Assembly: GCA_947503835.1 (NCBI GenBank) | Contig: CANNFM010000024.1 | Coordinates: 2,787 to 66,786, forward strand | Length of the DNA stretch: 64,000 nt | Direction: 5' to 3' | Origin: an uncultured Aquimarina sp. | Lineage (GTDB): Bacteria > Bacteroidota > Bacteroidia > Flavobacteriales > Flavobacteriaceae | Shown here: piece by piece, positions 1-64,000 of the stretch | How positions within the stretch are numbered: the first letter of the stretch is position 1 | How the letters are laid out: every line of letters starts with the position of its first letter | Translations under genes and position numbers: made by a program | The notes under the pieces: generated by a model | What the model was told of the DNA's origin: nothing | Databases searched by the model: none | The model's input: only the letters and a program-made list of their open reading frames with translations

Positions 1-52
1 TTTTAGAGTTTTTAGAATTCTTCAATTTCCCCTATATTATTAAAGCTGAATA

Positions 53-202
53 TTAATGTTCTTCTTTAGTACACGTAAAAGTATCAGAAGTTAAGTTTTG
101 AATTCCTAGAGCTCCTCCTTTTATAGAGTTAGGATTTTCAAGTTTAGTAATTCTTAATTTATCAAGAGTAAGTTTAGCCTTTGGATTGTGTGAATTTTTC
201 AT
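53..202 (-). CDS. Unannotated 49-aa RiPP precursor peptide with a Bacteroidota-type double-glycine leader (putative LanA-like substrate of the adjacent split LanB)
   Basis: Hand translation of the minus strand, ATG at 202-200 and TAA at 55-53: MKNSHNPKAKLTLDKLRITKLENPNSIKGG / ALGIQNLTSDTFTCTKEEH. The leader has the LxLxKxxIxxL...IKGG pattern typical of Bacteroidota GG-type natural-product precursors. The 19-aa core is rich in Ser/Thr (5) and has one Cys. An A-rich untranslated region precedes the ATG (cataaaaacaaaaacATG). The gene lies on the same strand as, and just downstream of, the lanB-like genes. It is below the ORF-track length cutoff. Confidence 0.7.
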   Translation of the reverse strand: MKNSHNPKAKLTLDKLRITKLENPNSIKGGALGIQNLTSDTFTCTKEEH

Positions 203-230
203 GTTTTTGTTTTTATGATTTTTGATAGTG

Positions 231-259
231 CTAAAGTATAAGTAAATCTTAAAAACAAA
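231..259 (-). promoter_or_regulatory. Candidate Bacteroidota-type promoter for the precursor peptide gene (-33 TTTG, 17-bp spacer, -7 TActTTAG)
   Basis: The minus strand reads ccTTTGtttttaagatttacttaTACTTTAGcactatc...ATG. There is one mismatch to the TAnnTTTG consensus. The predicted 5' UTR is about 25-30 nt and A-rich. Confidence 0.35.
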
Positions 260-284
260 GGAGAATCGAGGCTGTAGTTGTCTG

Positions 285-320
285 GTTTTCAGGAATGCAG
301 ATGTCTGGATTCCTGAAAAC
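285..320. promoter_or_regulatory. Perfect 12-bp inverted repeat (gttttcaggaat N12 attcctgaaaac) between the AraC-like gene and the precursor peptide gene; candidate operator
   Basis: Read directly: 285-296 gttttcaggaat, 309-320 attcctgaaaac. Each arm is preceded by the direct repeat gtctgg. No U-tract follows on either strand, so it is not a canonical terminator. Confidence 0.6.
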
Positions 321-352
321 AGGTTTGTAAATAATTGAAAATCAGTTGTTTA

Positions 353-2101
353 TTAGTTTTGTTGATTTTCCGTATTATATTGCTGCTTTTCGAGTTGTTT
401 TAGGAAAAATGAGGGATAGATTCCTGTGGTTTTATAAAATGACTTGGAAAAAGCTTCAGTGGTATTAAAGCCAATCTCATTTGCGATTGCTTTTATGGTA
501 TATTTTCTAAACTTTGAATTAGACTTTAATTCTTCGACTACGTAATCAATTCTCAGCTCGTTTACATAATTACTAAAACTTTTGTCCTTATGCATGTTAA
601 TCACTTTGGATAGATACTTAGAATTTGTTTTAAATCTTTTAGATAAACTACTAACGGTTAGATTAGCTTCTAAAAATTCATTATTGTTTTCAAAAGATTC
701 AAGATTTTTAAGGATATCATTAACGATAATTTCTGAAATTCCTATGTCTGTAGGTTTAGTATTTTCGGATTTTTCTTCTGCTGTTGTTGTTAGGGTTGTT
801 TTTATAGAAGGTTTTTTGTTATCATCGAGTAGTTCAAGAAATCTTTTTTTGTAAGTTCTTTTCTTTTTCTCGTTTAAAAATAGGGTTATCATTAATGCCA
901 AAGAGATTAGAGAAAGAATCACTAAAACAATAACCTTAGTTTTATTATTTTTTTCGAGAGAGTCAATGATTTCTTGTTTTTCTAATATTAAATTAGGTGT
1001 TGAGTATTCTTCGTTAATCTGTCGGGATAAGTATTTAAAATTATTGTCGAGTATACTATCTACAGTTAATAGTTTATCAATATAAAAAATGTGCTGATCT
1101 GTATTTTTTTGTTCTTTATAATATTTGATTAGCAATTCATATGCTTCTCTTATTTTGGGGAAGAAGTATTGTGTAGAAAAGGCTATTGAGTCGACTTTTT
1201 TGAGATGGTGTATAGATTTGTTAAAATCATTTTGAGAGAAGTATATTTTACCTAAATAGAGCTCTACTCTTTCTGCAGTACCAGGGCCTTGTATTTTATA
1301 ATCTCTTAATTTCTTTAATTTAGTAATGCTATCCAGACTAGGTTGATATTGTTTTTTATAATAATGTGCCATAGCCGTAGTCAATAGAAGCCTGGTATAT
1401 AAAATACTATCTTTTGATTTTAAACTTAAGCGTATAGCTTTTTTATTGATGGTGTAAGCAGAGTCGTATTTTTTTATTGCATTATATACCGCACCAGTGG
1501 CGTAGAGAGATTTAATATAATCATATTCATACTCTTTATCCTGTTTGAATTTGTTTTCGTAGTACGTTACGGTAGATTGCAAAAGTTCTAGACCTTCTTG
1601 GTATTCGCCAAGATTATTCTTTAAAATGGCAATAAAATATTTTGTCTTAAATTTTTGATCAATATTGTCGTTTTTATTTGCAAATAAATTAGCTTTTACT
1701 AATTCATCCATAGATTTTTGATAGTCTCCCTTAGAGCCAAAAACTCTGGCTTTTAATAAATAAGCTTTAGCTGGATAATCAAAATCTTTTTCTTCTTTGG
1801 TAATTGTTATAATACTATCGGCATACAATAAAGCTTCATCGTGCTCTGAAACTGTAGCAAGCATATAGTATCCATTAGCCTTTTCAATCTTGCTTTGATC
1901 TTGCTTTGCTTTTAATAAAAAGGCTTGTGCATATATACGCGCTTTTGCAGAATCATTTATTTGCTGATTAAAATTTTCGAAAAGCTCTGCGTATTTTTTT
2001 TGAACAAGATTTATATTTTTTTCGTTGATATCCTGGGTATAGATATTTTGAAGCAATATAAAAGTTGCAAGAAAGACGATTTTGTGTTTAATTTTTTTCA
2101 T
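353..2101 (-). CDS. Membrane-anchored TPR-repeat / AraC-family (HTH_18) transcriptional regulator
   Basis: 582-aa ORF. It has an N-terminal signal/anchor (MKKIKHKIVFLATFILLQNIYTQ), then about 360 aa of TPR-like helical repeats. One internal TM helix (VIVLVILSLISLALMITLFL) is followed by a basic stretch (NEKKKRTYKKRF), which fits the positive-inside rule. The C-terminus carries an AraC-type double HTH (...TIKAIANEIGFNTTEAFSKSFYKTTGIYPSFFLKQL). Confidence 0.85.
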   Translation of the reverse strand: MKKIKHKIVFLATFILLQNIYTQDINEKNINLVQKKYAELFENFNQQINDSAKARIYAQAFLLKAKQDQSKIEKANGYYMLATVSEHDEALLYADSIITITKEEKDFDYPAKAYLLKARVFGSKGDYQKSMDELVKANLFANKNDNIDQKFKTKYFIAILKNNLGEYQEGLELLQSTVTYYENKFKQDKEYEYDYIKSLYATGAVYNAIKKYDSAYTINKKAIRLSLKSKDSILYTRLLLTTAMAHYYKKQYQPSLDSITKLKKLRDYKIQGPGTAERVELYLGKIYFSQNDFNKSIHHLKKVDSIAFSTQYFFPKIREAYELLIKYYKEQKNTDQHIFYIDKLLTVDSILDNNFKYLSRQINEEYSTPNLILEKQEIIDSLEKNNKTKVIVLVILSLISLALMITLFLNEKKKRTYKKRFLELLDDNKKPSIKTTLTTTAEEKSENTKPTDIGISEIIVNDILKNLESFENNNEFLEANLTVSSLSKRFKTNSKYLSKVINMHKDKSFSNYVNELRIDYVVEELKSNSKFRKYTIKAIANEIGFNTTEAFSKSFYKTTGIYPSFFLKQLEKQQYNTENQQN

Positions 2102-2119
2102 TTCCTAATAGATGTATTT

Positions 2120-2995
2120 TCAATTAGAATTTAATGACATAGTTTTCATAGTGTCAGAGTTATATTTTTTGTTTAGGAAATCATAAATTATAAGCTCATA
2201 AAAACGTTGTTGTGATCTAAATGCTCTATTTACCATCATATGTATATAACTACTAATAAGATTATGTAATGACATTTCTAAAGAATTATTTTTGCTATAA
2301 TTTAAAATACGTCTAATGATTTCTTCTGTTGTATTGGCTTTATTGAGCAAAATTTTATCTAAAACTTCATAAGTCTCATTTGAATACGTATCACCTAAAA
2401 AAACAGAAATTTCTTTTTTTAAATTTCCGTATTTTTTATTGAGCTGTTTATTAAGGTTTTTATCAGCATTAAATTCAGCCTTATAACTATCTTTATTTTT
2501 AGAAACTAATATTACCTTTTCTTTAACTTCATATTCAAAGTTTTCTAATAATTGATGTATTGCCTTTAACACAAACAAAAAGTATAGCTCTTCATCTTCT
2601 ATTATTGACATGGCTTGTATCAACATTGTACTTTCATGATAAAAAAGCTCTTCGGATTCTTCAATAGTATTTGATCCGTATCGCTCTATTTCTCTTTGAT
2701 ATGTGTCAACTTGTATTTTATGTATTATGTCTTCATCTATATATGATCTTAATGCTTTATTCATCAAAAGAATTACTTCATTAATCTTTTTGATTTCATT
2801 AAGATGTAATCTAATTCTTATATGATACTCTGGATCATTATATCGTATAAAAAACCACTTATCTATAAGTTTATTTTTAATTAATTGTTCTACTAATGGT
2901 TTTATGGTCTCGGTTAAAATAATGTTAGACATTCTGGCACCACAATACAATTTGTAATACAACCATTCATCACCTAATAAGAATATTCTCTTCAT
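2120..2995 (-). CDS. Lanthipeptide/thiopeptide dehydratase C-terminal glutamate-elimination domain protein (SpaB_C-like); second half of a split LanB
   Basis: 291-aa ORF beginning MKRIFLLGDEWLYYKLYCG, the W-x-Y-x-K-h-Y opening characteristic of the LanB C-terminal / thiopeptide-type bacteriocin biosynthesis domain. Its ATG (2995-2993) overlaps the upstream ORF by 26 nt, suggesting translational coupling. Confidence 0.8.
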   Translation of the reverse strand: MKRIFLLGDEWLYYKLYCGARMSNIILTETIKPLVEQLIKNKLIDKWFFIRYNDPEYHIRIRLHLNEIKKINEVILLMNKALRSYIDEDIIHKIQVDTYQREIERYGSNTIEESEELFYHESTMLIQAMSIIEDEELYFLFVLKAIHQLLENFEYEVKEKVILVSKNKDSYKAEFNADKNLNKQLNKKYGNLKKEISVFLGDTYSNETYEVLDKILLNKANTTEEIIRRILNYSKNNSLEMSLHNLISSYIHMMVNRAFRSQQRFYELIIYDFLNKKYNSDTMKTMSLNSN

Positions 2996-5276
2996 TTTTC
3001 GTTTTAGTATCTGGTGTTAGTAGTGCAGTACTTTTCTTTTTTGAATTGTTTAACTTTTCTTCATTATAAAACGAAAACACAAATTGATTAGAGTAGTTCT
3101 TTTTCTGGCTTTTTAAAATGCTTTCTTCAGTGAATAGAAATTCTTCTAGTATAAATTGAGTTCTGTTTTTTACTATGCTAAATAACATTTTAACCGAAGG
3201 CATGTTTTCCAGGTTAATTAATAAAGTATTATCATTATCTATTAATTGAACATATTGTGGAATTTGGAGTTTTGATCTCCATTTTACCACTTCGGCAACA
3301 TTGTTTTGATTGTTATCAATGCTTTCTAATAAAGAATTAATACTTTTTGTAGTGATTTTCCATCTGGCTTTCGAAAATATAAACTCTTTGTACTCTACTC
3401 TTGGCAAGAAGGTGTTTTTTTCCATCATTCCTCCCCAATAAAACCCAATAGAACTCCTTAGGTCTTGTTGTTGCAGATCGCATAAAAAATGATAAATCGG
3501 TAAACTGTTTTGCCCACTATAGTTATGGGCGTTGGTTAATTTGGGAAATATTTCTGTATTGTTTACTTTGGATCGCAGAACTATCTTATTTCGTTTTATA
3601 GAAATTAGTATATCATCAATGAAGATTTGCTGCTCTTTGGGAAGGTTGGATTTTCCTAGGTAAGGGATTTCATAATTTCGAATTGTTGCTCGGCGTATTA
3701 TATTACCTGTTCTGGATTCTGGCAAATGTATGATTTCGGTTAGAAGTTTATCATGATTCATATCTTGTTCAAGATTTGCAATATGTTGAACTTGCTTCAT
3801 GATTTGAGTATTTCCTGTAGAAAAACGTCCTAAAAGATTTGCGGCAGATGAGCCTCCCATGTTTTTTAATACAAGTTTTTGTTTACCATTAATAGTTACA
3901 ATTTCTACGAGAGAAGATACTGTGTCGGGTAAATCATTCCAGTTTGCTGGTAGATGTTCAAAATCTTGATCTTGTAATTGTAATGTATAGGCGTTATCAT
4001 CATTTAATTCTTGCAATTTCTTATGTAAGATTTCATTTGCAGGATTCCATGAGATTTTTTGAATCTCCTGATTTTGGGGTGGGATATCTATACCATCTAA
4101 AAATGGTTTATAATCTGCGGCTTCTTGATTTTGAAGATATCCAATGCCAATTTCTGTATCTAAGGCTTTTGCAAGAGGAATTTCTCGAGTCTCATATCTT
4201 TTTATGAATGCAGTTTTGAATCTTTGTAGATTAGATTCTTGTGGGGGAGTGCTTATTTTGTTTAAAAGATTCATTACCCTTTTTGCCTTGTATGCAAACT
4301 GTACATCTAGTTGATTTTGTAGCGTTTTAATGTACATATCTGTTTGAAATAAATACTTAAGTTCAAAATCTACATCAAGTTTTTTTATTTCTTCGTTGTT
4401 CTTATGGTATAGATCAACAGAATTTCCAACATTTTGATCTATTCGATCAAGAAACTCCTGAAAATAGGTGATTTGAGTAATGATTGCGTCTGTATCCTTT
4501 AATTTTTTGAGAGTTTTATGAATTTGAAGTAAAAAACCTTCCCCACTAACAGAGGGCTCTAATTCACTAACCAAAATTTGATTATCAATGAGTTGGTTTA
4601 TGAATCCCTGAGCTTCGTTTTTAGATATTTCATCGTCGACCAAAAGAGAGGCCAGTTCTTCAACTTTTTTCCCTGATTTAGCACTGTTGATAATCACTTC
4701 AAGATATGGAGTATAGGTAACGGCTTCAATGCTATGTTGCCTACGATTATGGATATTATATGTATATTCAACATATCTATACTGCTTTCCTATTTTATAT
4801 AGACTATTGTTTGGATACCATAATAATTGATTCTTTATATTTTTTTCTTTGGATAATTTTTGAGAAAATGCAACTAGAAAATTCATGTCAAACCGAGTTT
4901 GTCTTTGATTTTCAGTATAATGTTGAAGTTCAATAGTTGTTAATTTTCCAAATTTCCCGATACTACAGCCTGCAAACAGACCAAAAGGTGTACATCTTGA
5001 TGACATCCGGGAGAGGTACTTAAGTAATGAGGTTTGTAACCGTTGTATTTTTTTCTGATCCCTTGTCTGGTTTGATAACCACTTTTCTATTTCAATAAAC
5101 AGTTCTGGAGATGCTAGAAAAATAGCTTCTTTGATAGCATTGTCATTCCATATTTCCTTATACTTTTCAAATGATATCTGGTTGTCTTTAGTTAAACTGT
5201 AATAAAAATCTAAAGGTAGCAGAGGTGTGCGTATACAAAAATCATCAAAAAATGTGTATGGATTTTTTTGTTTCAA
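2970..5276 (-). CDS. Lanthipeptide dehydratase N-terminal (glutamyl-tRNA-dependent glutamylation, Lant_dehydr_N) domain protein; first half of a split LanB
   Basis: 768-aa ORF. The N-terminus ...YTFFDDFCIRTPLLPLDFY matches the conserved F-x-x-R-T-P-L-L-P start of LanB and thiopeptide dehydratases, and the size fits the glutamylation domain. The start codon at 5276-5274 is TTG, with no nearby in-frame ATG. Confidence 0.85.
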   Translation of the reverse strand: MKQKNPYTFFDDFCIRTPLLPLDFYYSLTKDNQISFEKYKEIWNDNAIKEAIFLASPELFIEIEKWLSNQTRDQKKIQRLQTSLLKYLSRMSSRCTPFGLFAGCSIGKFGKLTTIELQHYTENQRQTRFDMNFLVAFSQKLSKEKNIKNQLLWYPNNSLYKIGKQYRYVEYTYNIHNRRQHSIEAVTYTPYLEVIINSAKSGKKVEELASLLVDDEISKNEAQGFINQLIDNQILVSELEPSVSGEGFLLQIHKTLKKLKDTDAIITQITYFQEFLDRIDQNVGNSVDLYHKNNEEIKKLDVDFELKYLFQTDMYIKTLQNQLDVQFAYKAKRVMNLLNKISTPPQESNLQRFKTAFIKRYETREIPLAKALDTEIGIGYLQNQEAADYKPFLDGIDIPPQNQEIQKISWNPANEILHKKLQELNDDNAYTLQLQDQDFEHLPANWNDLPDTVSSLVEIVTINGKQKLVLKNMGGSSAANLLGRFSTGNTQIMKQVQHIANLEQDMNHDKLLTEIIHLPESRTGNIIRRATIRNYEIPYLGKSNLPKEQQIFIDDILISIKRNKIVLRSKVNNTEIFPKLTNAHNYSGQNSLPIYHFLCDLQQQDLRSSIGFYWGGMMEKNTFLPRVEYKEFIFSKARWKITTKSINSLLESIDNNQNNVAEVVKWRSKLQIPQYVQLIDNDNTLLINLENMPSVKMLFSIVKNRTQFILEEFLFTEESILKSQKKNYSNQFVFSFYNEEKLNNSKKKSTALLTPDTKTKNEENILIR

Positions 5277-5312
5277 TGTAAAAATATAAATAAGCCCCGG
5301 TTAATAAGTACA

Positions 5313-5320
5313 CAAATATA
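5313..5320 (-). promoter_or_regulatory. Candidate -7 box (TATATTTG) for the lanB operon
   Basis: The minus strand reads ctgTATATTTGtgtac, about 37 nt upstream of the TTG start at 5276. This is a perfect TAnnTTTG, but no clear -33 TTG was found. Confidence 0.3.
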
Positions 5321-5423
5321 CAGTTTTCTTTATAATTGTTTTTTTTTATTAATTCTTATTTAAAATATTGATAATCAAATAATTGATAATTTTTTTATCT
5401 CCCTTAATTCCATGAATTACGGG

Positions 5424-5443
5424 TCTTGATTCCTGAAAACGGG
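5424..5443. promoter_or_regulatory. Second copy of the half-site motif (gtctNgattcctgaaaacNgg) in the divergent lanB / NusG-NRPS intergenic region
   Basis: Positions 5424-5443 (gtcttgattcctgaaaacgg) and 302-321 plus flank (gtctggattcctgaaaacagg) share an exact 13-mer, gattcctgaaaac, and match at 19 of 21 positions overall. Both copies are intergenic. Confidence 0.5.
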
Positions 5444-5452
5444 CTTTAACCA

Positions 5453-5485
5453 TTTGTTTTGTGGTTTAGTTTTGATTTATGTTTG
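5453..5485 (+). promoter_or_regulatory. Candidate Bacteroidota-type promoter for the NusG-like/NRPS-PKS operon (-33 TTTG 5453-5456; -7 TATGTTTG 5478-5485)
   Basis: The spacer is 21 bp. An alternative -7 box, TAGTTTTG, lies at 5467-5474. This promoter would give a leader of about 340 nt before the ATG at 5835. The short motifs are common in AT-rich DNA. Confidence 0.35.
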
Positions 5486-5658
5486 TATCAGATAACGAAA
5501 CAGATATTATTAATTCATATCATATTCGATTATTGATTTTAAACTTTTTGATTAGTAAAAAAGCATCTTATAATAGCTTAAAAAAGTTAAGATGAACAAA
5601 ATTAATTTAGAAGTTATATAAAGAACAGTAAGTAACTTTTTTACTGTAGAAGATTAAG

Positions 5659-5703
5659 AGTAAAAGTAGCAGCTTTTACTATACGTTACCTTTTATTTTT
5701 TTG
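5659..5703 (+). promoter_or_regulatory. Leader-region hairpin (agtaaaag/cttttact, 8 bp) followed about 10 nt later by a T-rich tract; possible attenuator or antiterminator-recruitment element
   Basis: The stem is 5659-5666 / 5673-5680 with loop tagcag, then atacgttaccttttattttttt. A second 7-bp hairpin lies at 5625-5647. Function was not established. Confidence 0.25.
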
Positions 5704-5834
5704 AGAATATACTTGATGTGAGTCAAGGAAGCGAAGCTATAGGCTTTTTCTAGATTTCTTTTGATTATCACTATTACAAAACACGAATATATACTTAAGA
5801 TAGTAAGTAAACTATCATCTAAAACACAATAATT

Positions 5835-6362
5835 ATGGGCAAACTTCTTAAAATAGGTTGGTACGTTTTATACGTTAGATCACATCAAGAAAAAAAAGTT
5901 GACAACTTGCTAAAAGAGAGTCAGCTGGAGTCATTTCTTCCTTTGGTAAAGACTGTAAGACAATGGAGTGATAGAAAGAAAATAATTGAAGCTCCTCTTT
6001 TTCCTTCATATGTTTTCGTCAAGATTAATTCTGCACAAGATTTCTATAAAGCATCATCGATTGAAGGTGCTTGCACCTTTATTCGCTGTGGTGGTGAATA
6101 TGCATTAGCCCAAGATCATGAAATACAAAAAATTAAGCTTTTTCTCGGTTCTAAGGATATCACTAATGTTGGTAAAGTTACCAGCAATCTTGAAGTTGGA
6201 GAAACTATGATGATTCAATACGGATCCCTTGCTGGTTTAGAATGTGAAGTCTTAAAGGTAAACAATGAAAATAAGATTGTTGTTCGATTAGATTCTATAA
6301 ATCAAGGTATTACTGCAACAATACCTTCGCAATTTTTATCAAAAATCTCAAAAGCAGTGTGA
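5835..6362 (+). CDS. NusG-family specialised paralogue (UpxY/LoaP/TaA-like transcription antiterminator)
   Basis: 175-aa ORF. It has an N-terminal NGN-like region (WYVLYVRSHQEKKVDNLL...PLFPSYVFVKI) and a C-terminal KOW-like region (GETMMIQYGSLAGLECEVLKVNNENKIVVRLD). It is the first gene of the ~58 kb co-directional block, and its TGA (6360-6362) overlaps the next start. Confidence 0.85.
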   Translation: MGKLLKIGWYVLYVRSHQEKKVDNLLKESQLESFLPLVKTVRQWSDRKKIIEAPLFPSYVFVKINSAQDFYKASSIEGACTFIRCGGEYALAQDHEIQKIKLFLGSKDITNVGKVTSNLEVGETMMIQYGSLAGLECEVLKVNNENKIVVRLDSINQGITATIPSQFLSKISKAV

Positions 6363-8446
6363 TGAAAAATAAAATATCTAAGGCACAAGCGGATAATCGG
6401 TTAGATTACCAGATGCCAGAAAATAATCAAATAGAGTTCGTTACTTATATAAATTCTATCCGAGAGCGTAATCATGCTACTCAACTCATTTTTTATGGAA
6501 GAAATAATAATCAAACAAACTATAACGGATACAGAATAGAAATTAAAGAGATCGAGAAATCGATCCAACGGGTAAATATATATGTGGTAGATTGTTATGT
6601 GTGTATCGATGAAGTTAATAATAATCCAATCTTGATAGCCTATCTTATAGCAAATGAATCTTTTGTAAATGTTACAACATTGGCTATTAAATTAAAAAGA
6701 TATTTGCCTGATTATATGATCCCAACTCATTTTGTGATTATAGATGCAATTTCTTTGCTTCCTAATGGTAGAATTGATATAAAAAAATTACCAAAGCCTA
6801 AGTTTTCGGATATTAAAGAAGTGGTTAAATTGCCTTCAACAGAAGAGGAAAGAAAGATAGCGGCAATTTGGAAAGAATTATTGAAATTAGACGAAGTAGA
6901 TGTTAACGTTAGTTTTTTCGAATTAGGAGGACATTCATTGCTTGCTAATGAATTTATAAATACGGTAAGAAATGAAAAGGGAATAGATTTATCGATACAA
7001 GATTTTTATAAAAATCCAACAATTAAAGGAATTAGTAAATTAGTTCCTTCTTTAAAAAAGAAACCAAATCAAAAGATAGTTGCACCCAACCTTGAGCTTT
7101 ATCCTTTATCGTATTCTCAAGAAGCGATTTGGTCTTTGGATCAACTTGATGCTACTCATCAATTTTGTTATGAATCTAGGGCGATTAAACTAAAAGGCAA
7201 TGTAGATCATTATTTATTAGAAAAAACTTTTTCTAAACTTATAGAAAAACACGAGATTTTAAGAACGGTTTTTGAGTTGATAGAAGGAGAGCCTTTCCAA
7301 AAGATATTACCTCCATATACATTTAGCATTCCGGTTACGAATTATGTAGGATTGAAGAAAAAAGACCAGAAAAAGATAATTATTGATCGTATAGAGAATA
7401 CCAAGAACTCTTCTTTTGACATAGAAAAAACACCTCTTTTTAAAGCAGAGATGCTAAAATTTTCGACAAAAGAAAACGTTCTCATATTTTGTAGCCACAA
7501 TATGATTCTTGATAAGTGGGCTCAAAGAATTTTGTTTAAGGATTTTGTTGATGTTTATAATGAACTAAAGAGGAATCCTAATTTCGAGATTAAAAAACCG
7601 AAAGTTAGTTATAAAGACTATGCGTTTCTGGAAAAAGAAAACCTAAATGAAGCAGCCCTCAATAAACGATTAGATTTTTGGCAAGATAAACTAGAAGGTT
7701 TTTCAAATGAATTGCTGGTTCCTGTAGATAATGTTAGGCCAAAAAAGCAGGTAAAAACAAGAGAGGTTATACCGCATGTTCTATCATTAGAGTTTTCTGA
7801 GAAATTAAGACAGTTCTCTGAAATGCAGAACGTTTCCTTATTTATCACAATGATTTCGGCTTTTAAAATAATGTTGAGTAAGTATAGTAACCAAACAGAC
7901 ATTTGTGTGGGGACTTCATTAATAAATACGTTCTATCAAGGGTATCAAGAAGTTTTGGGAGCTACCGTAAATACTATTCCATTAAGAGATCGTCTTAATT
8001 ATGATCATAGCTTGTTAGAGGTTTTGGATCATGTTAAAAAAACTTGTTTAGATGCATATGCATGTGGTGATACTCCTTTTGAAAAAATTGTAGGTCGAGT
8101 ATGCCCAGAAAGAAATTTCAATCCTCAAGCATTATTTAGATATATGTTTAGTTTTATTGATTTTCCAATAAAAAATATGTCATTATTAGATGCCGAAATC
8201 GAGATAATAAAAGGATATTGTGACCTTTCTACGTTTGACATCAATGTAGTTGTAAACACAACACAAGAACAAGCTGATTTTTCTTTAGTAAATCAAACAG
8301 ATAGAAGAATTTCTTTAGAATGGCAATATAATTCTGATATTTTTAAAGCTACTACAATGGAGTATATATTATCTATGTATTTAATAACATTAAACGAGCT
8401 GATCACCAATCCCAACCAATCTCTTGGTACTACTTCTGTGATTTAA
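6359..8446 (+). CDS. Atypical NRPS protein: relic adenylation C-terminal subdomain - T (PCP) - C domain with degenerate active-site motif
   Basis: Only A8-A10-like motifs are present: YGRNNNQTNYNGYRIEIKEIE, LPDYMIP, and NGRIDIKKLP, where the A10 Lys is replaced by Arg. There is no A1-A7 core. The T domain is FFELGGHSLLA (about 6919-6948). A full-length C fold follows, with SHNMILDKW (7493-7519) in place of HHxxxDG. The track start at 6359 is GTG. The ATG at 6362 shares its A with the upstream TGA and is the likelier start. Confidence 0.85.
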   Translation: MMKNKISKAQADNRLDYQMPENNQIEFVTYINSIRERNHATQLIFYGRNNNQTNYNGYRIEIKEIEKSIQRVNIYVVDCYVCIDEVNNNPILIAYLIANESFVNVTTLAIKLKRYLPDYMIPTHFVIIDAISLLPNGRIDIKKLPKPKFSDIKEVVKLPSTEEERKIAAIWKELLKLDEVDVNVSFFELGGHSLLANEFINTVRNEKGIDLSIQDFYKNPTIKGISKLVPSLKKKPNQKIVAPNLELYPLSYSQEAIWSLDQLDATHQFCYESRAIKLKGNVDHYLLEKTFSKLIEKHEILRTVFELIEGEPFQKILPPYTFSIPVTNYVGLKKKDQKKIIIDRIENTKNSSFDIEKTPLFKAEMLKFSTKENVLIFCSHNMILDKWAQRILFKDFVDVYNELKRNPNFEIKKPKVSYKDYAFLEKENLNEAALNKRLDFWQDKLEGFSNELLVPVDNVRPKKQVKTREVIPHVLSLEFSEKLRQFSEMQNVSLFITMISAFKIMLSKYSNQTDICVGTSLINTFYQGYQEVLGATVNTIPLRDRLNYDHSLLEVLDHVKKTCLDAYACGDTPFEKIVGRVCPERNFNPQALFRYMFSFIDFPIKNMSLLDAEIEIIKGYCDLSTFDINVVVNTTQEQADFSLVNQTDRRISLEWQYNSDIFKATTMEYILSMYLITLNELITNPNQSLGTTSVI

Positions 8447-8633
8447 AGAGAAATTTCTGATTACACAGGAGGACTTCGTATCTCTAGCTAAGTTTATCAC
8501 AATATTACAAGTAACTACAATTTTTTCTTAGCCCACAGGGGTTGAGAAATCATCAAGGATTTATCATGAGTTTTTGAGAAATGAAAATTGTAAATTTTTA
8601 TAATTCCATCATCCATTAAATATTTTATATATA

Positions 8634-10300
8634 ATGAATTCTTTAAAAAAATATAAGACACTTTCTCAAGTGCTCGAATTTAGGAAAAACTCAACCAAGG
8701 GGATAACTTTTATCGAAGGTGGTGAGAAAGAAATTTTTCTTTCTTATAATGAGCTATACCATAAAGCTGTAACAAAATTGTCTTATCTGCAAAAGAAAGG
8801 AATAAAACCCCAAAATGAATTGGTGTTTCAAATTAATGATAATGAGACATTTATTATTCTTTTTTGGGCTTGTATTCTTGGAGGTATAATTCCTGTGCCG
8901 TTAAGTATTGGAAGAAATTCAGAACATAAACAGAAACTCTTCAATATTTGGCCAATATTAAATAACCCTTATTTAGCAATTTCAAAAGACGAAATTGGCA
9001 AACTTAAGAATTATGATGACAAGGATAAGTTGGCTGAGATAGAGGAAAAGATTATTGATTTTGAAGGTAAACTTAGCGGAAATAATACTGCAACAATATA
9101 TGAAGCACAAAAAGATGATATTGCTTTCATTCAATTTTCTTCGGGATCTACTGGAAACCCAAAAGGTGTAGTTTTAACTCATGAGAATTTGTTAACAAAT
9201 ATATTGGATATTAGTACGGCTTCAAGTTATGCCGAGGAAGATTCAATGATTAGCTGGATGCCACTCACTCATGATATGGGGCTTATAGGTTTTCATTTGA
9301 ACCCTTTGTTTATAGGAATGAATCATTATTTGATGCCTACGGATCTTTTTGTAAGAAGACCGTCTATATGGTTAGATAAAGCAAGTGAACACCAAATAAG
9401 TATTTTATGTTCTCCTAATTTTGGGTATAAATATATTTTAAAACATTGTAATGTTGACAGTTCAGAACAGTGGGATTTAAGTGCTGTTCGATTAATTTAC
9501 AATGGGGCAGAACCTATTTCAGAGACAATAAGTAATCAATTTTTAGAAAGTCTATCTAAATATGGATTAAAAAAATCTGCAATGTGTCCGGTTTATGGTT
9601 TAGCCGAAGCAAGTTTGGCGGTTACCATATCTAACCTTGAAGATACTGTTGTATCCTTTAATTTTGATAGAGATCAATTAAATACAGGAGATAAAGTTCG
9701 AATAACATCCAGGGAGGAAAATAATTCAGTGTCATTTGTTAAAGTAGGAAAACCGATTAATCATTGTTCGTTAAGAATTACAGATGAAAAAAATGAATTG
9801 GTTAAAGAAGAAGTAATAGGACACATTCAAATTAAAGGGGATAATGTTACATCTGGGTATTATAACAATCCTGAAGCTACTAGAAATGCTGTCATAGAAG
9901 ATGGCTGGGTTAAGACAGGAGATTTAGGTTTTATCAAAGATGAAGAACTATACGTAACAGGAAGATTAAAAGATATTATTTTTAGCAATGGGCAAAATTA
10001 CTATCCTCATGATATAGAACGTATAGCCGAAAAAGTAGATGAGATTGAACTTAATAAGGTTGCTTTTGGCGGTTTTTTTAATGGCAATACTCAAAAAGAA
10101 GAAATTATCGCTTTTGTATTTCATAGAGGAAGCTTAGATAAGTTTATCCCAATCGTAACAGCATTAAAAGAAGTGGTACATACAGAAATTGGGCTAGATA
10201 TAAATAGTGTAGTACCTGTAAAAAACATGCCGAAGACCACAAGCGGAAAGTTACAGCGCTTTAAGTTATTATCCGATTATAGAAATGGGGCTTTTGATGA
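8634..10300 (+). other. Fatty acyl-AMP ligase (FAAL) loading domain
   Basis: The motifs FSSGSTGNPKGVVLTHENLLTN and SWMPLTHDMGLIGFHLNPLFIG are FAAL-type rather than amino-acid A-domain type. An ACP follows directly. Boundaries are approximate. Confidence 0.8.
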
Positions 10301-13300
10301 AGTAAATGAAAAAGTGAAATCTTTAATTCTTGAAAAGAATTTCGACAATATAGTAGTACCTGCTAATGAGAAAGAGCATAAACTACTTACTATTTGGAAA
10401 AATGTTCTGGACTTCGAAAATATCAGTGTAGAAAAAAGCTTTTTTGAACTCGGAGGTAACTCATTAAAAGCCGCCGAAATGATGATGGCTTTGGTTAAAG
10501 AATTTCAAGTAGAAATCACACCTGATATACTCTATAAATATCAAACTATAAGAGGTTTAGCTTCAGTGTTAACTAAATTAAAACCCAAAACATATAATGC
10601 AATACCTAAGTCGGAGACTTCAAATTTTTATCCTGTTTCTAGTGCACAAAAAAGACTATACTATGCCTGGAAAATGGATAAAAGAAGTGTAGCATATAAT
10701 ACTCCTACTGCATTTAAAGTACAAGGAAGAATAAGCACTGAAAAATTAAGAAAGGTAATCAATGAATTAGTGAATAGACACGACGCCTTACGAATGGTGT
10801 TTGATGAGATGCCGAATCCTGTTTTTAGCACTGATGAAATAAATGAAGTGCCTATTTCAATTAAGAATTGTGAGCATCATACTATTCAAAACGAGCTTCG
10901 TAGACTCGTTGTGCCTTTTGATCTTACTACAGGACCATTATTTAGAATCACTGTTCTAAATATTGAAAATAAAGAGGCTATTCTGTTTTTAGATTTTCAT
11001 CATATTATTTCTGATGGAGTATCGATTCATCATTTTGTAAAAGAAATGATAACGCTATATGAAGGTAAGACATTAGAACCATTGACTATTGGTTATGGTG
11101 ATTATAGTAATTGGGAAAAAAACTATTATGATGAAGAAACTTTATCTTCACATCAATCGTATTGGTTAGACCAATTAAGAGGAGATTTACCAGAATTAAA
11201 GATAGAACCAGATTATCCAAGACCACCAATTTTTACTCCTAAAGGTGAAAAGATAGAGTTTGAATTCGATACTACTACAACTGCAAGATTAAAAACACTT
11301 GCTAATGAACAAGGGTGTACTTTACATGTGTTGATGTTTACCATGTACCATATGTTGATTGCCAAATACTCAGGAGCAAACGAAACAATAATAGGAATAC
11401 CAGTTGCAGGACGTAAACATCCAGATGTGCAATCCATGCAAGGAATGTTCGTTAACAACCTTCCGATAAGAAACACAATAAAAGGAGAACAAACAGTACG
11501 TGAAATCTTAAGAGATGTTGATGAACGTATTTCTAATGGGTTATTACATCAAGATTTTCCTTTTGATGAAATGATTACTGCAATTGCAAATACAAAGAAC
11601 ACCAGTAGAAACCCAATTTTCGATACGATGTTCGTTTATCAAAATATGGGAACCACAACACTTATTGGTCAAGATTTTACCTTGTCGAGATACTTTTTTG
11701 ATCCTGGCTATTCTAAGTTCGATATCTCCATAGAAGTTTTTGAAAATGACAAATCTCTTAAATATGGAATAGAATATAATACTACATTGTTTAAAAGAGA
11801 TATGATCCTAAATCTTCAAACATGTTTTGAAAATTTAGTAACTGAAATACTAAACGATCCAGATATTCCCTATGCAACATTATCATTACTAGACACTAAG
11901 GAAACCGATAGGTTTACTTATTTGTTTAATAATGATATTAAAACATATCCTAAAGAAAAAAGTGTATATCATCTGTTTGAAGAACAAGTACAAAGAGTAC
12001 CGAAATCGATAGCGTTAGAATTTGGTTCCCAAACGATGACATATGAAGAATTGAATGCTAAAGTTAACCACTTTGCTTTAGTACTAAAAGGAGAAGGAGT
12101 AGAGACTCAAGATGTTGTAAGTGTCTTGTTGCCAAGATCTTTTGAACTGGTGATCTCTATTCTGGGTGTAATGAAAATAGGAGGTGTATATGTTCCTTTA
12201 GATGCTGACCTACCCGAAGATCGTATTTGTTATATTTTAGAGCATAGTCAGTGTAAATATCTTATTACCAATTCTAACATGGAGTTAAAGGTTAACTCTG
12301 ATGATGAGGCTATATTTCCAGCATGTATTACCATAGATGATATCACATCGTCTAATGAGATTCTAAATACCAATATCGAATTTAAATACAGTTCTCAAAG
12401 TCCGGCATATATTTTATATACTTCCGGTACAACAGGTAAACCTAAAGGAGTTGTTGTTACAAATTCTTCTCTAACAAATTATACATGTTGGGCGGCAGAA
12501 ACATACATTAAAGAGAAATCAGCAAAATTTCCTTTATATACATCAATTTCATTTGATTTAACCGTAACCTCTATTTTTACTCCTTTAATTACTGGAAATA
12601 CAATTGTTATTTATGAAGAGGAACAGCAAGAAGTGTTGATAGAAAAAGTACTTAATGATGGTGTTGCAAACGTTGTGAAATTAACCCCATCACATCTAAA
12701 AATCATTCGAGATTTAAATATACAAGAAACACATTCAATTAAAAGATTTATAATAGGAGGTGAGGAGCTTGAAACCTCTCTGGCAAAAGATATTTACAAT
12801 CAATTTGGCGAAGATATAGAGCTATATAATGAATACGGTCCAACAGAAGCAACTGTAGGGTGCATGATATATAAGTTTGAACCAACAGATGATTTTAGAA
12901 CCGTTCCAATTGGGGTTCCTATAAAAAACACCCAAATCTATTTACTAGACGAATTCTTAAAACCTGTACCAGTCGGTGTACGAGGTGACTTATATATTTC
13001 GGGAGATGGGCTTGCACAAGGATATTTTAATAATGCCGCACTCACTAATGAGAAATTTATAGAAAATCCATTTGTAGAGGGGCAAAAAATGTATCAATCG
13101 GGAGATATTGCAGTAAGACGTTCTAATGGATTATTAGAGTATATCGGTAGATCAGACCAACAGATTAAAATTAATGGTTATAGAATTGAAATTCCTGAAA
13201 TCGAAAATTGTTTATTAGATCATTCAGGTATTAAACAAGCAATAGTCATATGTACTGATGCATCGGGAGAAAAATCATTACATGCCTATTATAGAAGCAT

Positions 13301-15092
13301 TGAAAATCAAAAAATCGATTATTCTGATTTGATAAGCTTTTTGGCAAACCGTCTGCCTTACTATATGATTCCAAGGTCATATACTTATGTAGAAAAAATG
13401 CCTTTAACCAAAAATGGTAAAATTGATCACAATGCATTACCTGAACCAGAGTTTCGAAGTGATAAAGCAGAAACAAGCTTTTCTGAAAATAGTATAGAGC
13501 AGACAATAGTAGAAGTGTGGCAAGAAATATTTGGAACTGAAAACATATCCATTAACGACAATTTCTTCGAAATGGGAGGAGACTCGATCAAGGCTGTTCA
13601 GATTTCTTCTAAATTAAACATGAATGGTATTACACTTGATGTAAAGGATATATTAACGTATCAAACCATCGCAATTACGGCACCTTATGCTAAAATTAAT
13701 CTTGAAAATGAAAAGTATGACCAGGGATTTGTCGAAGGGCTTAAAGCTTTAAACCCTATTGAAAGCTGGTTTATAAATCAAAAACTGCCAAACCCTAACT
13801 ATTATAATCAATCCGTTTTATTAAACTTCAATAAGCCAATAAATAATAAAGTCTTAAAACAAGCTTTCATGAGGTTGATTAACCATCATGATGGCTTAAG
13901 AATAAACTATAAACAAAATGAAAATAAGATATGGTTTAATGAAGCATACATAAATTATCCATTCAAAATTGAAAAATACAATATTAAAGTTGATGATGAA
14001 TTATTCGAAGTATGTACAAATATTAAAAACAGTATGGATATTGAAAATAGTTTGTTAATTAAAGCGGCTATTATTACATATCCAGATTCTTCTGAACAAT
14101 TATTTATTACAGCACATCATTTGGTTGTTGATGGAATTTCTTGGAGGATTCTACTTGATGATTTAAAGACAATTTATCAGTCGTTATTGTCAGATAATGA
14201 ACCCGTACTTCCAATGAAGACCATGTCTGTTAAAGAGTGGCAAACTTCACTTACAAGTTTAGTAGAGGAAACTAATTTTACAGCAAATGAAGTAGAGTAC
14301 TGGAAAAGTATAGAAGAAGAAGATTTTCAGTTGCCATATGATACAGAAACAAATGATTGGCGTTTTATAAACTCCAGACAAATAACGGTCAATCTTGATA
14401 AAGATCAAACAGCACACTTGTTGAAGAAAGCACATCGGTCCTATAAAACCAATATTGTTACATTATTAAGTACTGCACTCTCATTGGCACTTCAAGAATG
14501 GTTAAATAAAGAAGAGTTCGTTATTCAATTTGAAAATCACGGGAGACACATAGAGGATGTTGATGTTTCTAGAACAAGTGGATGGTTTACTGCGATGTAC
14601 CCAGTAAAACTTACCTTAATACAAGGACCAATAGATGATCAAATAAAAAGCATTAAAGAACAACTAGTGAGTGTTCCAAATAATGGACTAGGATACGGTA
14701 TTTCTAAATATATGAGAGATACAAAATTAGCTGATAATGACAAACTTTCAGAATTACGATTTAATTATCTAGGGCAATTTGATCAGGAGCTTACTAACGA
14801 TTTATTTGAATTCTCACAAGTATTTCATGGCAGTGAAGTCGGTCTTGAGAATATATTGACGACCAAGCTTGAGATTAATGCCATGGTTGTTCAAGAAAAG
14901 TTACAGATTTCTGCTAACTATAACAGTAAGTTTCATAAAAACGAAACTATATCGAGATTTTTGGAATCCTTCTTAATGAAATTATCTCTTATTATTGATC
15001 ATACCAAAAATCAAAAAGATATCCATTTCACTCCTTCTGATTTTGAAGCAATCAATTTAGAACAAGAAGAAATAGACTCACTATTCTCTTAA
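8634..15092 (+). CDS. Lipoinitiation NRPS: FAAL - ACP - C - A(Asn-type code) - T - E
   Basis: FAAL motifs: FIQFSSGSTGNPKGVVLTHENLL and SWMPLTHDMGLIG. ACP: FFELGGNSLKA (about 10441). C: FHHIISDGVS (about 10995). A: YTSGTTGKPKGV, NEYGPTEATVGC, LPYYMIP, NGKIDHNAL. By-eye specificity residues are D-L-T-K-I-G-E-V-G-K. T: FFEMGGDSIKAVQ (about 13563). E: AHHLVVDGISWRIL, ENHGRH, FNYLGQFD. Confidence 0.95.
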   Translation: MNSLKKYKTLSQVLEFRKNSTKGITFIEGGEKEIFLSYNELYHKAVTKLSYLQKKGIKPQNELVFQINDNETFIILFWACILGGIIPVPLSIGRNSEHKQKLFNIWPILNNPYLAISKDEIGKLKNYDDKDKLAEIEEKIIDFEGKLSGNNTATIYEAQKDDIAFIQFSSGSTGNPKGVVLTHENLLTNILDISTASSYAEEDSMISWMPLTHDMGLIGFHLNPLFIGMNHYLMPTDLFVRRPSIWLDKASEHQISILCSPNFGYKYILKHCNVDSSEQWDLSAVRLIYNGAEPISETISNQFLESLSKYGLKKSAMCPVYGLAEASLAVTISNLEDTVVSFNFDRDQLNTGDKVRITSREENNSVSFVKVGKPINHCSLRITDEKNELVKEEVIGHIQIKGDNVTSGYYNNPEATRNAVIEDGWVKTGDLGFIKDEELYVTGRLKDIIFSNGQNYYPHDIERIAEKVDEIELNKVAFGGFFNGNTQKEEIIAFVFHRGSLDKFIPIVTALKEVVHTEIGLDINSVVPVKNMPKTTSGKLQRFKLLSDYRNGAFDEVNEKVKSLILEKNFDNIVVPANEKEHKLLTIWKNVLDFENISVEKSFFELGGNSLKAAEMMMALVKEFQVEITPDILYKYQTIRGLASVLTKLKPKTYNAIPKSETSNFYPVSSAQKRLYYAWKMDKRSVAYNTPTAFKVQGRISTEKLRKVINELVNRHDALRMVFDEMPNPVFSTDEINEVPISIKNCEHHTIQNELRRLVVPFDLTTGPLFRITVLNIENKEAILFLDFHHIISDGVSIHHFVKEMITLYEGKTLEPLTIGYGDYSNWEKNYYDEETLSSHQSYWLDQLRGDLPELKIEPDYPRPPIFTPKGEKIEFEFDTTTTARLKTLANEQGCTLHVLMFTMYHMLIAKYSGANETIIGIPVAGRKHPDVQSMQGMFVNNLPIRNTIKGEQTVREILRDVDERISNGLLHQDFPFDEMITAIANTKNTSRNPIFDTMFVYQNMGTTTLIGQDFTLSRYFFDPGYSKFDISIEVFENDKSLKYGIEYNTTLFKRDMILNLQTCFENLVTEILNDPDIPYATLSLLDTKETDRFTYLFNNDIKTYPKEKSVYHLFEEQVQRVPKSIALEFGSQTMTYEELNAKVNHFALVLKGEGVETQDVVSVLLPRSFELVISILGVMKIGGVYVPLDADLPEDRICYILEHSQCKYLITNSNMELKVNSDDEAIFPACITIDDITSSNEILNTNIEFKYSSQSPAYILYTSGTTGKPKGVVVTNSSLTNYTCWAAETYIKEKSAKFPLYTSISFDLTVTSIFTPLITGNTIVIYEEEQQEVLIEKVLNDGVANVVKLTPSHLKIIRDLNIQETHSIKRFIIGGEELETSLAKDIYNQFGEDIELYNEYGPTEATVGCMIYKFEPTDDFRTVPIGVPIKNTQIYLLDEFLKPVPVGVRGDLYISGDGLAQGYFNNAALTNEKFIENPFVEGQKMYQSGDIAVRRSNGLLEYIGRSDQQIKINGYRIEIPEIENCLLDHSGIKQAIVICTDASGEKSLHAYYRSIENQKIDYSDLISFLANRLPYYMIPRSYTYVEKMPLTKNGKIDHNALPEPEFRSDKAETSFSENSIEQTIVEVWQEIFGTENISINDNFFEMGGDSIKAVQISSKLNMNGITLDVKDILTYQTIAITAPYAKINLENEKYDQGFVEGLKALNPIESWFINQKLPNPNYYNQSVLLNFNKPINNKVLKQAFMRLINHHDGLRINYKQNENKIWFNEAYINYPFKIEKYNIKVDDELFEVCTNIKNSMDIENSLLIKAAIITYPDSSEQLFITAHHLVVDGISWRILLDDLKTIYQSLLSDNEPVLPMKTMSVKEWQTSLTSLVEETNFTANEVEYWKSIEEEDFQLPYDTETNDWRFINSRQITVNLDKDQTAHLLKKAHRSYKTNIVTLLSTALSLALQEWLNKEEFVIQFENHGRHIEDVDVSRTSGWFTAMYPVKLTLIQGPIDDQIKSIKEQLVSVPNNGLGYGISKYMRDTKLADNDKLSELRFNYLGQFDQELTNDLFEFSQVFHGSEVGLENILTTKLEINAMVVQEKLQISANYNSKFHKNETISRFLESFLMKLSLIIDHTKNQKDIHFTPSDFEAINLEQEEIDSLFS

Positions 15093-15143
15093 ATAGTACT
15101 TATAAAACACTCATTTTACAATTATTAAATAAAAAACAATGAT

Positions 15144-16130
15144 ATGAAATCACATGATATACAAATAATTTCGGGTAAAAAAATGTTGCTTCAAATCGAT
15201 GATAACAAGGTTAATATTTTTGATTGGCTACATCAATATAAAGAAGATATAGAAGATTTTATTTCTGTTAATGGAGCACTATTAATTCGTGGCTTGGGGG
15301 TTTCTAATGATAAAGAATTTGGAGAAGCTTTAGAATTAGTATTTGGAGAAGAATTAGCAAATTATACATACAGATCTACTCCAAGAAGAGAAGTAAATCA
15401 AAGTAAAGTGTATACAGCAACAGAATATCATGCTTCTGAGGTAATTCCTCAACATAACGAAAATGCGTATTCGAATTCTTGGCCAATGAGAATAGGATTT
15501 ACCTGTTTGGTTCCTGCTGATAAAATGGGGAATACTCCAATTTCGGATAGTAGAGAAGCATACCAAAAAATTCCTATTGAAATAAGAGAAGAATTCGAAA
15601 GAAAGAACATCAAGTATGTTAGAAACTATTCAGATATAGATTTGCCATGGGAAGAAGTATTTCAAACCACTAGCAAGACAGAGGTAGAGCAATATTGTAA
15701 TGAAAACAATCTAACATTTGAATGGACAGATAATGGATTGAGAACTAGTCAGGTAAATCAAGCTACGATCATGCATCCAACTACAAAAGAGATGTTGTGG
15801 TTTAACCAAGCTCATTTGTTTCACTCTAGTAACTTAGATTCAGAAATTAGAGAAGGATTAATAGAGTTGTTTGGTGAAGATAATTTACCACGTAATTCGT
15901 TCTTTGGTGATGGTACCCCAATTGACGAAGAAGCACTTTCGATCATAAGAAAAGTGTTTGAGGATACTAAATTTTCTTTTCAATGGAGTAAAGGAGACTT
16001 ACTTCTTCTAGACAATATGTTATATACGCACGGAAGAGAACCTTATGAAGGAAACAGAAAAATCCTTGTAGGAATGGCTAAAAAATATAGCTCTCAAATG
16101 CGTCGTAGTAGAGTATCTACAGATTTATAA
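15144..16130 (+). CDS. TauD/TfdA-family Fe(II)/2-oxoglutarate dioxygenase (SyrP/AsnO-like amino-acid beta-hydroxylase candidate)
   Basis: 328-aa ORF. It has an H-x-E facial-triad candidate (QHNENAY), a distal His (LYTHGREPY) and the typical ~330-aa size of NRPS-associated hydroxylases. It is embedded between NRPS genes. Confidence 0.75.
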   Translation: MKSHDIQIISGKKMLLQIDDNKVNIFDWLHQYKEDIEDFISVNGALLIRGLGVSNDKEFGEALELVFGEELANYTYRSTPRREVNQSKVYTATEYHASEVIPQHNENAYSNSWPMRIGFTCLVPADKMGNTPISDSREAYQKIPIEIREEFERKNIKYVRNYSDIDLPWEEVFQTTSKTEVEQYCNENNLTFEWTDNGLRTSQVNQATIMHPTTKEMLWFNQAHLFHSSNLDSEIREGLIELFGEDNLPRNSFFGDGTPIDEEALSIIRKVFEDTKFSFQWSKGDLLLLDNMLYTHGREPYEGNRKILVGMAKKYSSQMRRSRVSTDL

Positions 16131-16466
16131 TTCTCTATCTTGATTTACGATATATTCAATAATATTTGTAAAGTATTATTTGAATAAAATTACCACTATA
16201 GCGCTTCATGATTACTTAGAAAATCATTAATATTTATGTTTGTTTTTTTGGACAATTCATCAAAAAATTAAGCAAATATAATAACTCACATAAAGAATAA
16301 TAGATGTGGGTAGAATTCACTTCAATACATAGAAAGAGTACATCTGTATTCTGCTGTAAACTGTTTAATGTATTAATAACAATTGCGAATTATCAAGGGA
16401 AGATAATGACGTAGTTATGCTTTAGAATCTCTCTTTTAGAAAGTAAAAACTGATAAAATTTTAATA

Positions 16467-17981
16467 ATGATAAGTATTCCTTTTAAACCATTTAAAACAT
16501 TCAGAAAAGACATTTGTAGTTGTATACTTTTTTTGGGTATCGCCCAATTAGGATTTACACAACTAAATAATCAGTATGATATTGTTTTGCAAGGAGGAAG
16601 AGTAATAGACCCTGAAACAAAACTTGACGCTATTCGAAATATAGGTATCCGTGATGGGCAAATTATTGAAATTTCAACTAAACCATTATCTGGAGCCGAA
16701 AACATTAATGTTTCTGGTCTAATTGTATCACCGGGGTTTATTGATTTGCATGTACATGGGATTACTAATGTAGAGCAAGAATACCAAATTAAAGATGGAG
16801 TAACCACTGCACTAGAGTTAGAGTGGGGGCTACCATTTTTAAAAGAATGGTATGAGCTGCGAAAGTCAAAAGCTATAATAAATTTTGGAGCAAGTGTTAA
16901 TTGGCCCATAACCAGAGTGCAATCGTTGGCTTCTTACCAAGAACAGCTAAGTTCTTTAAAAGAAACAATGTCTACAAAAGGTTTACCCGTGACAATGACT
17001 ATGCCCGCTTTTGGAAGAAGCTTTTATCAAGAACTACCTGTAGAGAAAATACCAGCGATGCTAGAGCATGTTCGGGCATCGCTAAAGAGTGGAGGATTAG
17101 GTATTAGTATGCCTATTGGGTATTTACCTGGCGCCAGTACCGAAGAAGTTTTTAGAACATATCAATTAGCCGGAGAGTTAAAATCACCTGTTTATGCACA
17201 TGTTAGAGAGGGTGGGATTATTGCCATTCAGCAAGTTATTTCTGATGCAGTGCTTACTAATGCTCCATTGCATATTTCTCATATCAATAGTATGGCTTTA
17301 AGCAACATTAATTTAGCTATTGAGATGGTGGATATCGCTCAAAAATCTGGATTTGATATCACAACAGAACTATATCCATATACAGCGGGTTCAACAGATT
17401 TAAAGTCCGCGATTTTTGATACGGGTTGGCAAAAAAAGTTGGGTATAAGTTTTAAAGATTTGCAGTGGGTTGCTTCTGGAGAACGATTAACAGAAGAAAC
17501 CTTTGCCAAGTATAGAAAAGAAGGAGGGACAGTTGTAATACATAATATGAAACCGGAGTGGATAGCATCAGGAGTTGCTTCAAAGAGTACAATTATAGCA
17601 TCAGACGGAATGCCATATGCAAAGTTAGCTCACCCTAGATCTTCAGGTACTTTCTCTAGAGTTTTAGGAAAATATGTTAGAGAGGATAAAGTACTAGATC
17701 TTATTGAAGCGATAAAGAAAATTACATTTCTTCCAGCAAAGAGATTGGAGATAATTGCCCCTGTAATGCAACGTAAAGGTAGAATTCAAGAAGGCGCAGA
17801 TGCAGATATTACAATATTCAATTTTGATAAAATAATAGACAAATCTACGTTCGAAAAAGGAATACAACCTTCAGAAGGAGTAGAATATGTTTTGGTTAAT
17901 GGTATTCCAGTTCTAAGAAAAGGAAAAATTGTAGAAAATGTTTTTCCTGGTCAACCTATTTACGGGAAATACAAAGATTGA
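16467..17981 (+). CDS. Secreted amidohydrolase-superfamily enzyme, N-acyl-D-amino-acid deacylase (D-aminoacylase, COG3653)-like
   Basis: 504-aa ORF with an N-terminal signal-like segment (basic n-region FKPFKTFRKD, hydrophobic ICSCILFLGIAQLGF). The core matches D-aminoacylases: DIVLQGGRVIDP, VSPGFIDLHVHG (HxH metal motif), DGVTT, and C-terminal GRIQEGADADITIFN...VEYVLVNGIPVLRKGK. Confidence 0.75.
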   Translation: MISIPFKPFKTFRKDICSCILFLGIAQLGFTQLNNQYDIVLQGGRVIDPETKLDAIRNIGIRDGQIIEISTKPLSGAENINVSGLIVSPGFIDLHVHGITNVEQEYQIKDGVTTALELEWGLPFLKEWYELRKSKAIINFGASVNWPITRVQSLASYQEQLSSLKETMSTKGLPVTMTMPAFGRSFYQELPVEKIPAMLEHVRASLKSGGLGISMPIGYLPGASTEEVFRTYQLAGELKSPVYAHVREGGIIAIQQVISDAVLTNAPLHISHINSMALSNINLAIEMVDIAQKSGFDITTELYPYTAGSTDLKSAIFDTGWQKKLGISFKDLQWVASGERLTEETFAKYRKEGGTVVIHNMKPEWIASGVASKSTIIASDGMPYAKLAHPRSSGTFSRVLGKYVREDKVLDLIEAIKKITFLPAKRLEIIAPVMQRKGRIQEGADADITIFNFDKIIDKSTFEKGIQPSEGVEYVLVNGIPVLRKGKIVENVFPGQPIYGKYKD

Positions 17982-18046
17982 TTTCAATGTACATCACTCA
18001 ATAAACTTCAATTCAAATTGATATACAAAACTATTAAAAGGAACTA

Positions 18047-21000
18047 ATGGCTAACAAGATCGACAAACAAAACGTTCAAGATATTTTTGAACTGAGTATG
18101 GTTCAAAAAGGAATGCTATTTCATCATTTAAAGGACGAAAGCGAAAACACATACAATGCCCAATTGGTATTTACTATTAATGGCAATTTAGATGTGAATA
18201 TATTACAATCTGCATTAAATGGTGTGCAAATTAATCATGAAGCTTTGCGTTCTGTTTTTAGATGGGAAGAAGTAAGCAAGCCTTTACAAATTATTTTAAA
18301 AACCGCTCCCATTAAGATCCAATATTATGATGTTTCTGATAAAAATGAAAGGGAACGTCAAATGTATATTGAAGAGTATGCTTTGAAAGATCAAAAAAAA
18401 CGTTTTGATCTTTCACAAGTTCCGATGCGAGTATCCGTAATAAAAGAGACAGAAACATCCTTTGTATTATGTATTACAAATCATCATATACTATATGATG
18501 GATGGAGCACGGGCATTTTATTAAAAGAACTTTTTGTCAATTATAATGAAATCGTTACTGGAAATGAGGTAAAAGCAAAACAAAAAATATCATATAAGAG
18601 ATATATCCTGTCTAAGCAAAAAGAAAATGATTTAGAAAAAGAACATGACTATTGGAAGAAATATTTGAAAGAATATCAAATTACTTCATGTTTTTCTAAA
18701 AAAGATAACGAAAATCAAACAGGGGAATCGGTAGAAAAAAAGCATTTAAAAGTTGGAATAGAATCAATTAAAAAACTATCCAAAGAACAAAAAATAACGC
18801 CAGCAGCCATAATTTATGCCGCCATTGGTGTTTTACTTCAAAAACTTACTGCAACTTCTGATATTGTTCTTGGGACTACAGTATCCGGAAGAGATGCGAC
18901 TATTGAAGGTGTAGAAGATCTTGTGGGTAACTTTATCAATACAATCCCATTAAGGATAACCAATGAAGGCAATGATGCTGATACATCATTTATTGAGGTC
19001 GCAAAAGGAGTCTATGAAGAAGGGTTAGTAAGAAACCAAAATACAAACACTTCTTACTATGAAATAAAAAAATTGCTGGAACTCAAAGCGTCTGAAGAAC
19101 TATTTGATGTTGTCGTTGTTGTCGAGAACTATCCCTTAGATGAAAAAGCTATCAATGGAAATCCAGATTTTGAAGTTAAGTTAAAATCGGTATACGAAAA
19201 TACCGGGATTCCTTTGGTAATTACTGTGTTTTTAAAGGAAGAGTTAGAGTTAGAATTGATCTATCAACCTTCAATAATCAGCGAAGATAATATAGATTTA
19301 TTTTCAGTTTCTTTAGAAAGAATATTGAATCAAATTCAAGAAAACCCTACAGTACCCGCACATTCTTTTGGGCTTTTAAGCGAAAAAGAAATGGCTTGGC
19401 AAATAGAGACCTTCAATGAAACTGCAAAAGAACTGCCAAAATCAGAGACCGTACTTTCTCTTTTTGCCAAGCAGCAAATATCTACTCCTAATAAAGTGGC
19501 CGTTATATGTGGATCAGAGCAATTGACATATCAAGAATTGGGAGATTTATCTGATAAAATTGCGGCCTATCTAAAACAAGAAAAAGGAATTCAAAAGGGA
19601 GAATTGGTAGGTTTAATGCTAGGAAGAGATTTTAATTTAGTTCCGATAATTTTAGGTGTTTTAAAGGCTGGAGCTGCCTATGTGCCTATTGACCCAACGT
19701 ATCCGGTTGTAAGAATTAATAATATTCTAGAACAGTCGAAATTAGGACTTTTAGTAACAGAGAATAAGGATATAGCTTCATCATTAAGCACAACTTCTCA
19801 GATTATTGATGTGCAAGACCTAATGATAAGTCTTCCAGAAATAAATGTTTTATCGCAAGAAAATACTCTAAAAGATGACCTGGCTTACGTAATTTTTACA
19901 TCTGGATCTACTGGAACTCCAAAAGGAGTTATGATAGAGCATGCTACTTTGCTAAATTATATTTACTGGGCTGCAACTTATTATGTGAAGGAAGAAGAGC
20001 TCACTTTTCCATTATATTCTTCTATTTCCTTTGACTTAACAGTTACATCGATTTTTACACCATTAATAACAGGAAATACTATTATCGTTTATAAAGATGA
20101 AACTAATCGACTTCCAATTGATGCAGTACTTAAGGATAATAGAATTAACATCGTTAAGTTAACTCCTTCACACTTAAAAATAATCAGAGATAATGATCTG
20201 TTTGATGCAGCTACAAGTACTATTCGAAAGCTAATTGTAGGAGGAGAAGAATTAGAATATCATCTGGCTAAAGATATTATAGAAAAATTCAACGGTGATG
20301 TAACGATTTATAACGAATATGGGCCTACAGAAGCAACCGTTGGTTGTATGATTTATGATTTTGATACTTCTCTAAACACAGGGTCGGTATCACTAGGAAA
20401 CCCTATTAATAATACTCAGGTTTATATTCTGGATCCTAATATGAACCCTGTTCCGGTTGGGGTAAAAGGAGAATTATATATAGCAGGAGAAGGATTAGCA
20501 AGAGGATACTTGGGTAGAAAGGATTTAACCCAGGAACGATTTATCGAAAATCCCTTTAACCCTGGTAAAAAGATGTATAAAACAGGAGATTATGCCATTA
20601 GGGAGAAAGGCAATCATATCCTTTTTAATGGCAGAATAGATGAGCAGATAAAAATATCGGGTTATAGAATCGAACTAAAAGAAATTGAGAATACTCTTTC
20701 TACATATCCCAAAATTAAAGAATCGGTAGTAGCAGTTAAGGAAAAAGATAATAACAAGATACTGGTAGCATATTATTTGTCAGATAGCGAAATTGCTATC
20801 GATAGTTTAAAAAAATATGTAGAAGATAAACTCCCTACATATATGCTTCCTATGTATTACATAAAACTAGAAGCATTACCCCTAACCTCAAATGGAAAAC
20901 TAGACTATAAGAAATTACCTGAGGCAGATTCCTTAGTAGTTGATGATTATCACGCACCTTCGACTACCATAGAAAAATTATTGGTTAAGCATTGGTCCGA

Positions 21001-24000
21001 TGTGTTGAAAGTTCCTGTAATCAGTACTACAGATAATTATTTTTTGATTGGGGGGGATTCAATAAAATCAATTCAAATAAGTTCAAAAATGAGAGCTGAT
21101 GGTTTTGAGGTATCAGTTCAGGATATTTTTAGAAATCCAACAATTAAAGCGTTAGCTTCTGTAACTAAACCTTTAACAACTCCGATAGATCAATCGACAG
21201 TTACTGGTGAAGTTGTATTAAGCCCAATTCAGCAATGGTTTTTCGATAAATCTGAAACAGATCAACATCATTTTAATCAATCGTCTGTACTGAGTTTTGA
21301 TTCAAAAGTAACAGTACAAACGGTTCAAAAAATATTTTCTGAAATTCTTACTCATCACGATGCCCTTCGTATGGTTTTTAAGAAAGAGGGAGAAAATATC
21401 CATCAACAAAATCAAGAGGATACAATAAAGGTTGATATAAAGGAATATGATTTAACGCCAATAGAAAACCCAGAGGAGACGATCCTTTATCATGCTAATG
21501 ATTTACAATCTCAGATAGATTTAGCTAATGGCCCTTTACTAAAATTAGGGTTATTTCAGACTAAAACTGGAAGTCGCTTGCTCATCGTGATACATCATTT
21601 AGTTATAGATGGAATTTCATGGCGAATTTTATTGGAAGATATAGATACCTTATATGGCCAAATCATAGATAATAGTCCTGTTAAACTTCCTTTAAAGACA
21701 GATTCTTTTAAAAATTGGTCACAAGCACTCAAAAAATATACGAATAGTGAAAGCTATCAAAAAGGCAAATCATATTGGGAAACTCATTTAGAAAAAGAAA
21801 ACTCAATAATTAAAAGAGATTTTCCTGATGGCCTTAATATCTATAAGAACCATGGTAGCGAGATATTAGAATTAAATGAACTTGAGACAAAGCAATTACT
21901 AACGCAAGCACATGCTGCATATGGAACACAAATAAATGAACTCTTAATGTCGGCATTTTTATTAGCCGTAAGCAAGAAATTTGACGTCAATGATATATGG
22001 GTTGATTTAGAAGGACATGGAAGAGAAGAAATTGTTCCAGGAATTAATGTAGGTCGTACGTTAGGTTGGTTTACAAGTATCTATCCGGTTTTGTTAGAGA
22101 AAAGAGGTGAAGATATTTCGGATGTGATAAGAAATGTAAAAGAAAGGTTAAGAACCGTCCCAAATAAAGGGGTAGATTATTTGATGACTCAGTACACCGA
22201 TGTACTTCCTTTAGAGGAAAAAAGTAACGCAGGTATTAGTTTCAACTATTTAGGACAATTTGAGTCGGCATATGAAAATTTTCACATGCTGAAAGAGAGT
22301 AAAGGAGATGAGATTTCTCTAAATATGGAACAACCCTATGATTGGAATGTTATAGGATGGGTTTCTGATGAAAAACTAAAATTAGAACTGGTTTATAGTA
22401 CACAACAGTATCAAAAAGAAACCATAGTTTCTTTTATAGAATTATTCAAAGAAAGCCTACACGATGTTATCACTCACTGTTGTCAGCATAATGAGGTAAC
22501 GTTAACTCCTTCAGATTTAACGTACAATGAATTGTCTATTGATGATTTAGATCAAATTCAATCTAATTTAGAGATAGAAGATATTTATAAATTGGCACCA
22601 ACCCAAGAAGGAATGCTATTTCATTCCATTTTGGAGCCTACTTCTAAAGTTTATTTTGATCAAAAGGTATTGACACTTCAGGGAGCTGTAAATGTTGATG
22701 CAATCAAAAAAAGTATGCAAGCTTTAGTCGATCGTTATGAGGTTTTTAGAACAGTATATAAGCATGAGAACCTAGAATATCCTTTGCAAATTGTACTAAA
22801 AGAAAGAGATATAGATGTCGATTATATTGATGTTCAAGAAGCGTGCAACACTCAATCTATACAAGAAGTTGTCGATACCTACATCCAAAAGGATAGAGTC
22901 AAACGCTTCAATTTGTTAAAGGATGTGCTAATGCGCGTTACCCTTCTAAAAGTAAAAGAAGAAGAATACCGAATGATTTGGTCAAACCATCATATTGCTA
23001 TGGATGGTTGGTGTACTACTCTATTATGGAATGATTTTCAGAAACTATATGTTGGATTTAGCAAGAATATACCATTAAAGTTAGAAGGAGTACCTAAATA
23101 TTCTGAGTATATAAAGTGGCTTCAACAAAGAGATCAACAAGAATCAAAAAGCTATTGGTTTAAGTATTTGGAGAATTACGAGAAAACAATTTCCATTCCA
23201 AAAAACAATAACACAAAAGAGGAAACTTATGATTTGCAAAGTCACTCATTTTCGTTGAATAAAGAAAATACTCAAGCAATACAGCAGTTATCAAAGAAAT
23301 GTGCAGTAACCTTGAGTACTATCTTTCAGGCAGCTTGGGGAATTTTGCTATCCAAGTATAACCATACAAGTGATATCATATTTGGTAATGTCGTTTCGGG
23401 AAGAAATTCTGAAATAGAAGGAGTAGATAGTATTGTGGGACTCTTTATCAAAATCCTTCCCGTAAGGATTGCGTATACGGAGCAAGATACTATAGCCTCA
23501 ATATTGAGAAAAAGCCAAGAAAAAGCTTTCGAAGTACAAGCTCATCATGAGTCATCTCTATTAGAAATCCAAGAACAGACACCTTTAGGGAATAGATTGT
23601 TTGATCATATCATGGTTTTTGAAAACTATCCTATTTCTAATGGAATTCAAGGAGTGGACGATCCCAATTATGGATTTTCGGTAGAGGAAATTGAGGTTCA
23701 TGAGCAAACGAATTATGATCTGAATGTAATTATCATTCCTGGAGAAGTTATCAAAGTACAGGTTGATTACAATCAAAATATTTATAGTAATGTAATAATT
23801 AAGGAAGTTCTTTCTCATTTCGAAAACATCATAGAGCAATTAATTAATGATGTAAACATGCCGATCACTAAATTAAAATTGGTGAGCGATCAGGAAAGAA
23901 CCAATTTACTTAATGAATCAAACAAAACTCAAATAAAGTATCCTAAAAATGAAACGCTCGTTGATCTATTTTTAAAACAGGTACAAGAGCATCCGGATAA

Positions 24001-25801
24001 CATAGCGATTAAGTATGGAGATGAATCAATTAGCTACAAAAAGCTTCATGAAAAAAGTAGTCAAGTAGCATGTTTATTGAGCGATTTAGGCGTTAAAAGT
24101 GATTGTGTTGTAGGTCTATACATGGATAAGTCTATTGATTTAATTGTCGGCATTTTAGGAGTGTTAAAGGCAGGAGGAGCTTATTTGCCTATTGATATCA
24201 ATTACCCAAAAGACAGGAAAGAATATATTATTCGAGATAGTGGATCGTCTATAATATTAACCACTACAGCCTCTGGTGAAGTAACCGAAACAGTAGAAGG
24301 AGTAAGGGTAATCAATATTGAAGAAGCATTTGAGAGAACATTAACCCTTCAAGAACTTGAAATTAATAATGTAAGAAGTTCTTCGGATCTATGTTACATC
24401 ATTTATACTTCAGGGACAACGGGAAATCCAAAAGGGGTAATGATAGAGCATCGAAATGTAGTTCGATTACTTTTTAATGAAAATCCATTATATGATTTTA
24501 CTTCCAATGATATCTGGACTTTGTTTCATAGTCACTGTTTTGATGTCAGTGTTTGGGAAATATTTGGATCACTATTATTTGGAGGAAAATTAATCGTAAT
24601 ACCTCAATCTATTGCCAGGGATTCAAAAGCTTATCTAGATATATTGAAGAAAGAAAAAGTTACGATGTTAAATCAAACACCAAGTTCTTTTTATAATTTG
24701 ATTCAAGCAGAATTAGTTAGTGAAGAATTGTTGACGGAATTAAGTCATGTAATACTTGCAGGAGAGGAGTTAAACCCTCGAAAGTTAAAAAAATGGAAAG
24801 CAAAATATCCCGGTATTAAATTGATAAATATGTACGGGCCGACAGAGACAACGGTGTATGCTACCTATAAGGAAATTACAGATTACGAAATTGAAAACAA
24901 CATAAGTAATATAGGGGTTCCTATCCCTACGTTATCTACAATCTTATTAGATGAGTATAAAAATGTAGTGCCAAGAGGAGTAGCGGGAGAACTTTATATA
25001 GGAGGAAGCGGATTAGCTAGGGGGTATTTGAATAAAGAAGAATTAACGAATCAAAAATTCATTCAGAACCCATACAATCCTAGTGAAAAGTTATATAAGT
25101 CTGGAGATTTGGCAGTCTTATTGAATTCGGGAGAATTGGAGTATAAAGGGAGAATTGATAAGCAGGTTCAATTACGCGGGTACAGAATAGAATTAGGAGA
25201 AATAGAAAGTAAATTATTAACGCATTCGAAAGTAGATGAAGTAGTAGTAGCATTGAAAGAATGGTCTGATGATAAATATATCATTGCCTACTATAAATCA
25301 AATGAAACTATAGATGTTGAAGAACTTAGAGGGTTTGTTTTTGGAAAACTTCCAGAATATATGGTGCCTTCGTTTTTCATAAAACTTGATGAGATACCAT
25401 TAACTTCTAATGGGAAATTAGATACTAAAGCGTTACCAAAACCTCAATTGGATAACGTAGAATCTATATCAAAACCTAAAAATGAAATTCAGAAAGAATT
25501 AGTGAATATTTGGTCTGAGATATTAGGGCTTTCTAAAGAAAAAATTGGAATACACAGCAATTTCTTTGATATAGGAGGGAATTCATTGAAATTGATGATA
25601 ATGGCAGATAAGATTAGTTCTGTTTTTAATATAGAAGTTACCGTTTCTCAGGTTTTTGATTCACCAAAAATAATAATGTTAGCGCATTTTGTGGACCGTT
25701 TGGTAAATGATAAACAAGTCCTCAATACAAAAGAAAAAGAGGGCGCAGAAGAACATTTACACATTATGAATGATACCCTAAACTTATTAAATCAAAATTA
25801 A
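18047..25801 (+). CDS. NRPS: C(DCL-type) - A(Asn-type) - T - E - C(DCL-type) - A(Thr-like) - T
   Basis: C1: NHHILYDGWS (about 18479). A1: FTSGSTGTPKGV, NEYGPTEATVGC, code D-L-T-K-I-G-E-V-G-K. T1: FLIGGDSIKSIQ. E: IHHLVIDGISWRIL (about 21592). C2: PTQEGMLFH, NHHIAMDGWC (about 22985). A2: YTSGTTGNPKGV, FDVSVWE, NMYGPTETTVYA, code D-V-W-N-I-A-M-V-Y-K (7/10 matches to the Thr code DFWNIGMVHK). T2: FFDIGGNSLKL. There is a short C-terminal tail. Confidence 0.95.
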   Translation: MANKIDKQNVQDIFELSMVQKGMLFHHLKDESENTYNAQLVFTINGNLDVNILQSALNGVQINHEALRSVFRWEEVSKPLQIILKTAPIKIQYYDVSDKNERERQMYIEEYALKDQKKRFDLSQVPMRVSVIKETETSFVLCITNHHILYDGWSTGILLKELFVNYNEIVTGNEVKAKQKISYKRYILSKQKENDLEKEHDYWKKYLKEYQITSCFSKKDNENQTGESVEKKHLKVGIESIKKLSKEQKITPAAIIYAAIGVLLQKLTATSDIVLGTTVSGRDATIEGVEDLVGNFINTIPLRITNEGNDADTSFIEVAKGVYEEGLVRNQNTNTSYYEIKKLLELKASEELFDVVVVVENYPLDEKAINGNPDFEVKLKSVYENTGIPLVITVFLKEELELELIYQPSIISEDNIDLFSVSLERILNQIQENPTVPAHSFGLLSEKEMAWQIETFNETAKELPKSETVLSLFAKQQISTPNKVAVICGSEQLTYQELGDLSDKIAAYLKQEKGIQKGELVGLMLGRDFNLVPIILGVLKAGAAYVPIDPTYPVVRINNILEQSKLGLLVTENKDIASSLSTTSQIIDVQDLMISLPEINVLSQENTLKDDLAYVIFTSGSTGTPKGVMIEHATLLNYIYWAATYYVKEEELTFPLYSSISFDLTVTSIFTPLITGNTIIVYKDETNRLPIDAVLKDNRINIVKLTPSHLKIIRDNDLFDAATSTIRKLIVGGEELEYHLAKDIIEKFNGDVTIYNEYGPTEATVGCMIYDFDTSLNTGSVSLGNPINNTQVYILDPNMNPVPVGVKGELYIAGEGLARGYLGRKDLTQERFIENPFNPGKKMYKTGDYAIREKGNHILFNGRIDEQIKISGYRIELKEIENTLSTYPKIKESVVAVKEKDNNKILVAYYLSDSEIAIDSLKKYVEDKLPTYMLPMYYIKLEALPLTSNGKLDYKKLPEADSLVVDDYHAPSTTIEKLLVKHWSDVLKVPVISTTDNYFLIGGDSIKSIQISSKMRADGFEVSVQDIFRNPTIKALASVTKPLTTPIDQSTVTGEVVLSPIQQWFFDKSETDQHHFNQSSVLSFDSKVTVQTVQKIFSEILTHHDALRMVFKKEGENIHQQNQEDTIKVDIKEYDLTPIENPEETILYHANDLQSQIDLANGPLLKLGLFQTKTGSRLLIVIHHLVIDGISWRILLEDIDTLYGQIIDNSPVKLPLKTDSFKNWSQALKKYTNSESYQKGKSYWETHLEKENSIIKRDFPDGLNIYKNHGSEILELNELETKQLLTQAHAAYGTQINELLMSAFLLAVSKKFDVNDIWVDLEGHGREEIVPGINVGRTLGWFTSIYPVLLEKRGEDISDVIRNVKERLRTVPNKGVDYLMTQYTDVLPLEEKSNAGISFNYLGQFESAYENFHMLKESKGDEISLNMEQPYDWNVIGWVSDEKLKLELVYSTQQYQKETIVSFIELFKESLHDVITHCCQHNEVTLTPSDLTYNELSIDDLDQIQSNLEIEDIYKLAPTQEGMLFHSILEPTSKVYFDQKVLTLQGAVNVDAIKKSMQALVDRYEVFRTVYKHENLEYPLQIVLKERDIDVDYIDVQEACNTQSIQEVVDTYIQKDRVKRFNLLKDVLMRVTLLKVKEEEYRMIWSNHHIAMDGWCTTLLWNDFQKLYVGFSKNIPLKLEGVPKYSEYIKWLQQRDQQESKSYWFKYLENYEKTISIPKNNNTKEETYDLQSHSFSLNKENTQAIQQLSKKCAVTLSTIFQAAWGILLSKYNHTSDIIFGNVVSGRNSEIEGVDSIVGLFIKILPVRIAYTEQDTIASILRKSQEKAFEVQAHHESSLLEIQEQTPLGNRLFDHIMVFENYPISNGIQGVDDPNYGFSVEEIEVHEQTNYDLNVIIIPGEVIKVQVDYNQNIYSNVIIKEVLSHFENIIEQLINDVNMPITKLKLVSDQERTNLLNESNKTQIKYPKNETLVDLFLKQVQEHPDNIAIKYGDESISYKKLHEKSSQVACLLSDLGVKSDCVVGLYMDKSIDLIVGILGVLKAGGAYLPIDINYPKDRKEYIIRDSGSSIILTTTASGEVTETVEGVRVINIEEAFERTLTLQELEINNVRSSSDLCYIIYTSGTTGNPKGVMIEHRNVVRLLFNENPLYDFTSNDIWTLFHSHCFDVSVWEIFGSLLFGGKLIVIPQSIARDSKAYLDILKKEKVTMLNQTPSSFYNLIQAELVSEELLTELSHVILAGEELNPRKLKKWKAKYPGIKLINMYGPTETTVYATYKEITDYEIENNISNIGVPIPTLSTILLDEYKNVVPRGVAGELYIGGSGLARGYLNKEELTNQKFIQNPYNPSEKLYKSGDLAVLLNSGELEYKGRIDKQVQLRGYRIELGEIESKLLTHSKVDEVVVALKEWSDDKYIIAYYKSNETIDVEELRGFVFGKLPEYMVPSFFIKLDEIPLTSNGKLDTKALPKPQLDNVESISKPKNEIQKELVNIWSEILGLSKEKIGIHSNFFDIGGNSLKLMIMADKISSVFNIEVTVSQVFDSPKIIMLAHFVDRLVNDKQVLNTKEKEGAEEHLHIMNDTLNLLNQN

Positions 25802-25809
25802 AAGAAGCC

Positions 25810-28800
25810 ATGGTAAAATACACAGGATTAGAAATTGCCGTTGTCGGTATGTCATGCAAATTTCCAGAAGCTGATACTATAGAAGAGTTCTGGAAAAATT
25901 TAAAAAAGGGCAAAAATAGCATTAGTCAATTTACTGAAGAAGAGGCTTTAAAAGAGGATGAAGAGTCGCTAGTAAAGCAATCCTCATATGTAAAGGCAAA
26001 TGCATATTTAAAAAATAAGAAATATTTTGATTCAGAGTTTTTTGGATATACCCCTCATGAAGCAGAGTTAATGGATCCACAAGTAAGACTTTATCATGAG
26101 TGTTGCTGGGAAGCCCTAGAAGACAGCGGGTATACATCAAAAAACCCAAAGCTTAAAATAGGAGTGTTTTCTGCTGGATACCCTAATATTCCATGGATGT
26201 TGCGCGCATCGCAAAATACCAATAAGAATGAATTTGTAGATGGCTTTACATCTTCTCATTTAATAGATGCTACTTTTTTAAGTTCTAGAATTTCATATAA
26301 ATTCGACCTTAAAGGTCCTGCGATATTTCTGCAAACCGCATGTTCTTCTTCATTAGTGGCTATCCACGAAGGGTGCAATAGTTTATTACTTGGAGAATGT
26401 AATATGGTATTAGTAGGAGGGGTAAATGTTAGACATTATTCCAAAAAAGGATATGTATTTCAAGAAGGGATGATACACTCAAAAGATGGTACATGTAGAC
26501 CATTCGATGCTCAATCTAGTGGTACTGTAGGAGGAGAAGGAGTTGGAGTGGTTGTATTAAAAAGACTAAAAGATGCAATTCGAGATAAAGATAATATTCA
26601 TGCAATTATAAAAGGTACTGCCATTAATAATGATGGAAGTGCTAAGGTGGGATACACAGCTCCTAGTGTTCGCGGACAGGTTGAGGTAATTAAGAAAGCC
26701 CATACTATGGCACGAGTAGATGCTGATACTATAAGTTATGTGGAAGCTCACGGAACAGCAACTTCATTAGGAGATCCTATAGAAATCGAAGCATTGAATA
26801 CTGCCTTTGGGAAGAATAATAAAAAAGGGTGCGCAATAGGGTCGGTAAAGTCTAATATCGGACATTTAGATGCGGCAGCAGGTGTTGCAGGATTTATAAA
26901 AACAGTGCTTGCTCTAAAACATAGAGAATTACCTCCTAGTTTACATTATACAGAACAAAACCCAGCTATTAGTTTTTCGCAAGGTCCTTTCTTTGTAAAC
27001 GATCAATTGACAAATTGGGGAAGCTCATCAGATCTTTTGAGAGCAGGTGTAAGTTCTTTTGGTATTGGAGGGACAAACGCCCACTTAGTGCTTCAGGAAG
27101 CACCTGCTAAAGAAACTTTCAAACAAAAAAGAAAGAATCACTTATTACCATTGTCTGCTAAAACTGTTTCTGGATTTCAAGGTAATGTAGCAAAACTTAA
27201 AAAATTTATTGAAGAAAATCAACAGATAAACTTAGCAGATACAGCATATACATTACAGACAGGAAGGGAACGATTTAAGTATAGAAAGGCCATTGTTTGT
27301 GAAAATACAAGTAGTACTTTAAAACAATTAGAGGCCTTGTCTTTAATGCAACCAGTCTCTTCTAACCACCAAGAAGAATTACAACATGTTGTATTTATGT
27401 TTCCTGGACAAGGAATGCAATATGTTAACATGTGTGCAGATCTATATTCTTCAGAAGAAACATTTCGTGAAGAAATAGATACTTGTTTAGAACTAGCTAA
27501 AAAGTATACAACAGCAGATTTGCATTCAATATTATTTTCAAATGAAGCTTCCAAAAAGATTAATCAAACGGAATATGCACAACCTCTTTTGTTTTTTGTA
27601 GAATACGCATTAGCAAAACAATTGTCCAAGTGGGGAGTAACCCCAGATTATATGATTGGTCATAGTATCGGAGAATATACGGCAGCATGTTTGAGTGGTG
27701 TTTTCGAATTGGAAGATGCCATTCGATTGGTTATAAAAAGAGGATTGTTAATGAGTAAAGTAAGTAAAGGTGCAATGCTCAGTATCAGTTCCAGTAGCGA
27801 TAAAGTTAACTCATATCTAAAAACTTACGATACTATTGATTTAGCAGTGGTAAACAGTGACAGTGCCGTTGTTGTTTCAGGGACGATTGAGGATATCGAT
27901 GCATTTAAAGGTTTCCTAGATGACGAGGGTATTCAGTCCAAAAAGTTACATACGTCGCATGCATTTCATTCTAGAATGATGGATAATGTATTGAATGAAT
28001 TCGAAGAAGAACTAAAACAAGTTACAATAAAGTCTCCTAAAATCCCATTCGTATCTAATCTATCAGGAGATTTTGTTAATGGTCATGAGGTTAAGGAACC
28101 GTCCTATTGGACAAAACATCTTAGAGGTACAGTCAATTTTAAACAAGGAGTAGATACTTTATTATCTCAAGGTGACGCTTGCTTTATAGAAGTAGGACCA
28201 GGAAGCGTATTGAGTAATTATGTGAATGAAAATGAGCATAAAACAGATAACCATCGTACAGTAAATACAGTAAGACATATAAAGTACAATATCGATGATC
28301 AACAATACTTCCTTGAGAAAATAGGGGAACTTTGGGAATTTGGAATAGAAATCGACTGGGAGCAATTCTATGGAGAAGAACAAAGGTGTAAAATTTCATT
28401 GCCGACCTATGCTTTTGAAAGAAAAGAATATACTACTGATTTTAATTTCGAAAGACTACTAAACTCAACATCGTCCTCAAACATCGATGAATTCAGTGAG
28501 CATCCTAACGAATTAATCAATACCTATAATTGGAAGCGTTCTACTCTTCCGAATACAGCCGAAGAACTAGAGGGTCAAAAGAGAAATTTTCTGATTTTTA
28601 GTGGAAATGAAACCTTTAGTCACGCTATTATTGAAACGTTAAAGGAAAAGCAACAAGGTGTAATTGAGGTTAAACTTGGAGAACAATTCAAGAAGATTAA
28701 CGAAGGATTATTTGAAATTAATATATCTGCTTTAGATCAGGTAGAACAATTGTGGGATGCACTTAGAAATATAGATTTCAATGCAAATGAAATCATTTAT

Positions 28801-31800
28801 GGTGTACCGCTATCTGAAAAATATACCTCCCCTAATTATAACGAAATTGATAAAGGGTTAGGAGAAAATTATCTTGGGATATCGTATATTTCAAAGGCCC
28901 TTGCGAACTATCAACCTAATGAGGAGGTGAAGATTACGGTACTTGGTAATCATTTAGCCAATGTAATGCCTACAGATTTTGTAGATCCTTTGAAAGCGTT
29001 GGTACTTTCACCAGCAAAAATTATTCCTTCTGAGATGAATACACTACGATGTAAAGTAGTAGATATTCCATATCCATTTGTTTATGATACTGAACATTTA
29101 GACTATGCAGAAAAGGTAATCAATGAAATGTTTTACAAAACAGATGATGCCCTTGTCGCTTATAGGTATGCAGAACGTTGGACTAGAGATATAACCTCAT
29201 TAGTAGCAAACGAAAAAACGGTATCAAACACCCAACTCGTTGACGGAGGAACCTATCTCATTGTCGGAGGAACAGGAGGAATAGGGCTATCCATAGTTGC
29301 TGAAATGAGTTCTAAAATTAATGGAAAATTCATTTTGGTACATCGTAAAGATTTTCCAAGAAAAGAGGCTTGGTCAAAATGGATCAGCACTCATGATGAA
29401 AGCAATGAAATTGTAAAAAAGATTAGAAAAATTCAGGAAATTGAAAATGAAGGGTCTACCATTGAATTACACCAGTTAGATGTTGCCAATGAATCTGGCG
29501 TAAAATCGTTCTTAGAAGATAAACAAAAGAACAATGAACAAATTAAAGGTTTGATTTGGGCAGCGGGAGAGGTTGACTATGGTGGGATTATACTCAATAG
29601 ATCGAAGAATGATTTGATAAAGTATAGTACTTCAAAAGTTCATGGGATTTTATTGTTTGAGAAATATATGGAGTTCTCAAACCTGGATTTTCTTGCTTTA
29701 TTTTCATCCATCGGAAATGTTATTTATCAAATAAAGTTTGGACAAGTAGGATATAATGCTGGTAATGAGTTTTTAGAAAGCTACTCACATTACGCGAAGA
29801 AGCAATGGGGTATTCATGCATTTACAATAAATTGGTGTGACTGGTATGATATTGGATTGACCTTTAATTCAATAATAGAACAAGATCAGATTGAAGATAT
29901 TGACGAAATTAATTCTAGAATTAGCCATGCTATTTCTCCAGATAAAGGAGTAGAAACTTTTTTCAGATGTCTTAACAGTAAAGAGACTACATTCAGCATA
30001 TTTCCTGAAAAATTGGAAGATGAGATTCAATTTCAACGAAATAGATTAAAAGAATTTCAAAACGCTCAGGCAAAATCAGAAGGTGAGGAGCAAACAAGTA
30101 TAGAAGTAGTAGATAGCTTAGAAAATGCTATTCTAAATGAATATTCGAACTTTTTTGGAAAAGAACTTAGCCTCACAGATAACTTTTTTGAACTAGGAGG
30201 AGATTCTTTAAAGGCTATGAATTTAGTTGCTAGAATAAACCAATTAGGTTTGAATCTGACTATCAATGATATTTATCAAAACCCAACAATCAAGGAGCTG
30301 TTAGATAGTGCGTTAGAGTCTGGTGTGGAAGCAGAAACCATAAATATTCCTAAGGCATCTTCGAAAGAATATTATACGGTATCCTCTGAACAGAACAGAA
30401 TGTTTCTGTTACAGGAATTAGATGTAGATAGTACATTGTATAATGAAACGGAAATATTATGGATCATTGGAGAATTGGATAAAAATAAAGTTGAAAAAGC
30501 CTTTAAGCAAATTATCGAAAGACATGAAAGTTTGCGAACTTCATACCTGTTTGATACTGGTGAATTAAAACAAAAAGTATCAGATGATTTTGATTTTCAA
30601 CTTACATTATCAAAGCTTTCTGAACATAAAATAAATGAATTTGTAGACTCTTTTATTACTCCCTTTGATTTAAGAAATGAAAAGGAACCATTATTGAGAG
30701 TTGGTTTATTAGAAAAAAGCCCAACAGAGCACTTACTAATTATGGATTCTCACCATATTGTAATGGACGGAGCTTCAAGATTTATAATACGTGAAGAGTT
30801 CAACAAGTTAATGAATGAAGAAAGTATAGAACCCTTAAAACTACAGTATAAAGATTACGCCGAATGGCAAAATAGTGAAGAACAAAAAGTGTTAGCGGAC
30901 AAAGAGAAAACTTTTTGGTTGAAGGAGTTTTCAGGAGAATTAGAGCCTTTAGAATTGCCTATAGATTTTACTAGACCAGTTCAAAGGAATAATGAAGGTG
31001 ATGTAGTTCGTTTTGAAATTGGACAAGAAGAAACTAAAAAATTAAAGAGTATTGCCGCAGCCGATGGAACGACTATATATACAGTTTTAGTTGCCGTTAT
31101 TAATGTATTACTTAGTAAGTTATCAAGTCAAGAAGATATAGTAATCGGAACTCCTGTTGCAGGTAGACAACATGCAGACCTAGAAAATCTGATAGGTATG
31201 TTCGTCAATACATTATGTTTACGTAATTATCCAGAAGGACAAAAATCTTTTAAAGAGTTTTTGTCTGAGGTAAAAGGAAAAACATTAGACTGTTTACAAC
31301 ATCAATCTTATCCGTTTGAAGAGTTGGTTACTGAGCTTAAGATAGCCAGAGACAATAGTAGAAACCCTCTCTTTGATGTAATGTTTGTATATCAAAATTA
31401 CGAAGAGGCTAAAAATGAAACTGAAGGTTTGGTTTTCAAGCCCGAACAGTTTAATCACACTTCTTCTAGGTTTGATATGACACTTTTGGCGGTTGATGAT
31501 GCGGATCAATTATTCTTAAGGCTTATTTTTTCTACAGAACTATTTACCAGAGAAACTGTTCAACGATTTGTTTCTTACTTCAAGAGTATTGTGACTTCCA
31601 TTATTAATAATCAAGAGGCGTTACTTTCAGATATTGATATTTTACCGATAGAAGAGAAACAAAAAATAGTGCTAGATTTTAATGATACAAAGGTAAATGA
31701 TGTAGAAAAAAGTGTAGCTGAATTATTTGCAGAACAAGTAACTAAATATCCTGATAATATTGCCTTAATTCATGATGATGAACAAATCACTTATTTAGAG

Positions 31801-34800
31801 TTAGATAGAAAAGCAAATGCCATAGCTAAGCTAATTCATGACCAACTTTCTGGCTCTGATCATAAAATAGGATTACTTTTTAATCATTCTATTGAAATGG
31901 TAGCATGCTTACTAGGAGTGGTGAAATCTGGTTACGCTTATGTTCCCTTATCCGCTGAAGATCCTAATGATAGAAAACAATATATTTTGTCTGATTGTGG
32001 TGCAAGTCTATTACTTGTGCAAGAAGAGATTTACAATCAATTCGATGAGAGCTCAATAATCATTGAAGAAGAAAAAATTGTTGTTGTAGGTGAAATTAAT
32101 CAGGAAGAGAAAGCTCCTATTGATCCTCTTAGTATAAATACAAATGATTTATTATATGCAATTTATACATCCGGTACTACCGGAAAGCCTAAAGGAGTAG
32201 AAATCAGACACAAAGGAATAGTAAATTATGCACTTTGGGGGATAGACTACCATAATTTAACTCATGAAGACGTAACGTTGCAGTTAGTGTCATATCATTT
32301 TGATGGTTTTGGGTCTAACTTTTATCAGGCTATATTATCGGGAGGTGCAATGATTACAGTGCCTCGAGAATTAAAATTAGATGTGCAACACATTGTAAAA
32401 CAGATTGATACTAAAAGGGTTACTAATTTTGCAATTCTCCCAGGTTTATATAACGAAATACTAGATGAAATAAAGTTACAACAACTTGAGAATGAAATTC
32501 GATTTGTTGTTTTAGCAGGAGAAAAGTCAGGTCTTAATTTAATTCAAAAAAGTAAAAAGATATTGCCGTCAATAAGTCTTGAAAATCAGTATGGACCAAC
32601 AGAGACCACAATAGGGTCAACACATAATTTGACACTGGATATTGATTCAGCTTCCAATATAGGAAAACCAATATGGAATACGGCAATATATATTCTTGAT
32701 AATAAATCTAATATACTGCCGATAGGAGTAAAAGGAGAAATACATATTGCAGGAAAAGGAATTGCTAAAGGGTATATTAATAATAGTGACTTAACTAATG
32801 AAAAATTCATAGTAAATCCATTTGGCACCTACGAAAAAATGTATAAAACCGGAGATGTTGGTAGGTGGCTTTCAGATGGAACTATTGAAATAGAAGGAAG
32901 GAAGGACGATCAAATCAAAATAAGAGGATTTAGAGTTGAGCCTGGAGAAATTAGTAATCATATTACTGTTCATGAAAATGTAAGTCAGTCTGCTGTTATC
33001 ATTAAAGAAAAATCAGGACAAAAATACCTAGCAGCCTATTATATTTCTGAAATAGACATAAGTGCAAATGAATTACGGGATTTCTTATCTCAGCGGGTGC
33101 CGGATTACATGATTCCTTCATATTTCATTAGAATGGAAAAGTTTCCGTATACCTTAAATGGTAAACTTAATAAAAGATTAATGCCAGAACCTGCAGAGGA
33201 TACTTCAGAATATGCATCTGCTATAACACCTGAAGAAGAAATATTAGTGGAAGTGTGGAGTAAGGTATTAGGGGCTAAAAACATAGGTGTACTTGATAAT
33301 TTCTTTCTCATAGGTGGAGATTCTATTAAATCTATACAGATAAGTTCAAGGTTAAGATCATTAGGATATGAAGTTTCTGTAAAAGATATTCTAACCTCTA
33401 GAGATATTAGAACTCTAGCAACAAAAATTACAGAAACGCAAAAACAATCAGATCAATCATCAGTTACTGGTGACGCGATATTGAGTCCAATTCAGCACTG
33501 GTTTTTTGAAAACAATTCTACAGAGAGAAATCACTTTAATCAATCTGTATTGCTTGATTTTGATAGTATTACAGAAGAAGAGGTCAAAATAATTTTCGAA
33601 AAGATTCAAGAACACCATGATGTTTTAAGAACAGTTTATAAAGAAAATACCGAAGAACCAACATCTTGTTATTTAGACACTGATGAATCTCCGGTTTCGT
33701 TACATGTTTTTGATTTAAGAGGCGCCAAAGATGCTTCGGCGGTTATGTTATCTGAAAGTAGAAAAATACAGTCAGGTATTAATATACATACCGGCCCTTT
33801 AATGCATTTAGGATTATTTAAAATGGATAAAGGGAGTCGTTTGTTGATTGTAATACATCATTTAGCAGTCGACGGAGTTTCTTGGCGCATTTTATTCGAA
33901 GATATTGAAACATTATACCAACAAATAAAAAATAAAGAAGCTCTTAAATTACCTTTAAAAACAGATTCTTTTAAAAGTTGGACCAATAAGTTATTAAACT
34001 ATTCTAAGAGTACTAGAATGGAATCTGCAAAAACGTATTGGAAACAAGAGTTACAAAGATCACATTCTGTATTAAAAAGAGATAATCCAGACGGAGAGAA
34101 TATATTTAAGTATAAAGCTGTTGAGCAATTTCAATTAGACGAAGAAATTACATCAAAACTATTATCCGACGTTCATTTCCCGTTTGGAACTCAGATAAAT
34201 GATATTTTATTAACCGCATTTTTGTGGACGTATAGCGAGTTTTTTAATACCAACGATGTTCTCATTGATTTAGAAAGTCATGGGAGAGAAAATTTAGGAC
34301 AGGATGAAAATATAAGTCGCACAGTTGGTTGGTTTACAAGTTTTTATCCGGTTTTACTGCAGACAGAAAAAATAGATCCTAATAACTTAAGCAGTGTCGT
34401 AAAAGAAGTAAAAGAAAAACTACGTAAAATTCCTAACAAAGGAATTGATTATTTAATTTACAAATACTTCACAGAAAATGGTATTGATACCCAAAACAAT
34501 ACGCAGATAAGCTTTAACTATCTCGGTCAGTTTGATTCAGATATAGAAAATAGCTCTTTTACTATTGGAAAAGAAGATAAAGGAGATGAGATATCACCAA
34601 ATAAGCAAAGAGATTATGATTGGGATCTCGCAGGTATTATTACAGAAGGAAAGCTTACTATGAGTATCATGTATAGTAGCAAGCAGTATAATCAAGATAC
34701 CATACAAGCTGTAATAAATTTATTAAAAACAAACTTAGAAAAGCTTATTACGTTTTGTGTTAACTATAGTAAAAAAGAATTTTCCCCATCAGATTTTACT

Positions 34801-36153
34801 TATAAAGAGCTTTCTTTTAATCAGCTAGATGATATTTCGGAGAGTTTTGATATTCAAAATATTTATCCACTATCTCCAATGCAAGAAGGGATGTTGTTTC
34901 ATTATTTGATGAACCCGGACTCAGAAAGTTATCTCGGACAAATGACGTTCGAAATTCATGGAGAATTAGATATTGAAGCTGTTAAAGAAAGCATGGATGA
35001 ATTAATAGCCAGACATGAAGTTTTACGTACTGTTTTTCTTCATGAAGGCTATGAAAGACCAATACAAATAGTTCTAAAAGAAAGAAAATCAAATGTACAA
35101 TATAGAGATCTGTTACGCGAAGTATCAGCAGATAGTATTATAAAAGAGGTTGATAGGTGTAAAGAAAATCAAAGCCATAACAACTTCAATCTTAGTAAAG
35201 ATCTGCTCATGAGGTTAACAGTATTGCGTACGGATGAAGAAAAATATACGCTTATCTGGAACTATCACCATATACTAATGGATGGTTGGTGTACAGCTAC
35301 TATTTTATCTGAGTTTAGAGAAATGTACTCAAGTAGAAAAAAAGGATTAAAAGTAGAGTTGCCTTTTGTTAATTCATATTATAACTACATAGAATGGCTG
35401 GAAAACAGGGATAAACAAATCTCGAAGAGCTATTGGGAAAATTACTTAGAAGGTTATCATCAACCAGTGTCAATGCCAAAAACCAATCTAAGTTCTGGTA
35501 AAGATGAGGATTATGATTTAGCCATTGAACATTTGAAAATTGAAAAAAGCGAAACTGATCTTTTGCAACAACTAACTGTAGAATATGGTGTAACCATTAA
35601 TACAATCATTCAATGTGCCTGGGGAATGTTATTAGCCAAGTATAATAATGTTAACGAAGTCGTATTTGGAGCTGTTGTTTCAGGAAGACCTACCGAGATC
35701 GAAGGAATAGAAAGTATGATAGGATTGTTCATCAATACTATTCCTGTAAGGATTAAGTATAATGATGGAGAAGATTTGGGAGATGTATTGAAACAATTGC
35801 AAGAAAATGCACTGGAAAAAGAACAGCATCAATACCATCCTCTGTCAGAAATTCAAACCTATAGTACTTTAGGAAGAGAGCTATTTGATCATATAGTTAT
35901 TGTAGAAAATTACCCGGTTTTAGAAGATCAGGGAACGAGCACCGATAAAACGGACTTTTTAGTGAAAAATGTCGAAATGTTTGTGCAATCAAATTACGAT
36001 CTGTCTTTGGTAGTTGTACCAAATGATGAAATTGAAATTAAAATCGAATATAATGCTAATGTGTACGATAGAACTACAGTACAAAACATATTAGCACATT
36101 TGAATCATGTGATTCTTCAAGTCTTATTGCCTAGCGAAGTTGAAGTTGTTTAA
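25810..36153 (+). CDS. Hybrid PKS-NRPS: KS - AT(malonyl-type) - KR - ACP - C - A - T - E - C(DCL-type)
   Basis: KS: TACSSSLVA, EAHGTATSLGDP, SNIGHLD. AT: GHSIGE plus HAFHS, a malonyl-type signature. KR: GGTGGIG Rossmann motif and S...YNAGN. ACP: FFELGGDSLKA (about 30196). C: SHHIVMDGAS. A: YTSGTTGKPKGV, NQYGPTETTIGS, code D-G-S-I-V-A-Q-I-G-K (unassigned, weakly Tyr-like). T: FLIGGDSIKSIQ. E: IHHLAVDGVSWRIL. The terminal C has SPMQEGMLFH and YHHILMDGWC. The protein ends at the C-A linker. Confidence 0.95.
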   Translation: MVKYTGLEIAVVGMSCKFPEADTIEEFWKNLKKGKNSISQFTEEEALKEDEESLVKQSSYVKANAYLKNKKYFDSEFFGYTPHEAELMDPQVRLYHECCWEALEDSGYTSKNPKLKIGVFSAGYPNIPWMLRASQNTNKNEFVDGFTSSHLIDATFLSSRISYKFDLKGPAIFLQTACSSSLVAIHEGCNSLLLGECNMVLVGGVNVRHYSKKGYVFQEGMIHSKDGTCRPFDAQSSGTVGGEGVGVVVLKRLKDAIRDKDNIHAIIKGTAINNDGSAKVGYTAPSVRGQVEVIKKAHTMARVDADTISYVEAHGTATSLGDPIEIEALNTAFGKNNKKGCAIGSVKSNIGHLDAAAGVAGFIKTVLALKHRELPPSLHYTEQNPAISFSQGPFFVNDQLTNWGSSSDLLRAGVSSFGIGGTNAHLVLQEAPAKETFKQKRKNHLLPLSAKTVSGFQGNVAKLKKFIEENQQINLADTAYTLQTGRERFKYRKAIVCENTSSTLKQLEALSLMQPVSSNHQEELQHVVFMFPGQGMQYVNMCADLYSSEETFREEIDTCLELAKKYTTADLHSILFSNEASKKINQTEYAQPLLFFVEYALAKQLSKWGVTPDYMIGHSIGEYTAACLSGVFELEDAIRLVIKRGLLMSKVSKGAMLSISSSSDKVNSYLKTYDTIDLAVVNSDSAVVVSGTIEDIDAFKGFLDDEGIQSKKLHTSHAFHSRMMDNVLNEFEEELKQVTIKSPKIPFVSNLSGDFVNGHEVKEPSYWTKHLRGTVNFKQGVDTLLSQGDACFIEVGPGSVLSNYVNENEHKTDNHRTVNTVRHIKYNIDDQQYFLEKIGELWEFGIEIDWEQFYGEEQRCKISLPTYAFERKEYTTDFNFERLLNSTSSSNIDEFSEHPNELINTYNWKRSTLPNTAEELEGQKRNFLIFSGNETFSHAIIETLKEKQQGVIEVKLGEQFKKINEGLFEINISALDQVEQLWDALRNIDFNANEIIYGVPLSEKYTSPNYNEIDKGLGENYLGISYISKALANYQPNEEVKITVLGNHLANVMPTDFVDPLKALVLSPAKIIPSEMNTLRCKVVDIPYPFVYDTEHLDYAEKVINEMFYKTDDALVAYRYAERWTRDITSLVANEKTVSNTQLVDGGTYLIVGGTGGIGLSIVAEMSSKINGKFILVHRKDFPRKEAWSKWISTHDESNEIVKKIRKIQEIENEGSTIELHQLDVANESGVKSFLEDKQKNNEQIKGLIWAAGEVDYGGIILNRSKNDLIKYSTSKVHGILLFEKYMEFSNLDFLALFSSIGNVIYQIKFGQVGYNAGNEFLESYSHYAKKQWGIHAFTINWCDWYDIGLTFNSIIEQDQIEDIDEINSRISHAISPDKGVETFFRCLNSKETTFSIFPEKLEDEIQFQRNRLKEFQNAQAKSEGEEQTSIEVVDSLENAILNEYSNFFGKELSLTDNFFELGGDSLKAMNLVARINQLGLNLTINDIYQNPTIKELLDSALESGVEAETINIPKASSKEYYTVSSEQNRMFLLQELDVDSTLYNETEILWIIGELDKNKVEKAFKQIIERHESLRTSYLFDTGELKQKVSDDFDFQLTLSKLSEHKINEFVDSFITPFDLRNEKEPLLRVGLLEKSPTEHLLIMDSHHIVMDGASRFIIREEFNKLMNEESIEPLKLQYKDYAEWQNSEEQKVLADKEKTFWLKEFSGELEPLELPIDFTRPVQRNNEGDVVRFEIGQEETKKLKSIAAADGTTIYTVLVAVINVLLSKLSSQEDIVIGTPVAGRQHADLENLIGMFVNTLCLRNYPEGQKSFKEFLSEVKGKTLDCLQHQSYPFEELVTELKIARDNSRNPLFDVMFVYQNYEEAKNETEGLVFKPEQFNHTSSRFDMTLLAVDDADQLFLRLIFSTELFTRETVQRFVSYFKSIVTSIINNQEALLSDIDILPIEEKQKIVLDFNDTKVNDVEKSVAELFAEQVTKYPDNIALIHDDEQITYLELDRKANAIAKLIHDQLSGSDHKIGLLFNHSIEMVACLLGVVKSGYAYVPLSAEDPNDRKQYILSDCGASLLLVQEEIYNQFDESSIIIEEEKIVVVGEINQEEKAPIDPLSINTNDLLYAIYTSGTTGKPKGVEIRHKGIVNYALWGIDYHNLTHEDVTLQLVSYHFDGFGSNFYQAILSGGAMITVPRELKLDVQHIVKQIDTKRVTNFAILPGLYNEILDEIKLQQLENEIRFVVLAGEKSGLNLIQKSKKILPSISLENQYGPTETTIGSTHNLTLDIDSASNIGKPIWNTAIYILDNKSNILPIGVKGEIHIAGKGIAKGYINNSDLTNEKFIVNPFGTYEKMYKTGDVGRWLSDGTIEIEGRKDDQIKIRGFRVEPGEISNHITVHENVSQSAVIIKEKSGQKYLAAYYISEIDISANELRDFLSQRVPDYMIPSYFIRMEKFPYTLNGKLNKRLMPEPAEDTSEYASAITPEEEILVEVWSKVLGAKNIGVLDNFFLIGGDSIKSIQISSRLRSLGYEVSVKDILTSRDIRTLATKITETQKQSDQSSVTGDAILSPIQHWFFENNSTERNHFNQSVLLDFDSITEEEVKIIFEKIQEHHDVLRTVYKENTEEPTSCYLDTDESPVSLHVFDLRGAKDASAVMLSESRKIQSGINIHTGPLMHLGLFKMDKGSRLLIVIHHLAVDGVSWRILFEDIETLYQQIKNKEALKLPLKTDSFKSWTNKLLNYSKSTRMESAKTYWKQELQRSHSVLKRDNPDGENIFKYKAVEQFQLDEEITSKLLSDVHFPFGTQINDILLTAFLWTYSEFFNTNDVLIDLESHGRENLGQDENISRTVGWFTSFYPVLLQTEKIDPNNLSSVVKEVKEKLRKIPNKGIDYLIYKYFTENGIDTQNNTQISFNYLGQFDSDIENSSFTIGKEDKGDEISPNKQRDYDWDLAGIITEGKLTMSIMYSSKQYNQDTIQAVINLLKTNLEKLITFCVNYSKKEFSPSDFTYKELSFNQLDDISESFDIQNIYPLSPMQEGMLFHYLMNPDSESYLGQMTFEIHGELDIEAVKESMDELIARHEVLRTVFLHEGYERPIQIVLKERKSNVQYRDLLREVSADSIIKEVDRCKENQSHNNFNLSKDLLMRLTVLRTDEEKYTLIWNYHHILMDGWCTATILSEFREMYSSRKKGLKVELPFVNSYYNYIEWLENRDKQISKSYWENYLEGYHQPVSMPKTNLSSGKDEDYDLAIEHLKIEKSETDLLQQLTVEYGVTINTIIQCAWGMLLAKYNNVNEVVFGAVVSGRPTEIEGIESMIGLFINTIPVRIKYNDGEDLGDVLKQLQENALEKEQHQYHPLSEIQTYSTLGRELFDHIVIVENYPVLEDQGTSTDKTDFLVKNVEMFVQSNYDLSLVVVPNDEIEIKIEYNANVYDRTTVQNILAHLNHVILQVLLPSEVEVV

Positions 36154-36201
36154 CTCACTCTAAGCTCAAAAATCAATTATTAACATTTAATAAAGAAAAC
36201 A

Positions 36202-39200
36202 TTGGAACAGTCTAAATTGAATCTCAAAGGGATCAATCTCTTTGATATTAACTTGCTATCAGAAGTAGAGAAGAATCAGTATCTGTATGAGTTTAATAAG
36301 ACAAATGCTGATTTTCCGAGTGAGTCGACCATAACCGCTTTGTTCGAAGAGCAGGCTAGAAAAACACCCGATCATGTAGCACTGCAAACTGCAAATCAAA
36401 ACATGACCTTCAAGGAACTAAATGATGAGGCCAATAAATTTGCAACGTATTTAGCGAATCAATATGGGACCAAACCAGGTGATTTGATTGGGATAATGTT
36501 AGAAAGAGAGCACTATTTAATTCCTGCAATATTGGGAGTTTTAAAGGCAGGTGCCACGTATGTGCCTATAGATCTAAACTATCCAGAAGAAAGAATCAAA
36601 AGAATTATTACTGATTCTAAAATTAATACCCTGGTTGTTAGAGGAGAGCACAAACTTTCTACAGAAAAGGATCTGTCTATTTTGAATTTAAACAAAGAAC
36701 AAAAGAAGATAAAGGCCCAAAAACCTAAGAAGAATAAAGAAAGAAAGAATACCGATCTGGCCTATATAATTTATACTTCGGGATCTACAGGAAACCCTAA
36801 AGGAGTAATGATAGAGGACAAAGCATTAGTTAATTATGCATTTTGGGCGGCAAACTATTATTTCCAGGGAGAAAAAGCGACTATGCCTTTATACTCGTCT
36901 ATTTCTTTTGACCTAACGATTACGTCTATTTTTGCGCCGTTAATTACAGGAAATACTATAGTAGTATATAAAGAGGATGAAACTACGGTTCTAATAGAAA
37001 AAATCATAGAAGAAAATCTTTGTGATACTATAAAACTAACCCCGTCTCATCTAAAAATTATAAAAGAAAGTGTTGTATTAAAAAACCAGATAGCAAAAGG
37101 GACAAACATAAAAAGATTTATCGTTGGAGGAGAAGAGCTGTCCATGAATTTGGCAACAGCTATTCATGAATTATTTAATAACAATATAGAAATATATAAT
37201 GAGTACGGACCTACAGAAGCGACTGTAGGGTGTATGATCTATAAATACAATAATAAAGACAAAAGTCCGTCTGTTTCTATAGGTATGCCTATTAATAATA
37301 CCCAGATTTATATACTAGACGATTTTTTAAATCCAGTAGCTAACGGAATGCTGGGAGAATTATACATCTCAGGAGAAGGGGTAGCTAGAGGGTACTTGTT
37401 CAATGACACATTAACAAAAGAATGTTTTCTTGAAAATCCTTTTGTTCCTGGTACAACGATGTACAAAACAGGGGATTTTGCAAAAAGAATGCCGGATGGT
37501 ACTATTGTTTTTTCTGGTCGAAAAGATGATCAGGTAAAAATTAACGCGTATCGTATTGAGTTGGGAGAAATAGAAAATCAATTATCAAAATATACAGAAA
37601 TTGATGACTGTGCAGTAGCAACGAAAGACAATGATGACGAAAAATATGTTGTAGCTTATTATACGGCTAAAGAAGAAATAGAATCAATCAACTTAAAACG
37701 ATTCTTACAAGAAAGATTACCAGATTATATGCTACCATCTTATTTTGTGAAAATGGAGCAAATCCCTTTAACGGTTAATGGTAAACTTGATAAATCTGCA
37801 TTGCCTTATCCAGAGATTCTTTCAAAGAAAGAATATATAGCACCAGTAAGTACAACCGAAAAGGTATTACAAAAAATTTGGTCTGAGCTATTAGGATTAG
37901 CCGAAGATGAAATTGGGGTCACCCAAAATTTCCTAGAGCTTGGAGGTCATTCGATCAAGGTGATGTTAATGTTAAATAAGATTCAGAAAGAGCTTAATGT
38001 TAGAGTGCCAATGAATGAGGCATTTGATAACCTCGAAATTCAGAGTTTGGCTAAATACATTGATAGTTTAAACAAAGAAACAGCCTACAGTCCAGTAAAA
38101 AGAGCTTCCGAAAATGAGTTTTACCCATTGTCGTCTGCACAAAAACGACTTTATTTTTTACATGAATTTAATTCTGAAGCTATTACCTACAATATTCCTA
38201 AAATAGTCAAAATTAAAGGTAAGCTGAATAAGAGTGGGATTAAGAATGCATTTCAAAAACTCGTAAAACGTCATGAAATTTTAAGAACATCATTCCTTAT
38301 GGAAGATGCTAATCCAGTGCAAAAAGTTCATGATAATGTGAATTTTGAGTTAGAATGTTACGAATGCGAAGAAAATAAGCTTAATACTACCATCAAAGAA
38401 TTTATTAGACCATTTAATCTGCAAGAACCTTCCTTACTTAGAGTGGGATTAGTTAAAATTTCGAAAGAAGAGCATGTACTTATTGTAGATATGCATCACA
38501 TTATCACTGATGGTGTTTCAGAAAGCATACTAATCAAGGAATTTATGGCTTTGTATGATAAGCAAAAATTACCTAAACTTTCTGTACAATACAAAGACTA
38601 TGTAGAGTGGCAAATGGAAAAATCTCAACAACTTGTATTACAAAGGCAAAAAGAATATTGGTTGGATGAATTTAAAAATAAGCAATCTAGCTTAAACTTA
38701 CCATCAGATTATACCAGACCCGCTGTCAATACTAATGAAGGAGCAGTAGTACATTTCAGTTTAAATACTAAAAAAACTAATGCATTAAAAGGGCTAGCTA
38801 AGCAAGAACAAACCACACTTTATGTAGTATTACTTTCGGTATTTAATATTCTGCTAAGTAAATTAACTAATGAAGAAGATATAACCATAGGAAGCCCTGT
38901 TGCCGGAAGACAACATACAGATATAGAATCTGTTGTTGGAGTGTTCATTAATATGCTGGCGTTAAGAAATTTCCCAAAAGGAGATCTTAGTTTTACGACA
39001 TTTTTGTCAAATGTAAAATCTAAAGTATTAGATGCATTTAATCATCAGGAATACCCGTATGAAGAATTAATTGATGCATTAGAACTTGGTAGGGATATCA
39101 ATCATAATCCATTGTTTGATGTCATGTTTGCTTATCAGAATTTTGACAATGAACCATTAGAAATTTCTAATTTAGAAGTTACACCGTATGAGCCAGAGCA

Positions 39201-42200
39201 TAATGTATCTAAACTTAACTTGAGTTTGCAAGTTTATGAAACTACCGATGAACTTCAATTACAATTTGAGTATTCAACTCAATTATTCAAAGAAGAAACA
39301 ATACAAAGATTTATTTCATATTTCAATGAAATTATATCCGAAGTTACTTCTAATCCGGTTATCGCGATTAATGATATAGAAGCACTTCCAGAAAAAGAAA
39401 AACAAACACTTTTAGTAGAATTTAATACTACAACAAAAGATTTTTCTGAACAGGAAACGGTCGTGTCTTTATTTGAGAAGCAAGCATTAAAAACACCTAA
39501 CAAGATAGCAGTTGTTTATGAAGGGCAAACATTAACATACCAAGATATCGATGAAAAATCAAATCAGTTAGCTCATTATCTTAAGAACTCTTGTCAAATT
39601 GAAAAAAATGATGTGGTAGGTTTTATGATGGATCGCTCTGAAAGTTTAGTAATAGGTCTGTTGGGTATATTAAAAGCAGGAGCTGCTTATTTACCAATTG
39701 ATCCAGCCTATCCCAAAGAACGAATATCATATGTGTTACAAGATAGTGGTGCCAAAGTATTGTTGATCGATGAAGAAATAGAGAGCGAAGTTACAATAGA
39801 TAAAAAAGTTGTTTATCTAAGTCAAACCGAAAATGAGAAGAAAACCAATCCATCTAATCATATAAGTCCTGATGATATCTGTTATTTAATATATACATCT
39901 GGATCGACAGGTAAACCAAAAGGAGTAGTTATCACACATCAAAATGTAGTAAATTTTATAGCAGGTATTAGTGATCGTATCCCAGCTACAGAAAAAGATG
40001 CGATGTTAGCAGTAACCAGTACCTCATTTGATATTTCTGTTCTCGAACTTTTTTGGACGATATGTAATGGAGTAGAGATCGTAATACACCCTTCTAATGT
40101 TTCTTTATCTGGTCTTGATAGATATGTGGCTGGAGAGGATTTATCTATGGATTTTAGTTTGTTTTTCTTTTCTAGCTATAACAACAAGGAAGCTAATAAA
40201 TATAACTTACTATTAGAGTCTGCAAAATTTGCTGATAAAGCAGGATTTAATGCGGTCTGGACACCCGAACGACATTTTCACGAATTTGGTGGTTTATACC
40301 CTAATCCTTCAATTACCAGTGCTGCACTTGCTATGATTACAAATCAAGTCGAGCTTAGAAGTGGTAGTATCGTGGCTCCGTTACATGATCCCATACGTAT
40401 TGTAGAAGAATGGTCTGTAGTTGATAACCTGTCTAACGGTCGGGTATCCTTATCATTTGCTTCAGGTTGGAACCCTAATGATTTCTCATTAGCTAAAGAT
40501 TCATATAAAGAGAGACACAAAATCTTGCACGAGCAAGTAGATGTAATGAAAAAATTATGGAGAGGAGAATCTATTAAAAGAGAAAACGGTTTAGGACAAG
40601 AAGTAGATATAGCTGTTTTTCCGAGACCTATTCAAAAAGAAATGCCAATCTGGATAACCTCAAGTGGTAATGTAGAAACCTTTAAAAGTGCAGGAGCAAG
40701 TGGTGCTAATTTGTTAACACATTTGTTAGGACAAAACATCGATGATCTTGAAGAAAAAATCAAACTATATAAACAAGCTCGGGTAGAAAATGGCTATGAT
40801 GAAAGCGGAGGAAAAATAGCAGTGATGCTGCATTCTTTTATTGGTGAAGATATTGAAGAAGTTGAAAGTATTGTTGAGGAGCCATTTACCGAATATTTAA
40901 AAACTTCAATAGGGGTTGATAAATTGCTGATGGAACAGTCTGGATTAAATGCTGATGATATTGATGGTGATGAAATGAAGGTTTTATTAAAGAATGCATT
41001 CAAACGATATTACCAAAATAGCTCACTGATTGGTACAAAAAGCAAATGTAGCGAGTTGGTTTTAAAACTAAAGAAGATTGGTGTTGATGAAATAGCATGT
41101 TTGATTGACTTTGGGGTAGATAATGATAAAGTTTTAGAAAGTTTAACTCATTTAGAGGAGCTAAAACAGTTATTTGCCTTAAAAGGGAATAAAGCTCACC
41201 AACCAATAACAATGATGCAATCTACACCGTCATTTATAAAAATGACTCAAGAAGGTGGGAGTTCAGGAAAATTCTTAGAATCATTACAAACATTATTACT
41301 TGGAGGTGAAGCGGTACCTAAAATACTGGTTAAACAATTACAAGAAAAAATGTCTTCAGATATTTATAATATGTATGGACCTACAGAAACTACCGTTTGG
41401 TCATCGATACATAAATTTTCAGAAAAAGACACAAAAGTTACCGTAGGAACTCCAATTCTTAATACCCAAATCCTAATCCTAAATCAAAATAAGAAAATGG
41501 TGCCTATAGGGGTTCCTGGAACACTCTACATTGGTGGTAAAGGAGTTTCTAAAGGGTATTGGAAAAATGATAAGTTAACAAATGAAAGATTTATACAAAA
41601 TCCTTTTAAGAAAGACGATATCATCTATAATACCGGTGATATAGCGAAGTGGAATGCCAATGGAACTATAGAGTTAATTGGTAGAGAAGATGCCCAGGTA
41701 AAAATAAGAGGACATAGAATAGAACTGGGAGAGATCGAATCACAATTAAATACCCATGATTTGATTCAGCAATCTGTCGTAGTGTGTAATGATATAGAAG
41801 GAGAAAAATATTTGGCAGCTTTCTATATGGCATCAGAAGTATTAGATTCTAATGACATCAGAACGTACTTGTATGATTACTTACCTAGTTATATGCAACC
41901 TTCATTTTTTATACAATTAGATGAAATGCCACTTACGCCAAATGGAAAAGTTGACAAAAAAGCACTACCCAATCCTTTATTGGTTCATGAAAATGATTTT
42001 GTAGCTCCATCTAATAGCGAAGAAGAATCGTTGGTAGAGATCTGGTCAGAGGTCTTAGAGATTCATATAAATCGAATTAGTGTAGAAAAGAGTTTCTTTG
42101 AATTAGGTGGAAATTCATTGAAAATATTGAAACTAAACTCCTTAATGAAAGAAAAACTTGATTGGGAGGTTTCTATACCAGAAATGTTCCGGTATCCATC

Positions 42201-42321
42201 AATCGCATCATTAATTGCATATAAAAACAGTTCGAAACCTAGTGAAGAAGATTATAAAAAAGTAGCTGAAGACGAGGTTTCAGAAATGGAAAGTATGTTT
42301 AATCTTATCGAACAAGAATAA
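36202..42321 (+). CDS. NRPS: A(Asn-type) - T - C - A(Gly-type, interrupted by luciferase-like monooxygenase domain) - T
   Basis: The protein starts directly in a C-A linker/A1 region (LSEVEKNQYLYEFNKT). The start codon at 36202 is TTG, and the first in-frame ATG is codon 68. A1: YTSGSTGNPKGV, NEYGPTEATVGC, code D-L-T-K-I-G-E-V-G-K. T: FLELGGHSIKV. C: MHHIITDGVS. A2: YTSGSTGKPKGV and SFDISVLE, then about 346 aa of LLM-like insert (MDFSLFFFSSY...), then NMYGPTETTVWS. The A2 code is D-I-L-Q-L-G-M-V-W-K (Gly-type). T: FFELGGNSLKIL. Confidence 0.95.
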   Translation: MEQSKLNLKGINLFDINLLSEVEKNQYLYEFNKTNADFPSESTITALFEEQARKTPDHVALQTANQNMTFKELNDEANKFATYLANQYGTKPGDLIGIMLEREHYLIPAILGVLKAGATYVPIDLNYPEERIKRIITDSKINTLVVRGEHKLSTEKDLSILNLNKEQKKIKAQKPKKNKERKNTDLAYIIYTSGSTGNPKGVMIEDKALVNYAFWAANYYFQGEKATMPLYSSISFDLTITSIFAPLITGNTIVVYKEDETTVLIEKIIEENLCDTIKLTPSHLKIIKESVVLKNQIAKGTNIKRFIVGGEELSMNLATAIHELFNNNIEIYNEYGPTEATVGCMIYKYNNKDKSPSVSIGMPINNTQIYILDDFLNPVANGMLGELYISGEGVARGYLFNDTLTKECFLENPFVPGTTMYKTGDFAKRMPDGTIVFSGRKDDQVKINAYRIELGEIENQLSKYTEIDDCAVATKDNDDEKYVVAYYTAKEEIESINLKRFLQERLPDYMLPSYFVKMEQIPLTVNGKLDKSALPYPEILSKKEYIAPVSTTEKVLQKIWSELLGLAEDEIGVTQNFLELGGHSIKVMLMLNKIQKELNVRVPMNEAFDNLEIQSLAKYIDSLNKETAYSPVKRASENEFYPLSSAQKRLYFLHEFNSEAITYNIPKIVKIKGKLNKSGIKNAFQKLVKRHEILRTSFLMEDANPVQKVHDNVNFELECYECEENKLNTTIKEFIRPFNLQEPSLLRVGLVKISKEEHVLIVDMHHIITDGVSESILIKEFMALYDKQKLPKLSVQYKDYVEWQMEKSQQLVLQRQKEYWLDEFKNKQSSLNLPSDYTRPAVNTNEGAVVHFSLNTKKTNALKGLAKQEQTTLYVVLLSVFNILLSKLTNEEDITIGSPVAGRQHTDIESVVGVFINMLALRNFPKGDLSFTTFLSNVKSKVLDAFNHQEYPYEELIDALELGRDINHNPLFDVMFAYQNFDNEPLEISNLEVTPYEPEHNVSKLNLSLQVYETTDELQLQFEYSTQLFKEETIQRFISYFNEIISEVTSNPVIAINDIEALPEKEKQTLLVEFNTTTKDFSEQETVVSLFEKQALKTPNKIAVVYEGQTLTYQDIDEKSNQLAHYLKNSCQIEKNDVVGFMMDRSESLVIGLLGILKAGAAYLPIDPAYPKERISYVLQDSGAKVLLIDEEIESEVTIDKKVVYLSQTENEKKTNPSNHISPDDICYLIYTSGSTGKPKGVVITHQNVVNFIAGISDRIPATEKDAMLAVTSTSFDISVLELFWTICNGVEIVIHPSNVSLSGLDRYVAGEDLSMDFSLFFFSSYNNKEANKYNLLLESAKFADKAGFNAVWTPERHFHEFGGLYPNPSITSAALAMITNQVELRSGSIVAPLHDPIRIVEEWSVVDNLSNGRVSLSFASGWNPNDFSLAKDSYKERHKILHEQVDVMKKLWRGESIKRENGLGQEVDIAVFPRPIQKEMPIWITSSGNVETFKSAGASGANLLTHLLGQNIDDLEEKIKLYKQARVENGYDESGGKIAVMLHSFIGEDIEEVESIVEEPFTEYLKTSIGVDKLLMEQSGLNADDIDGDEMKVLLKNAFKRYYQNSSLIGTKSKCSELVLKLKKIGVDEIACLIDFGVDNDKVLESLTHLEELKQLFALKGNKAHQPITMMQSTPSFIKMTQEGGSSGKFLESLQTLLLGGEAVPKILVKQLQEKMSSDIYNMYGPTETTVWSSIHKFSEKDTKVTVGTPILNTQILILNQNKKMVPIGVPGTLYIGGKGVSKGYWKNDKLTNERFIQNPFKKDDIIYNTGDIAKWNANGTIELIGREDAQVKIRGHRIELGEIESQLNTHDLIQQSVVVCNDIEGEKYLAAFYMASEVLDSNDIRTYLYDYLPSYMQPSFFIQLDEMPLTPNGKVDKKALPNPLLVHENDFVAPSNSEEESLVEIWSEVLEIHINRISVEKSFFELGGNSLKILKLNSLMKEKLDWEVSIPEMFRYPSIASLIAYKNSSKPSEEDYKKVAEDEVSEMESMFNLIEQE
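40147..41185 (+). other. Luciferase-like monooxygenase (LLM/MOx) domain inserted in the Gly-type A domain between the A4 and A5 motifs
   Basis: About 346 aa (MDFSLFFFSSYNN...AVWTPERHFHEFGGLYPNPS...VDEIACLIDFG) lie between FDISVLE (A4) and NMYGPTETT (A5). This resembles the natural-product LLM domain found inside MtaG/MelG-type A domains. Boundaries are approximate. Confidence 0.8.
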
Positions 42322-42333
42322 CCTTTATTTCAT

Positions 42334-45300
42334 ATGAAAAAATATAACGGTGTAGAAATTGCCATTGTAGGAATGTCAGGGCAATTTCCAGGGGCAAAGA
42401 ATATTGACCAGTTTTGGGAAAATCTCAAAAACGGAGTAGAGTCAATAGACTTTTTTACTGATGAAGAACTTTTAGAAGAAGGAGAAACAACCAATACAAT
42501 AAATAACCCTTCTTATGTAAAAGCTAATGCTTATTTAGAAGATAAACAATTTTTTGATTCAGAGTTTTTTGGATACACTCCTTCTGAAGCAAAATTGATG
42601 GATCCTCAAGCAAGATTGTTTCATGAAAATTGTTGGAAAGCATTAGAAGATGCTGGGTATGATATTACCACCAATACCGACAAGATTGGACTTTTTGCAG
42701 GAGCTTCATCTAATGTAAATTGGTTGACCTATGCTTCGATATCTAATATGGATAATGCAGTTAATAATTTTAATGCATTTCATCTAAGGGATATTACTTT
42801 TATGTGCTCTAGAGTATCGTATCTTTTGAATCTTCAAGGACCTTCAATGCACATTAATACTGCATGTTCTACATCATTGGTGGCCATTCAAAGAGCATGT
42901 ATGAGTTTATTATTACGCGAATGTAAAATGGCTATCGCTGGTGGTGTAACAGTTAAAAATCATTCTAAAAAAGGATACTTTTATGAAGAGGGAATGATAG
43001 ATTCTTCTGACGGGCATTGTAAAACTTTCGACGCAGACGCAGATGGAACAATTGGGGGAGAAGGTGTAGGAGTAGTCATATTAAAAAGATTATCTGATGC
43101 CATTAATGATGGAGATCATATATATGCTGTAATAAAGGGGAGTGGAATCAATAATGATGGATCTAATAAAATAGCATATACTGCGCCAAGTATTGATGGA
43201 CAATCACAGGCTATCCATAAAGCCATGAGTATGGGGAAGATAGAACCTGAAAGTATTAGTTATATCGAAGCGCATGGAACAGCTACTAAGTTGGGAGATC
43301 CAATCGAGGTCGAAGCACTAACACATTCTTATGGTAAAAGTGAAGAAAAATATTGTGCTATTGGATCTGTAAAGTCAAATATTGGTCACTTGGATATTGC
43401 TGCAGGTGTTGCAGGTTTTATAAAAACTGCAATGTCTTTAAAAAATAAGGTAATTCCGCCTTCTCTGCACTTTAAAAATCCTAACCCTAAAATAAACTTT
43501 TTAGAAAGTCCATTTTATGTTAATACTACTTTAAAAGAATGGACAAATGATAAATATCCTTTAAGAGCAGGGGTAAGTTCTTTTGGTATCGGAGGGACAA
43601 ATGCACATGTTATACTTGAAGAAGCTCCAGAAATAGATCCTTCTTCAGCGAGTAGAGATTATCAATTACTAACGTTTTCTGCTAAAACTACTGCTGCTTT
43701 AGAAAGAAATATACAACGGTTTTCAGAATTTATTAAAAAAGATAATGAATTAAAATTATCAGATATAGCTTCTACTTTACAGACCGGACGAGCGTCTTTA
43801 GGATACAGAAAGACTATAGTATGCAAAGGAAAAGAAAATGTAGCTGATGCATTGTCAAATCTAAAAATAGAGCACACTAATAAATCTATTTCAAAAAAGA
43901 GAAAACCTAATGTAGTTTTTATGTTTTCAGGGCAAGGTTCTCAATATGCTAATATGTGCCTTGATCTATATAATAGTGAAGAAGTTTTTAAAGAAAGTTT
44001 GGATAAGAGCTTTGAGATTTTAGGGCGTTTCACAGATAAGGATCTAAAAAGTATCTTATTTTCCGAAAATGAAACCGAAATAAATAATACAGAAAATGCA
44101 CAACCTTTATTATTTAGTATTGAGTATGCTCTTGCAGAATTATTGATTTCTTGGGGTATACACCCCGAAGTTATGGTTGGACATAGTATTGGAGAGTATG
44201 TTGCAGCTTGTTTGAGTGGCGTATTTTCATTAGAGGATGCATTATTTTTAGTATTACAGAGAGGAGAGCTAATGCAAAAAGCATCTAGAGGAACAATGCT
44301 TAGTGTATCTATATCTGAAGAAGAGTTACAACCCTATCTTTTACGAAATAATGCAATTTCTTTAGCAGCGGTAAATAGTTCGGACCTATGTGTACTTTCT
44401 GGGAGTCATGAGGAGATTGCAAAAATTAAGGCAATCTTAGAGCAAAAAGAATTTTCTTGTAAAGAATTGAGAACATCGCATGCATTCCACTCTCACATGA
44501 TGGATGAAATTTTAGAAGAGTTTAGAAATATTATCAACACTATTCAGCTAAAATCACCTCAAAAGGCTTTTTATTCAAATCTTACCGGAGAATTAGTTTC
44601 AGACTCACAAGTTCTAAATCCGGAATATTGGGTAAATCACTTAAGGGGCACAGTTAGGTTTTCGAAATGTGTAGAAAACCTTACCAAGAAAGAAGAGACT
44701 TTGTTCATTGAAGTAGGACCCGGAAGAGTACTAAGCTCATTAGTAAAGTCTAATTCTTCTCGTAAGAAAAGTCAAAAAGCTATAAACTTAGTGCGACATG
44801 CTTCAGAAGAAATTAATGATCAACAATATTTGTTATCAAGTTTAGGAAGTATTTGGGAAGAAGGGGTTGAACCAGATTGGACTACTTTTTATAAAGATGA
44901 AGTACGTCATAAACTGTCTTTACCCACATATTCATTTGATAAAGTAGCATATCCAACTAATGTTGATGCTTATAAAATGATGAGAGAACTCTCAGGTACT
45001 ATTAAAGAAAATGATATTTCGACATACTATGAACCTTCATGGAAAAAAACATCTTTAGTCTCGGCTAATGAGAAACCTGAAAGTAAAACTAATTTGTTAT
45101 TTATTGATGATTTAGGTGTTGGGGAGTCACTTTTGAAAGAGCTAAAGGAAAATAACGAAACGGTAATTTGTGTTTCTAAAGGAGAAGACTTTTATATCGA
45201 TAATTCTGTATATTCTGTAAATCCAGAAAATCCAGATAGTATAAATGAGCTATTTGCTAGCTTAAATCAAAACAAAATATATCCTAATAGAATTTTATAC

Positions 45301-48300
45301 GGTTGGTCAATATCAGACAAAAAAGCTGAAACTTCTTTAAACTATAAAATTGAAGAAACTAACTTTTTTACTCTTTTTAATATAATCAAAAGCTTTAATG
45401 CTCATTTTGATCTTGAAGAAAAAGAGTTAATCGTAATAACCAATAATTTGCATTCAATTACAGGAAACGAAAAAGGAAATTCTGAAGAAGGAATGCAACT
45501 CGGGTTATTAAAGGTAATTGCGCAGGAATACTCAGGAGTTGTTACTGGTCATATAGATATCTCATTAAATTCAAATAACAATAAAAAAGATGCAGAACGA
45601 TTATTTCAGGAAATTTTGTACAAAGAACCTGGAAAAAGTGTTGCATTAAGAAATGGAAGCAGGTGGTCGCAGATTTATGAGCCGATAAAGGTAGATACTA
45701 GTAAGAAAGAAAGTGTATTTAAGAACCAAGGGACATATTTAATTACCGGGGGATTAGGTAACTTAGGATATACACTGTCAAAATATCTATTAGAAAAATT
45801 TAGTGTAAAAGTAATTCTTACTGGGCGGACTGAATTACCAAATCGAAGCGAATGGTCAAAATTGTTGGCGAATAAAGAAGCAAATAGTAGCGTTGCAACA
45901 AGAATTGAAAGATATCAAGAACTCGAAAAACTTAATGGACAAGTAGAGTATTATTCTTGTGATATTATTAATAAATCAAATTTTGAAGAACTAATCTCAA
46001 AGATCGAAAAAGTAAACTCAATAAATGGAGTTGTGCATGCTGCTGGGGTTATACATGGAACCTCGATCAATTTGATTGAAAACTTGACAAAAGAAGATTT
46101 TGAAGATCAGTTTTTTGCCAAAACAATAGGAGTCAAGGTTTTAAATGAAGTCTTTAAAGACAAAAAACTAGATTTTAGTTTAATAGTATCTTCGTTATCC
46201 TCAATTCTTGGCGGATTAGGTTTTGCAGCTTACGCTTCTGCCAATAGCTTTATGGATTATTTCGTAAAAGAAAAATTAGCTACCGGAGATCTAGAAAATT
46301 GGCAATGTGTAAACTTTGATGGATTAAATTTTTCAGACACCTCGACAGATAATGATAGTCTTAATAAATCAGAAATATTAGAAGCTGTTGAACATGTTTT
46401 ATCATTAAAAAATCTTCATCAAATTGTCGTTTCAAAATCTGATTTACAACAACGATTAGATAATTGGATAAAACGTAATGTTGAAGAAGATGCTACCGAA
46501 GAAAGTACTTCTCCAATATTAGATGAAAGGTTACAAGCTGCACATGTATCACTTAATTCTCTTGAAGAAGGATTAATAGCATTGTGGGAAGATTTCTTTG
46601 GGAAATCTATAGAGATTGAGGATAATTTCTTTGAAATTGGCGGAGATTCTTTAAAAGCATTAACGATGCTTAGAAGAATTCATAAAACCTTTAATGTAGA
46701 ACTATCGATTAAAGAATTTTTTGATTGCGGAACAGTTCGCCTAATCAGTGAACGTATTAACAAGAAAAAAGCAGAATTAGAAAACCAATCAAACAATTAC
46801 GTTACCATACCCAAGGCAGAGACTCAAGAGTATTATCACTTAAGCTCAGTTCAAAAACGCTTATATTTCCTTTACGAATATGCTAAAGATTCTTTAGCTT
46901 ATAACTTACCACAAATAGTAAAATTAGAAGGAAATCTAAATAAAGAACGCCTCGTAAAGGTTTTTGAAAGACTTTTACAAAGGCATGAGAGCTTACGCAC
47001 TTCTTTTTCATTAATTAATGGAGTGCCCATGCAAAAAATAGAGGAGCTTACTTCTTTTGAGATAATCGAGATAAAAGCAAAATCCGATGAGATAAGCACA
47101 ATCATCAATGATTTTATTACCCCATTTGATTTGAGTAAAGCGCCTTTAATACGAGTAGGACTTGTTCAAGTTAGTGATTTAGAGCATATTTTGATGGTAG
47201 ATATGCATCATATCATCACCGATGGAATCTCACAAGGGATATTGATTTCGGATTTTATGAAGCTATATAATAATGAAGAATTACCAGAATTAAGGCTTCA
47301 ATATAAAGATTATGCAAACTGGCAGGGTCATGAAGAACAACAAAAACGTATATCAAGTCAAAAGGAATTTTGGTTAGAACAGTTCTCAGATGAGGTTAAA
47401 TTAACTAATTTACCTACCGACTTTGTTCGACCTTTAGAGTCCAGTAATAAAGGAGAGTCAGTGTGGATCAAACTAGCGAAAGATGAGATAAAAGGTTTGG
47501 TAAAACTTGCTGATAATGAGCAAGCGACCAATTACATGGTTTTGTTGTCAATATTTAATATACTGTTATCAAAACTAAGTAATCAAGAAGATATTACTAT
47601 AGGATCACCCGTTGCTGGTCGTCAACATTCAGATTTTGATAATGTTATCGGGATGTTTGTCAATACACTTTCAATACGTAATTACCCTAAAGGAGACTAT
47701 ACATTTAGAGAGTTTCTTGCAGAGGTTAAACAAAGAGCTATTGCATGTTTTGATAATCAAGATTATCCTTATGAAGAATTGGTTGAAGGACTTAAAATTG
47801 ATAGAGAGAAAGGAAGAAACCCATTATTTGATACCATGTTTGAGTATCAAATAAGTACCGAAGAAACTCAACTAAAAATTCCTGAACTAGAATTAACCAT
47901 TTTTAATGGTGTTGACGAAAAAATTCTTAATGTATCCAAGTTTGATCTCTTACTTTCTGCTCTAGAGAACGGAGATGATCTAAGACTTAAACTAGAATAT
48001 TCATATGATCTCTTTAGAAGTGAAACAGTGGAGAGGTTTATAAAGTATTATAAGAGAATTATTAATCAGGTCATAGAAAACCCTGATTGTAAGCTAGCCG
48101 ATATAAAATTATTAGATCTTAAAGAAGAAGGAAAGCTTTTAGAACTGTTAAACGATACAGATCAGGCATATAAAAAAGAAGAGACTATTTTAGAGCTTTT
48201 TGAAAAACAAGTAGAACGCAATCCAAATCAAATTGCAATTCAGGATGAAAATACTTGTTTGACTTACAAAGAGCTACAAAGTAAGTCGAATCAAATTTAT

Positions 48301-51258
48301 GGATATCTACAAAGTGAAAAGAATATTAAGGTAGGTGATACTATCGGAATATTACTAGATCGGGATGAATATTTGATCCCTTCTATTCTTGGGACATTAA
48401 AAACCGGTGCGGCGTTTGTTCCTATCGATCTAAAGCTCCCACAAGAAAGGATAAATGCGATTATTGAAGGAGCAAATTTAAAAGCGTTAATAACAAGTAA
48501 TAAAAGTCTGCTAAAAGATTCTATCCCATCTGCGATTAATCTTGACGAGGTGATTCATGATCTTGAAACTTTTGAAAGACCATATGTAAGTCATTCTGTA
48601 AAAAGTACTGATTTGGCATACATCATTTATACTTCAGGATCTACAGGCACACCAAAAGGAGTGATGATAGAGCACCAATCATTGGCCAATTATATCAATT
48701 GGGCAACAAAAACATATGTAAATAATGAGAAATCAACATTTGCATTGTTCACTTCTATTTCCTTTGACCTAACAATTACTTCAATTTTTACTCCATTAAT
48801 TACAGGAGATAAAATTGTCTTGTATCCTGAAAATGAAAATGAAATATTAGTTGAGAAAGTTTTTTTAAATGATGAAGTGGATGTAATAAAGCTTACTCCC
48901 TCACATTTAAAAATCATTAAGAACTCATCTTGTTCTGCATCAAATACAACATCTAAAACACTTATTGTTGGAGGTGAAAATTTTGAAACATCTCTTGCAA
49001 GGTCTATTGGTGAACAGTTTGCAAATAAAATGATTCAGTATAATGAATACGGACCAACTGAAGCAACGGTAGGTTGTATGATTTATGAGTTTAATGCTAA
49101 AGAACAAACCAACTCTGTGCCCATAGGGAAGCCAATTGACAATATGCAGGTATATGTGCTGGATAAAAACTTAAACTTAGTGCCTAACGGTGTTGATGGA
49201 GAGTTATTTCTCTCTGGAGACGGAATCTCAAGAGGATACTGGAACAATTTAGATTTAACAGCTGAAAAGTTTTTGAACAATCCGTTTATTGATGGAACAA
49301 AAATGTATCAAACCGGAGATGTTGTAACCCAATTGGAAGATGGAAATTTGATATATAAAGGAAGAATCGATGATCAAGTTAAAATTAGAGGATTCAGAAT
49401 TGAATTAGGAGAGGTTGAAGCACAAATAGAAATTAATGAACATATAAAAGAAGTACATGTTATTCCAAAAAATATTCAAGATGAGCAAGCTTTATTTGCA
49501 TACTATGTGGCTGATAAAAAAATAGATGCATCAGAGCTAAAAACGTTTTTAGAAAATAGTTTACCAGAATATATGATTCCTTCTAATTTCATACAAATGG
49601 AGGAAATGCCATTAACCCAAAACGGTAAACTTGATAAAAAAGCATTGCCAGAAGTGTTAACCGATAGTGATTATGTAGCTCCTTCAAGTGCATTAGAGAA
49701 AGAACTGGTTCAAATATTTGCGAAGGTATTAAAACTGGAAGAAGATACCGTTAGCACCGATAAGAGCTTCTTTGAGCTCGGAGGAAATTCAATACGAGTA
49801 ATACTTTTAATTAGTGCAATTAGAAAATTAAATGCAGTTAAACTAAATCTGAAGGATGTTTTTGATAATCCGTCTGTGCAAAAATTAGCTAAGATCATTG
49901 AGAAAACATCAGTGCAAGAAGAAGTAGCAATTCCTAAAGTGGATACACAAGAATTTTATCCAACTTCTCCAGCACAAGAAAGGATGTATTATCAGCAATC
50001 TTTGGATACAGAAGATTTAGGATGGAATATCTTTACTGCCATGGAGATTAGTGATGAAAGTAGTGCAGAAACACTAGAGGCTACATTTCAAAAACTTATT
50101 GATCGTCATGAATGTCTAAGAACAAGTTTTATTCTACTAGAAGATGGTGTAGCACAAAAAGTGAATGAAGAAGTATGCTTTAAGCTTCAACATTTGGAAG
50201 AAAATCAATTCGATACTGTAGAAGGAGCTTTTTCAAGTTTTGTTCGTTCTTTTGATTTATCGGAGCCCTCATTATTTCGATGTGCTTTATTAAAAAGAAA
50301 AAAAGCTTCAGATCTTTTATTTATAGATGTTCATCATATTGTTTGTGATGGAATATCACTTGATATTCTGATTAAAGATTTTACGGCATTGTATTTTGAA
50401 GAAAATCTGGAACCTATTGCAACTCGTTACGTAGATTATGCTTCTTGGCAAAGAAATTCGAAACTTAAAATTGAAAAACAAGAAGGATACTGGAGTAATA
50501 AACTTAAAGGCAAATTACCTCGACTTGAGCTACTAACGCGTAAAAATCGAAACGAAGTTGGAACTTTTTATGTGGATGTAGATAGATTAGATGTTACAGG
50601 CTCTTTATACGAAGGAATAAAGGAGAAAACAAAGCAAGCCAAAGTATCTAATTTCATGTTCTTGCTATCAGTATACTATATTCTATTATCAAAAATCTCA
50701 GGGAAAAGTGATGTTATAATTGGTACAGACGTACTAGGAAGAACCCACACTTCTCTTAAAAATCTTGTAGGGACATTTGTGAACATTCTACCATTACGAA
50801 TAGATGTTAACGCTGTCATGTCTTACAAGCAATTTTTAGAAGAAGTAAAAACATCTGTACTTGAAGCTTATGATAATCAAGATTTTCAATTTGATCAGAT
50901 GGTTGATATAGTTGATAAAGAAGAAAGAGTAGTAAGAAACCCTATAGTAGATGTGCATTTCGCTGTTTCTGATACGGTTGAAGGTGATGAGGAGCTGGAA
51001 ACATTAAAGTTCAATCCTATCCTAATTAATAACAATACCAGAACTTCTCCTTATGAATTTAAGATTGAAGTAAGTGAAAGCAATCATCAGATGCATATTG
51101 ATTTTATTTATTGTAAAGAACTTTATGATAAAGAAATGATAAGTGTATTAAAAGAGTACTTCTCAAACATACTAAATACAATTTTGGAAGATGATATGGT
51201 TGAAATTCAAGATATTATGTTAGAGAACCAGGTTATGGATTTTAGTTTTGAGCTGTAG
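42334..51258 (+). CDS. Hybrid PKS-NRPS: KS - AT(malonyl-type) - KR - ACP - C - A(Asn-type) - T - C
   Basis: KS: TACSTSLVA, EAHGTATKLGDP, SNIGHLD. AT: GHSIGE plus HAFHS. KR: TGGLGNLG and YASAN. ACP: FFEIGGDSLKA. C: MHHIITDGIS. A: YTSGSTGTPKGV, NEYGPTEATVGC, code D-L-T-K-I-G-E-V-G-K. T: FFELGGNSIRV. The terminal C has VHHIVCDGIS (about 50329). The protein ends after the C domain. Confidence 0.95.
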   Translation: MKKYNGVEIAIVGMSGQFPGAKNIDQFWENLKNGVESIDFFTDEELLEEGETTNTINNPSYVKANAYLEDKQFFDSEFFGYTPSEAKLMDPQARLFHENCWKALEDAGYDITTNTDKIGLFAGASSNVNWLTYASISNMDNAVNNFNAFHLRDITFMCSRVSYLLNLQGPSMHINTACSTSLVAIQRACMSLLLRECKMAIAGGVTVKNHSKKGYFYEEGMIDSSDGHCKTFDADADGTIGGEGVGVVILKRLSDAINDGDHIYAVIKGSGINNDGSNKIAYTAPSIDGQSQAIHKAMSMGKIEPESISYIEAHGTATKLGDPIEVEALTHSYGKSEEKYCAIGSVKSNIGHLDIAAGVAGFIKTAMSLKNKVIPPSLHFKNPNPKINFLESPFYVNTTLKEWTNDKYPLRAGVSSFGIGGTNAHVILEEAPEIDPSSASRDYQLLTFSAKTTAALERNIQRFSEFIKKDNELKLSDIASTLQTGRASLGYRKTIVCKGKENVADALSNLKIEHTNKSISKKRKPNVVFMFSGQGSQYANMCLDLYNSEEVFKESLDKSFEILGRFTDKDLKSILFSENETEINNTENAQPLLFSIEYALAELLISWGIHPEVMVGHSIGEYVAACLSGVFSLEDALFLVLQRGELMQKASRGTMLSVSISEEELQPYLLRNNAISLAAVNSSDLCVLSGSHEEIAKIKAILEQKEFSCKELRTSHAFHSHMMDEILEEFRNIINTIQLKSPQKAFYSNLTGELVSDSQVLNPEYWVNHLRGTVRFSKCVENLTKKEETLFIEVGPGRVLSSLVKSNSSRKKSQKAINLVRHASEEINDQQYLLSSLGSIWEEGVEPDWTTFYKDEVRHKLSLPTYSFDKVAYPTNVDAYKMMRELSGTIKENDISTYYEPSWKKTSLVSANEKPESKTNLLFIDDLGVGESLLKELKENNETVICVSKGEDFYIDNSVYSVNPENPDSINELFASLNQNKIYPNRILYGWSISDKKAETSLNYKIEETNFFTLFNIIKSFNAHFDLEEKELIVITNNLHSITGNEKGNSEEGMQLGLLKVIAQEYSGVVTGHIDISLNSNNNKKDAERLFQEILYKEPGKSVALRNGSRWSQIYEPIKVDTSKKESVFKNQGTYLITGGLGNLGYTLSKYLLEKFSVKVILTGRTELPNRSEWSKLLANKEANSSVATRIERYQELEKLNGQVEYYSCDIINKSNFEELISKIEKVNSINGVVHAAGVIHGTSINLIENLTKEDFEDQFFAKTIGVKVLNEVFKDKKLDFSLIVSSLSSILGGLGFAAYASANSFMDYFVKEKLATGDLENWQCVNFDGLNFSDTSTDNDSLNKSEILEAVEHVLSLKNLHQIVVSKSDLQQRLDNWIKRNVEEDATEESTSPILDERLQAAHVSLNSLEEGLIALWEDFFGKSIEIEDNFFEIGGDSLKALTMLRRIHKTFNVELSIKEFFDCGTVRLISERINKKKAELENQSNNYVTIPKAETQEYYHLSSVQKRLYFLYEYAKDSLAYNLPQIVKLEGNLNKERLVKVFERLLQRHESLRTSFSLINGVPMQKIEELTSFEIIEIKAKSDEISTIINDFITPFDLSKAPLIRVGLVQVSDLEHILMVDMHHIITDGISQGILISDFMKLYNNEELPELRLQYKDYANWQGHEEQQKRISSQKEFWLEQFSDEVKLTNLPTDFVRPLESSNKGESVWIKLAKDEIKGLVKLADNEQATNYMVLLSIFNILLSKLSNQEDITIGSPVAGRQHSDFDNVIGMFVNTLSIRNYPKGDYTFREFLAEVKQRAIACFDNQDYPYEELVEGLKIDREKGRNPLFDTMFEYQISTEETQLKIPELELTIFNGVDEKILNVSKFDLLLSALENGDDLRLKLEYSYDLFRSETVERFIKYYKRIINQVIENPDCKLADIKLLDLKEEGKLLELLNDTDQAYKKEETILELFEKQVERNPNQIAIQDENTCLTYKELQSKSNQIYGYLQSEKNIKVGDTIGILLDRDEYLIPSILGTLKTGAAFVPIDLKLPQERINAIIEGANLKALITSNKSLLKDSIPSAINLDEVIHDLETFERPYVSHSVKSTDLAYIIYTSGSTGTPKGVMIEHQSLANYINWATKTYVNNEKSTFALFTSISFDLTITSIFTPLITGDKIVLYPENENEILVEKVFLNDEVDVIKLTPSHLKIIKNSSCSASNTTSKTLIVGGENFETSLARSIGEQFANKMIQYNEYGPTEATVGCMIYEFNAKEQTNSVPIGKPIDNMQVYVLDKNLNLVPNGVDGELFLSGDGISRGYWNNLDLTAEKFLNNPFIDGTKMYQTGDVVTQLEDGNLIYKGRIDDQVKIRGFRIELGEVEAQIEINEHIKEVHVIPKNIQDEQALFAYYVADKKIDASELKTFLENSLPEYMIPSNFIQMEEMPLTQNGKLDKKALPEVLTDSDYVAPSSALEKELVQIFAKVLKLEEDTVSTDKSFFELGGNSIRVILLISAIRKLNAVKLNLKDVFDNPSVQKLAKIIEKTSVQEEVAIPKVDTQEFYPTSPAQERMYYQQSLDTEDLGWNIFTAMEISDESSAETLEATFQKLIDRHECLRTSFILLEDGVAQKVNEEVCFKLQHLEENQFDTVEGAFSSFVRSFDLSEPSLFRCALLKRKKASDLLFIDVHHIVCDGISLDILIKDFTALYFEENLEPIATRYVDYASWQRNSKLKIEKQEGYWSNKLKGKLPRLELLTRKNRNEVGTFYVDVDRLDVTGSLYEGIKEKTKQAKVSNFMFLLSVYYILLSKISGKSDVIIGTDVLGRTHTSLKNLVGTFVNILPLRIDVNAVMSYKQFLEEVKTSVLEAYDNQDFQFDQMVDIVDKEERVVRNPIVDVHFAVSDTVEGDEELETLKFNPILINNNTRTSPYEFKIEVSESNHQMHIDFIYCKELYDKEMISVLKEYFSNILNTILEDDMVEIQDIMLENQVMDFSFEL

Positions 51259-51310
51259 TCATTCAAAATCGATTTGAACATTAATTTATTAAAAAATACA
51301 ATATAAAATT

Positions 51311-53173
51311 ATGTGCGGAATTTGTGGTTTTTTGAAATTCGATAGTGGGGTTTCGGGAGAAGATAATAGAATAATTGAAAATATGAATAATAAACTTATT
51401 CATAGAGGTCCCGATGCTCAGGATACATTACTTTTTGATAATGTTGCATTAGGATTTACCAGATTAAGTATTATCGGATTAGAAAATGGTATGCAACCTA
51501 TATATAACGAAGATAGGTCAATATTAGTAGTATGTAATGGAGAAATCTTCAACTACATCGAATTAAAAAAAGAATTAAAAAATGCAGGACATGTTTTTAG
51601 AACAGAATCGGATGTAGAAGTTATTGTTCATTTGTATGAAACATATGGCACTGATTTCTTAGATAAGTTAAATGGCCAGTTTGCGTTTGCGTTATATGAT
51701 ACAAAAGAGAAAAGACTTTTTTGCGCACGAGATCAAATGGGTATTATTCCATTTTTTTACACTTTTGTTGAGAACACATTTATTTTTGGTTCAGAAATTA
51801 AAGCTATCCTAGAGCATCCTTCGGTAAAAAGACAAGTAGACCTAACCGGATTGGATCAAGTATTTACTTTTCCGGGATTAGTAAGCCCAAGAACTATGTT
51901 CAAGGATATTAAAAGTCTAGAGAATGGACATTTTCTTTTGGTTAATGCTTATGGAGAAATAAAAGATGTTGAATACTGGGATTTGATGTATCCGGAAGGA
52001 GAAATGAAAATGAACGGTAAACCAGAAACTGCTTATATAAATGAGTTAGAGGAAGTGTTTAATAATGCTATTAATTTAAGGTTAAGGGCCGATGTTCCTT
52101 CTGGGTTATACTTAAGTGGAGGATTAGACTCTTCAATGATAACCGCAAAAGTCAATCAATTAGTTCCGGATATAAAGAAAGAGGCATTTTCAATTGATTT
52201 CATAGACTCACAATATTCAGAGTCTGTCTATCAAAAATTAATAGCAGAGCAAAGTAATGCAAAGCTTAATCAGAAAACATTCTTCTATGATGATATTAGC
52301 GAAAGATTACTGCATTCTGTTTATCATAGTGAGTGTCCTATTAAAGAAACATATAACACAGCATCATTGTCGCTATCTGAAGCAGTTAGAGAAAAAGATA
52401 TAAAAGTAATTCTCTCTGGTGAAGGAGCCGATGAATTCTTTGCAGGATATGTGGGGTACAGGTTTGATAAAATGAAAGGATTAAATACCACTCAAGATCC
52501 AATAGCTCCAGAAGAACGAGCGTTGAGAAAAAAACTCTGGGGAGACGAATCTTTTTTCTATGAAAGAAATTATACCGAGTTTAATTCACTCAAAAAAGGT
52601 TTGTATTCAGCAGATGTTAATGCTTCGTTCGACGAAATCAATTGCTTAAATCATACGCTAATTAATACAGATCGTATAAAAAACAGGGATGTATTAAATA
52701 AAAGAGCATATATCGATTATAAGATGAGGTTGGTCGATCATTTGGTTTCTGATCACGGTGATAGAATGGCCATGGCAAATTCAGTAGAGGTACGATATCC
52801 ATTTTTAGATAAGGAACTCATAGAGTATTCAACACATTTGCCTTCTGACTTAAAACTTAATGGATTTACAGAGAAGTATATTTTGAAACAAATGGCGACT
52901 CGATTTTTACCAAAGAAAGTCTTCGAAAGAGAAAAATTTCATTTCATTGCTCCGGGAAGCCCTTATTTATTACAAAAGAATATCGAATATATTAATGATT
53001 TATTGTCATACGATTTGATAAAGAAACAAGGATATTTTAATCCAGACGAAATCGAAAAACTTAAAAAGAAGTATAGCCAAAAAGGGTTTACAGTCAATGC
53101 TCCTTTTGAAAGTGATTTATTAATTGTTGTAATCACTTTTGGAATGCTTTTAGATAAGTTTTTTAAATCTTAA
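51311..53173 (+). CDS. Asparagine synthetase B-family glutamine-dependent amidotransferase
   Basis: 620-aa ORF. The N-terminal MCGICG fits an Ntn-type class II glutamine amidotransferase with Cys2 as nucleophile. A PP-loop LSGGLDSS is present in the synthetase domain. The gene is inserted between two NRPS genes. Confidence 0.9.
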   Translation: MCGICGFLKFDSGVSGEDNRIIENMNNKLIHRGPDAQDTLLFDNVALGFTRLSIIGLENGMQPIYNEDRSILVVCNGEIFNYIELKKELKNAGHVFRTESDVEVIVHLYETYGTDFLDKLNGQFAFALYDTKEKRLFCARDQMGIIPFFYTFVENTFIFGSEIKAILEHPSVKRQVDLTGLDQVFTFPGLVSPRTMFKDIKSLENGHFLLVNAYGEIKDVEYWDLMYPEGEMKMNGKPETAYINELEEVFNNAINLRLRADVPSGLYLSGGLDSSMITAKVNQLVPDIKKEAFSIDFIDSQYSESVYQKLIAEQSNAKLNQKTFFYDDISERLLHSVYHSECPIKETYNTASLSLSEAVREKDIKVILSGEGADEFFAGYVGYRFDKMKGLNTTQDPIAPEERALRKKLWGDESFFYERNYTEFNSLKKGLYSADVNASFDEINCLNHTLINTDRIKNRDVLNKRAYIDYKMRLVDHLVSDHGDRMAMANSVEVRYPFLDKELIEYSTHLPSDLKLNGFTEKYILKQMATRFLPKKVFEREKFHFIAPGSPYLLQKNIEYINDLLSYDLIKKQGYFNPDEIEKLKKKYSQKGFTVNAPFESDLLIVVITFGMLLDKFFKS

Positions 53174-53397
53174 TTACCTCCTGTCTTTACAATAGACTTT
53201 TATAAGGAAACCCTTTAGCATAAACAGATTATTTTAAAAATGTAGCGAAGCTACTGTTCCTGCAGTAGTTTCTCGTTGCAATGGAGTTCCTTATTCATAA
53301 AACAGAATAAACCAAGGAAAGAAATTGAAATCATTTCTCACTTCTTAAAAAATACAAACAACATTCATAAACAATAATAACTGAAAAAAACACTGTT

Positions 53398-56300
53398 ATG
53401 ATTTTTCAAAATGAACTAATAAAAAGCTTTAAAGCGCATCATAATCAAGTAGCTATAGATAATGGAGATGCACTGGTAACGTATGCCGATGTATTGAAAA
53501 TTGCAAACAAGATTACCAATATCTTATTGAATAATGGAATGTCTTCTGAAGCCTTTGTAGGTATACAATTGACAGATAAAACAAATCTGATTTACGCTAT
53601 CATAGGAACCTTAAATGCTAGAGGAGTCATTGTTCCTTTGGATGTTACACTGCCAAACAATAGAATGGAAAATATTATAAAGGATTTGAATCTATCCTAT
53701 ATGATTACTACCAAAGACAGTCCATTACTAAGTCAAAATCCATCTATAGAATATATTTTCATAGAAGATATAATGGATTCAGAAAACGATATTGACCATC
53801 AAAATATTGAGTATCCAAAATATGATTCACAAGATAGTGCTTATGTATATTTCACTTCAGGAACTACAGGAAAGCCTAAAGGTATAATAGGTAAGAACAA
53901 TAGTTTATTGCAATTTTTAAAATGGGAAATAGATACTTTTTCTATTACTTCAGGAACCAGAGTCAGTCAGTTTATTAGTCCTTATTTTGATGCTTTTCTA
54001 AGAGATGTTTTTGCCCCCTTATTGGCAGGAGGAACTATTTGTATCCCACCGGCTGATGAAGATTTCTTTACACCCGAAAAAATGGTGTCTTGGATCGATG
54101 AAGCAAAAATTAATTTAATTCACTGTGTTCCGAGTTTATTTAGAGTATTTAGCAACAATCAAATTACTGCCGATAATTTTAAAACTCTTACTCATGTTTT
54201 AATGTCTGGAGAAAAAATAATTCCTTCAGAATTAGTCAATTGGTATACCGTATTTGATGCAAGAATACAGCTGGTTAACTTATATGGGACAACAGAAACT
54301 ACAATGATTAGGACCTGTTACAAAATTAAGCCAGAAGATGTTGAATTGCCAAAAATGCCGATAGGCTCACCAATTAACGATACACAGCTTTTGGTTGCAG
54401 ATGAAAAATTAAAACCTTGTAATGTCTTTGTGCCGGGTGATCTGTACATTATTACTCCGTATACAACCAAAGGGTATTTAAACAATGAAGAATTAAACGC
54501 CGAAAAATTTCTAAAAGTAAATTCTCCAACATTGGGTGAGGCTTTTGCTTTTAAAACAGGAGATAAAGCCAGAATGATGCCAGGCGGTGTTATTGATCTA
54601 ATGGGGCGAGAAGATAGACAAGTAAAATTGAGAGGTATAAGAGTAGAATTAGATGAAATAGAGAATGTATTAACACAATCTGAATATGTTAAGAATGCCA
54701 TAGTTATAAAACATTCTGGAGATGAAGAAACCGGATCAACAACCGATTCTACCCATGGTAATGAGTCTTTAATAGCATTTGTGATAAAAGATAATACTTC
54801 AAATCAAGCAAATTTTAAAGATACCATTTTAACATACCTGAATGATAATTTACCATCGTATATGATGCCATCTGATGTTATAGAAGTAACAGATTTTCCA
54901 CTTTTAGATAATGGAAAAGTTAATTATAAGGGATTGCTCAACTATTTAGAAACCAATGAAGTTGTACTTCCGGTAAACAAAATAGAATCAGAACTTCTGG
55001 CAATTTGGAAAGAAATCTTAGGGGATAAAGAAATATCAACCGAAGATAGTTTTCACACTATCGGAGGAAACTCACTAGCAATCATGAGGTTGATTGGAAA
55101 GATCTACAAAGAATATAATGTTAGGATTTCGCTGAACGAAATGTTTAGTAACCTTACGATACAAAAACAAGCAGAGTATATAAAGCAAGCAAATAAAGAT
55201 AATATATTAACCATAACTAAGGCTGAAGAAAAAGAGGCTTACCATTTAACAGCTGCCCAAGAACGTATATATTTCAATTATGAGTTAGACAAAAGTAGTA
55301 CAGCTTTTAATCTTCCAATGTCATGGGTTATTAACGGAAATTTTGATAAACAAAAATTACAAAACGCTTTTTTGGCATTAATCGATAGACACGAAAGCTT
55401 ACGAACAGAATTTAAATTTGTAGACGGAAAGCTTCAGCAGGTGCTAAAAAAATCAGTCGCTTTTAGTTTAGAAGAAATTAGTGCTACACACAAAACTGCA
55501 AAACAAAAGATCTTAGATTTTATACGACCATTTGATTTAGAAAATGCACCGTTAATACGTTGTGGTCTTCTTACAATCGATGAAAATGAAACCATTATGG
55601 TTGTAGATATTCATCACATTGTATGTGATGGAATTTCTCAAAACAATATATTCTCGGATTTATTAAAACTATACAAAGAAGAAGAACTCTTACCATTGCC
55701 ACTGCAGTATAAAGATTATGCAGAGTGGGAAAACGAATTCAAAATGACAGATGATTACATCTCTCATAGAGAGTTTTGGCTTAAAACTTTCGAGGGAGAG
55801 TTACCAAAGCTTACTTTTCCGACAGCAAAAACCGATACTAATCAAAATATAAACAAAGGAGGGAATACTTCTTTTAAGATAGAAAAGAGTGTGCTGGCCA
55901 AAATTACAGATAATTTCAATAACAAAGAGATTACTACTTTTTCTACATTATACTCATTATTTCATTTATACCTGTATCAATTTACTGCACAAGAAGATAT
56001 TGTAATTGGAATTAATAGCTCTGGAAGACTTCAAGATGAGCTCGAGGACGCAGTGGGTATGTTTACAAAAACCCTACCTATTAGGTATGCGTTAAAACCA
56101 CATATGAAATTTCAAGACTATGTTAAGGAAATTCATCAGTTGCTAATTCAGGCAAATAGTGCACAGATTTATGATTTGTCAAATATTGTAAAAGACATCA
56201 ATAATAGTAGAAAAACAGCTGTAGATAGTCTGTTTGAAGTGATGTTAGTGTTCCAAAATTTTGAAGAGAAAAAAGTAGACCTGGATGAGGTAAACTTTTC

Positions 56301-56556
56301 TTCATATGAATTCGAAAATACAGCGTATAAATACCCTATTACATTATTTGCCAGTGAAGGCGATGATGCTATGTTTTTCAGGATGGAGTACTCAACGGCT
56401 CATTTTACCAAAGAGGATGTAGATACTATCATAGCACAGTTTAAAGAATTAGTCACTAAAGTTTCTAAAGACATAGAAGCTGAGGTTATTCAATATATTG
56501 ATAATGAGTTTGCTGTGACTTCATTAAAAGAAGAGGAAATCGCCTTTGATTTTTAA
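53398..56556 (+). CDS. NRPS: A(unassigned specificity) - T - C
   Basis: The protein starts in an A domain with no preceding C. A: YFTSGTTGKPKGI, YFDAFLRD, NLYGTTETTMI, GREDRQVKLRGIRVELDEIE, LPSYMMP, NGKVNYKGL. The by-eye code D-A-R-H-L-S-L-M-I-K is not recognised. T: FHTIGGNSLAIM. C: IHHIVCDGIS (about 55609). Confidence 0.93.
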   Translation: MIFQNELIKSFKAHHNQVAIDNGDALVTYADVLKIANKITNILLNNGMSSEAFVGIQLTDKTNLIYAIIGTLNARGVIVPLDVTLPNNRMENIIKDLNLSYMITTKDSPLLSQNPSIEYIFIEDIMDSENDIDHQNIEYPKYDSQDSAYVYFTSGTTGKPKGIIGKNNSLLQFLKWEIDTFSITSGTRVSQFISPYFDAFLRDVFAPLLAGGTICIPPADEDFFTPEKMVSWIDEAKINLIHCVPSLFRVFSNNQITADNFKTLTHVLMSGEKIIPSELVNWYTVFDARIQLVNLYGTTETTMIRTCYKIKPEDVELPKMPIGSPINDTQLLVADEKLKPCNVFVPGDLYIITPYTTKGYLNNEELNAEKFLKVNSPTLGEAFAFKTGDKARMMPGGVIDLMGREDRQVKLRGIRVELDEIENVLTQSEYVKNAIVIKHSGDEETGSTTDSTHGNESLIAFVIKDNTSNQANFKDTILTYLNDNLPSYMMPSDVIEVTDFPLLDNGKVNYKGLLNYLETNEVVLPVNKIESELLAIWKEILGDKEISTEDSFHTIGGNSLAIMRLIGKIYKEYNVRISLNEMFSNLTIQKQAEYIKQANKDNILTITKAEEKEAYHLTAAQERIYFNYELDKSSTAFNLPMSWVINGNFDKQKLQNAFLALIDRHESLRTEFKFVDGKLQQVLKKSVAFSLEEISATHKTAKQKILDFIRPFDLENAPLIRCGLLTIDENETIMVVDIHHIVCDGISQNNIFSDLLKLYKEEELLPLPLQYKDYAEWENEFKMTDDYISHREFWLKTFEGELPKLTFPTAKTDTNQNINKGGNTSFKIEKSVLAKITDNFNNKEITTFSTLYSLFHLYLYQFTAQEDIVIGINSSGRLQDELEDAVGMFTKTLPIRYALKPHMKFQDYVKEIHQLLIQANSAQIYDLSNIVKDINNSRKTAVDSLFEVMLVFQNFEEKKVDLDEVNFSSYEFENTAYKYPITLFASEGDDAMFFRMEYSTAHFTKEDVDTIIAQFKELVTKVSKDIEAEVIQYIDNEFAVTSLKEEEIAFDF

Positions 56557-56665
56557 TACACAGAAAAAATTATTGATTACTTCATTGTGAATTCTACCCG
56601 TTTTTTACCCTAAAAATATGGATAAGGGTATACATTTTATAGAAATATATTAAAAAATAAAGTTC

Positions 56666-59600
56666 ATGTCAGCAAAATCAAATTTAGATTTAGAAGCAAT
56701 AAAAGCCAACAAAAATATAATGGTAAGAACCTATTGGAAGAATAGGTTGGAAGGAATGGAATGGAATGATTTTTTTGATCATAAAATGCCTTCAGACATC
56801 ACTGAAGAAGGAATCCGGGGGACATATACACTGCGTAATAGTGATGAGAAATTATTTCAAAATTTGAACCGAATAGCTAGTACTTCTAAGGCAAAACATA
56901 TGCTATTACTAGCAGGGTTAGAAGTTTTGGCATACAAATACTCCTCTAAGAACGACATTTGCGTATTTACACCAACGTATGCCGAGAATAAAAACTCTGA
57001 AAAAGAACAATCAATAATTCCTGTTCGTATGAGCGATTTTGGGAATAAAACATTTCCAGAATTTTTAATGGCTTTAAAGGATAACTTAGTGAATGACTTT
57101 ACTTATGGTAATTATCCAGTAGATCGGATTTTACAAAAGGAGAGTGATGAAATAAAAGACATGCCTACTGTAGGAATGTTAGTTCAGGGAATTCAGGATG
57201 AAAATCTACTTAATGCTCTTCTGCCTGATCTCGTATTCAAGTTTGAATTGAACGATACTTTAGTATTAACATTAGAGTATAATAGCAGTAAGTATAATGA
57301 AGTATATATCAAAGGGATAGCTGAACATTATTTTCATCTTCTTTCAGAACTTTTTGCAAATAAAGAAAAGCCAATCAATACAATCGAATTGATTTCTTCT
57401 AATGATAAATTGATGATTTTAGAAGAGTTTAATAATACCAAAACACCCTATCCAGCAGACAAAACAATGCTCGACTTTTTTGCAATACAGACTCAAAATA
57501 ATCCCGATAATATTGCAATTCAAATAAATGATAAATATTTGACGTATAAAGAGCTTGACGAAAAATCAAATCAAGTTGCAAATTTTATAAGTGAAAAATA
57601 CGTAGAAAAAGGAAATGTCTTTGGCGTACAAATGGAGCGTTCATTAGGGCTGATGATTACAATTTTCGGAGTTCTAAAATCGGGAAATATTTACCTGCCT
57701 CTTTCTGAAAGTCATCCGATCGATAGAATTCAATATGCTTTAGAAAACAGTCAGGCAAAAGCTCTTTTTACAAAACCAGAACATTTTGAGAATTTTAATG
57801 ACAAAATTGATTGTTTAAATCCTGTAGAGGCAAAGAAGTGTTCAAATGTATATGAAAACCGTGCTTTACCAGATGATATAGCCTATATTATATACACCTC
57901 AGGTTCTACAGGAAGACCTAAAGGAGTATTAATTAAGCATACTTCTTTAGTCAATAGATTGAACTGGATGCAAAACCAGTATCAATTAAACGAAAATGAT
58001 GTAATTCTTCAAAAAACACCAATAGTTTTTGATGTATCTGTATGGGAGTTATTTTGGTGGTCTATGTGCGGTGCAAAATTGGTTTTAGCGGATCCTGGAG
58101 CTGAAAAAGAACCACAAAAAATTTGTGCAATTATTGAAAAACAGAAAGTTACCACATTGCATTTTGTTCCTTCAATGTTAAATGCATTACTGTCATATTT
58201 ATCAAAAAATGAAGATGAATATACTTTACAAAGCATAAAAAATCTTTTTACCAGTGGAGAAGAACTTAAGGTAAATGATGCTATAGGCTTTTTAGATTAC
58301 TGTCCAAATGCGCAATTACACAACCTGTATGGTCCAACAGAGGCCACTATTGATGTGTCATACCATCAAGTGTCTAGAACTACAAACTACCGCTCAATCC
58401 CGATTGGAAGACCTATTGATAATACACAACTATTTATACTTAATAAAGAGTTACAACATCAACCTATAGGTATTCCAGGAGAGTTGTTCATAGGAGGAGT
58501 AAATCTTTCTCCAGGATATTGCAATCAACCCGAATTGACAAAAGAAAGATTCATAGAAAACCCGTTTGATCAACAATCAATACTGTACAAAACAGGTGAT
58601 TTGGCCAGGTGGCTCCCTAGTGGGGAAATAGAATTTTTAGGAAGAATTGACAATCAGGTCAAAATTAGAGGAAACAGAATTGAGTTAGGAGAAATAGAAT
58701 TAGCTGTTCAATCATGCAAAGGAGTAAACAGCACAGTAGTTTTAACAAAAGAAGGTCAAAGTGGATTACAGTTAATAGGATATGTTGTTACAAATCAAGA
58801 ATACTCAGAAGATCACCTAAGAGAGGTGCTGGCATCTAAATTGCCAGAGTATATGATTCCTTCGTATTTTATTACTATTGATCAAGTTCCGGTTACTATA
58901 AACGGTAAAGTAGATAGGAAAGCATTGTTATCTCTAAAAGTGCAAAGTGAGAATAAGTATGTTGCTCCAAGAACAGATTTAGAAAAGAAGTTAGAAGGTC
59001 ATTGGAAACAAATACTGGGACTCGAAAAAATTGGTATTCATGACAACTTTTTTAGAACAGGAGGGGATTCTATACTTGCTATCCGATTAATTGGAGCATT
59101 AAATAGTGAATTGTCTGTTACCATAGCAATGGTAGATCTCTATGAGAATGACACCATTGAAAAAATGGCTTTATTTATCGAATCTAGTGGTACATCTAAT
59201 ACTTCAGAGTTATATGAGGATGTCATTAAAGAAGTAGAGAATTTTGGAGAAACATACTTAAAAACATATCCAAACGAACAGATTCAAACTGTCTTTCCGA
59301 TGAGTGATATCGAGATGGCAATGTGCTTTATTCATAAATCGAGACCCAATGATATATTGTACTTCGAACAGTTGATGCAACCGGTATTTTATAAAGATCT
59401 CGATCTCGAAATATTACAAAAAGCTCTCGACCTTATGGTGGATAAGCATGAGATTTTGAGAACGGGTTTTAATATGGAAAGATTTGCACATATTGTATAC
59501 AAAGAAGTAGACACCGCAATTCAATTCTATGACTACAGTGAGTATTCAAAAGAAGAACAAAATCAGAAGATTAATGAAGATTTAGAAAGAAGCAGACCAG

Positions 59601-62600
59601 ACCATTTTGATCTTAATGCAGAAAAACTTTGGAGAATTATTATTTATAAAATAGGAAAGGATCATCATGAAATCTTATTTGAATACCACCATGCCATTAT
59701 AGATGGTTGGAGTTTTGCTTCTTTATTAACCGAATGGAATAATACGTATGTTCAATTATTGAAGACAAAAGTTGAAACATTACCTAAACTCAAAGCAACT
59801 TTTAAAGATTATATCGTACAAGAGCTTTTCAACAAAAAGAATGAAGAAACACGAAATTTCTGGAAAGAGGAACTAAAAGGGTATAAAAGACTAAAACTCA
59901 ATTCTGATATAGAATCAAGAGTGTTTAGATCTGTTAGAGATATTTATCCTCAACAATTATTGAAAGATTTAGAAAAGGCTGCTCAATTAGGAAATACAAC
60001 GGTCAAAAACATGTTGCTTTCGGCCTACTTGTATGCTATGAAAATACTTTCAGGAGAAAATGATCTTCTTGTTGGTTTAGTAACGTTTACAAGGCCGTTA
60101 AAACCAGATGGAGAAAAAGTTTTGGGATGTTTCTTAAATACAATTCCTCTAAGAGTTCAGATACCAGAGGCATTAACATGGAGCGATTACATCTCTATAA
60201 TTGATAAAAAGGTTTTAGAAGTTAAAAAATATGAACACCTTTCCTTATTTGAAATTAACCAACTTGTAGGGGGGAGTAATGAAGGTAATCCGCTATTTGA
60301 TACTTTCTTTAACTATATTAACTGGCATGTTAAAGATGAAATGTTGTTTGAAAAATTTAGTAATGAAGAAAGTAATAGAATTGAGTTTGATACTTTTTTA
60401 AGAGGAAATACATTTTTCGATGCGAATTATGATGTTACCAATGACAGGATCATTTGTATGCATGAATATTCTTCTCCTTTTATGACTAAAGAGATGTATG
60501 ATCTTTATAATGATATATTTTTGAATGTATTATCAAGGATGGTAGAATCTCCTCAAGAAACGATCAATCCACAAGACTTTTTATGGAAACCAATGAATCA
60601 TCTCATAGAAGAAAAAATAAATGATTATACTCAGGAAAATTTACGCTCAGAAAAACAAATTCCGGCCTCATATCGTCAGCAAAAACAATGGTCAGATATA
60701 GTTGAGAAAAAACAAAATGATGTTCCTTCGAATATTACTTCGGTAATTGATTTTAAAGAGGTTGTAGAAGTTGATTTGCTCAAAAAAAGTGTTCAAGAAG
60801 TAGCAAATACTCATGAGGCGCTTAGATGCCAATTAGTTTTTAAGGAAGAAAAATTGTGCCAGAATATTGTAAGTAGCTATCCTGATATAATTGAAACTTT
60901 AATTGTTGAAAATGAGCAAGATGTCTTAGAGCTAGTTAATTCAGTCTCTCATGAATCTATTAATTTAAATGAACTGCTTTTTAAAGTAAAAGTAGTACAA
61001 ACCAAGAATGGTACCCATAAGCTACTGCTGTGTATGCACAACACAATTGTTGATTCTTTTTCAATACAAAAAATTGTTGAAGAAATAGTTGAAACATATA
61101 AGGCACTAGTCAATAAAGAAAACCGGGTGCTCAATATTCCCCCTGTAAACTATTCTGGTTTTATTTCTTGGGAGAAAGAGGTATTGATGAAGTTATATCC
61201 GAAAATGATAGAATTTTGGAAGGACCAATTAAAAGAAGATATTGAACCAGTACAATTACCTAAAGTACTTTCAAAAGATAATCAGGAGACTTATACTCCT
61301 AGTACGGTAAATGTAAATATTCCAGAAGTAACGTTAAAAAAACTGTTCGATTATGCATTTGCAAATGATGTAAGTACAAATACAATATTTATGGCAGCCT
61401 TTAAAGTATTGCTACATAAATACGGTCACCAGCAAAATATAACGATAGGAGCTATTGAAAAAAACAGAAATTATAAAGCTTTAAAGCATATAGTTGGAGG
61501 CATGGATAATATCATGGCTGTACAAAGTGATATATCTAAGGAAAAAACATTTAGCACATATTTACCTGAGCTCGAAGCGGTATATGAAAAAGGACTTGAT
61601 CATTTAGCTATACCATTTGAAAAACTGATGGCAGAGCTTAACATGAGAAATCAAGTAGCCAACGATATTCCTCAATTAAACGTTTTATATCAATTTGAAG
61701 AAGAAAAAACGGAGGTAACTACAATTCTTGGAGACTCAGAATACACATGGTCACACAACTATTTGGCGAGTCAATCGTCTGATATTAGTTTATGGTTAAA
61801 AAAGAAGGAGAATTGCGTTAACGGAAAACTTGTTTTTGATTCTAGATATTTTGATAATGAGTTTATGGAATCCTTTGTAGTTCATTATGCTCATATACTA
61901 AATGAATTGATTAACAATCCAGACACTAAACTTTCTGAGATAGACATTTTATCTGATAAAGAAAAGGGTCAGCTTTTAGAAGGTTTTAATGCTACAGATG
62001 TTGAGTTTACAAAGTGTAACTCTGTATTAGAGCTATTTGAAGCCCAAGTTTCGAAGACACCAGATGCTCTGGCAGTTATCCATAAAGACACTACGTTGAC
62101 CTACCAGGAGCTTGATAAGCAAGTACGTCAAATGAGTTCATATTTATTGACAAAAAAGAATGTTGAGTTAGAAGAGCGAGTAGGTATTATGTTGGATCGC
62201 GAATCCTTTTTGATTCCTACGATATATGGTGTTTTAAAGTCAGGATGTGCTTATGTTCCTATTGATCCAAAATTACCCTTTGCCAGAGTTAAAGCTATTT
62301 TAGAAGATGCTGGGATCCGTGTTTTAGTAACACGAGGAGAATATTTGACCGAAACCGTATTAAATGAGGAGATTGAAGTTGTTGATCTAAATAAAGAAGT
62401 TACCGCTATTAGTCAGATGTCTGTTTTAGATAGCTATCCTAATGTATCTTCAGACAACTTAGCGTATATTATCTATACTTCAGGTTCTACGGGTACTCCC
62501 AAAGGAGTTATGATAGAACATGGCTCTTTATTGAATACGATTCAGAGTATGGATAGCCTATATCCATTAACTTCAGATGATGTGTATATGTTTAAGACGA

Positions 62601-63838
62601 CTCATTCTTTTGATGTTTCTGTGGCAGAGTTGTTTGGCTGGTTTCATTCTGGTGGTAAACTGTGCATCCTACCCGCAGGCGCTTCGGGGAATGCAGATAA
62701 AATTATAGAAGAGATTCACCGCAATCAAGTTACCCATATCAGTTTTGTGCCTTCGATGTTTTCCATTTTTGTAGAAGGTCTAAAGAGCACTGGCGTGGAT
62801 AAGCTATCGAGTTTAAAATATATTTTCTTGGCAGGAGAGGCTCTGCCGAGTGATTTGATATCAGATTTTAATGCTCTTAATACGGATATTGTTTTAGAAA
62901 ACATTTATGGACCCACAGAAGCCACTATTTATTGTAGTAGATATGCTACACAAGATTGGCAGGGACAATCCAGAGTCCCTATAGGCAAGCCATTGAGTAA
63001 TATGAAGCTATTTATACTGGATTCAAATTCTAAGGTTGTACCTGTAGGAGTAGCAGGGGAGTTGTGTGTAGGAGGAGATAGTTTAGCTAGAGGATATATG
63101 AATAATGATGCGCTTACTACCTCAAAGTTTGTCACCTTAGAATCTTTACATAATACACGAGTATACAAGACCGGTGATTTGGCGCGTTGGTTACCAGATG
63201 GGAATATTGAATATTTGGGACGAATCGATGATCAGGTAAAAATTAGAGGATTTAGAATAGAGTTAGAAGAAATATCAAATTGTTTAAATCGCTATGATCA
63301 GATTGGTAAAAGCATTGTAGTTGTCAAGGAGAAAGGCGGAGATAAATTTATAGTTGCCTATTATACTTCAGAAGCAGAGATTGCCAAGGCAGATTTAAAA
63401 GAGTTTCTCTCGGATCATCTTCCTGACTATATGCTACCTACTTTTTATGTTCATCTAACAGCACTTCCTTTAAACTCAAGTGGTAAAATAGATAGAAAGA
63501 ACTTGCCAGAACCCAAAATAGGAAAGGAGAATGAGTTTGTAGCATCCACTACTGCAACAGAAAAAATATTGGAAGAAATATGGTCTCAAGTACTTGGTTT
63601 ATCAGTTAATTCAATAGGAATCAGCAGGAACTTTTTCGAATTAGGAGGACATTCTTTAAAGGCAATGATTTTGATTAATAAAATCGCTAAAGAGTTTGAT
63701 ATGGTATTTCCATTAGAAAAGGTGTTTGAAAAACCTACCATTAGAGAACAAGCAGAATTTATTGACATCAATCAATGGTTATTAAATAGTCACACAGCAA
63801 ACGTGCCGTTAGAAACGGTTCAAGAAGTTATCATATAG
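56666..63838 (+). CDS. NRPS: partial C (C-terminal subdomain only) - A(Ser-type) - T - C - C*(degenerate motif) - A(unassigned) - T
   Basis: The N-terminal ~240 aa resemble the acceptor-side half of a C domain (YWKNRLEG..., ...IIPVRMS...) with no HHxxxDG. A1: YTSGSTGRPKGV, FDVSVWE, NLYGPTEATIDVS, code D-V-W-H-F-S-L-I-D-K (Ser). T: FFRTGGDSILAI. C: YHHAIIDGWS (about 59685). C*: CMHNTIVDSFS (61031-61060). A2: YTSGSTGTPKGV, FDVSVAE, NIYGPTEATIYC, code D-V-A-S-F-A-I-I-Y-K (unassigned). T: FFELGGHSLKAM. No TE or R domain is present. Confidence 0.95.
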   Translation: MSAKSNLDLEAIKANKNIMVRTYWKNRLEGMEWNDFFDHKMPSDITEEGIRGTYTLRNSDEKLFQNLNRIASTSKAKHMLLLAGLEVLAYKYSSKNDICVFTPTYAENKNSEKEQSIIPVRMSDFGNKTFPEFLMALKDNLVNDFTYGNYPVDRILQKESDEIKDMPTVGMLVQGIQDENLLNALLPDLVFKFELNDTLVLTLEYNSSKYNEVYIKGIAEHYFHLLSELFANKEKPINTIELISSNDKLMILEEFNNTKTPYPADKTMLDFFAIQTQNNPDNIAIQINDKYLTYKELDEKSNQVANFISEKYVEKGNVFGVQMERSLGLMITIFGVLKSGNIYLPLSESHPIDRIQYALENSQAKALFTKPEHFENFNDKIDCLNPVEAKKCSNVYENRALPDDIAYIIYTSGSTGRPKGVLIKHTSLVNRLNWMQNQYQLNENDVILQKTPIVFDVSVWELFWWSMCGAKLVLADPGAEKEPQKICAIIEKQKVTTLHFVPSMLNALLSYLSKNEDEYTLQSIKNLFTSGEELKVNDAIGFLDYCPNAQLHNLYGPTEATIDVSYHQVSRTTNYRSIPIGRPIDNTQLFILNKELQHQPIGIPGELFIGGVNLSPGYCNQPELTKERFIENPFDQQSILYKTGDLARWLPSGEIEFLGRIDNQVKIRGNRIELGEIELAVQSCKGVNSTVVLTKEGQSGLQLIGYVVTNQEYSEDHLREVLASKLPEYMIPSYFITIDQVPVTINGKVDRKALLSLKVQSENKYVAPRTDLEKKLEGHWKQILGLEKIGIHDNFFRTGGDSILAIRLIGALNSELSVTIAMVDLYENDTIEKMALFIESSGTSNTSELYEDVIKEVENFGETYLKTYPNEQIQTVFPMSDIEMAMCFIHKSRPNDILYFEQLMQPVFYKDLDLEILQKALDLMVDKHEILRTGFNMERFAHIVYKEVDTAIQFYDYSEYSKEEQNQKINEDLERSRPDHFDLNAEKLWRIIIYKIGKDHHEILFEYHHAIIDGWSFASLLTEWNNTYVQLLKTKVETLPKLKATFKDYIVQELFNKKNEETRNFWKEELKGYKRLKLNSDIESRVFRSVRDIYPQQLLKDLEKAAQLGNTTVKNMLLSAYLYAMKILSGENDLLVGLVTFTRPLKPDGEKVLGCFLNTIPLRVQIPEALTWSDYISIIDKKVLEVKKYEHLSLFEINQLVGGSNEGNPLFDTFFNYINWHVKDEMLFEKFSNEESNRIEFDTFLRGNTFFDANYDVTNDRIICMHEYSSPFMTKEMYDLYNDIFLNVLSRMVESPQETINPQDFLWKPMNHLIEEKINDYTQENLRSEKQIPASYRQQKQWSDIVEKKQNDVPSNITSVIDFKEVVEVDLLKKSVQEVANTHEALRCQLVFKEEKLCQNIVSSYPDIIETLIVENEQDVLELVNSVSHESINLNELLFKVKVVQTKNGTHKLLLCMHNTIVDSFSIQKIVEEIVETYKALVNKENRVLNIPPVNYSGFISWEKEVLMKLYPKMIEFWKDQLKEDIEPVQLPKVLSKDNQETYTPSTVNVNIPEVTLKKLFDYAFANDVSTNTIFMAAFKVLLHKYGHQQNITIGAIEKNRNYKALKHIVGGMDNIMAVQSDISKEKTFSTYLPELEAVYEKGLDHLAIPFEKLMAELNMRNQVANDIPQLNVLYQFEEEKTEVTTILGDSEYTWSHNYLASQSSDISLWLKKKENCVNGKLVFDSRYFDNEFMESFVVHYAHILNELINNPDTKLSEIDILSDKEKGQLLEGFNATDVEFTKCNSVLELFEAQVSKTPDALAVIHKDTTLTYQELDKQVRQMSSYLLTKKNVELEERVGIMLDRESFLIPTIYGVLKSGCAYVPIDPKLPFARVKAILEDAGIRVLVTRGEYLTETVLNEEIEVVDLNKEVTAISQMSVLDSYPNVSSDNLAYIIYTSGSTGTPKGVMIEHGSLLNTIQSMDSLYPLTSDDVYMFKTTHSFDVSVAELFGWFHSGGKLCILPAGASGNADKIIEEIHRNQVTHISFVPSMFSIFVEGLKSTGVDKLSSLKYIFLAGEALPSDLISDFNALNTDIVLENIYGPTEATIYCSRYATQDWQGQSRVPIGKPLSNMKLFILDSNSKVVPVGVAGELCVGGDSLARGYMNNDALTTSKFVTLESLHNTRVYKTGDLARWLPDGNIEYLGRIDDQVKIRGFRIELEEISNCLNRYDQIGKSIVVVKEKGGDKFIVAYYTSEAEIAKADLKEFLSDHLPDYMLPTFYVHLTALPLNSSGKIDRKNLPEPKIGKENEFVASTTATEKILEEIWSQVLGLSVNSIGISRNFFELGGHSLKAMILINKIAKEFDMVFPLEKVFEKPTIREQAEFIDINQWLLNSHTANVPLETVQEVII

Positions 63839-63895
63839 ATAATTTGAAGTGAAAAAGCATTTATTATAATATCTACAACGCAAAACCTAAAGAAT

Positions 63896-63922
63896 ATATA
63901 CAATAGTATATTGCCTTTTTTT
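63896..63922 (+). terminator. Weak candidate intrinsic terminator after the last NRPS gene
   Basis: The stem is atatac/gtatat (6 bp, AT-rich) with loop aata, then tgcc and a run of seven T (63916-63922). It lies about 60 nt after the stop at 63838. Confidence 0.3.
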
Positions 63923-64000
63923 ATCACGTTTTTTTAGTCATTATTTCGAACTAGTATTAAACTGGTGAGAACAAAAAAACCAATTTCGAGAATTATACCA

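Follow-up and report, generated by a model that had tools for sequence, protein, structure and literature searches.

A conserved putative RiPP precursor gene paired with a membrane regulator gene beside a LanC-less split LanB in Aquimarina

Genes and features at the locus

The window (the whole 64-kb stretch of DNA analysed here) carries at its left end a minus-strand series of genes in the order lanB-N (768 aa), lanB-C (291 aa), TPR-AraC regulator and then a small precursor ORF, while the plus strand, from 5835 on, holds a UpxY-family (NusG-like) antiterminator gene followed by a ~58-kb NRPS. The features that matter for the present analysis are as follows.

53..202, minus strand: precursor peptide gene, ATG start, 49 codons plus stop (from translation)
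113..202, minus strand: leader of the precursor, codons 1-30, MKNSHNPKAKLTLDKLRITKLENPNSIKGG
56..112, minus strand: core of the precursor, codons 31-49, 19 aa, ALGIQNLTSDTFTCTKEEH
231..259, minus strand: promoter-like element of the Bacteroidetes type, TTTG at 259-256 and TACTTTAG at 238-231
285..320, no strand assigned: 36-nt palindrome GTTTTCAGGAAT-CCAGACATCTGC-ATTCCTGAAAAC, between the regulator gene and the putative peptide promoter
353..2101, minus strand: one-component membrane regulator, 582 aa (Pfam HTH_18 and TPR; hydropathy)
2120..2995, minus strand: split LanB glutamate-elimination subunit, 291 aa (PF14028, 2.8e-66; TIGR03891, 2.7e-64)
2970..5276, minus strand: split LanB glutamylation subunit, 768 aa, TTG start (Lant_dehydr_N PF04738, E 1.3e-142)

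The ORF at 53-202 encodes MKNSHNPKAKLTLDKLRITKLENPNSIKGGALGIQNLTSDTFTCTKEEH and ends there in a stop codon. Residues 11-21 (LTLDKLRITKL) are an exact fit to LxLxKx5L (L11-T-L13-D-K15-LRITK-L21), residues 27-30, which close the leader, are IKGG (G29-G30), and the 19-aa core holds five Ser/Thr (T38, S39, T41, T43, T45) and a single Cys. An earlier note had described this translation, this leader architecture and this core composition, all of which we could confirm. It had also presented the ORF as hidden and missed by the ORF track, which does not hold in general: the identical 49-aa product has been called on a 68,257-bp NCBI contig and is present in a public protein collection (P0001), and annotation lists the A. 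mytili orthologue as a 'hypothetical protein'.

A length of 49 aa by itself means little, since the window (32% GC) contains 205 ATG-started ORFs of 25-130 aa. Among these 205, the ORF at 53-202 on the minus strand is the sole match to the LxLxKx5L...GG pattern, and it is also the sole match within the 64-kb window to a leader HMM iterated over related loci. A Pfam search with the peptide returned no match. At E<=1, NF038153 (lant_leader_L1a) was the one NCBIfam model matched, other precursor models giving nothing; it aligned over model positions 1-22 of 32 with 16.2 bits (E 0.0087), below its curated cutoff of 22 bits, as is the case for all members of the subfamily (11.7-16.6 bits). As a model of class I lanthipeptide leaders, NF038153 thus gives a consistent match, though a sub-threshold one.

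Bacteroidetes class I LanA leaders combine LxLxKx5L with a GG end, and the LanBs are split as in pinensin (Walker et al. 2020, PMC7268733); the precursor in the window has a leader of this type. The iterated leader HMM found 121 ORFs in 68 of 89 LanB-containing sources, 108 of them on the LanB strand and clustered just upstream or downstream of LanB. On this comparison the leader type and the link between leader and LanB are solid, strict membership by NF038153 being absent, and the precursor is very probably the substrate of the adjoining two-part lanthipeptide-type dehydratase.

The glutamylation subunit spans positions 2-649 of the 649 in PF04738 and has the same length (768 aa) in its L082 orthologue; its gene overlaps that of the elimination subunit by 26 nt. 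The closest relatives of the 291-aa LanB_C all come from Aquimarina, with identities of 89% to Aquimarina sp. 2304DJ70-9 and 76% to A. mytili, which places the window in this genus. The split LanB (Lant_dehydr_N at 1e-142, Lant_dehydr_C/TIGR03891 at 3e-66) is real and ends 1.9 kb upstream of the precursor ORF on the same strand, in agreement with the earlier note. None of the small ORFs at 5277-5834, between lanB-N and the NusG-like gene, is leader-like.

The earlier note had overlooked the TPR-transmembrane-AraC regulator, together with a second precursor and an S9 peptidase just outside the window. The regulator begins with a signal-peptide-like N-terminus, followed by TPRs (~25-385), a transmembrane helix (~388-410), a KKKR stretch and an AraC-type HTH (486-568). 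Its hydropathy peaks at 3.0 at residue 390, and almost all of the 34 homologues retain the helix; the topology prediction has an extracytoplasmic TPR domain and a cytoplasmic HTH. Among close orthologues, the HTH is 98-99% identical and the TPR domain 86-89%. In 33 of the 34 regulator copies of LanB loci, a GG-leader ORF lies on the same strand no more than ~330 bp downstream (mostly 85-175 bp), and locus L007 contains four such regulator-peptide cassettes in tandem. The regulator family is large and extends beyond RiPP loci: clustered at 50% identity, it numbers 1082 representatives at E<=1e-30, and in a regulator-anchored sample a recognisable leader ORF was found downstream of 20 of 67 copies and of none of the other 47.

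Conservation in orthologous loci

The full comparison set comprised 169 sources, namely the window and 168 related loci. Eighty related contigs were the best-scoring among the matches listed; the nearest orthologues, absent from these eighty, were added via LanB_C matches. Five further loci of the window's own kind were available as six fetched records: A. mytili L001, L082, the MAGs L083 and L085, and L086/L087, which are two copies of one metagenome contig. Their common order consists of an NRPS and its NusG-like gene in one direction and, in the other, LanB-N, LanB-C, TPR-AraC regulator, one or two small ORFs, Peptidase_S9 and unrelated housekeeping genes.

Conservation of the small ORF beside orthologous lanB pairs, on which the precursor claim had been staked, was found in all five (L001, L082, L083, L085, L086/L087). 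Common to the small ORFs is the leader MK.SHN.KAKLTLDKLRITKL[DE]N...IKGG; their cores vary, and the length differences between cores are in frame. Ka/Ks values for the leader are mostly 0.1-0.6 across pairs (0.16 against L083 and 0.22 against L086). Judged from these alignments, the leader is under purifying selection and the core is free to vary, the typical pattern of a RiPP precursor, and the 49-codon ORF is a genuine conserved gene for a leader-plus-core peptide. The cores of the subfamily carry [ST]DTF and then, 0-5 residues on, a Cys in 7 of 8 members; the core of the L086 orthologue has zero Cys.

TAnnTTTG is the Bacteroidetes promoter consensus (-33/-7 type). In the 150-bp gap between the precursor and the regulator gene, TACTTTAG matches it at 7 of 8 positions, 28 nt before the ATG, and equivalent cassettes elsewhere have a canonical TAnnTTTG ~20-30 nt ahead of the peptide ATG. 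Across the orthologous loci this spacer is more conserved than the precursor coding sequence itself, and the block CTTTGTTTTT..GATTT.C.T.(A/C)TACTTTAGCAC is almost unchanged across five aligned loci. From these matches we infer that the 231-259 element has promoter activity. A sigma-70/terminator scan gave nothing on the precursor strand; it relied on consensus sigma-70 and is uninformative for Bacteroidetes.

The 36-nt palindrome in the same spacer is identical, loop included, in all six subfamily loci, save one loop base in L083/L085. No other copy was found in the window or in 82 other loci compared, and it was absent upstream of the window's NRPS and lanB operons; related palindromes (GTCTGTTTTC...GAAAACAGAC) are present in the L002, L003 and L007 cassettes. 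When folded, the 150-nt region gives a strong hairpin at the palindrome (region z = -5.9), after which there is no U-tract, and an Rfam search over window positions 1-6000 assigned no family. An operator is one possible role for the palindrome, a terminator-like hairpin another.

Two arrangements show that the modules are separable and caution against a rigid model. Locus L089 has regulator, peptide and S9 genes beside the same NRPS; LanB is absent within 8 kb of them, and the 17.7 kb available contain not even a remnant of it. In L084 and L088 the LanB pair (69-73% identical) stands alone, no regulator, GG peptide, S9 or NRPS gene being found in its vicinity. The NRPS next to the LanB/peptide unit is lineage-specific, related units elsewhere having none. 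A hybrid NRPS-RiPP system was considered and set aside, as the LanB/peptide/regulator unit recurs widely without an NRPS and the palindrome at 285-320 is absent from the NRPS promoter region.

LanC, core cysteines and maturation genes

A LanC HMM was built from the loci compared here and validated against Pfam PF05147. It found LanC in 63 of 89 sources, usually immediately upstream of lanB-N. It found none in the 64-kb window, none within 10 kb on either side in the 12 loci nearest to the window by LanB_C similarity, and none within the same distance in L001, L082, L083, L085 and L086, for which the Pfam lists concur; L044, L053, L068, L078 and L081 likewise gave no LanC match. The earlier observation that no LanC was in view thus extends from the window to the 10-kb surroundings of every orthologous locus. 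In an independent sample of 80 metagenome loci, anchored on the regulator and not on LanB, 19 loci had LanB and only one had LanC. Aquimarina genomes carry several lan clusters (L002 and L041, for instance, come from one MAG), and a LanC encoded elsewhere could therefore act in trans.

The two kinds of cluster differ in the cysteine content of their peptides. Among 93 distinct precursors linked to LanC (within 7 kb of it), none is Cys-free and the mean is 3.0-4.9 Cys, whereas 14 of 34 cores from LanC-less cassettes are Cys-free and 27 have at most one Cys (mean 0.97). A D-[TS]-[IVFL] motif occurs in 13 of the 34 LanC-less cores and in 5 of the 93 LanC-linked ones, a recurrence that points to its Thr as a putative conserved dehydration site. 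Locus L165 has both systems side by side: an S9 gene, a Cys-free peptide and LanB on the one hand, and three Cys-rich peptides with LanB and LanC on the other.

The class I lanthipeptide reading of the earlier note accordingly stands in part. A leader, a core with Ser/Thr and Cys (zero Cys in the L086 orthologue) and a Glu-tRNA-dependent split LanB are all there; LanC (PF05147) is missing from the cluster both in the window and in the orthologous loci, and the system is not class I, or pinensin-like, in the strict sense. The gene set, which recurs in marine Flavobacteriaceae together with the membrane regulator and a secreted peptidase, includes no LanC, and the product is probably a dehydrated peptide largely without rings. 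This is in line with the suggestion of a mostly dehydrated, minimally cyclised product, to which the absence of LanC and the Cys-poor or Cys-free cores of LanC-less clusters lend strong comparative support. One small ring, formed spontaneously or by a LanC encoded elsewhere, is possible in the window's subfamily.

A 61-aa paralogue of the precursor (P0002) is called on the same 68,257-bp contig as P0001; from the arrangement in L001 and L082, it must lie just left of the window. A second precursor copy is present in some of the orthologous loci. P0002 and the orthologous loci together place a presumed S9 peptidase gene after P0002, just beyond the left edge of the window. The S9 peptidases of the window's clade have a signal peptide and, in the alignment, an intact Ser/Asp/His triad; their nearest curated model is oligopeptidase B, far under cutoff. 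We also considered an inactive pseudo-peptidase lacking GxSxGG and rejected it, SGSAGG being aligned at that site with Ser, Asp and His intact. In the distant loci L133, L145, L146, L153, L156 and L165, the S9 gene is part of peptide-S9-LanBN-LanBC operons, and in other loci S8 subtilases or S15 peptidases fill its slot. A conserved Pro is lacking where the precursor might plausibly be cleaved. The loci of the window's clade show no exporter: the Pfam lists contain no C39-ABC transporter (PF03412 plus ABC) in the window, L001, L082, L083, L085 or L086, and the LanC-less loci L002, L003 and L068, which are more distant, do have one.

Within the 169 sources, LanC-less split-LanB clusters almost always combine a regulator with a GG-leader cassette and an S8, S9 or S15 serine peptidase. 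The gene comparison shows that these clusters follow one coherent architecture, which recurs in Aquimarina, Tenacibaculum, Flavobacterium and many metagenomes and has three parts: the regulator-peptide cassette, the serine peptidase and the Cys-poor cores.

Proposed route, alternatives and related systems

The explanation that we consider rather likely is that the peptide is a RiPP precursor dehydrated by the split LanB with no LanC involved, its Cys staying free or entering at most one small ring, and that it is trimmed by the S9 peptidase. The regulator would probably activate the conserved putative promoter that immediately follows the lanB(N)-lanB(C)-regulator operon, and the precursor would be transcribed from this promoter of its own. 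The 30 residues of its LxLxKx5L...GG leader would serve to recruit the split LanB; one of the two subunits would glutamylate core Ser/Thr with Glu-tRNA(Glu) and the other eliminate glutamate. LanBs of Bacteroidota require a cognate GluRS/tRNA(Glu) pair (PMC9993889). Some or all of T38, S39, T41, T43 and T45 would become Dhb or Dha, the Thr of the conserved [ST]-D-T-F being the likeliest site. The single Cys would remain free or add non-enzymatically to a neighbouring Dha/Dhb, closing one small ring at most; as the cluster has no LanC, the product would be a dehydroamino-acid peptide. Once exported, the peptide would most likely be trimmed by the secreted S9 enzyme (prolyl-oligopeptidase/oligopeptidase-B family). 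We infer transcription, dehydration sites, Cys fate, cleavage site, export route and bioactivity, and take the biochemical steps from knowledge of the families.

Several other explanations have to be weighed against this one. That the ORF arose by chance in AT-rich intergenic DNA is what the abundance of small ORFs in the window and the blank sigma-70/terminator scan might suggest; it is effectively refuted by conservation, with a negligible residual probability, given a frame that stays open through in-frame indels in five other loci, a leader conserved as protein with synonymous changes, the conserved promoter-like block ahead of it and the single leader-HMM and pattern match in the window. 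It is very unlikely that the peptide is independent of LanB and merely cleaved by S9, the LanB pair having come to lie next to it by chance insertion. The LanB-free module of L089 and the solitary LanB pairs of L084 and L088 would fit such a history, but LanB-N/C, peptide, peptidase and regulator genes are operon-like in many distant genera and metagenomes, Ser/Thr is kept in all cores, that of L089 included, and the leader is of the LanB-associated type. A bona fide class I lanthipeptide, in which a LanC encoded elsewhere in the genome would close one Lan/MeLan ring between the Ser/Thr of [ST]DTF and the downstream Cys, is unlikely, though less so. The Cys found in 7 of 8 subfamily cores follows [ST]DTF closely and with fairly regular spacing, which suggests that a thioether or disulfide matters in the subfamily and counts against the explanation we favour; other LanC clusters do exist in Aquimarina genomes, such as L041 in the same MAG as the LanC-less L002, and the L007 cassette peptides are Cys-rich with no LanC in view. 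Against a class I product are the lack of LanC within 10 kb in all 12 closest loci, the Cys-free cores of the L086 orthologue and of 13 other LanC-less cassettes, and L165, where the two systems adjoin, each with its own peptide type, which argues that LanC-less systems are self-contained.

The pairing of the peptide gene with the gene of a TPR-containing regulator raises the possibility that the peptide induces its own expression. It might chiefly be an extracellular signal, sensed by the periplasmic TPR domain of the regulator, with autoinduction that possibly includes the UpxY-NRPS operon; dehydrated or not, it would be S9-trimmed after export. Such a role is compatible with the explanation favoured above, and we regard it as possible if somewhat doubtful, and as the least improbable of these alternatives. 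It would account for the near-constant regulator-peptide cassette (33 of 34 copies, four in tandem in L007), for the predicted topology with TPR outside and HTH inside, for the invariant palindrome and promoter between the two genes, and for L089, which keeps the regulator-peptide-S9 triad beside the same NRPS without LanB. The cores, too, are short, polar and rich in Asp, Thr, Gly and Asn, unlike typical membrane-active lantibiotics. The case is, however, purely architectural and yields a candidate ligand only; adjacency is equally explained by a regulator that controls precursor transcription on another cue, a recognisable leader ORF is missing downstream of 47 of the 67 regulator homologues sampled independently of LanB, and no copy of the palindrome was found ahead of the window's NRPS or lanB operons. 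Taking dehydration and signalling together, we offer as a tentative and rather improbable conjecture that the locus belongs to a widespread Flavobacteriia RiPP family, in which cyclase-free dehydropeptides sharing a conserved Asp-Dhb-hydrophobic motif, made by a split LanB and matured by the secreted serine peptidase, would signal to the TPR-AraC membrane receptor and, in the Aquimarina lineage of the window, may gate the 58-kb NRPS.

The characterised case of a split LanB is that of the pinensins of Chitinophaga pinensis. Bacteroidota class I lanthipeptides share with the window the leader motif with its GG end, the split LanB, the phylum and a precursor on the same strand beside lanB; in contrast to them, the window's system has no LanC and its clade no C39-peptidase ABC exporter. 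The precursors differ as well, with one Cys in the window's core and none in some relatives, and with an NF038153 score of 16.2 against 23.2 bits for a LanC-linked Kordia precursor. LanB-type dehydration without LanC is known from thiopeptides (split TbtB/TbtC) and goadsporin-type linear azole peptides, which resemble the window in having a split Glu-tRNA-dependent dehydratase and Dha/Dhb that are not used by LanC. The window's elimination subunit indeed matches TIGR03891, 'thiopeptide-type bacteriocin biosynthesis protein'. The core in the window is, however, not Ser/Cys-rich like theirs, and the Pfam lists for the window and the orthologous loci contain no YcaO/cyclodehydratase, dehydrogenase or [4+2] pyridine synthase.

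With the prolyl-oligopeptidase leader peptidases of class III lanthipeptides (FlaP; 'LanPB', PMC7268733), the locus has in common an S9 gene beside the precursor and a presumed role in trimming; it differs in having LanB and not LanKC, a peptidase with a signal peptide and a precursor without a conserved Pro. As in nisin/NisRK autoinduction and the RRNPP systems (PlcR-PapR, Rgg-SHP), a small peptide gene is paired with a regulator, and the factor contains TPRs as RRNPP receptors do. The regulator here differs from both: it is one membrane-spanning polypeptide and belongs neither to the two-component systems nor to the cytoplasmic HTH-TPR receptors. RRNPP proteins are cytoplasmic with an N-terminal HTH and C-terminal TPRs; the present architecture is reversed and membrane-anchored.

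Few Bacteroidota LanB products have been characterised (pinensins, Pedobacter peptides and heterologously produced Chryseobacterium and Runella peptides), and all come from LanC-containing clusters. Precursor-centred mining has reportedly been anchored on LanC, and LanC-less clusters such as those described here would thus be missed. Within the limited coverage of the accessible literature, we found no description of a LanC-less, regulator-cassette architecture in Bacteroidota and no characterised cyclase-less dehydrated peptide of this kind. If the products are linear Dha/Dhb peptides, they would form a distinct RiPP subclass with electrophilic warheads, made by a simple two-enzyme route to dehydropeptides. 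If they are also ligands of the paired membrane regulator, this would be a new signalling logic in Bacteroidota, in which peptide signalling is, to our knowledge, poorly understood; were the signal reading true, it would amount to peptide quorum sensing built on lanthipeptide dehydration chemistry. For annotation, the cassettes suggest a simple rule: precursors should be sought within ~330 bp (usually 85-175 bp) downstream of genes for 570-aa TPR-TM-HTH_18 proteins.

Palindrome and inverted repeat upstream of the precursor gene

Upstream of the precursor gene lie the following elements (window coordinates):

285-320: 36-nt palindrome, GTTTTCAGGAAT-N12-ATTCCTGAAAAC
209-259: second inverted repeat, TTTGTTTTTAAGATTT / AAATCATAAAAACAAA, with the 5' UTR and the -7-like box enclosed between its arms

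In the close orthologous locus L082, one change turns the second of these into a perfect 16-nt repeat.

The palindrome was kept across loci whose proteins are just 55-90% identical and was more conserved than any coding sequence nearby, its loop being conserved as well, with a single loop base changed in the orthologous loci L083 and L085. It had no match in Rfam. We regard the palindrome as a candidate for either an operator to which the AraC domain would bind or an unusual terminator. The repeat at 209-259 may be a mere T-rich/A-rich coincidence.

Peptidase slot and separate modules

Among the listed loci with LanC-less clusters, a serine peptidase gene invariably separated lanB-N from the precursor gene, the peptidase family in this slot being interchangeable:

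S8: L093, L104, L113, L148
S9: L133, L145, L146, L153, L156
S15: L120, L166

Parts of the cluster were also found apart:

L089, 6488-12869 (metagenome relative): NRPS and NusG in one direction; TPR-AraC, GG-leader peptide and S9 in the other
L084, 7707-10879, and L088, 7656-10861 (A. pacifica and one MAG): LanB-N/LanB-C pair

The TPR-AraC regulator of L089 showed 59% identity, and its GG-leader peptide has a Thr-rich, Cys-free core. As neither LanB genes nor LanB remnants were found in L089, the regulator-peptide-peptidase module can stand separate from LanB. The LanB pairs of L084 and L088, with 69-73% identity to the window pair, are preceded by a Mur-ligase gene, and their neighbourhood contained no regulator, GG-leader ORF, S9 or NRPS.

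Core motif and multi-system loci

A D-[TS]-[IVFL] motif was present in 13 of the 34 LanC-less cores versus 5 of the 93 LanC-linked ones. It takes the form SDTF in the window (56-112), with NDTV, NDTI and TITDV as variants in other LanC-less cores.

L007, 10854-19445: four tandem regulator and precursor cassettes after one LanB pair
L165, 1524-15223: two split-LanB systems back to back

All four L007 cores differ, one having seven Cys, and LanC is absent from this 20.8-kb locus. One L165 system reads Cys-free peptide-S9-LanBN-LanBC and the other three Cys-rich peptides-LanBN-LanBC-LanC. A single TPR-AraC gene is common to both systems, and L165 thus represents a natural contrast of LanC-less and LanC designs.

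NRPS assembly line beside the cluster

The cluster is neighboured by an NRPS assembly line (window coordinates):

5835-63838 (+): NRPS assembly line, ~58 kb
5835-6362 (+): UpxY-family transcription antiterminator, at the head of the line
15144-16130 (+): TauD-type dioxygenase, within the line
16467-17981 (+): amidohydrolase, within the line
51311-53173 (+): asparagine synthase, within the line

Synteny of the NRPS start was kept in A. mytili and the other close loci.

What the first reader, a model, noticed from the sequence alone, without database searches (positions are those of the whole stretch)
5424..5443. Same motif upstream of the NusG-NRPS-PKS promoter: RiPP and NRPS-PKS halves may form one regulon
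The half-site recurs at 5424-5443, with the exact 13-mer gattcctgaaaac and 19 of 21 positions matching including flanks. Read in the direction of the downstream gene, attcctgaaaac lies about 52-63 bp upstream of the predicted plus-strand start of the NusG-like operon. It lies about 60-71 bp upstream of the predicted minus-strand start of the precursor gene, so orientation and distance are similar. An exact 13-mer shared between two short intergenic regions is unlikely by chance: roughly 0.04 expected across all ~1.6 kb of intergenic DNA in this window. This suggests one regulator, possibly the adjacent AraC-like protein, couples peptide and lipopeptide/polyketide production.
Basis: partly seen in the sequence, partly recalled or inferred. 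Interest (0 to 1): 0.65.

Follow-up and report, generated by a model that had tools for sequence, protein, structure and literature searches.

The report
Shared activator site, peptide and NRPS-PKS promoters
The same two-box DNA site lies at a fixed distance upstream of both the small-peptide gene and the giant NRPS-PKS operon in this marine flavobacterium and seven relatives. This suggests the membrane-bound AraC-type regulator encoded between them switches both on together, a likely handle for activating a silent antibiotic-type gene cluster.

Summary
GATTCCTGAAAAC occurs exactly at 308-320 and 5428-5440, and 21 of 24 positions match once flanks are included. One with at least 5 G/C is expected about 0.005 times.

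Site 2 is not a lone half-site. Both places carry two TTC-N2/3-GAA boxes exactly 22 bp apart. A pattern for that architecture hits exactly two places in each of eight orthologous loci from Aquimarina, Dokdonia and metagenomes, with regulator identity down to 52%. One hit lies 47-48 bp upstream of a conserved Bacteroidota -7 box (TATGTTTG) in front of the UpxY-type NusG paralog and NRPS-PKS operon. The other lies 57-58 bp upstream of the -7 box of the GG-leader precursor gene. Flanking DNA has diverged.

A TPR, transmembrane, AraC-HTH regulator gene sits between the two sites in all eight loci, including the four that lack LanB. I conclude this is a conserved bipartite activator operator shared by the two promoters, most likely bound by that regulator. 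Binding and co-expression are inferred, not shown.

The LanB operon promoter lacks the site. The NusG leader carries an ops-like GCGAAGC element.

The parts
5428..5440 (+). The reported exact 13-mer GATTCCTGAAAAC. It is the core of the promoter-proximal unit of site 2.
   Evidence: It is conserved in 8 of 8 orthologous loci as (A/T)TTCC(T/C)GAA(A/T)AC.
5408..5444 (+). Complete site 2. The distal box TTCCATGAA is at 5408-5416 and the proximal box TTCCTGAA at 5430-5437, with starts 22 bp apart. Each box is followed by a G-rich element: cGGGTC after the distal box and aacGGGC after the proximal box (GGAC in most relatives).
   Evidence: Regex hits and table. Invariant columns of alignment A3. Column conservation is 0.88 in the site against 0.69 upstream.
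5453..5485 (+). Putative sigma-A promoter of the NusG-NRPS-PKS operon. The -33 element TTTG is at 5453-5456, followed by a 21-nt spacer and the -7 box TATGTTTG at 5478-5485. The inferred start is near 5490.
   Evidence: A.TTGTTT and TATGTTTGTA are invariant in 7 aligned loci. The proximal box lies 47-48 nt from the -7 box in 8 of 8 loci. The -7 consensus and its position come from PMC9723704. The start site is inferred, not mapped.
5706..5750 (+). Invariant element in the 5' leader, GAATAnAC...ATGTGAGTCAAGGAAGCGAAGCTAT, containing the ops-like core GCGAAGC at 5731-5737. It is probably the loading or pause site for the UpxY-type NusG paralog.
   Evidence: Alignment A5. B. fragilis opsE is CTGCGAAGCATA and the class consensus is YGCGNAGCR (PMC11685472).
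5835..6362 (+). NusG paralog of the UpxY family, 175 aa. It is the first gene of the operon.
   Evidence: Pfam NusG at 68.5 bits. NCBIfam NF033644 UpxY family at 141.8 bits, above the cutoff of 100.
6359..63838 (+). NRPS-PKS assembly line plus tailoring genes (TauD-like dioxygenase, amidohydrolase, asparagine synthase-like). It includes two KS-AT-KR-ACP modules and runs to the end of the window.
280..317 (-). Site 1, read towards the precursor gene. The distal box TTCAGGAA is the reverse complement of 310-317. The proximal box TTCCTGAA is the reverse complement of 288-295. Starts are 22 bp apart and each box is followed by CAGAC. In this genome the site is also a near-perfect 36-bp palindrome at 285-320.
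   Evidence: Column conservation is 0.85 in the site against 0.61-0.68 in the flanks.
231..238 (-). Putative -7 box of the precursor promoter, TACTTTAG (TAnnTTnG). The inferred start is near 226. A -33-like TTTG at 259->256 is not conserved in the relatives.
   Evidence: TA..TT.G is invariant in A4. The proximal box lies 57-58 nt from it in 8 of 8 loci.
53..202 (-). Precursor peptide of 49 aa. The leader is MKNSHNPKAKLTLDKLRITKLENPNSIKGG and the core is ALGIQNLTSDTFTCTKEEH.
   Evidence: The LxLxKx5L plus GG leader is described for Bacteroidetes class I LanAs (PMC7268733). There is a weak hit to NF038153.
353..2101 (-). Candidate regulator of 582 aa. It has an N-terminal signal or anchor, a TPR domain, one transmembrane helix (about residues 388-410) followed by KKKR, and a C-terminal AraC-type HTH_18 domain.
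   Evidence: Pfam hits and hydropathy. The HTH domain is 74-99% identical among orthologs against 54-90% for the TPR domain. The gene lies between the two sites in 8 of 8 loci.
2120..5276 (-). Split class I lanthipeptide dehydratase. Lant_dehydr_N is at 2970-5276 and Lant_dehydr_C at 2120-2995. Its own conserved -7 box TATATTTG is at 5320->5313, with no two-box site at a fixed distance.
   Evidence: The genes are present in only 4 of 8 orthologous loci.

Best explanation
The 13-mer at 5428-5440 is the promoter-proximal half of a bipartite transcription-factor operator. The operator has two TTC-N2/3-GAA boxes with starts exactly 22 bp apart, about two helical turns. Each box is followed 2-4 nt later by a (C/A/G)(A/G)G(A/T)C element. 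A second copy of this operator lies in front of the precursor-peptide gene.

Both copies sit upstream of Bacteroidota sigma-A type promoters, at about -53 to -82 for the NusG-NRPS-PKS operon and -62 to -91 for the precursor. The two registers differ by about one helical turn.

The most likely binding protein is the regulator encoded between the sites. Its AraC-type two-HTH domain is cytoplasmic and its TPR domain is predicted to face the periplasm. It would bind as a dimer, or as two monomers, and activate both promoters in response to an extracytoplasmic signal.

Transcripts started at about 5490 then cross a 345-nt leader containing an ops-like GCGAAGC element. There the operon's own UpxY-type NusG paralog would load and carry RNA polymerase through the NRPS-PKS operon of more than 58 kb.

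Shown here: the sequence architecture, its conservation, its position and its synteny. Inferred: the identity of the binding protein, activation rather than repression, the transcription start sites and co-expression.
For: 1. The exact 13-mer occurs only at these two intergenic places in the 64-kb window, and site 1 carries it twice in inverted orientation.
2. A GC-containing shared 13-mer is expected 0.005 times by chance.
3. The two-box pattern was derived from the window and L002. It then hit exactly two places in each of L003/L004, L005, L006, L007 and L010, always the same two contexts. That gives 14 hits in 193 kb against 0.8 expected. By contrast, 26 loci with paralogous regulators (173 kb) gave 1 hit.
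4. Box-to-box spacing is 22 bp in 16 of 16 sites. The distance from the proximal box to the -7 box is 47-48 nt at the NusG promoter and 57-58 nt at the precursor promoter in all 8 loci.
5. Boxes, the -33 element and the -7 box are invariant while flanks diverge.
6. The distance from site 2 to the LanB promoter varies from 88 nt to more than 300-400 nt. Site 2 therefore travels with the NusG promoter.
7. The regulator gene is flanked by the two sites in 8 of 8 loci, even where LanB is lost. Its HTH domain is much better conserved than its sensor domain.
8. Two ~17-bp repeats at about 21-22 bp periodicity next to a promoter are the classic AraC/XylS operator layout (own knowledge).
9. Distant paralogs in L008 and L009 each have one two-box hit in the intergenic DNA beside the regulator gene, and again sit next to GG-leader peptide genes.
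10. The ops-like element and the UpxY-family score support transcription entering from upstream of 5706.
Against: There is no binding, expression or start-site data.

The source genome could not be scanned, so further copies elsewhere are not excluded. Such copies could be other regulon members or a dispersed element.

The two sites differ in register by 9-10 bp. Their distal boxes also differ (N3 vs N2 core, GGGTC vs CAGAC), so the two promoters need not respond identically.

The precursor -7 box is imperfect (TAnnTTAG) and lacks a conserved -33 element.

The sites lie further upstream than most AraC-family operators, which usually overlap -35.

Most paralogous regulators with 48-60% HTH identity show no such motif nearby. 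The L008 and L009 hits could therefore be coincidence.

A regulator encoded elsewhere could be the true binding protein.
Confidence: 0.72

Rival explanations
1. The element is a conserved operator, but for a regulator encoded elsewhere in the genome, such as a global or stress regulator. The adjacent AraC-TPR protein would then have another target or role.
For: Nothing here shows which protein binds. An AT-rich palindrome (C/T)TGAT(A/T)(A/T)TCA lies upstream of both sites in most loci, which hints at a second factor at both promoters. Most paralogous regulators lack a recognisable copy of the motif nearby.
Against: The regulator gene is flanked by the two sites in 8 of 8 loci across two genera, even when the intervening LanB genes are lost. 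Conservation of the HTH domain parallels conservation of the motif. No other regulator gene is conserved in these loci.
Confidence: 0.13
2. Site 2 controls the divergent LanB / LanB_C / regulator operon rather than the NusG operon. The shared motif would then define a RiPP-only regulon of dehydratase operon plus precursor, and the NRPS-PKS would not be coupled.
For: Site 2 lies in the divergent intergenic region. With flanks included, its best match to site 1 (GTCT.GATTCCTGAAAAC.GG.TT) has the same plus-strand orientation as site 1, and the two RiPP promoters both read on the minus strand.
Against: The distance from site 2 to the conserved LanB -7 box is 88 nt here but more than 300-400 nt in L007 and L002. 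Its distance to the NusG -7 box is 47-48 nt in every locus. Site 2 is kept with unchanged geometry in the four loci with no intact LanB genes within 10 kb (L002, which keeps a ~52-codon remnant, L005, L006, L010). Read towards the promoter, both proximal units have the same form, TTCCyGAA-N2-3-nrGAC.
Confidence: 0.07
3. The element acts as RNA, or is a repeat with no regulatory role. It might be a hairpin that terminates or attenuates read-through from the regulator gene into the precursor, a fragment of a dispersed repeat or MITE, or a chance match.
For: In this genome site 1 folds into a hairpin of -20 kcal/mol (z = -7.3) just downstream of the regulator's stop codon. Any shared 13-mer is expected about once in this AT-rich intergenic DNA.
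Against: Hairpin potential is lost in L002, L005, L006 and L007, although the boxes and their spacing are kept. No T-tract follows the hairpin and no terminator-like site was called. Site 2 lies upstream of both inferred divergent starts. There was no Rfam match. No additional copies occur in about 213 kb of orthologous and 173 kb of paralogous loci. A GC-containing 13-mer is expected 0.005 times.
Confidence: 0.05

Closest known systems
AraC/XylS-family activator operators (AraC I1-I2, XylS at Pm, RhaS/RhaR, MelR)
   Same: The candidate regulator has an AraC-type HTH_18 domain. The operator consists of two repeated units of about 17 bp at about 21-22 bp periodicity, lying directly upstream of the promoter. 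Each unit has two conserved sub-elements, as expected for a two-HTH domain.
   Different: The sensor is a TPR domain predicted to be periplasmic, joined through a transmembrane helix. It is not a cytoplasmic cupin or ligand domain. The sites lie at about -53 to -91 rather than overlapping -35. The promoters are of the Bacteroidota -33/-7 type. Each core box (TTCnnGAA) is itself palindromic, so repeat orientation differs between loci: inverted here, direct in L002 and L006.
Lantibiotic autoinduction regulons (nisin NisRK with PnisA and PnisF; subtilin SpaRK spa-boxes)
   Same: One operator is repeated in front of the precursor gene and a second operon of the same cluster. The promoter driving the regulator gene lacks the operator. 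An extracytoplasmic sensor is encoded in the cluster.
   Different: The regulator is a one-component membrane AraC protein, not a histidine kinase and response regulator pair. The second operon is a large NRPS-PKS with its own NusG paralog, not immunity or transport genes. The dehydratase genes are dispensable for keeping the circuit, being present in 4 of 8 loci.
RRNPP peptide-pheromone regulators (PlcR-PapR, Rgg-SHP, NprR-NprX)
   Same: A TPR-plus-HTH regulator has a small exported-peptide gene immediately downstream. A (near-)palindromic box lies between them and at the target promoter.
   Different: RRNPP receptors are cytoplasmic, carry XRE-type HTH domains and are known from Firmicutes. 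Here the TPR domain is predicted to be outside the membrane, the HTH is of AraC type and the organism belongs to the Bacteroidota. Peptide sensing is only a hypothesis.
LytTR-regulated class II bacteriocin regulons (for example plantaricin pln; 9-bp direct repeats with a 12-bp spacer)
   Same: GG-leader peptide genes and co-regulated operons are preceded by paired repeats with a period of about 21-22 bp, upstream of the promoter.
   Different: No LytTR response regulator or histidine kinase is present in any of the loci. The box sequence is unrelated.
UpxY/RfaH/LoaP NusG paralogs with leader recruitment sites
   Same: The first gene of the operon scores as UpxY family, 141.8 bits against a cutoff of 100. 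The leader carries an invariant element with the GCGAAGC core of B. fragilis opsE. LoaP provides a precedent for NusG paralogs controlling polyketide clusters.
   Different: The operon is an NRPS-PKS operon in a marine flavobacterium, not a capsule operon. No UpxZ-like partner or invertible promoter was seen. The start codon lies about 100 nt after the ops-like core.

Membership tests
AraC/XylS-type regulator plus operator | The regulator carries an AraC-type (HTH_18) DNA-binding domain. | tested here: met
   PF12833 at 45.9 bits against a cutoff of 33.6, residues 486-568. The nearest PDB chains are AraC-type domains 6swi and 3oou.
AraC/XylS-type regulator plus operator | The operator has two repeated units at about 21-bp periodicity, at a fixed position beside the promoter. 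| tested here: met
   Spacing is 22 bp in 16 of 16 sites. The distance to the -7 box is 47-48 or 57-58 nt in 8 of 8 loci.
AraC/XylS-type regulator plus operator | The regulator binds the operator and changes transcription. | not testable with these tools
   This needs EMSA or footprinting and a knockout or reporter. Only synteny and the parallel conservation of HTH domain and motif are available.
Bacteroidota sigma-A promoter | A -7 box TAnnTTTG with an upstream -33 TTG/TTTG. | tested here: met
   NusG promoter: TTTG-N21-TATGTTTG, both elements invariant. Precursor promoter: TAnnTTAG is conserved but -33 is not, so the feature is only partly met there. The consensus comes from PMC9723704.
Dispersed repeat / MITE | Many copies at unrelated genomic sites. 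| tested here: not met
   There are only the two syntenic sites per locus in 64 kb plus about 150 kb of orthologous DNA, and 1 hit in 173 kb of paralogous loci. The whole source genome could not be scanned.
Intrinsic terminator / structured RNA | A conserved stem-loop, with a U-tract for a terminator, or a match to a known RNA family. | tested here: not met
   The hairpin is lost in 4 of 7 loci. No terminator-like call was made at either site. There was no Rfam hit in 1-7000.
UpxY-family NusG paralog system | The protein scores above the UpxY family cutoff. | tested here: met
   NF033644 at 141.8 bits against a cutoff of 100.
UpxY-family NusG paralog system | An ops-like GCG-N-AGC element in the operon leader. 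| tested here: met
   GCGAAGC at 5731-5737 lies inside an invariant block of about 45 nt. The comparison sequence is from PMC11685472. Its function as a pause or loading site was not tested.
UpxY-family NusG paralog system | A cognate UpxZ inhibitor as the second gene. | tested here: not met
   The second gene is a PCP-condensation NRPS protein.
Class I lanthipeptide cluster | A LanB dehydratase (glutamylation plus elimination domains) and a precursor with a Bacteroidetes LxLxKx5L...GG leader. | tested here: met
   Lant_dehydr_N and Lant_dehydr_C. Leader (PMC7268733).
Class I lanthipeptide cluster | A LanC cyclase and Cys in the core peptide. | tested here: inconclusive
   The core here has one Cys. 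No LanC is present in the window. Among the relatives, only L002 has LanC, and only three loci have Cys in the core. The region left of the window is unknown.
RRNPP pheromone receptor | A cytoplasmic TPR receptor with an XRE-type HTH that binds a re-imported peptide. | tested here: not met
   The HTH is of AraC type. A transmembrane helix with a positive-inside KKKR places the TPR domain outside the membrane.

The most novel reading that the evidence does not exclude
The GG-leader peptide may be an extracellular signal rather than, or as well as, an antibiotic lanthipeptide. After processing by the conserved secreted S9 peptidase, it would be sensed by the periplasmic TPR domain of the membrane AraC regulator.

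The regulator would then auto-induce the peptide gene and switch on the NRPS-PKS operon. Induction would act through the shared operator and the operon's own UpxY-type antiterminator. This would be a peptide-pheromone (quorum-sensing-like) circuit in the Bacteroidota controlling a non-ribosomal pathway.

Four observations are consistent with this reading:
- Regulator, precursor, S9 peptidase, NusG-NRPS and both operators are kept in 8 of 8 loci, while LanB is present in 4 of 8 and LanC in 1 of 8.
- Leaders are conserved, while cores are variable and share only a (D/P/T)T(F/W) motif.
- The sensor domain evolves much faster than the HTH domain.
- The promoter of the regulator operon lacks the operator, as in nisin-type autoinduction.
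Probability: 0.2. Interest if true: 0.85.

Novelty: new variant of a known kind. Interest (0 to 1): 0.58.

Why it matters
Large NRPS-PKS clusters of marine Flavobacteriaceae, including Aquimarina, are mostly silent in culture, and their regulation is essentially unstudied. This analysis identifies a defined operator of about 37 bp, a candidate membrane sensor-regulator and an ops-like leader element.

Together these give concrete handles for activating the cluster. Options include overexpressing the HTH domain or a constitutively active form, adding the peptide, or rewiring the promoter. The same features offer a search rule for co-regulated RiPP / non-ribosomal cluster pairs in genomes.

The analysis also documents a two-layer control of a biosynthetic operon outside the Bacteroides capsule loci: a shared activator site for initiation and a dedicated NusG paralog for elongation. 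If the peptide proves to be the signal, this would be a new type of peptide-based cell-cell signalling in a Gram-negative phylum.

Tried and rejected
- Exact-protein look-ups failed for the window's NusG paralog and for regulators P0003, P0006, P0014 and P0057, which are not on record.
- The single genome-contig scan, with LanB as query, returned only one relative, Aquimarina sp. 2304DJ70-9. Its intergenic DNA is 86-93% identical to the window, too close for footprinting on its own. No whole-genome motif scan was possible afterwards.
- The first metagenome scan, with the full regulator alignment, chose TPR-domain patterns and found nothing. A second scan with the HTH-domain alignment worked.
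- The sigma-70 promoter scan is uninformative for this phylum, with 32 found against 33.8 expected. I used the Bacteroidota -7/-33 consensus instead.
- Rfam gave no match in 1-7000.
- I considered that site 2 faces the LanB promoter. I rejected this because that distance is not conserved while the distance to the NusG -7 box is.
- I considered a terminator or hairpin role for site 1. I rejected it as the conserved function.
- The AT-rich palindrome TGATAATCA upstream of both sites looked Fur-box-like. It occurs 4 times exactly in the window, including in coding DNA, so its sequence alone is not significant. It is left as an observation.
- Literature searches found no description of this operator, of TPR-TM-AraC regulators of RiPP clusters in Flavobacteriaceae, or of NusG paralogs on Aquimarina NRPS clusters.

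Full report
**Layout of the window.** The window has 32% GC. Its closest relative among species-representative genomes is Aquimarina sp. 2304DJ70-9, with LanB 89% identical.

Genes on the minus strand:
- A 49-aa precursor at 53-202, with a Bacteroidetes-type LxLxKx5L...GG leader (PMC7268733).
- A 582-aa regulator at 353-2101. It has a signal or anchor, a TPR domain, a transmembrane helix and an AraC HTH_18 domain.
- Lant_dehydr_C at 2120-2995 and Lant_dehydr_N at 2970-5276.

Genes on the plus strand:
- A 175-aa NusG paralog at 5835-6362. It scores as UpxY family, NF033644 at 141.8 bits against a cutoff of 100.
- An NRPS-PKS line from 6359 to the end of the window, with two KS-AT-KR-ACP modules and tailoring genes.

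**Observation.** GATTCCTGAAAAC is exact at 308-320 and 5428-5440. A one-mismatch inverted copy lies at 285-297. With flanks, 19 of 21 and 21 of 24 positions match.

Simulated intergenic DNA of this composition shares some 13-mer about once. Such matches are AT-only words. A shared 13-mer with at least 5 G/C is expected 0.005 times. Any 13-mer shared between these two regions specifically is expected 0.049 times. The match is therefore non-random, though for a different reason from the one given.

**Anatomy.** Comparison with L002, whose regulator is 72% identical, shows that the conserved feature is a pair of boxes and not the 13-mer itself. The boxes are TTC-N2/3-GAA with starts 22 bp apart.
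- Site 1 has boxes at 288-295 and 310-317.
- Site 2 has TTCCATGAA at 5408-5416 and TTCCTGAA at 5430-5437.

Read towards the downstream promoter, each box is followed after 2-4 nt by a short purine-rich G/C element. This is CAGAC at site 1, and GGAC or GGGTC at site 2. The result is two units of about 17 bp.

**Independent test of the pattern.** The regex was derived from the window and L002. It was then applied to loci fetched through regulator orthologs.
- The loci were L003/L004 (62% identity), L005 Dokdonia sp. (60%), L006 (58%, A. muelleri protein cluster), L007 Aquimarina sp. AD1 (52%), and later L010 from a metagenome.
- Every locus gave exactly two hits, in the same two contexts.
- In 193 kb there were 14 hits against 0.8 expected, with a maximum of 3 in 40 simulations.
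- As a control, 26 metagenomic loci encoding paralogous regulators (48-60% HTH identity, 173 kb) gave a single hit.

**Position relative to promoters.** Alignment A3 covers site 2 in 7 loci. Its invariant columns fall on both boxes, on A.TTGTTT, and on TATGTTTGTA. The last two match the Bacteroidota sigma-A -33 and -7 elements. TAnnTTTG occupies -12 to -5 in Flavobacterium (PMC9723704), which puts the start near 5490.

The proximal box starts 47-48 nt before the -7 box in 8 of 8 loci. Alignment A4 for site 1 shows the boxes and a TA..TT.G -7 box, with an offset of 57-58 nt in 8 of 8 loci. It shows no conserved -33 element, which would fit an activator-dependent promoter.

The two registers differ by 9-10 bp, about one helical turn. 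Column conservation is 0.85-0.88 inside the sites against 0.61-0.69 in the flanks.

**Which promoter does site 2 serve?** The LanB operon has its own conserved -7 box, TATATTTG at 5320->5313, with a conserved 5' UTR. Its distance to site 2 is 88 nt here but more than 300-400 nt in L007 and L002. Site 2 also persists with unchanged geometry in the four loci with no intact LanB genes within 10 kb. Site 2 therefore belongs to the NusG promoter. The dehydratase and regulator operon appears not to carry the operator.

**Not an RNA element or a repeat.** Site 1 forms a hairpin of -20 kcal/mol in the window, L001 and L003. This potential is lost in L002, L005, L006 and L007, where the boxes persist, in L002 and L006 as direct rather than inverted repeats. 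No terminator-like site was called and there was no Rfam match. No further copies occur in any fetched sequence.

**Who binds?** The regulator gene lies between the two sites in 8 of 8 loci. Its HTH domain is 74-99% identical among orthologs, and the second HTH motif is nearly invariant among them. The TPR domain is only 54-90% identical.

A two-repeat operator with a period of about 21-22 bp beside a promoter is typical of AraC/XylS proteins (own knowledge).

More distant family members in A. megaterium (L008) and Flavobacterium poyangense (L009) again sit next to GG-leader peptide genes. Each has one two-box hit in the intergenic DNA beside the regulator gene, plus single boxes before the downstream peptide gene. 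These points make the adjacent regulator the best candidate, but binding is inferred.

**Downstream layer.** The 345-nt leader contains an invariant block at 5706-5750. Within it, GCGAAGC at 5731-5737 is identical to the core of B. fragilis opsE and fits the GCG-N-AGC class of UpxY recruitment sites. Initiation control by the operator and elongation control by the operon's own NusG paralog are therefore probably stacked.

**What the RiPP half is.** Regulator, precursor, secreted S9 peptidase, NusG-NRPS and both operators are present in all eight loci. For the window itself, the S9 gene would lie beyond the left edge. LanB_N and LanB_C occur in four loci, with a ~52-codon remnant in L002. LanC occurs only in L002. 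Cys occurs only in the cores of the window, L001 and L002.

Leaders are conserved. Cores are variable and share only a (D/P/T)T(F/W) motif. This pattern and the fast-evolving extracytoplasmic TPR domain leave room for the peptide being the signal that the regulator senses. The evidence does not exclude this reading, and I rate it at about 0.2.

**Comparison with known systems.** The element works like an AraC/XylS operator, and the circuit resembles nisin- or subtilin-type regulons in which one box precedes the precursor gene and a second operon. It also resembles PlcR-PapR in gene order. It is not a member of the RRNPP or LytTR systems, because the defining receptor and regulator domains are absent. 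I found no prior description of this operator or regulator family in the searchable literature.

**Verdict.** I rate it a new variant of a known kind, with interest about 0.58. Whole-genome scanning, binding assays, start-site mapping and regulator genetics are the decisive missing tests.

Noticed in passing
window 5706-5750 (core 5731-5737): An invariant block in the 5' leader of the NusG-paralog gene contains GCGAAGC. This is identical to the core of the B. fragilis opsE recruitment site for UpxY proteins. It is conserved in all 7 aligned loci, while the rest of the leader is diverged.
   Followed up: partly
window 5368-5378 and 333-347; aligned columns in A3 and A4: An AT-rich palindrome, TTGATAATCAA or CTGAT(A/T)(A/T)TCA(G/A) followed by TA.TTA, lies 22-40 nt upstream of the distal box at both sites in most loci. 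It resembles the centre of a Fur box. TGATAATCA is common by chance in this DNA, with 4 exact copies in the window, so only its position is suggestive.
   Followed up: partly
window 16308-16320 (+) and 56587-56599 (-): A second GC-containing 13-mer, GGGTAGAATTCAC, is shared between two intergenic gaps inside the NRPS-PKS operon (TauD/amidohydrolase gap and the 56557-56665 gap), in opposite orientation. Such a match is expected about 0.005 times by chance. No relatives covering these gaps were available.
   Followed up: no
L002 9713-9868; L005, L006, L010 regulator-NusG intergenic regions: The lanthipeptide dehydratase genes are lost in four of eight orthologous loci. L002 keeps the LanB promoter and a ~52-codon remnant. 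Precursor genes with intact leaders, the S9 peptidase and both operators are retained. LanC is present only in L002.
   Followed up: partly
precursor genes: window 53-202, L001 15076-15252, L002 11908-12309, L003 10074-10229, L005 12391-12582, L006 11926-12096, L007 12616-12765, L010 ~11055-11245: Core peptides are highly variable, often acidic, and mostly lack Cys. All of them contain a Thr followed by Phe or Trp (DTF, DTW, PTW, TTW, TIW). Leaders are nearly constant.
   Followed up: partly
regulator protein, window 353-2101 (-), vs P0001-P0101: The cytoplasmic HTH domain is far better conserved than the predicted periplasmic TPR domain. For example, P0007 is 91% vs 55% identical and P0035 is 74% vs 54%.
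   Followed up: partly
L008 11818-16958; L009 3425-16786: Distant paralogs of the regulator sit beside other GG-leader peptide systems. In A. megaterium this is an array of at least 8 small peptide genes with a VKOR-domain protein. In Flavobacterium poyangense it is a C39-peptidase ABC exporter, an S8 peptidase and split LanB. TPR-TM-AraC proteins may be general regulators of exported-peptide loci in Flavobacteriaceae.
   Followed up: partly
window 5277-5337 (minus-strand promoter and 5' UTR of LanB): A block upstream of LanB is strongly conserved (window, L001 and the L002 remnant). It holds the -7 box TATATTTG (5320->5313) and a GC-rich stretch, TTAACCGGGGCTTA, in the short 5' UTR. It survives in L002 in front of the LanB remnant, where it may now drive the regulator gene.
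   Followed up: no
window 13190-13202; L001 2079-2091: A two-mismatch copy of the motif, AATTCCTGAAATC, lies inside the NRPS coding sequence and is identical in L001. It is most simply explained by chance plus coding conservation.
   Followed up: no

Follow-up and report, generated by a model that had tools for sequence, protein, structure and literature searches.

A putative N-acyl-D-asparagine starter of an orphan NRPS-PKS operon in Aquimarina and its relatives in the Bacteroidota

The 64-kb stretch of Aquimarina DNA analysed here (the window) contains an orphan NRPS-PKS operon of about 5.8–63.8 kb, which extends from an antiterminator gene at 5835 to the stop codon of the last NRPS gene at 63838; the window reaches just 160 bp past the operon end. 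The ORF at 8634–15092 very probably encodes the module that loads this assembly line and carries out its first extension, with acyl-D-Asn as the starter predicted from its domains. It represents, in Aquimarina, a conserved and so far uncharacterised family of Bacteroidota genes, each of which would by itself encode an N-acyl-D-Asn starter. N-acyl-D-Asn as the product of the starter is well supported by the sequence comparisons. In other bacteria, this kind of cap, a fatty-acylated D-asparagine, is attached to toxins as a safeguard and can be removed.

Domain organisation of the starter protein

A single plus-strand ORF fills 8634–15092 exactly and encodes a protein of 2152 amino acid residues. 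The domain order FAAL-ACP-C-A-T-E, proposed in an earlier sequence-only reading, was recovered by Pfam, NCBIfam, motif scan and PDB matches (Table 1). Pfam detected two AMP-binding (E 1e-128), two PP-binding and two Condensation (E 1e-177) regions as well as AMP-binding_C. The best NCBIfam matches of the first 589 residues were fatty acyl-AMP ligase models (PRK09192, E 4e-112, under the curated cutoff), and the solved structures closest to the N-terminal domain were the McyG loading domain, 6ULW and the FAALs of Legionella and E. coli (3KXW/3PBK). Together with the carrier motif, these matches agree at the sequence level with the proposed acyl supply by a fused FAAL-ACP; the fusion of a dedicated FAAL-ACP suggests that the acyl group is chosen, not scavenged. 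The match of the C domain spans positions 3–453 of the 456 positions in the Condensation profile, and in BLAST comparisons this domain grouped with the window's LCL-type C domains, apart from the post-E group. The A3 motif of the A domain (SGTTGKPKG) is located at residue 1264. The last 463 residues matched TIGR01720, an epimerase-associated domain, and all E-domain motifs were intact, among them PIESWF, HHLVVDG (1828), ENHGRH, RTSGWFT, PNNGLGYG and FNYLGQ (2043), in line with the postulated epimerisation of Asn. By BLAST, the E domain fell into one group with the window's two other E domains.

Table 1 Features of the Aquimarina operon (positions in the window; aa, residues of the respective protein)
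Feature	Position	Strand	Evidence or remark
UpxY/NusG-family antiterminator, operon head	5835..6362	+	NCBIfam antiterm_UpxY, 141.8 bits vs cutoff 100
ORF with A-subdomain remnant, T domain and C-like domain without catalytic His	6359..8446	+	Aquimarina-specific
FAAL-like acyl-AMP ligase domain, aa 1-560	8634..10313	+	NCBIfam, PDB, WMPLTHDMG motif
Acyl carrier domain, aa 583-644, Ser in GGNSL at 607-611	10380..10565	+	Pfam PP-binding, motif scan
C domain predicted to N-acylate Asn, aa 664-1092, HHIISDG at 789	10623..11909	+	Pfam Condensation
A domain, Asn-type code, aa 1115-1596	11976..13421	+	Pfam AMP-binding and AMP-binding_C, GrsA alignment
T domain, GGDSI at aa 1648	13491..13703	+	Second Pfam PP-binding stretch, motif scan
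E domain, aa ~1700-2152, all seven core motifs	13731..15092	+	TIGR01720, motifs from translation
TauD/SyrP-type Fe(II)/2-oxoglutarate hydroxylase, H-x-E...H triad intact	15144..16130	+	Pfam TauD, E 7e-36
Signal-peptide-bearing amidohydrolase, D-aminoacylase / N-acyl-D-Glu deacylase family	16467..17981	+	NCBIfam PRK09061, 482 bits vs cutoff 340
D-donor-type (DCL-like) C domain heading module 2, QKGMLFH at aa 20, HHILYDG at aa 146	18047..19366	+	
Module 2 A(Asn)-T-E, span approximate	19411..22500	+	Code DLTKIGEV(G)K
AsnB-type asparagine synthetase homologue	51311..53173	+	Pfam Asn_synthase and GATase_7

Alignment of the starter A domain to GrsA-PheA gave the code DLTKIGEVGK, identical to the canonical Asn code at nine of ten positions and the same as that read earlier. 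The position numbering was checked with GrsA itself: the sequence that we take to be the GrsA-PheA reference reproduced its own code DAWTIAAICK. In the same alignment, ZmaO from the zwittermicin cluster was read as DLTKIGEVCK and agreed with the starter at every alignment-resolved residue (DLTKIGEV-K). The C in the ZmaO code is read as an alignment-gap artefact by parallel with the module-2 A domain of the window, where this artefact was seen directly (actual residues TVGC). Asn is not peculiar to the cap in this operon, since four of its A domains share the Asn code, module 2 is likewise A(Asn)-T-E and an AsnB-like gene is present.

From these assignments, the FAAL-like domain would adenylate a carboxylic acid, most likely a fatty acid, for loading onto the fused ACP, and the A domain would load L-Asn onto the T domain. 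The C domain would N-acylate the T-bound Asn, the E domain would epimerise the acylated residue, and the D-donor-type C domain of the protein encoded at 18047 would join N-acyl-D-Asn to a second Asn, itself epimerised.

Operon and genes downstream of the starter

The TauD gene and the gene for the secreted-type amidohydrolase, absent from the earlier reading, lie directly 3' of the starter, and no plus-strand terminator was found between these two genes and module 2. The DCL-like C domain claimed to follow downstream was located: QKGMLFHH and HHILYDGWS both occur at the N-terminus of the ORF at 18047. Q-x-GMLFH is present in all three post-E C domains of the window, which group by BLAST, and the other C domains have neither feature. 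A QKGMLFH-type motif also heads the next NRPS in most related loci. Module 2 further contains GGDSI at residue 1002, HHLVIDG at 1183 and FNYLGQ at 1399. The operon includes KR-containing PKS modules; no TE or other release domain was visible in the assembly line. A counterpart of the ORF upstream of the starter (6359..8446) was not found at the loci inspected in other genera.

The TauD protein could be aligned to PDB 9YUT. Its gene also follows the starter in Flavobacterium, Chryseobacterium, Chitinophaga and one metagenome locus, and not in the Fulvivirga or Pedobacter loci. The residue-2 codes of the family loci specify Asn, Thr, Ser or other residues; TauD is present in all four lineages with Asn as residue 2, and Ser or Thr is specified at this position in three of the four loci that lack TauD and whose residue-2 code could be read.

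The amidohydrolase matched PDB entries 1M7J and 3GIP (E 1e-34 and 3e-31) and keeps the HxH motif, two further His residues, the catalytic Asp and the carboxylate-binding Tyr (YPY) and Arg (HPR). An N-terminal signal peptide was found in all nine family members inspected. Insertion of the gene between the TauD gene and module 2 occurs in Aquimarina alone, at the same place in five related contigs besides the window's own assembly. Sites beside the carboxylate-binding Arg that are conserved elsewhere are substituted in these BGC copies. From the conserved carboxylate-binding residues, the enzyme is expected to act on substrates whose C-terminal D-residue is free rather than on an internal acyl-D-Asn-Xaa bond. 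Homologues of 60–66% identity are common in Bacteroidota, and neither of the two non-Aquimarina contexts inspected was an NRPS cluster. At locus L002, an S12 gene adjoins an amidohydrolase homologue.

A starter family across the Bacteroidota

More than 100 Bacteroidota proteins of 2110–2190 residues share 45–55% identity with the starter along the full length. All of the 108 same-length homologues have the Asn-type code and the family-specific FAAL motif WMPLTHDMG, and 104–105 have the E-domain signatures. In the relatives, a NusG gene or a type II thioesterase gene precedes the starter gene, which is the first of the NRPS genes; an upstream NusG gene as in the window was present at L014, L017, L019, L020, L023, L089 and L099. 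The family starters feed at least five different downstream assembly lines, including a 2581-aa C-A(Asn)-T-E-C-A-T protein, a 3625-aa type, a 4571-aa NRPS-PKS and one of 3580 aa. That the starter stays constant while the assembly lines behind it vary is the strongest reason to suppose that the cap is functional in its own right. A hydrolase common to all family loci was not found. At L092, an active-looking C39 peptidase-ABC exporter adjoins the starter, and a MacB/FtsX permease is encoded near it in four relatives. TonB-dependent-receptor-like outer-membrane proteins occur beside the BGCs in the Chryseobacterium, Chitinophaga, Pedobacter and metagenome loci, in three cases accompanied by an ECF sigma factor.

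Fate of the acyl-D-Asn cap

The sequence-only reading had assigned the cap to the prodrug systems with a ClbP-type peptidase, for which colibactin, xenocoumacin, zwittermicin, amicoumacin, paenilamicin and edeine are listed, and in which the peptidase is clustered with the NRPS; homologues are reported chiefly from Firmicutes and also from Proteobacteria (PMC9889268). The N-acyl-D-Asn chemistry withstood every sequence test, whereas membership in a ClbP prodrug system did not: neither an S12 peptidase nor an exporter is encoded within the window. PF00144 matched none of the 15 window ORFs of at least 150 aa, and phmmer with four S12 queries against all six-frame window peptides of at least 50 aa gave no match, as the reading had anticipated for a ClbP-like gene. 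No ClbP/ZmaM-type S12 peptidase was detected in the operon or the 8.6 kb upstream of the starter ORF, and no S12 peptidase within ±10 kb of 19 related starter loci from many genera. As positive controls, the same queries retrieved genes for ClbP-like and ZmaM-like proteins next to C-A(Asn)-T-E NRPSs at L096 and L095.

We infer that no ClbP-type prodrug system operates here. With slightly less than even confidence, we favour a released product that keeps acyl-D-Asn as an exocyclic lipid head, in which residue 2, predicted to be β-hydroxylated (Asn with TauD here) or to bear a hydroxyl of its own (Ser or Thr in relatives), may offer a site for ring closure or another function. Counted against retention are the invariant acyl-D-Asn before variable lines, which resembles a generic, recognised handle, the secreted N-acyl-D-amino-acid deacylase homologue within the operon, the exporter at L092 and the permeases of the four relatives, the short reach of the window past the operon and, for ring closure, the lack of a visible release domain. 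Moreover, every characterised N-acyl-D-Asn N-terminus known to us (colibactin, xenocoumacin, zwittermicin, amicoumacin, paenilamicin and edeine) is a cleaved pro-moiety, and we know of no mature product that keeps it. The main alternative, which we regard as rather unlikely, is a ClbP-independent pro-moiety: the acyl-D-Asn handle would keep the growing or exported precursor inactive or membrane-bound until a non-S12 periplasmic hydrolase removes it. In Aquimarina, the amidohydrolase would cut the cap or degrade released N-acyl-D-Asn to fatty acid and D-Asn; in other genera, other enzymes would act. The agreement of the starter code with that of the authentic prodrug starter ZmaO, the starter invariance, the C39-ABC exporter and the precedents PvdL/PvdQ and Tem25 are consistent with such a handle, as are the kinship of the amidohydrolase with N-acyl-D-amino-acid deacylases, its retained metal ligands and Tyr/Arg, its signal peptide, its constant position in all Aquimarina BGC copies seen and their substitutions beside the Arg. 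However, the orthologous BGCs in Flavobacterium, Chryseobacterium and one metagenome relative lack the amidohydrolase, which therefore cannot be the general cap-removing enzyme; the substrate predicted from its residues, its frequent homologues in Bacteroidota, outside NRPS clusters in both contexts inspected, and the lack of a shared hydrolase likewise argue against this alternative. Cap removal by some non-ClbP enzyme is possible in view of the TauD and amidohydrolase genes downstream, the phylum-wide family and the starter invariance.

A classical prodrug system with its ClbP-type peptidase and exporter encoded elsewhere in the genome, beyond the window, is improbable. In its N-acyl-D-Asn chemistry and its D-donor C domain the operon corresponds exactly to the known systems, little DNA past the operon was covered, and S12 genes exist in Bacteroidota genomes, as at L002; against this stand the clustering and taxonomic distribution of the known peptidases (PMC9889268) and the S12 searches, negative in the window and at the 19 loci with both controls found. 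A quite improbable reading places acyl-D-Asn at the head of an amphiphilic metallophore or siderophore-like lipopeptide, whose metal would be bound by hydroxylated Asn residues and polyketide hydroxyls and which TonB-dependent receptors would sense and re-import. It would accommodate the TauD hydroxylase, the four Asn modules, the KR-containing PKS modules and the recurring receptor-like proteins with their sigma factors. The window, however, holds no receptor, sigma factor or transporter gene, and the receptor genes of the relatives, which frequently lie on the other strand, may have no connection with the BGCs that they adjoin. To our knowledge, a role as chelating group is established for β-hydroxy-Asp but not for β-hydroxy-Asn.

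Comparison with known initiation systems

ZmaO (zwittermicin A, plasmid pBMB431 of B. thuringiensis HD-1) shares the order C-A(Asn)-T-E with the starter, a likeness that extends to starters of the ClbN, XcnA and AmiA type. In contrast to the starter, ZmaO lacks a fused FAAL-ACP, and its cluster includes the gene for ZmaM, in which an S12 peptidase is joined to an ABC exporter and for which the window has no equivalent. The identity along the whole C-A-T-E stretch is 34%, no higher than the 35–36% shared with C-A-T-E modules from the interior of unrelated Bacillus NRPSs; the resemblance is thus functional and does not indicate close kinship.

PvdL of the pyoverdine pathway, which was among the PDB matches of the starter A domain, likewise has a fused acyl-AMP/CoA-ligase-like domain and a carrier before the first C-A module. 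Its starter acyl group is removed later in the periplasm by PvdQ; in telomycin, Tem25 removes the starter acyl group. PvdL acylates L-Glu, whereas the starter is predicted to yield acylated D-Asn; acyl removal is a feature of the pyoverdine pathway and is hypothetical for the Bacteroidota starter family, and the Ntn hydrolase type that acts in pyoverdine is absent from the window. The amidohydrolase belongs to the same fold family as the D-aminoacylase of Alcaligenes (1M7J) and the N-acyl-D-glutamate deacylase Bb3285 (3GIP). Unlike these, it lacks the conserved Cys metal ligand (LELEWG), carries a signal peptide and is encoded inside an NRPS operon.

Lipodepsipeptides of the ramoplanin/enduracidin type carry acyl-Asn/Asp as an exocyclic head, and the residue after it, β-hydroxy-Asn or Thr, closes the ring. 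They differ from the starter system in acyl supply and hydroxylase type and show no sequence kinship with it; here, no TE domain was seen, and the residues at positions 1 and 2 are both predicted to be D-configured. The likeness lies in the predicted residue 2 of the family, Asn plus TauD, or Ser/Thr.

Domain organization of the starter NRPS

The starter NRPS contains two AMP-binding, two carrier and two Condensation-family domains (Pfam). Its first 589 amino acid residues score best with fatty acyl-AMP ligase (FAAL) models (NCBIfam PRK09192, E 4e-112; under the curated cutoff for full-length proteins, which a lone domain is not expected to reach), the middle pieces affiliate with NRPS C and A domain models, and TIGR01720, typical of epimerases, was found in the last 463 residues. 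Among solved structures, the N-terminal domain comes closest to the McyG loading domain, 6ULW and the FAALs of Legionella and E. coli; relative to McyG, an extra segment of ~20 residues is located at residues ~336–366, the site of the FAAL insertion. All core motifs were read from the translation (ACP GGNSL, C HHIISDG, A3 SGTTGKPKG, T GGDSI), and the E motifs PIESWF, HHLVVDG, ENHGRH, RTSGWFT, PNNGLGYG and FNYLGQ are intact. Pfam, NCBIfam and motifs confirmed in full the order FAAL-ACP-C-A-T-E proposed in the sequence-only reading, with a FAAL-clade ligase fused to a carrier at the start of the line as in FAAL-initiated systems.

Alignment to GrsA-PheA yielded the specificity code DLTKIGEVGK, the same string as read earlier and one conservative change from the canonical Asn code. 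The numbering of the GrsA-PheA reference was checked by its own code, DAWTIAAICK. The D-donor (DCL) signature quoted previously, QKGMLFH(H) and HHILYDG(WS), was recovered at the N-terminus of the module-2 NRPS encoded from position 18047. All three C domains following an E domain in the window carry Q-x-GMLFH and form a BLAST cluster of their own, which includes this one; the three E domains form a separate cluster and the remaining C domains, the acylating one among them, a third. This grouping served as an internal control for the D-donor call. The starter is predicted to select Asn, to N-acylate it and to epimerise it. Judged from domains and motifs, the full series, from activation and loading of the acyl group through loading, N-acylation and epimerisation of Asn to transfer to the D-donor C domain, is very probable.

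Organization of the biosynthetic operon

Every large gene between 5835 and 63838 lies on the plus strand of the window (G+C ~32%), and AT-rich non-coding DNA follows. The relatives of the encoded proteins place the window in Aquimarina (Flavobacteriaceae). TE, transporter and peptidase genes were not found in the operon.

Positions of features in the window and in inspected loci; (Asn) marks an A domain with an Asn-type code
Locus	Feature	Position	Strand	Remark
Window	Split LanB-type lanthipeptide dehydratase (768 aa + 291 aa), AraC/TPR regulator	353-5276	-	divergent from NRPS operon
Window	UpxY/NusG antiterminator	from 5835	+	first in operon
Window	6359 ORF: A-subdomain remnant, T, C-like domain without catalytic His	6359-8446	+	second in operon
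Window	Starter NRPS, FAAL-ACP-C-A(Asn)-T-E	8634-15092	+	single 2152-aa ORF exactly fills these coordinates
Window	TauD-type hydroxylase		+	after starter; H-x-E...H triad intact
Window	Amidohydrolase	16467-17981	+	after TauD gene
Window	NRPS, C-A(Asn)-T-E-C-A-T	from 18047	+	after amidohydrolase
Window	KS-AT-KR-ACP-C-A-T-E-C		+	next in order
Window	A(Asn)-T-C-A(embedded monooxygenase)-T	36202-42321	+	after KS-AT-KR-ACP-C-A-T-E-C
Window	Monooxygenase-split A domain	39919-41691	+	in ORF 36202-42321
Window	KS-AT-KR-ACP-C-A(Asn)-T-C		+	after monooxygenase-containing NRPS
Window	AsnB-type amidotransferase / asparagine synthetase homologue	51311-53173	+	
Window	A-T-C		+	after AsnB-type gene
Window	Last NRPS	56666-63838	+	ends A-T
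L002	S12 β-lactamase-family gene and amidohydrolase homologue	8583-11488		Cyclobacteriaceae
L015	TonB-dependent-receptor-like neighbour	7563-9782		
L016	TonB-dependent-receptor-like neighbour	3990-8100		
L022	TonB-dependent-receptor-like neighbour	3182-7180		
L089	TonB-dependent-receptor-like neighbour	113-2563		
L099	TonB-dependent-receptor-like neighbour	1639-5683		
L092	C39 peptidase-ABC exporter directly upstream of type II TE and family starter; carbamoyltransferase and further genes downstream	7034-9268 and 16514-22247		595-kb metagenome contig
L095	ZmaM-like protein	3-2954		beside C-A(Asn)-T-E NRPS
L096	ClbP-like protein (513 aa)	17209-18750		beside C-A(Asn)-T-E NRPS

An Asn-type code was found in four A domains of the window, which makes Asn a repeated constituent of the product and not a peculiarity of the cap. 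A recent duplication of these domains was rejected, as they share no blastn similarity. Positions 1 and 2 of the product are both predicted to be D-Asn. The presence of the carboxylate ligand (H-N-E) excludes the TauD gene as a halogenase. Identity with the Aquimarina aquimarin BGC was likewise rejected, aquimarin being made by a bimodular PKS, 12 NRPS modules and a halogenase; literature searches returned no described product or family for the BGC of the window. A sigma-70 promoter scan, which does not cover Bacteroidota promoters, stayed at chance level.

Several genes of the operon have unusual features. The 6359 ORF overlaps the stop codon of the NusG gene and encodes 694–695 aa in four Aquimarina BGC copies; its T domain is intact (GGHSL), and the His motif of its C-like domain reads SHNMILDK, the catalytic second His being lost. 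It might function as an 'interface'-type C domain that serves the TauD hydroxylase, or as the release module that the line otherwise lacks. In ORF 36202-42321, a luciferase-like monooxygenase domain splits an A domain whose code is Gly-like (DIL-LGMVWK). It resembles the MtaG/MelG-type modules that α-hydroxylate glycine, with the difference that the copy of the window is located mid-line and not at the end, where it could cause an oxidative chain scission or yield an α-hydroxy/α-keto unit. The AsnB-type homologue, in one operon with the four Asn-coded A domains, could serve Asn supply or an amidating tailoring step. The last NRPS opens with a C-domain fragment and contains two tandem C domains; no TE, R or terminal C domain was detected on it, and the mechanism of chain release is not visible up to position 64000. 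Judged from their lengths, related Aquimarina contigs end within ~2 kb of this position.

A conserved starter family in Bacteroidota

With the whole starter as query, more than 100 proteins of 2110–2190 aa were recovered that align along its full length (100%) at 45–55% identity. Their sources are Fulvivirga, Flavobacterium, Chryseobacterium, Chitinophaga, Pedobacter, Mucilaginibacter and Cytophagales, as well as numerous metagenomes. The Asn-type code DLTK[I/V]GE[V/I]GK (with few alignment variants) and the family FAAL motif are present in all 108 homologues analysed, the E-domain signatures in 104–105 of the 108. The starter of the window conforms to this family in being a single gene of the same length range, domain order and code type that stands first in its NRPS operon. 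Scanning metagenomes with an alignment that covers FAAL-ACP-C yielded ten further family genes.

Downstream of the starter, the gene content differs. The cluster type of the window (starter, TauD, a 2581-aa NRPS and a ~3450-aa PKS-NRPS) also occurs in three other loci, those of Flavobacterium jejuense, Chryseobacterium sp. PS-8 and a metagenome contig. The amidohydrolase and the 6359 ORF are missing from all three orthologous clusters; the starter is preceded by a NusG gene in two of them, the Chryseobacterium locus being the exception. In Chitinophaga nivalis, starter and TauD are followed by a different, 3625-aa NRPS. The Fulvivirga maritima locus lacks TauD, its starter being accompanied by a MacB/FtsX permease and a 4571-aa NRPS-PKS. 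In Pedobacter, the starter is flanked by glycosyltransferases on the upstream side and by a 3580-aa NRPS-PKS on the downstream side. Among the loci of the metagenome scan, five have a type II thioesterase immediately upstream of the starter and three MacB/FtsX downstream, one contains SbnA/SbnB-like genes, and one a carbamoyltransferase with hydroxy- or methoxymalonyl-type genes. The starter is thus invariant and the downstream assembly line variable across the family. The C domain following the starter almost always carries the D-donor signature, and the code for residue 2 indicates Asn, Thr, Ser or another residue. TauD is present in all four lineages with Asn at residue 2; of the four TauD-less loci whose code could be read, three have Ser or Thr there. 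TauD was rejected as a fixed partner of the starter: it tracks Asn at residue 2, and Fulvivirga, Pedobacter and several metagenome loci do not have it.

A TonB-dependent-receptor-like outer-membrane protein (CarboxypepD_reg and OMP_b-brl_3) recurs beside family BGCs in different genera, and in three of these loci (L016, L022 and L099) it is accompanied by DUF6249 and an ECF sigma/anti-sigma pair. A LanB gene like that divergent from the NRPS operon of the window is also located upstream of the starter in the metagenome locus L089. In L092, another metagenome locus, the C39 peptidase-ABC exporter has an intact catalytic Cys motif (QLDTFDCGPTCL), and genes for a carbamoyltransferase, a 3-hydroxyacyl-CoA dehydrogenase, an FkbH-like HAD protein and an acyl-CoA dehydrogenase follow downstream.

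Search for a ClbP-type peptidase

ClbP-type prodrug peptidases occur mostly in Firmicutes, also in Proteobacteria, and always inside the clusters (PMC9889268). In the window, no PF00144 domain was detected among ORFs of at least 150 aa. Phmmer searches of six-frame peptides of at least 50 aa gave no S12 match in the window or in 19 family loci. The four queries (ZmaM, the ClbP-like protein of L096 with S12 domain and three TM helices, the ZmaM-like protein of L095, and a Bacteroidota S12 protein from L002) recognised each other as well as the control loci L095 and L096. The earlier statement that no ClbP-like gene is visible thus holds within the window for both Pfam and phmmer. The 15 ORFs of the window include no transporter gene, hence no dedicated exporter; some relatives have MacB/FtsX or C39-ABC genes. 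Of the 'classic prodrug motif' assigned in the sequence-only reading, the starter and the D-donor C domain stand, and the S12 peptidase and the exporter are lacking in the window. The starter and its operon do not qualify as a ClbP-type system: the defining peptidase is lacking and so, in the window, is the exporter. This lowers the case for a ClbP prodrug system; by itself it does not lower that for a removable cap.

The two control loci look like uncharacterised canonical prodrug clusters. The ClbP-like protein of L096 combines an S12 domain with three C-terminal TM helices, and the NRPS beside it carries the same Asn code as the starter of the window; the ZmaM-like protein of L095 is 43% identical to ZmaM.

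The amidohydrolase

The amidohydrolase scores above the PRK09061 cutoff (NCBIfam), and its closest structures are the D-aminoacylase of Alcaligenes (1M7J) and the N-acyl-D-glutamate deacylase of Bordetella (3GIP). In comparison with both, the metal and catalytic residues (HxH, His, His, Asp) and the carboxylate-binding Tyr/Arg are conserved. The Cys that holds the tightly bound zinc in 1M7J (Cys96) is absent, its position being taken by the Trp in LELEWG; nine family members inspected have LELE[WGF]G at this spot. An N-terminal signal peptide was found on the protein and on eight relatives inspected. The gene lies between TauD and module 2 at the same position in five related Aquimarina contigs examined, with no plus-strand terminator around it. 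The BGC copies differ from ~115 non-Aquimarina homologues at a few otherwise conserved sites (K109, F140 and S392/S393), the last two of which adjoin the carboxylate-binding Arg. The insertion site, signal peptide, conserved deacylase residues and BGC-specific substitutions make N-acyl-D-Asn an attractive candidate substrate of this enzyme. From the conserved carboxylate site, the substrate is predicted to end in a free D-residue at its C-terminus, so that released N-acyl-D-Asn would fit better than an internal bond.

Homologues with 60–66% identity are widespread in Bacteroidota. The closest outside Aquimarina (66%) is encoded immediately downstream of an S12 β-lactamase-family gene in L002, the sole other context examined, and lies outside any NRPS cluster, which suggests a housekeeping pair degrading D-amino-acid-containing peptides. 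A core, family-wide role in cap processing was rejected, since the orthologous clusters in other genera do not contain the gene; the widespread homologues and the substrate predicted from the carboxylate site also count against a general role. We treat the amidohydrolase as a lineage-specific accessory.

Fate of the predicted N-acyl-D-Asn terminus

Retention of the acyl-D-Asn on the product is the likeliest fate, at a little under even chances. It is favoured by the dedicated acyl-activating domain in a line with no ClbP, and by a second residue that bears a β-hydroxyl (Ser or Thr) or can gain one (Asn with TauD). Ramoplanin-type lipodepsipeptides have heads of an acyl-Asx1 followed by a β-hydroxy residue 2, and the combination of acyl-Asn1 with a β-hydroxylatable residue 2 in the family is reminiscent of these. 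To our knowledge, every characterised N-acyl-D-Asn terminus is a pro-moiety, which argues for removal of the cap, as do an invariant starter placed before variable assembly lines and a few peptidase and exporter hints: the amidohydrolase of Aquimarina, the C39-ABC exporter beside the starter of L092 and the MacB/FtsX permeases. Removal by an enzyme of a class other than ClbP is rather doubtful. Removal by a ClbP encoded distally is quite improbable. The rest falls to other roles, including metallophore-type ones.

On a broader scale, removal by non-ClbP enzymes could amount to a phylum-wide pro-moiety strategy independent of ClbP, in which a portable FAAL-ACP-C-A(Asn)-T-E gene caps many unrelated products and other enzyme classes remove or recycle the cap. 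We consider such a strategy unlikely. Candidate removers would be the periplasmic D-aminoacylase-type metallo-amidohydrolase in Aquimarina and, in one or more further lineages, the C39 peptidase-ABC exporter.

Comparison with known N-acyl-D-Asn systems

So far, N-acyl-D-Asn has been synonymous with a ClbP-activated prodrug, a system known from Firmicutes and Proteobacteria (PMC9889268). New is the encoding of this chemistry in a fused FAAL-ACP-C-A-T-E gene whose uncharacterised Bacteroidota family is large and comes without the known activating peptidase. The conserved gene is self-contained, as it brings the acyl-activating domain along, and its more than 100 protein products are predicted to make the same cap before several assembly lines. 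If Bacteroidota activate prodrugs by a new enzyme class, new targets and genome-mining hooks for hidden toxins and antibiotics would follow; if acyl-D-Asn is a stable lipid head group, 'N-acyl-D-Asn equals prodrug' is an unsafe annotation rule. The family also points to a large, conserved and uncharacterised group of lipopeptide-polyketide clusters, and this in a phylum from which few natural products are known.

The zwittermicin cluster on pBMB431 of B. thuringiensis encodes the starter NRPS ZmaO, which shares 34% identity with the starter along the entire C-A-T-E stretch. Its code, read in the same way, is DLTKIGEVCK. The C was taken as a probable alignment-gap artefact, of the kind directly shown for module 2 of the window; the codes agree at every alignment-resolved position, a match that strongly supports the predicted Asn specificity. 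A special evolutionary kinship was rejected, as internal C-A-T-E modules of unrelated Bacillus NRPSs score equally; the identity to ZmaO is no higher than to these, and the likeness is therefore functional. The defining partner of ZmaO, ZmaM, is an S12 peptidase fused to an ABC exporter and has no S12 counterpart in the window. Within the Bacteroidota family, the gene set of L092 recalls the zwittermicin tool kit, its peptidase-exporter fusion being of another kind.

What the first reader, a model, noticed from the sequence alone, without database searches (positions are those of the whole stretch)
16467..17981. Secreted D-aminoacylase-like hydrolase embedded beside the acyl-D-Asn module: a non-ClbP maturation or deacylation step?
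An amidohydrolase of the N-acyl-D-amino-acid deacylase type, with a signal peptide, sits between the protein that makes acyl-D-Asn and the next NRPS. Enzymes of this family hydrolyse the amide between an acyl group and a D-amino acid. A periplasmic copy could strip the fatty acid from the exported N-acyl-D-Asn lipopeptide. This would be conceptually like PvdQ removing the PvdL-installed acyl chain from the pyoverdine precursor, or the ClbP-type prodrug logic, but using a different enzyme superfamily and cleaving on the other side of D-Asn. I am not aware of a metallo-amidohydrolase fulfilling this role.
Basis: inference. Interest (0 to 1): 0.75.

Follow-up and report, generated by a model that had tools for sequence, protein, structure and literature searches.

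The report
Accessory periplasmic D-aminoacylase in prodrug cluster
A secreted metal-dependent hydrolase, of the kind that removes acyl groups from D-amino acids, was inserted only in Aquimarina into an antibiotic-type gene cluster that starts its product with acyl-D-asparagine; it is an optional extra, probably clearing the acyl-D-Asn fragment that a ClbP-like peptidase releases, not a replacement for that peptidase.

Summary
The ORF at 16467-17981 is real. It encodes a 504-aa amidohydrolase of the PRK09061 / D-aminoacylase group with a Sec-type signal peptide. It lies in a co-directional NRPS-PKS operon of an Aquimarina species, two genes after FAAL-ACP-C-A(Asn)-T-E, which would make N-acyl-D-Asn.

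The "non-ClbP maturation" reading is not supported. Orthologous clusters in Flavobacterium jejuense and in metagenomes have the same genes and the same A-domain codes but no amidohydrolase. One of them has a MacB-type permease gene in that slot. One also encodes, downstream, a ZmaM-type ClbP-peptidase/ABC fusion with every D-Asn-recognition residue. The cluster family therefore uses canonical prodrug logic, and the amidohydrolase is an Aquimarina-specific accessory.

The gene is kept under purifying selection (dN/dS about 0.08) in four Aquimarina lineages. Its relatives elsewhere in Bacteroidota are periplasmic enzymes never found next to NRPS genes, and sometimes directly adjacent to S12 peptidase genes.

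The enzyme keeps the pocket residues that bind a free alpha-carboxylate. My best guess (confidence about 0.36) is that it hydrolyses the N-acyl-D-Asn released by the ClbP-like peptidase. The rivals are a passenger gene, deacylation of the intact pre-drug, and self-protection. No enzyme activity was tested.

The parts
16467..17981 (+). Gene for the 504-aa secreted PRK09061 / D-aminoacylase-like amidohydrolase (this is the finding)
   Evidence: ORF. NF006560 at 482 bits. PDB 1m7j at 9e-34. Foldseek TM 0.7 to D-aminoacylases and OngB. dN/dS 0.07-0.10 across four Aquimarina orthologues.
16467..16559 (+). Signal peptide, residues 1 to about 26-31. The n-region has 4 K/R, the h-region is roughly residues 16-30, and the likely SPase I sites are A26|Q27 or T31|Q32.
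   Evidence: The AF2 model shows a lone helix at residues 8-30. The same layout is present in 120/120 homologues. The Gln at +1 fits the Bacteroidetes 'Q-rule', which I cite from my own knowledge.
16749..16757 (+). HxH metal-binding motif (H95, H97)
   Evidence: Aligns with H67/H69 of 1m7j. Invariant in the family. Residue numbering checked.
16815..16826 (+). E117-L-E119-W120. W120 occupies the position of the metal-bridging Cys96 of D-aminoacylase. E117 and E119 are invariant and may supply the ligand instead (inferred).
   Evidence: HMMER alignment to 1m7j. Family conservation.
17199..17282 (+). H245 and H272, the second pair of metal ligands. S271 next to H272 is Aquimarina-specific (Val in 97% of the other homologues).
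17373..17393 (+). Y303-P-Y305...S309: the 'YPY..GST' element that forms the alpha-carboxylate (c-)site of D-acylases
   Evidence: Alignment to 1m7j and 3gip. Residue roles from PMC12149444 section 3.5. Invariant in the family.
17604..17645 (+). D380 (general base) and the H-P-R391 carboxylate-binding Arg, followed by the Aquimarina-specific S392-S393 (Thr-Ala in 97% of the other homologues)
16131..16466 (+). 336-bp AT-rich spacer upstream of the gene, the longest gap in the operon. It belongs to the Aquimarina-specific insertion and may hold its own promoter (not shown).
   Evidence: Gap table. Partly conserved in four Aquimarina. No similarity to the orthologous clusters. No Rfam match. No terminator-like site on the + strand.
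8634..15092 (+). FAAL-ACP-C-A(Asn)-T-E synthetase, which builds the N-acyl-D-Asn starter (the prodrug motif)
   Evidence: Motifs. Code DLTKIGEVGK. FAAL NF006624 and the E-domain marker TIGR01720.
15144..16130 (+). TauD/TfdA-family dioxygenase, the upstream neighbour. I used it as a marker to find the orthologous clusters.
   Evidence: Pfam PF02668 at 7e-36. Homologues at 72-74% identity in Flavobacterium and others.
18047..25801 (+). NRPS2: C-A(Asn)-T-E-C-A-T, the downstream neighbour. The gap to it is 65 bp.
5835..6362 (+). UpxY-family transcription antiterminator at the head of the co-directional operon
   Evidence: NF033644 at 142 bits against a cut-off of 100. A NusG-like gene is also present at the head of L096 and L097.

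Best explanation
[quoted passage not shown] An Aquimarina ancestor captured it from a widespread Bacteroidota family of periplasmic enzymes and inserted it into a ClbP/ZmaM-type prodrug NRPS-PKS cluster.

Proposed mechanism:
1. The assembly line starts with N-acyl-D-Asn (shown from the domain analysis).
2. The pre-drug is exported, and a ClbP-like peptidase cuts after D-Asn. This peptidase is shown only in an orthologous cluster and is inferred for Aquimarina.
3. The cut releases N-acyl-D-Asn with a free carboxylate into the periplasm.
4. The amidohydrolase splits it into fatty acid and D-Asn (inferred). This would remove a detergent-like by-product, and a possible product inhibitor of the peptidase, and allow salvage.

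The enzyme is an optional accessory, not a maturation step.
For: Enzyme class and catalytic residues:
- H95, H97, H245, H272, D380 and Y219 are conserved. So are the free-carboxylate site residues Y303/Y305, S309 and R391.

Location:
- A signal peptide is present.

Pathway context:
- The starter module makes acyl-D-Asn.
- The orthologous cluster has a ZmaM-type ClbP fusion with all D-Asn-binding residues.

Maintenance in Aquimarina:
- The gene holds the same place in 4 Aquimarina lineages at dS 0.6-1.3, with dN/dS 0.07-0.10, the same as the flanking NRPS and TauD genes.
- GC3 is 0.228, equal to the neighbours.
- It is on the same strand, inside an operon headed by a UpxY antiterminator, with no terminator-like site between the genes.
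- Among the 120 best homologues, the only Aquimarina proteins are these cluster-embedded ones.

Specialisation and parallels:
- Twelve Aquimarina-specific substitutions fall at otherwise conserved sites, including S271 next to a metal ligand and S392/S393 next to the carboxylate-binding Arg.
- Elsewhere in Bacteroidota, homologues sit directly next to S12 peptidase genes (L002, L044, L075). That is the same S12 + amidohydrolase pairing.
Against: - No activity was tested.
- The ClbP-like gene was not seen in Aquimarina. The window ends 162 nt after the last NRPS gene, and related contigs break there.
- Sister clusters work without the enzyme.
- The r-site residue (F317) is invariant across the whole family and is not tuned to Asn.
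- The metal-bridging Cys is missing (W120).
- The 336-bp upstream spacer could carry an independent promoter.
- The family is abundant in non-cluster contexts: 0 of about 55 other loci of at least 8 kb have NRPS neighbours. Unrelated housekeeping use therefore remains plausible.
Confidence: 0.36

Rival explanations
1. Passenger gene. It is an ordinary periplasmic D-amino-acid/peptide-catabolic amidohydrolase that landed in a permissive intergenic slot of the cluster. It is kept for its general function, unrelated to the cluster's product.
For: - The family is widespread in Bacteroidota, with thousands of hits at about 60% identity.
- Contexts elsewhere are varied and non-biosynthetic, near S12, M28/M20 and S58 peptidases or other amidohydrolases. 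No NRPS neighbours were found outside Aquimarina.
- Orthologous clusters lack the gene, and the same slot holds a different gene in L098.
- It has its own 336-bp upstream spacer.
- All catalytic and pocket residues are simply the family consensus.
Against: - It sits in the middle of a co-directional NRPS operon and has stayed there through dS of about 1 under strong purifying selection.
- No non-cluster Aquimarina homologue appears among the best hits.
- Its enzyme class matches the pathway's obligatory by-product.
- It carries lineage-specific substitutions beside active-site residues.
Confidence: 0.28
2. The enzyme strips the fatty acyl group from the exported N-acyl-D-Asn lipopeptide (PvdQ-like deacylation), as a maturation or alternative activation step.
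For: - Periplasmic location, and the acyl-D-Asn N-terminus of the product.
- A. faecalis D-aminoacylase deacylates N-acetyl-D-Met-Gly and N-acetyl-D-Met-OMe, so a free carboxylate is not absolutely required (PMC12149444).
- The S392/S393 changes next to R391 could relax the carboxylate site (speculative).
Against: - The gene is absent from orthologous clusters, so it is not needed for maturation.
- A canonical D-Asn-specific ClbP/ZmaM peptidase exists in the cluster family.
- The carboxylate-binding Arg/Tyr/Ser are fully conserved.
- Deacylating the pre-drug would compete with ClbP-type activation.
Confidence: 0.12
3. Self-protection. The periplasmic hydrolase inactivates the mature toxic product, or stray activated product, at a D-residue. 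This would be functionally like the S12 D-stereospecific resistance peptidases found in some NRPS clusters.
For: - It is accessory and lineage-specific, as resistance genes often are.
- The same slot holds a MacB-type efflux permease gene in L098.
- The sister cluster carries an extra S12 D-peptidase-like gene.
- The product contains several D-residues, from E domains in orf8634, orf18047 and orf25810.
Against: - D-aminoacylase-group enzymes act on N-acyl-D-amino acids or terminal D-residues, not on internal peptide bonds.
- Prodrug logic already provides self-protection.
- No data exist on the product or its toxicity.
Confidence: 0.12

Closest known systems
D-aminoacylase of Alcaligenes faecalis DA1 (PDB 1m7j), N-acyl-D-Glu deacylase Bb3285 (3gip) and Klebsiella D-acylase (9g5m)
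   Same: Same fold (TM about 0.7). It has the HxH, His, His and Asp catalytic set, the n-site Tyr and the c-site Tyr/Ser/Arg.
   Different: Only about 22-25% identity. The bridging Cys96 is replaced (W120, with invariant E117/E119 nearby). The known enzymes start directly at the catalytic core, whereas this one carries a signal peptide and belongs to the separate PRK09061 subfamily, which I believe has no characterised member.
OngB carbohydrate de-N-acetylase (PDB 9kb1/9kb3; PMC12017989)
   Same: Equally close by fold (TM 0.69-0.73) and close by sequence (8e-26). Its substrate is also a 2-acylamino acid with a free carboxylate.
   Different: OngB belongs to oxidative chitin catabolism, not to a biosynthetic cluster. 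Nothing here points to GlcNAc1A as the substrate.
ClbP / ZmaM prodrug-activating peptidases
   Same: Both are periplasmic hydrolases tied to the N-acyl-D-Asn motif of NRPS-PKS products. A ZmaM-type enzyme occurs in the orthologous cluster.
   Different: ClbP/ZmaM are S12 serine peptidases with a transmembrane domain that cut on the C-terminal side of D-Asn. This protein is a soluble metallo-amidohydrolase that would cut the acyl-N bond. It is an addition to ClbP-type logic, not a substitute for it.
PvdQ (pyoverdine acylase) and other lipopeptide acylases
   Same: The concept is the same: periplasmic removal of an NRPS-installed fatty acyl chain.
   Different: PvdQ is an Ntn hydrolase and is required for maturation. 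This enzyme comes from another superfamily and is dispensable in sister clusters.
Secreted metal-dependent bile salt hydrolases (PF07969; bioRxiv, PMC13081902 and PMC13081988)
   Same: They are secreted Amidohydro_3 metalloenzymes that cleave a bulky lipid-like acyl group from an amino-acid-type amine.
   Different: They belong to the YtcJ/Nsfd-like branch with a carboxylated-Lys metal centre and are taurine-specific. They are not the D-aminoacylase branch.

Membership tests
N-acyl-D-amino-acid deacylase group (D-aminoacylase, COG3653 / PRK09061) of the amidohydrolase superfamily | Full-length match to a curated family model above its cut-off | tested here: met
   NF006560 at 482 bits against a cut-off of 340, residues 31-500.
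N-acyl-D-amino-acid deacylase group (D-aminoacylase, COG3653 / PRK09061) of the amidohydrolase superfamily | TIM-barrel plus beta-sandwich fold that is closest to D-aminoacylases | tested here: met
   The top 9 Foldseek hits are D-aminoacylases or OngB, with TM 0.68-0.75 and E about 1e-24. The next group (dihydroorotase etc.) has TM about 0.5 and E about 1e-14. The model quality is only moderate (pLDDT 72).
N-acyl-D-amino-acid deacylase group (D-aminoacylase, COG3653 / PRK09061) of the amidohydrolase superfamily | Metal and catalytic residues HxH, His220, His250 and Asp366 (1m7j numbering) | tested here: met
   H95, H97, H245, H272 and D380 align with them and are invariant in the family.
N-acyl-D-amino-acid deacylase group (D-aminoacylase, COG3653 / PRK09061) of the amidohydrolase superfamily | Metal-bridging Cys96 | tested here: not met
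   W120 aligns with Cys96. E117 and E119 are invariant nearby and may replace it, but that is inferred.
N-acyl-D-amino-acid deacylase group (D-aminoacylase, COG3653 / PRK09061) of the amidohydrolase superfamily | Carboxylate (c-)site Tyr/Ser/Arg and n-site Tyr | tested here: met
   Y303/Y305, S309, R391 and Y219 are conserved. Residue roles come from PMC12149444.
N-acyl-D-amino-acid deacylase group (D-aminoacylase, COG3653 / PRK09061) of the amidohydrolase superfamily | D-stereospecific hydrolysis of N-acyl amino acids | not testable with these tools
   This needs an enzyme assay.
ClbP-type N-acyl-D-Asn prodrug system (membership of the cluster, not of the enzyme) | Starter module that installs N-acyl-D-Asn (acyl loading, A(Asn), E) | tested here: met
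   FAAL-ACP-C-A(DLTKIGEVGK)-T-E.
ClbP-type N-acyl-D-Asn prodrug system (membership of the cluster, not of the enzyme) | Membrane-bound S12 peptidase with D-Asn-binding residues, encoded in the cluster | tested here: inconclusive
   None is present in the 64-kb window. One is present in the orthologous cluster on L099, with E92, S95, K98, Y186, T188, N331, W460 and W466. The Aquimarina region downstream of the window could not be fetched.
ClbP / S12 peptidase (membership of the enzyme itself) | Beta-lactamase/S12 fold with SxxK and YxN motifs | tested here: not met
   Pfam reports only Amidohydro_1/3, and the fold is a TIM-barrel amidohydrolase.
PvdQ-type Ntn-hydrolase acylases | Ntn-hydrolase (penicillin-amidase) fold | tested here: not met
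   No such Pfam or PDB match was found.
Dihydroorotase / hydantoinase / allantoinase housekeeping amidohydrolases | Full-length match above the family cut-offs | tested here: not met
   Only the N-terminal 60-residue beta-sandwich matches, at 30-56 bits against cut-offs of 280-730. Foldseek TM is about 0.5.

The most novel reading that the evidence does not exclude
This would be a dedicated 'prodrug-scaffold clearing' enzyme: the first enzyme known to hydrolyse the N-acyl-D-Asn fragment released by ClbP-type activation. It would have been recruited from a periplasmic D-aminoacylase family into a Bacteroidota prodrug cluster. This adds a third step (by-product removal and salvage) to the export-then-cleave logic. 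The less likely variant is a second, ClbP-independent processing route that deacylates the pre-drug.
Probability: 0.3. Interest if true: 0.6.

Novelty: new variant of a known kind. Interest (0 to 1): 0.42.

Why it matters
If the link to the pathway is real, ClbP-type prodrug pathways can carry an extra enzyme that disposes of the N-acyl-D-Asn leaving group. That metabolite accumulates and is used as a marker in colibactin, amicoumacin and related systems, and I found no known degradation route for it in the literature searched.

It would also give the large, uncharacterised PRK09061 family of periplasmic Bacteroidota amidohydrolases its first physiological substrate.

Separately, the cluster family extends ClbP/ZmaM-type prodrug logic into Bacteroidota. 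If the gene is a passenger, the result is simply an ordinary periplasmic amidohydrolase sitting in a variable slot of a cluster.

Tried and rejected
- Fetching the window's own contig beyond 64 kb failed. Three exact-protein look-ups were not on record. The orthologous Aquimarina contigs break inside or just after the last NRPS gene. I therefore could not check whether Aquimarina has a ClbP/ZmaM gene.
- The sigma-70 promoter and terminator scan of 15000-18200 found no more sites than shuffled sequence. Bacteroidetes promoters are not covered by that scan.
- By eye I found a TAnnTTTG-like element (TATGTTTG, 16235-16242) in the spacer. Only its TTTG part is conserved among the Aquimarina loci, so I do not use it.
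- The Rfam search of the 336-bp spacer found nothing.
- Literature searches for a D-aminoacylase or amidohydrolase tied to NRPS clusters or to the prodrug motif found nothing relevant. Papers on Aquimarina NRPS clusters do not describe this cluster.
- The Cummings 2009 paper on Bb3285 is not held in the library.
- Recent horizontal transfer was rejected on composition: GC3 equals that of the neighbours.
- A lipoprotein signal was rejected. Cys17 and Cys19 precede the hydrophobic core instead of following it (read directly from the sequence).
- A dihydroorotase/hydantoinase identity was rejected.
Full report
**1.

The window (32% G+C) carries a run of co-directional genes from 5835 to 63838. 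The ORF at 16467-17981 encodes 504 aa. It matches NCBIfam NF006560 (PRK09061, an 'amidohydrolase family protein' that several sources name D-glutamate deacylase) over residues 31-500 at 482 bits against a cut-off of 340. Dihydroorotase, allantoinase and hydantoinase models match only the first ~60 residues of the mature protein, far below their cut-offs.

The best solved relatives by sequence are D-aminoacylase (1m7j, 9e-34), N-acyl-D-Glu deacylase (3gip, 3e-31), Klebsiella D-acylase (9g5m) and the carbohydrate de-N-acetylase OngB (9kb1). An AlphaFold2 model of moderate quality (pLDDT 72, pTM 0.70) gives the same nine structures at TM 0.68-0.75 and E about 1e-24. Dihydroorotases and similar enzymes follow ten orders of magnitude behind.

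**2. Active site**

In the HMMER alignments to 1m7j and 3gip, these residues align and are invariant among homologues:
- H95 and H97 (the HxH motif)
- H245 and H272
- D380 (general base)
- Y219 (n-site Tyr)
- Y303/Y305, S309 and R391 (the alpha-carboxylate or 'c-site')

Residue roles come from PMC12149444, section 3.5.

There is one departure. The metal-bridging Cys96 of D-aminoacylase aligns with W120, while E117 and E119 just before it are invariant. A Glu ligand is a reasonable inference, but I did not show it.

**3. Secretion**

Compared with the cytoplasmic D-aminoacylases, the protein has 35 extra N-terminal residues. They contain four K/R, a hydrophobic stretch (mean Kyte-Doolittle 2.77) and small-residue/Gln sites at A26|Q27 or T31|Q32. 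All 120 closest homologues have the same layout, with an [AGSTC]-Q site just before the conserved YDIVL core. The model shows a lone helix at residues 8-30. The Gln at +1 fits the Bacteroidetes 'Q-rule' for signal peptidase I substrates, which I cite from my own knowledge. There is no lipobox after the hydrophobic core. The protein is most likely periplasmic.

**4. Genomic surroundings**

The source is an Aquimarina species; 84-90% identical proteins occur in Aquimarina sp. 2304DJ70-9, A. mytili and an uncultured Aquimarina. The gene order is:

| Coordinates | Gene |
|---|---|
| 5835-6362 | UpxY-family antiterminator |
| 6359-8446 | odd T-C protein |
| 8634-15092 | FAAL-ACP-C-A-T-E |
| 15144-16130 | TauD-family dioxygenase |
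| 16467-17981 | the amidohydrolase |
| 18047-25801 | C-A(Asn)-T-E-C-A-T |
| 25810-36153 | KS-AT-KR-ACP-C-A-T-E-C |
| 36202-42321 | A(Asn)-T-C-A(with LLM monooxygenase insert)-T |
| 42334-51258 | KS-AT-KR-ACP-C-A(Asn)-T-C |
| 51311-53173 | AsnB homologue |
| 53398-56556 | A-T-C |
| 56666-63838 | last NRPS in the window; contains A(Ser)-T-C and ends in A-T |

These assignments rest. The first A domain has the code DLTKIGEVGK (Asn) and is followed by an E domain (TIGR01720, 135 bits).

**5. The gene is not a core part of the cluster family**

I used TauD as a marker and found orthologous clusters in Flavobacterium jejuense (L096) and two metagenome contigs (L097, L098/L099). They have the same gene order, 52-62% amino-acid identity and identical or near-identical A-domain codes.
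- In L096 and L097, TauD is followed directly by NRPS2 after a gap of about 187 bp.
- In L098 the same slot holds a MacB/FtsX permease gene.
- tblastn finds no remnant of the amidohydrolase in these loci. DNA similarity to the window stops at the end of TauD and resumes at the start of NRPS2.

The amidohydrolase, its 336-bp upstream spacer and its 65-bp downstream spacer are thus an Aquimarina-specific insertion in a variable slot.

**6. The cluster family uses canonical ClbP-type prodrug logic**

On L099, downstream of the orthologue of the window's last NRPS gene, lie these genes:
- an S12-family gene (500 aa)
- a second TauD
- an Asp/Glu racemase
- a 1024-aa protein
- a Cupin_8 gene
- further NRPS genes

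Residues 41-491 of the 1024-aa protein match full-length ClbP, including its transmembrane domain (7mdc, 5e-52). Residues 534-1010 match ABC exporters.

In the residue-level alignment, this protein has the equivalents of E92, S95, K98, Y186, Thr at position 188, N331, W460 and W466. These are the catalytic and D-Asn-recognition residues that distinguish prodrug-activating peptidases from other S12 enzymes (PMC9889268). The fusion to an ABC half-transporter is the ZmaM architecture described in that paper.

The window contains no S12 gene. It ends 162 nt after the last NRPS stop codon, with no ORF start in that stretch. Related Aquimarina contigs break there too, and look-ups for the window's own contig failed. 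The Aquimarina copy of the peptidase is therefore inferred, not seen.

**7. What the enzyme's relatives do elsewhere**

Beyond the four Aquimarina proteins, identity drops to 66% or less, and thousands of Bacteroidota homologues lie at about 60%. Of 59 loci of at least 8 kb (95 loci held in all at that point), only the four Aquimarina loci have NRPS or PKS neighbours.

Close homologues lie among peptidase genes (S12, M28/M20, S58) or near other amidohydrolases. In three independent loci (L002, L044, L075) an S12 gene is directly adjacent. The family looks like a general periplasmic hydrolase for D-amino-acid-containing or N-acylated compounds, often paired with an S12 enzyme.

**8. Is the Aquimarina copy maintained?**

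Yes. Across the four lineages dS is 0.6-1.3 and dN/dS is 0.07-0.10. The values for comparison are 0.08-0.12 for the FAAL-NRPS gene, 0.05-0.09 for TauD and 0.12-0.16 for NRPS2. GC3 is 0.228, indistinguishable from the neighbours, so the insertion is old.

Twelve positions that are at least 85% conserved in the other 116 homologues are changed in all four Aquimarina proteins. They include K109 (His elsewhere), S271 (next to the ligand H272) and S392-S393 (right after the carboxylate-binding R391). This hints at retuned specificity but does not prove it.

**9. Most likely mechanism**

What is shown:
- the enzyme class
- the conserved catalytic and carboxylate-site residues
- the signal peptide
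- the acyl-D-Asn starter module
- the ClbP/ZmaM peptidase in an orthologous cluster
- the accessory status of the gene
- purifying selection on it

What is inferred: after export and ClbP-type cleavage, N-acyl-D-Asn with a free carboxylate is released in the periplasm. That is the textbook substrate type for this enzyme group, and the amidohydrolase would split it into fatty acid and D-Asn. It also mirrors the S12 + amidohydrolase pairing seen elsewhere. I put this at about 0.36.

The passenger-gene reading (about 0.28) stays strong, because the pathway evidently works without the enzyme and its pocket is the family consensus. Deacylation of the pre-drug (about 0.12) is not excluded chemically, because A. 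faecalis D-aminoacylase accepts N-acetyl-D-Met-Gly. Self-protection (about 0.12) fits the accessory status and the efflux gene in the same slot of L098.

**10. Novelty**

As a protein, this is a new member of a known superfamily branch. As a cluster component, I found no precedent: no D-aminoacylase-type enzyme in an N-acyl-D-Asn prodrug cluster, and no enzyme that degrades the prodrug scaffold. The secreted metallo bile-salt hydrolases show that secreted PF07969 enzymes can remove bulky acyl groups, but they belong to another branch. I therefore file it as a new variant of a known kind, at moderate interest, because the functional link is circumstantial and the gene is dispensable in sister clusters.

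Noticed in passing
L099:20570-23644 (metagenome contig Ga0634394_00020, orthologous cluster): A ZmaM-type fusion of a ClbP-like peptidase and an ABC half-transporter, with all D-Asn-recognition residues, sits in a Bacteroidota NRPS-PKS cluster. PMC9889268 reports prodrug-activating peptidases mostly in Firmicutes, with some in Proteobacteria and Actinobacteria, so this would extend the mechanism to Bacteroidota.
   Followed up: partly
window 6359-8446: A 695-aa protein made of an A-domain C-terminal fragment, a T domain and a C domain. The HHxxxDG motif of the C domain is degenerate (SHNMILD, with the second His replaced by Asn). Its start overlaps the UpxY gene by 4 nt. It is present in the Aquimarina orthologues (L001, L004, L006) but absent from L096-L098, so it is a second Aquimarina-specific addition.
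   Followed up: partly
window 5835-6362: A UpxY-family (NusG-like) transcription antiterminator heads the NRPS-PKS operon. NusG-like genes occupy the same position in L096 and L097.
   Followed up: partly
window 40153-41166 (within orf 36202-42321): The second A domain of this NRPS is interrupted by a MupA/Atu3671-type FMN-dependent luciferase-like monooxygenase (TIGR04020, 490 bits). From memory, this resembles the MtaG/MelG modules that hydroxylate glycine to give a terminal amide. Here it sits mid-line, before a PKS module.
   Followed up: no
window 11931-13434, 18047-25801, 36202-42321, 42334-51258, 51311-53173: Four A domains share the Asn code DLTKIGEVGK, and an asparagine synthase (AsnB) homologue is encoded in the cluster. 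The product should be Asn-rich, with its own Asn supply.
   Followed up: partly
window 353-5276 (minus strand): A split LanB-type dehydratase (Lant_dehydr_N, 768 aa, plus a thiopeptide-type Lant_dehydr_C, 291 aa) lies next to an AraC/TPR regulator, divergent from the NRPS operon. It may be a separate RiPP locus. I did not look for a precursor peptide.
   Followed up: no
L098:11082-13454: In one orthologous cluster, the slot between TauD and NRPS2 holds a MacB/FtsX-type permease gene instead of the amidohydrolase. This intergenic position is a hotspot for accessory genes.
   Followed up: partly
L002:8583-11488; L044:10001-12574; L075:1-2530: S12 beta-lactamase-family genes lie directly adjacent to PRK09061-type amidohydrolase genes in unrelated Bacteroidota and metagenome loci. 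This suggests a recurring S12 peptidase + amidohydrolase catabolic pair.
   Followed up: partly
L099:17159-20483: In the sister cluster, the last NRPS gene is followed by an S12-family protein (500 aa; its best PDB hits are Pbp-related beta-lactamase and alkaline D-peptidase, not ClbP), a second TauD and an Asp/Glu racemase. Their roles are unknown.
   Followed up: partly
window 63839-64000: The 162 nt after the stop codon of the last NRPS gene are AT-rich, with stops in all three + frames and no ORF start. The sister cluster starts its next gene 46 nt after the stop. No TE domain is present anywhere in the window.
   Followed up: partly
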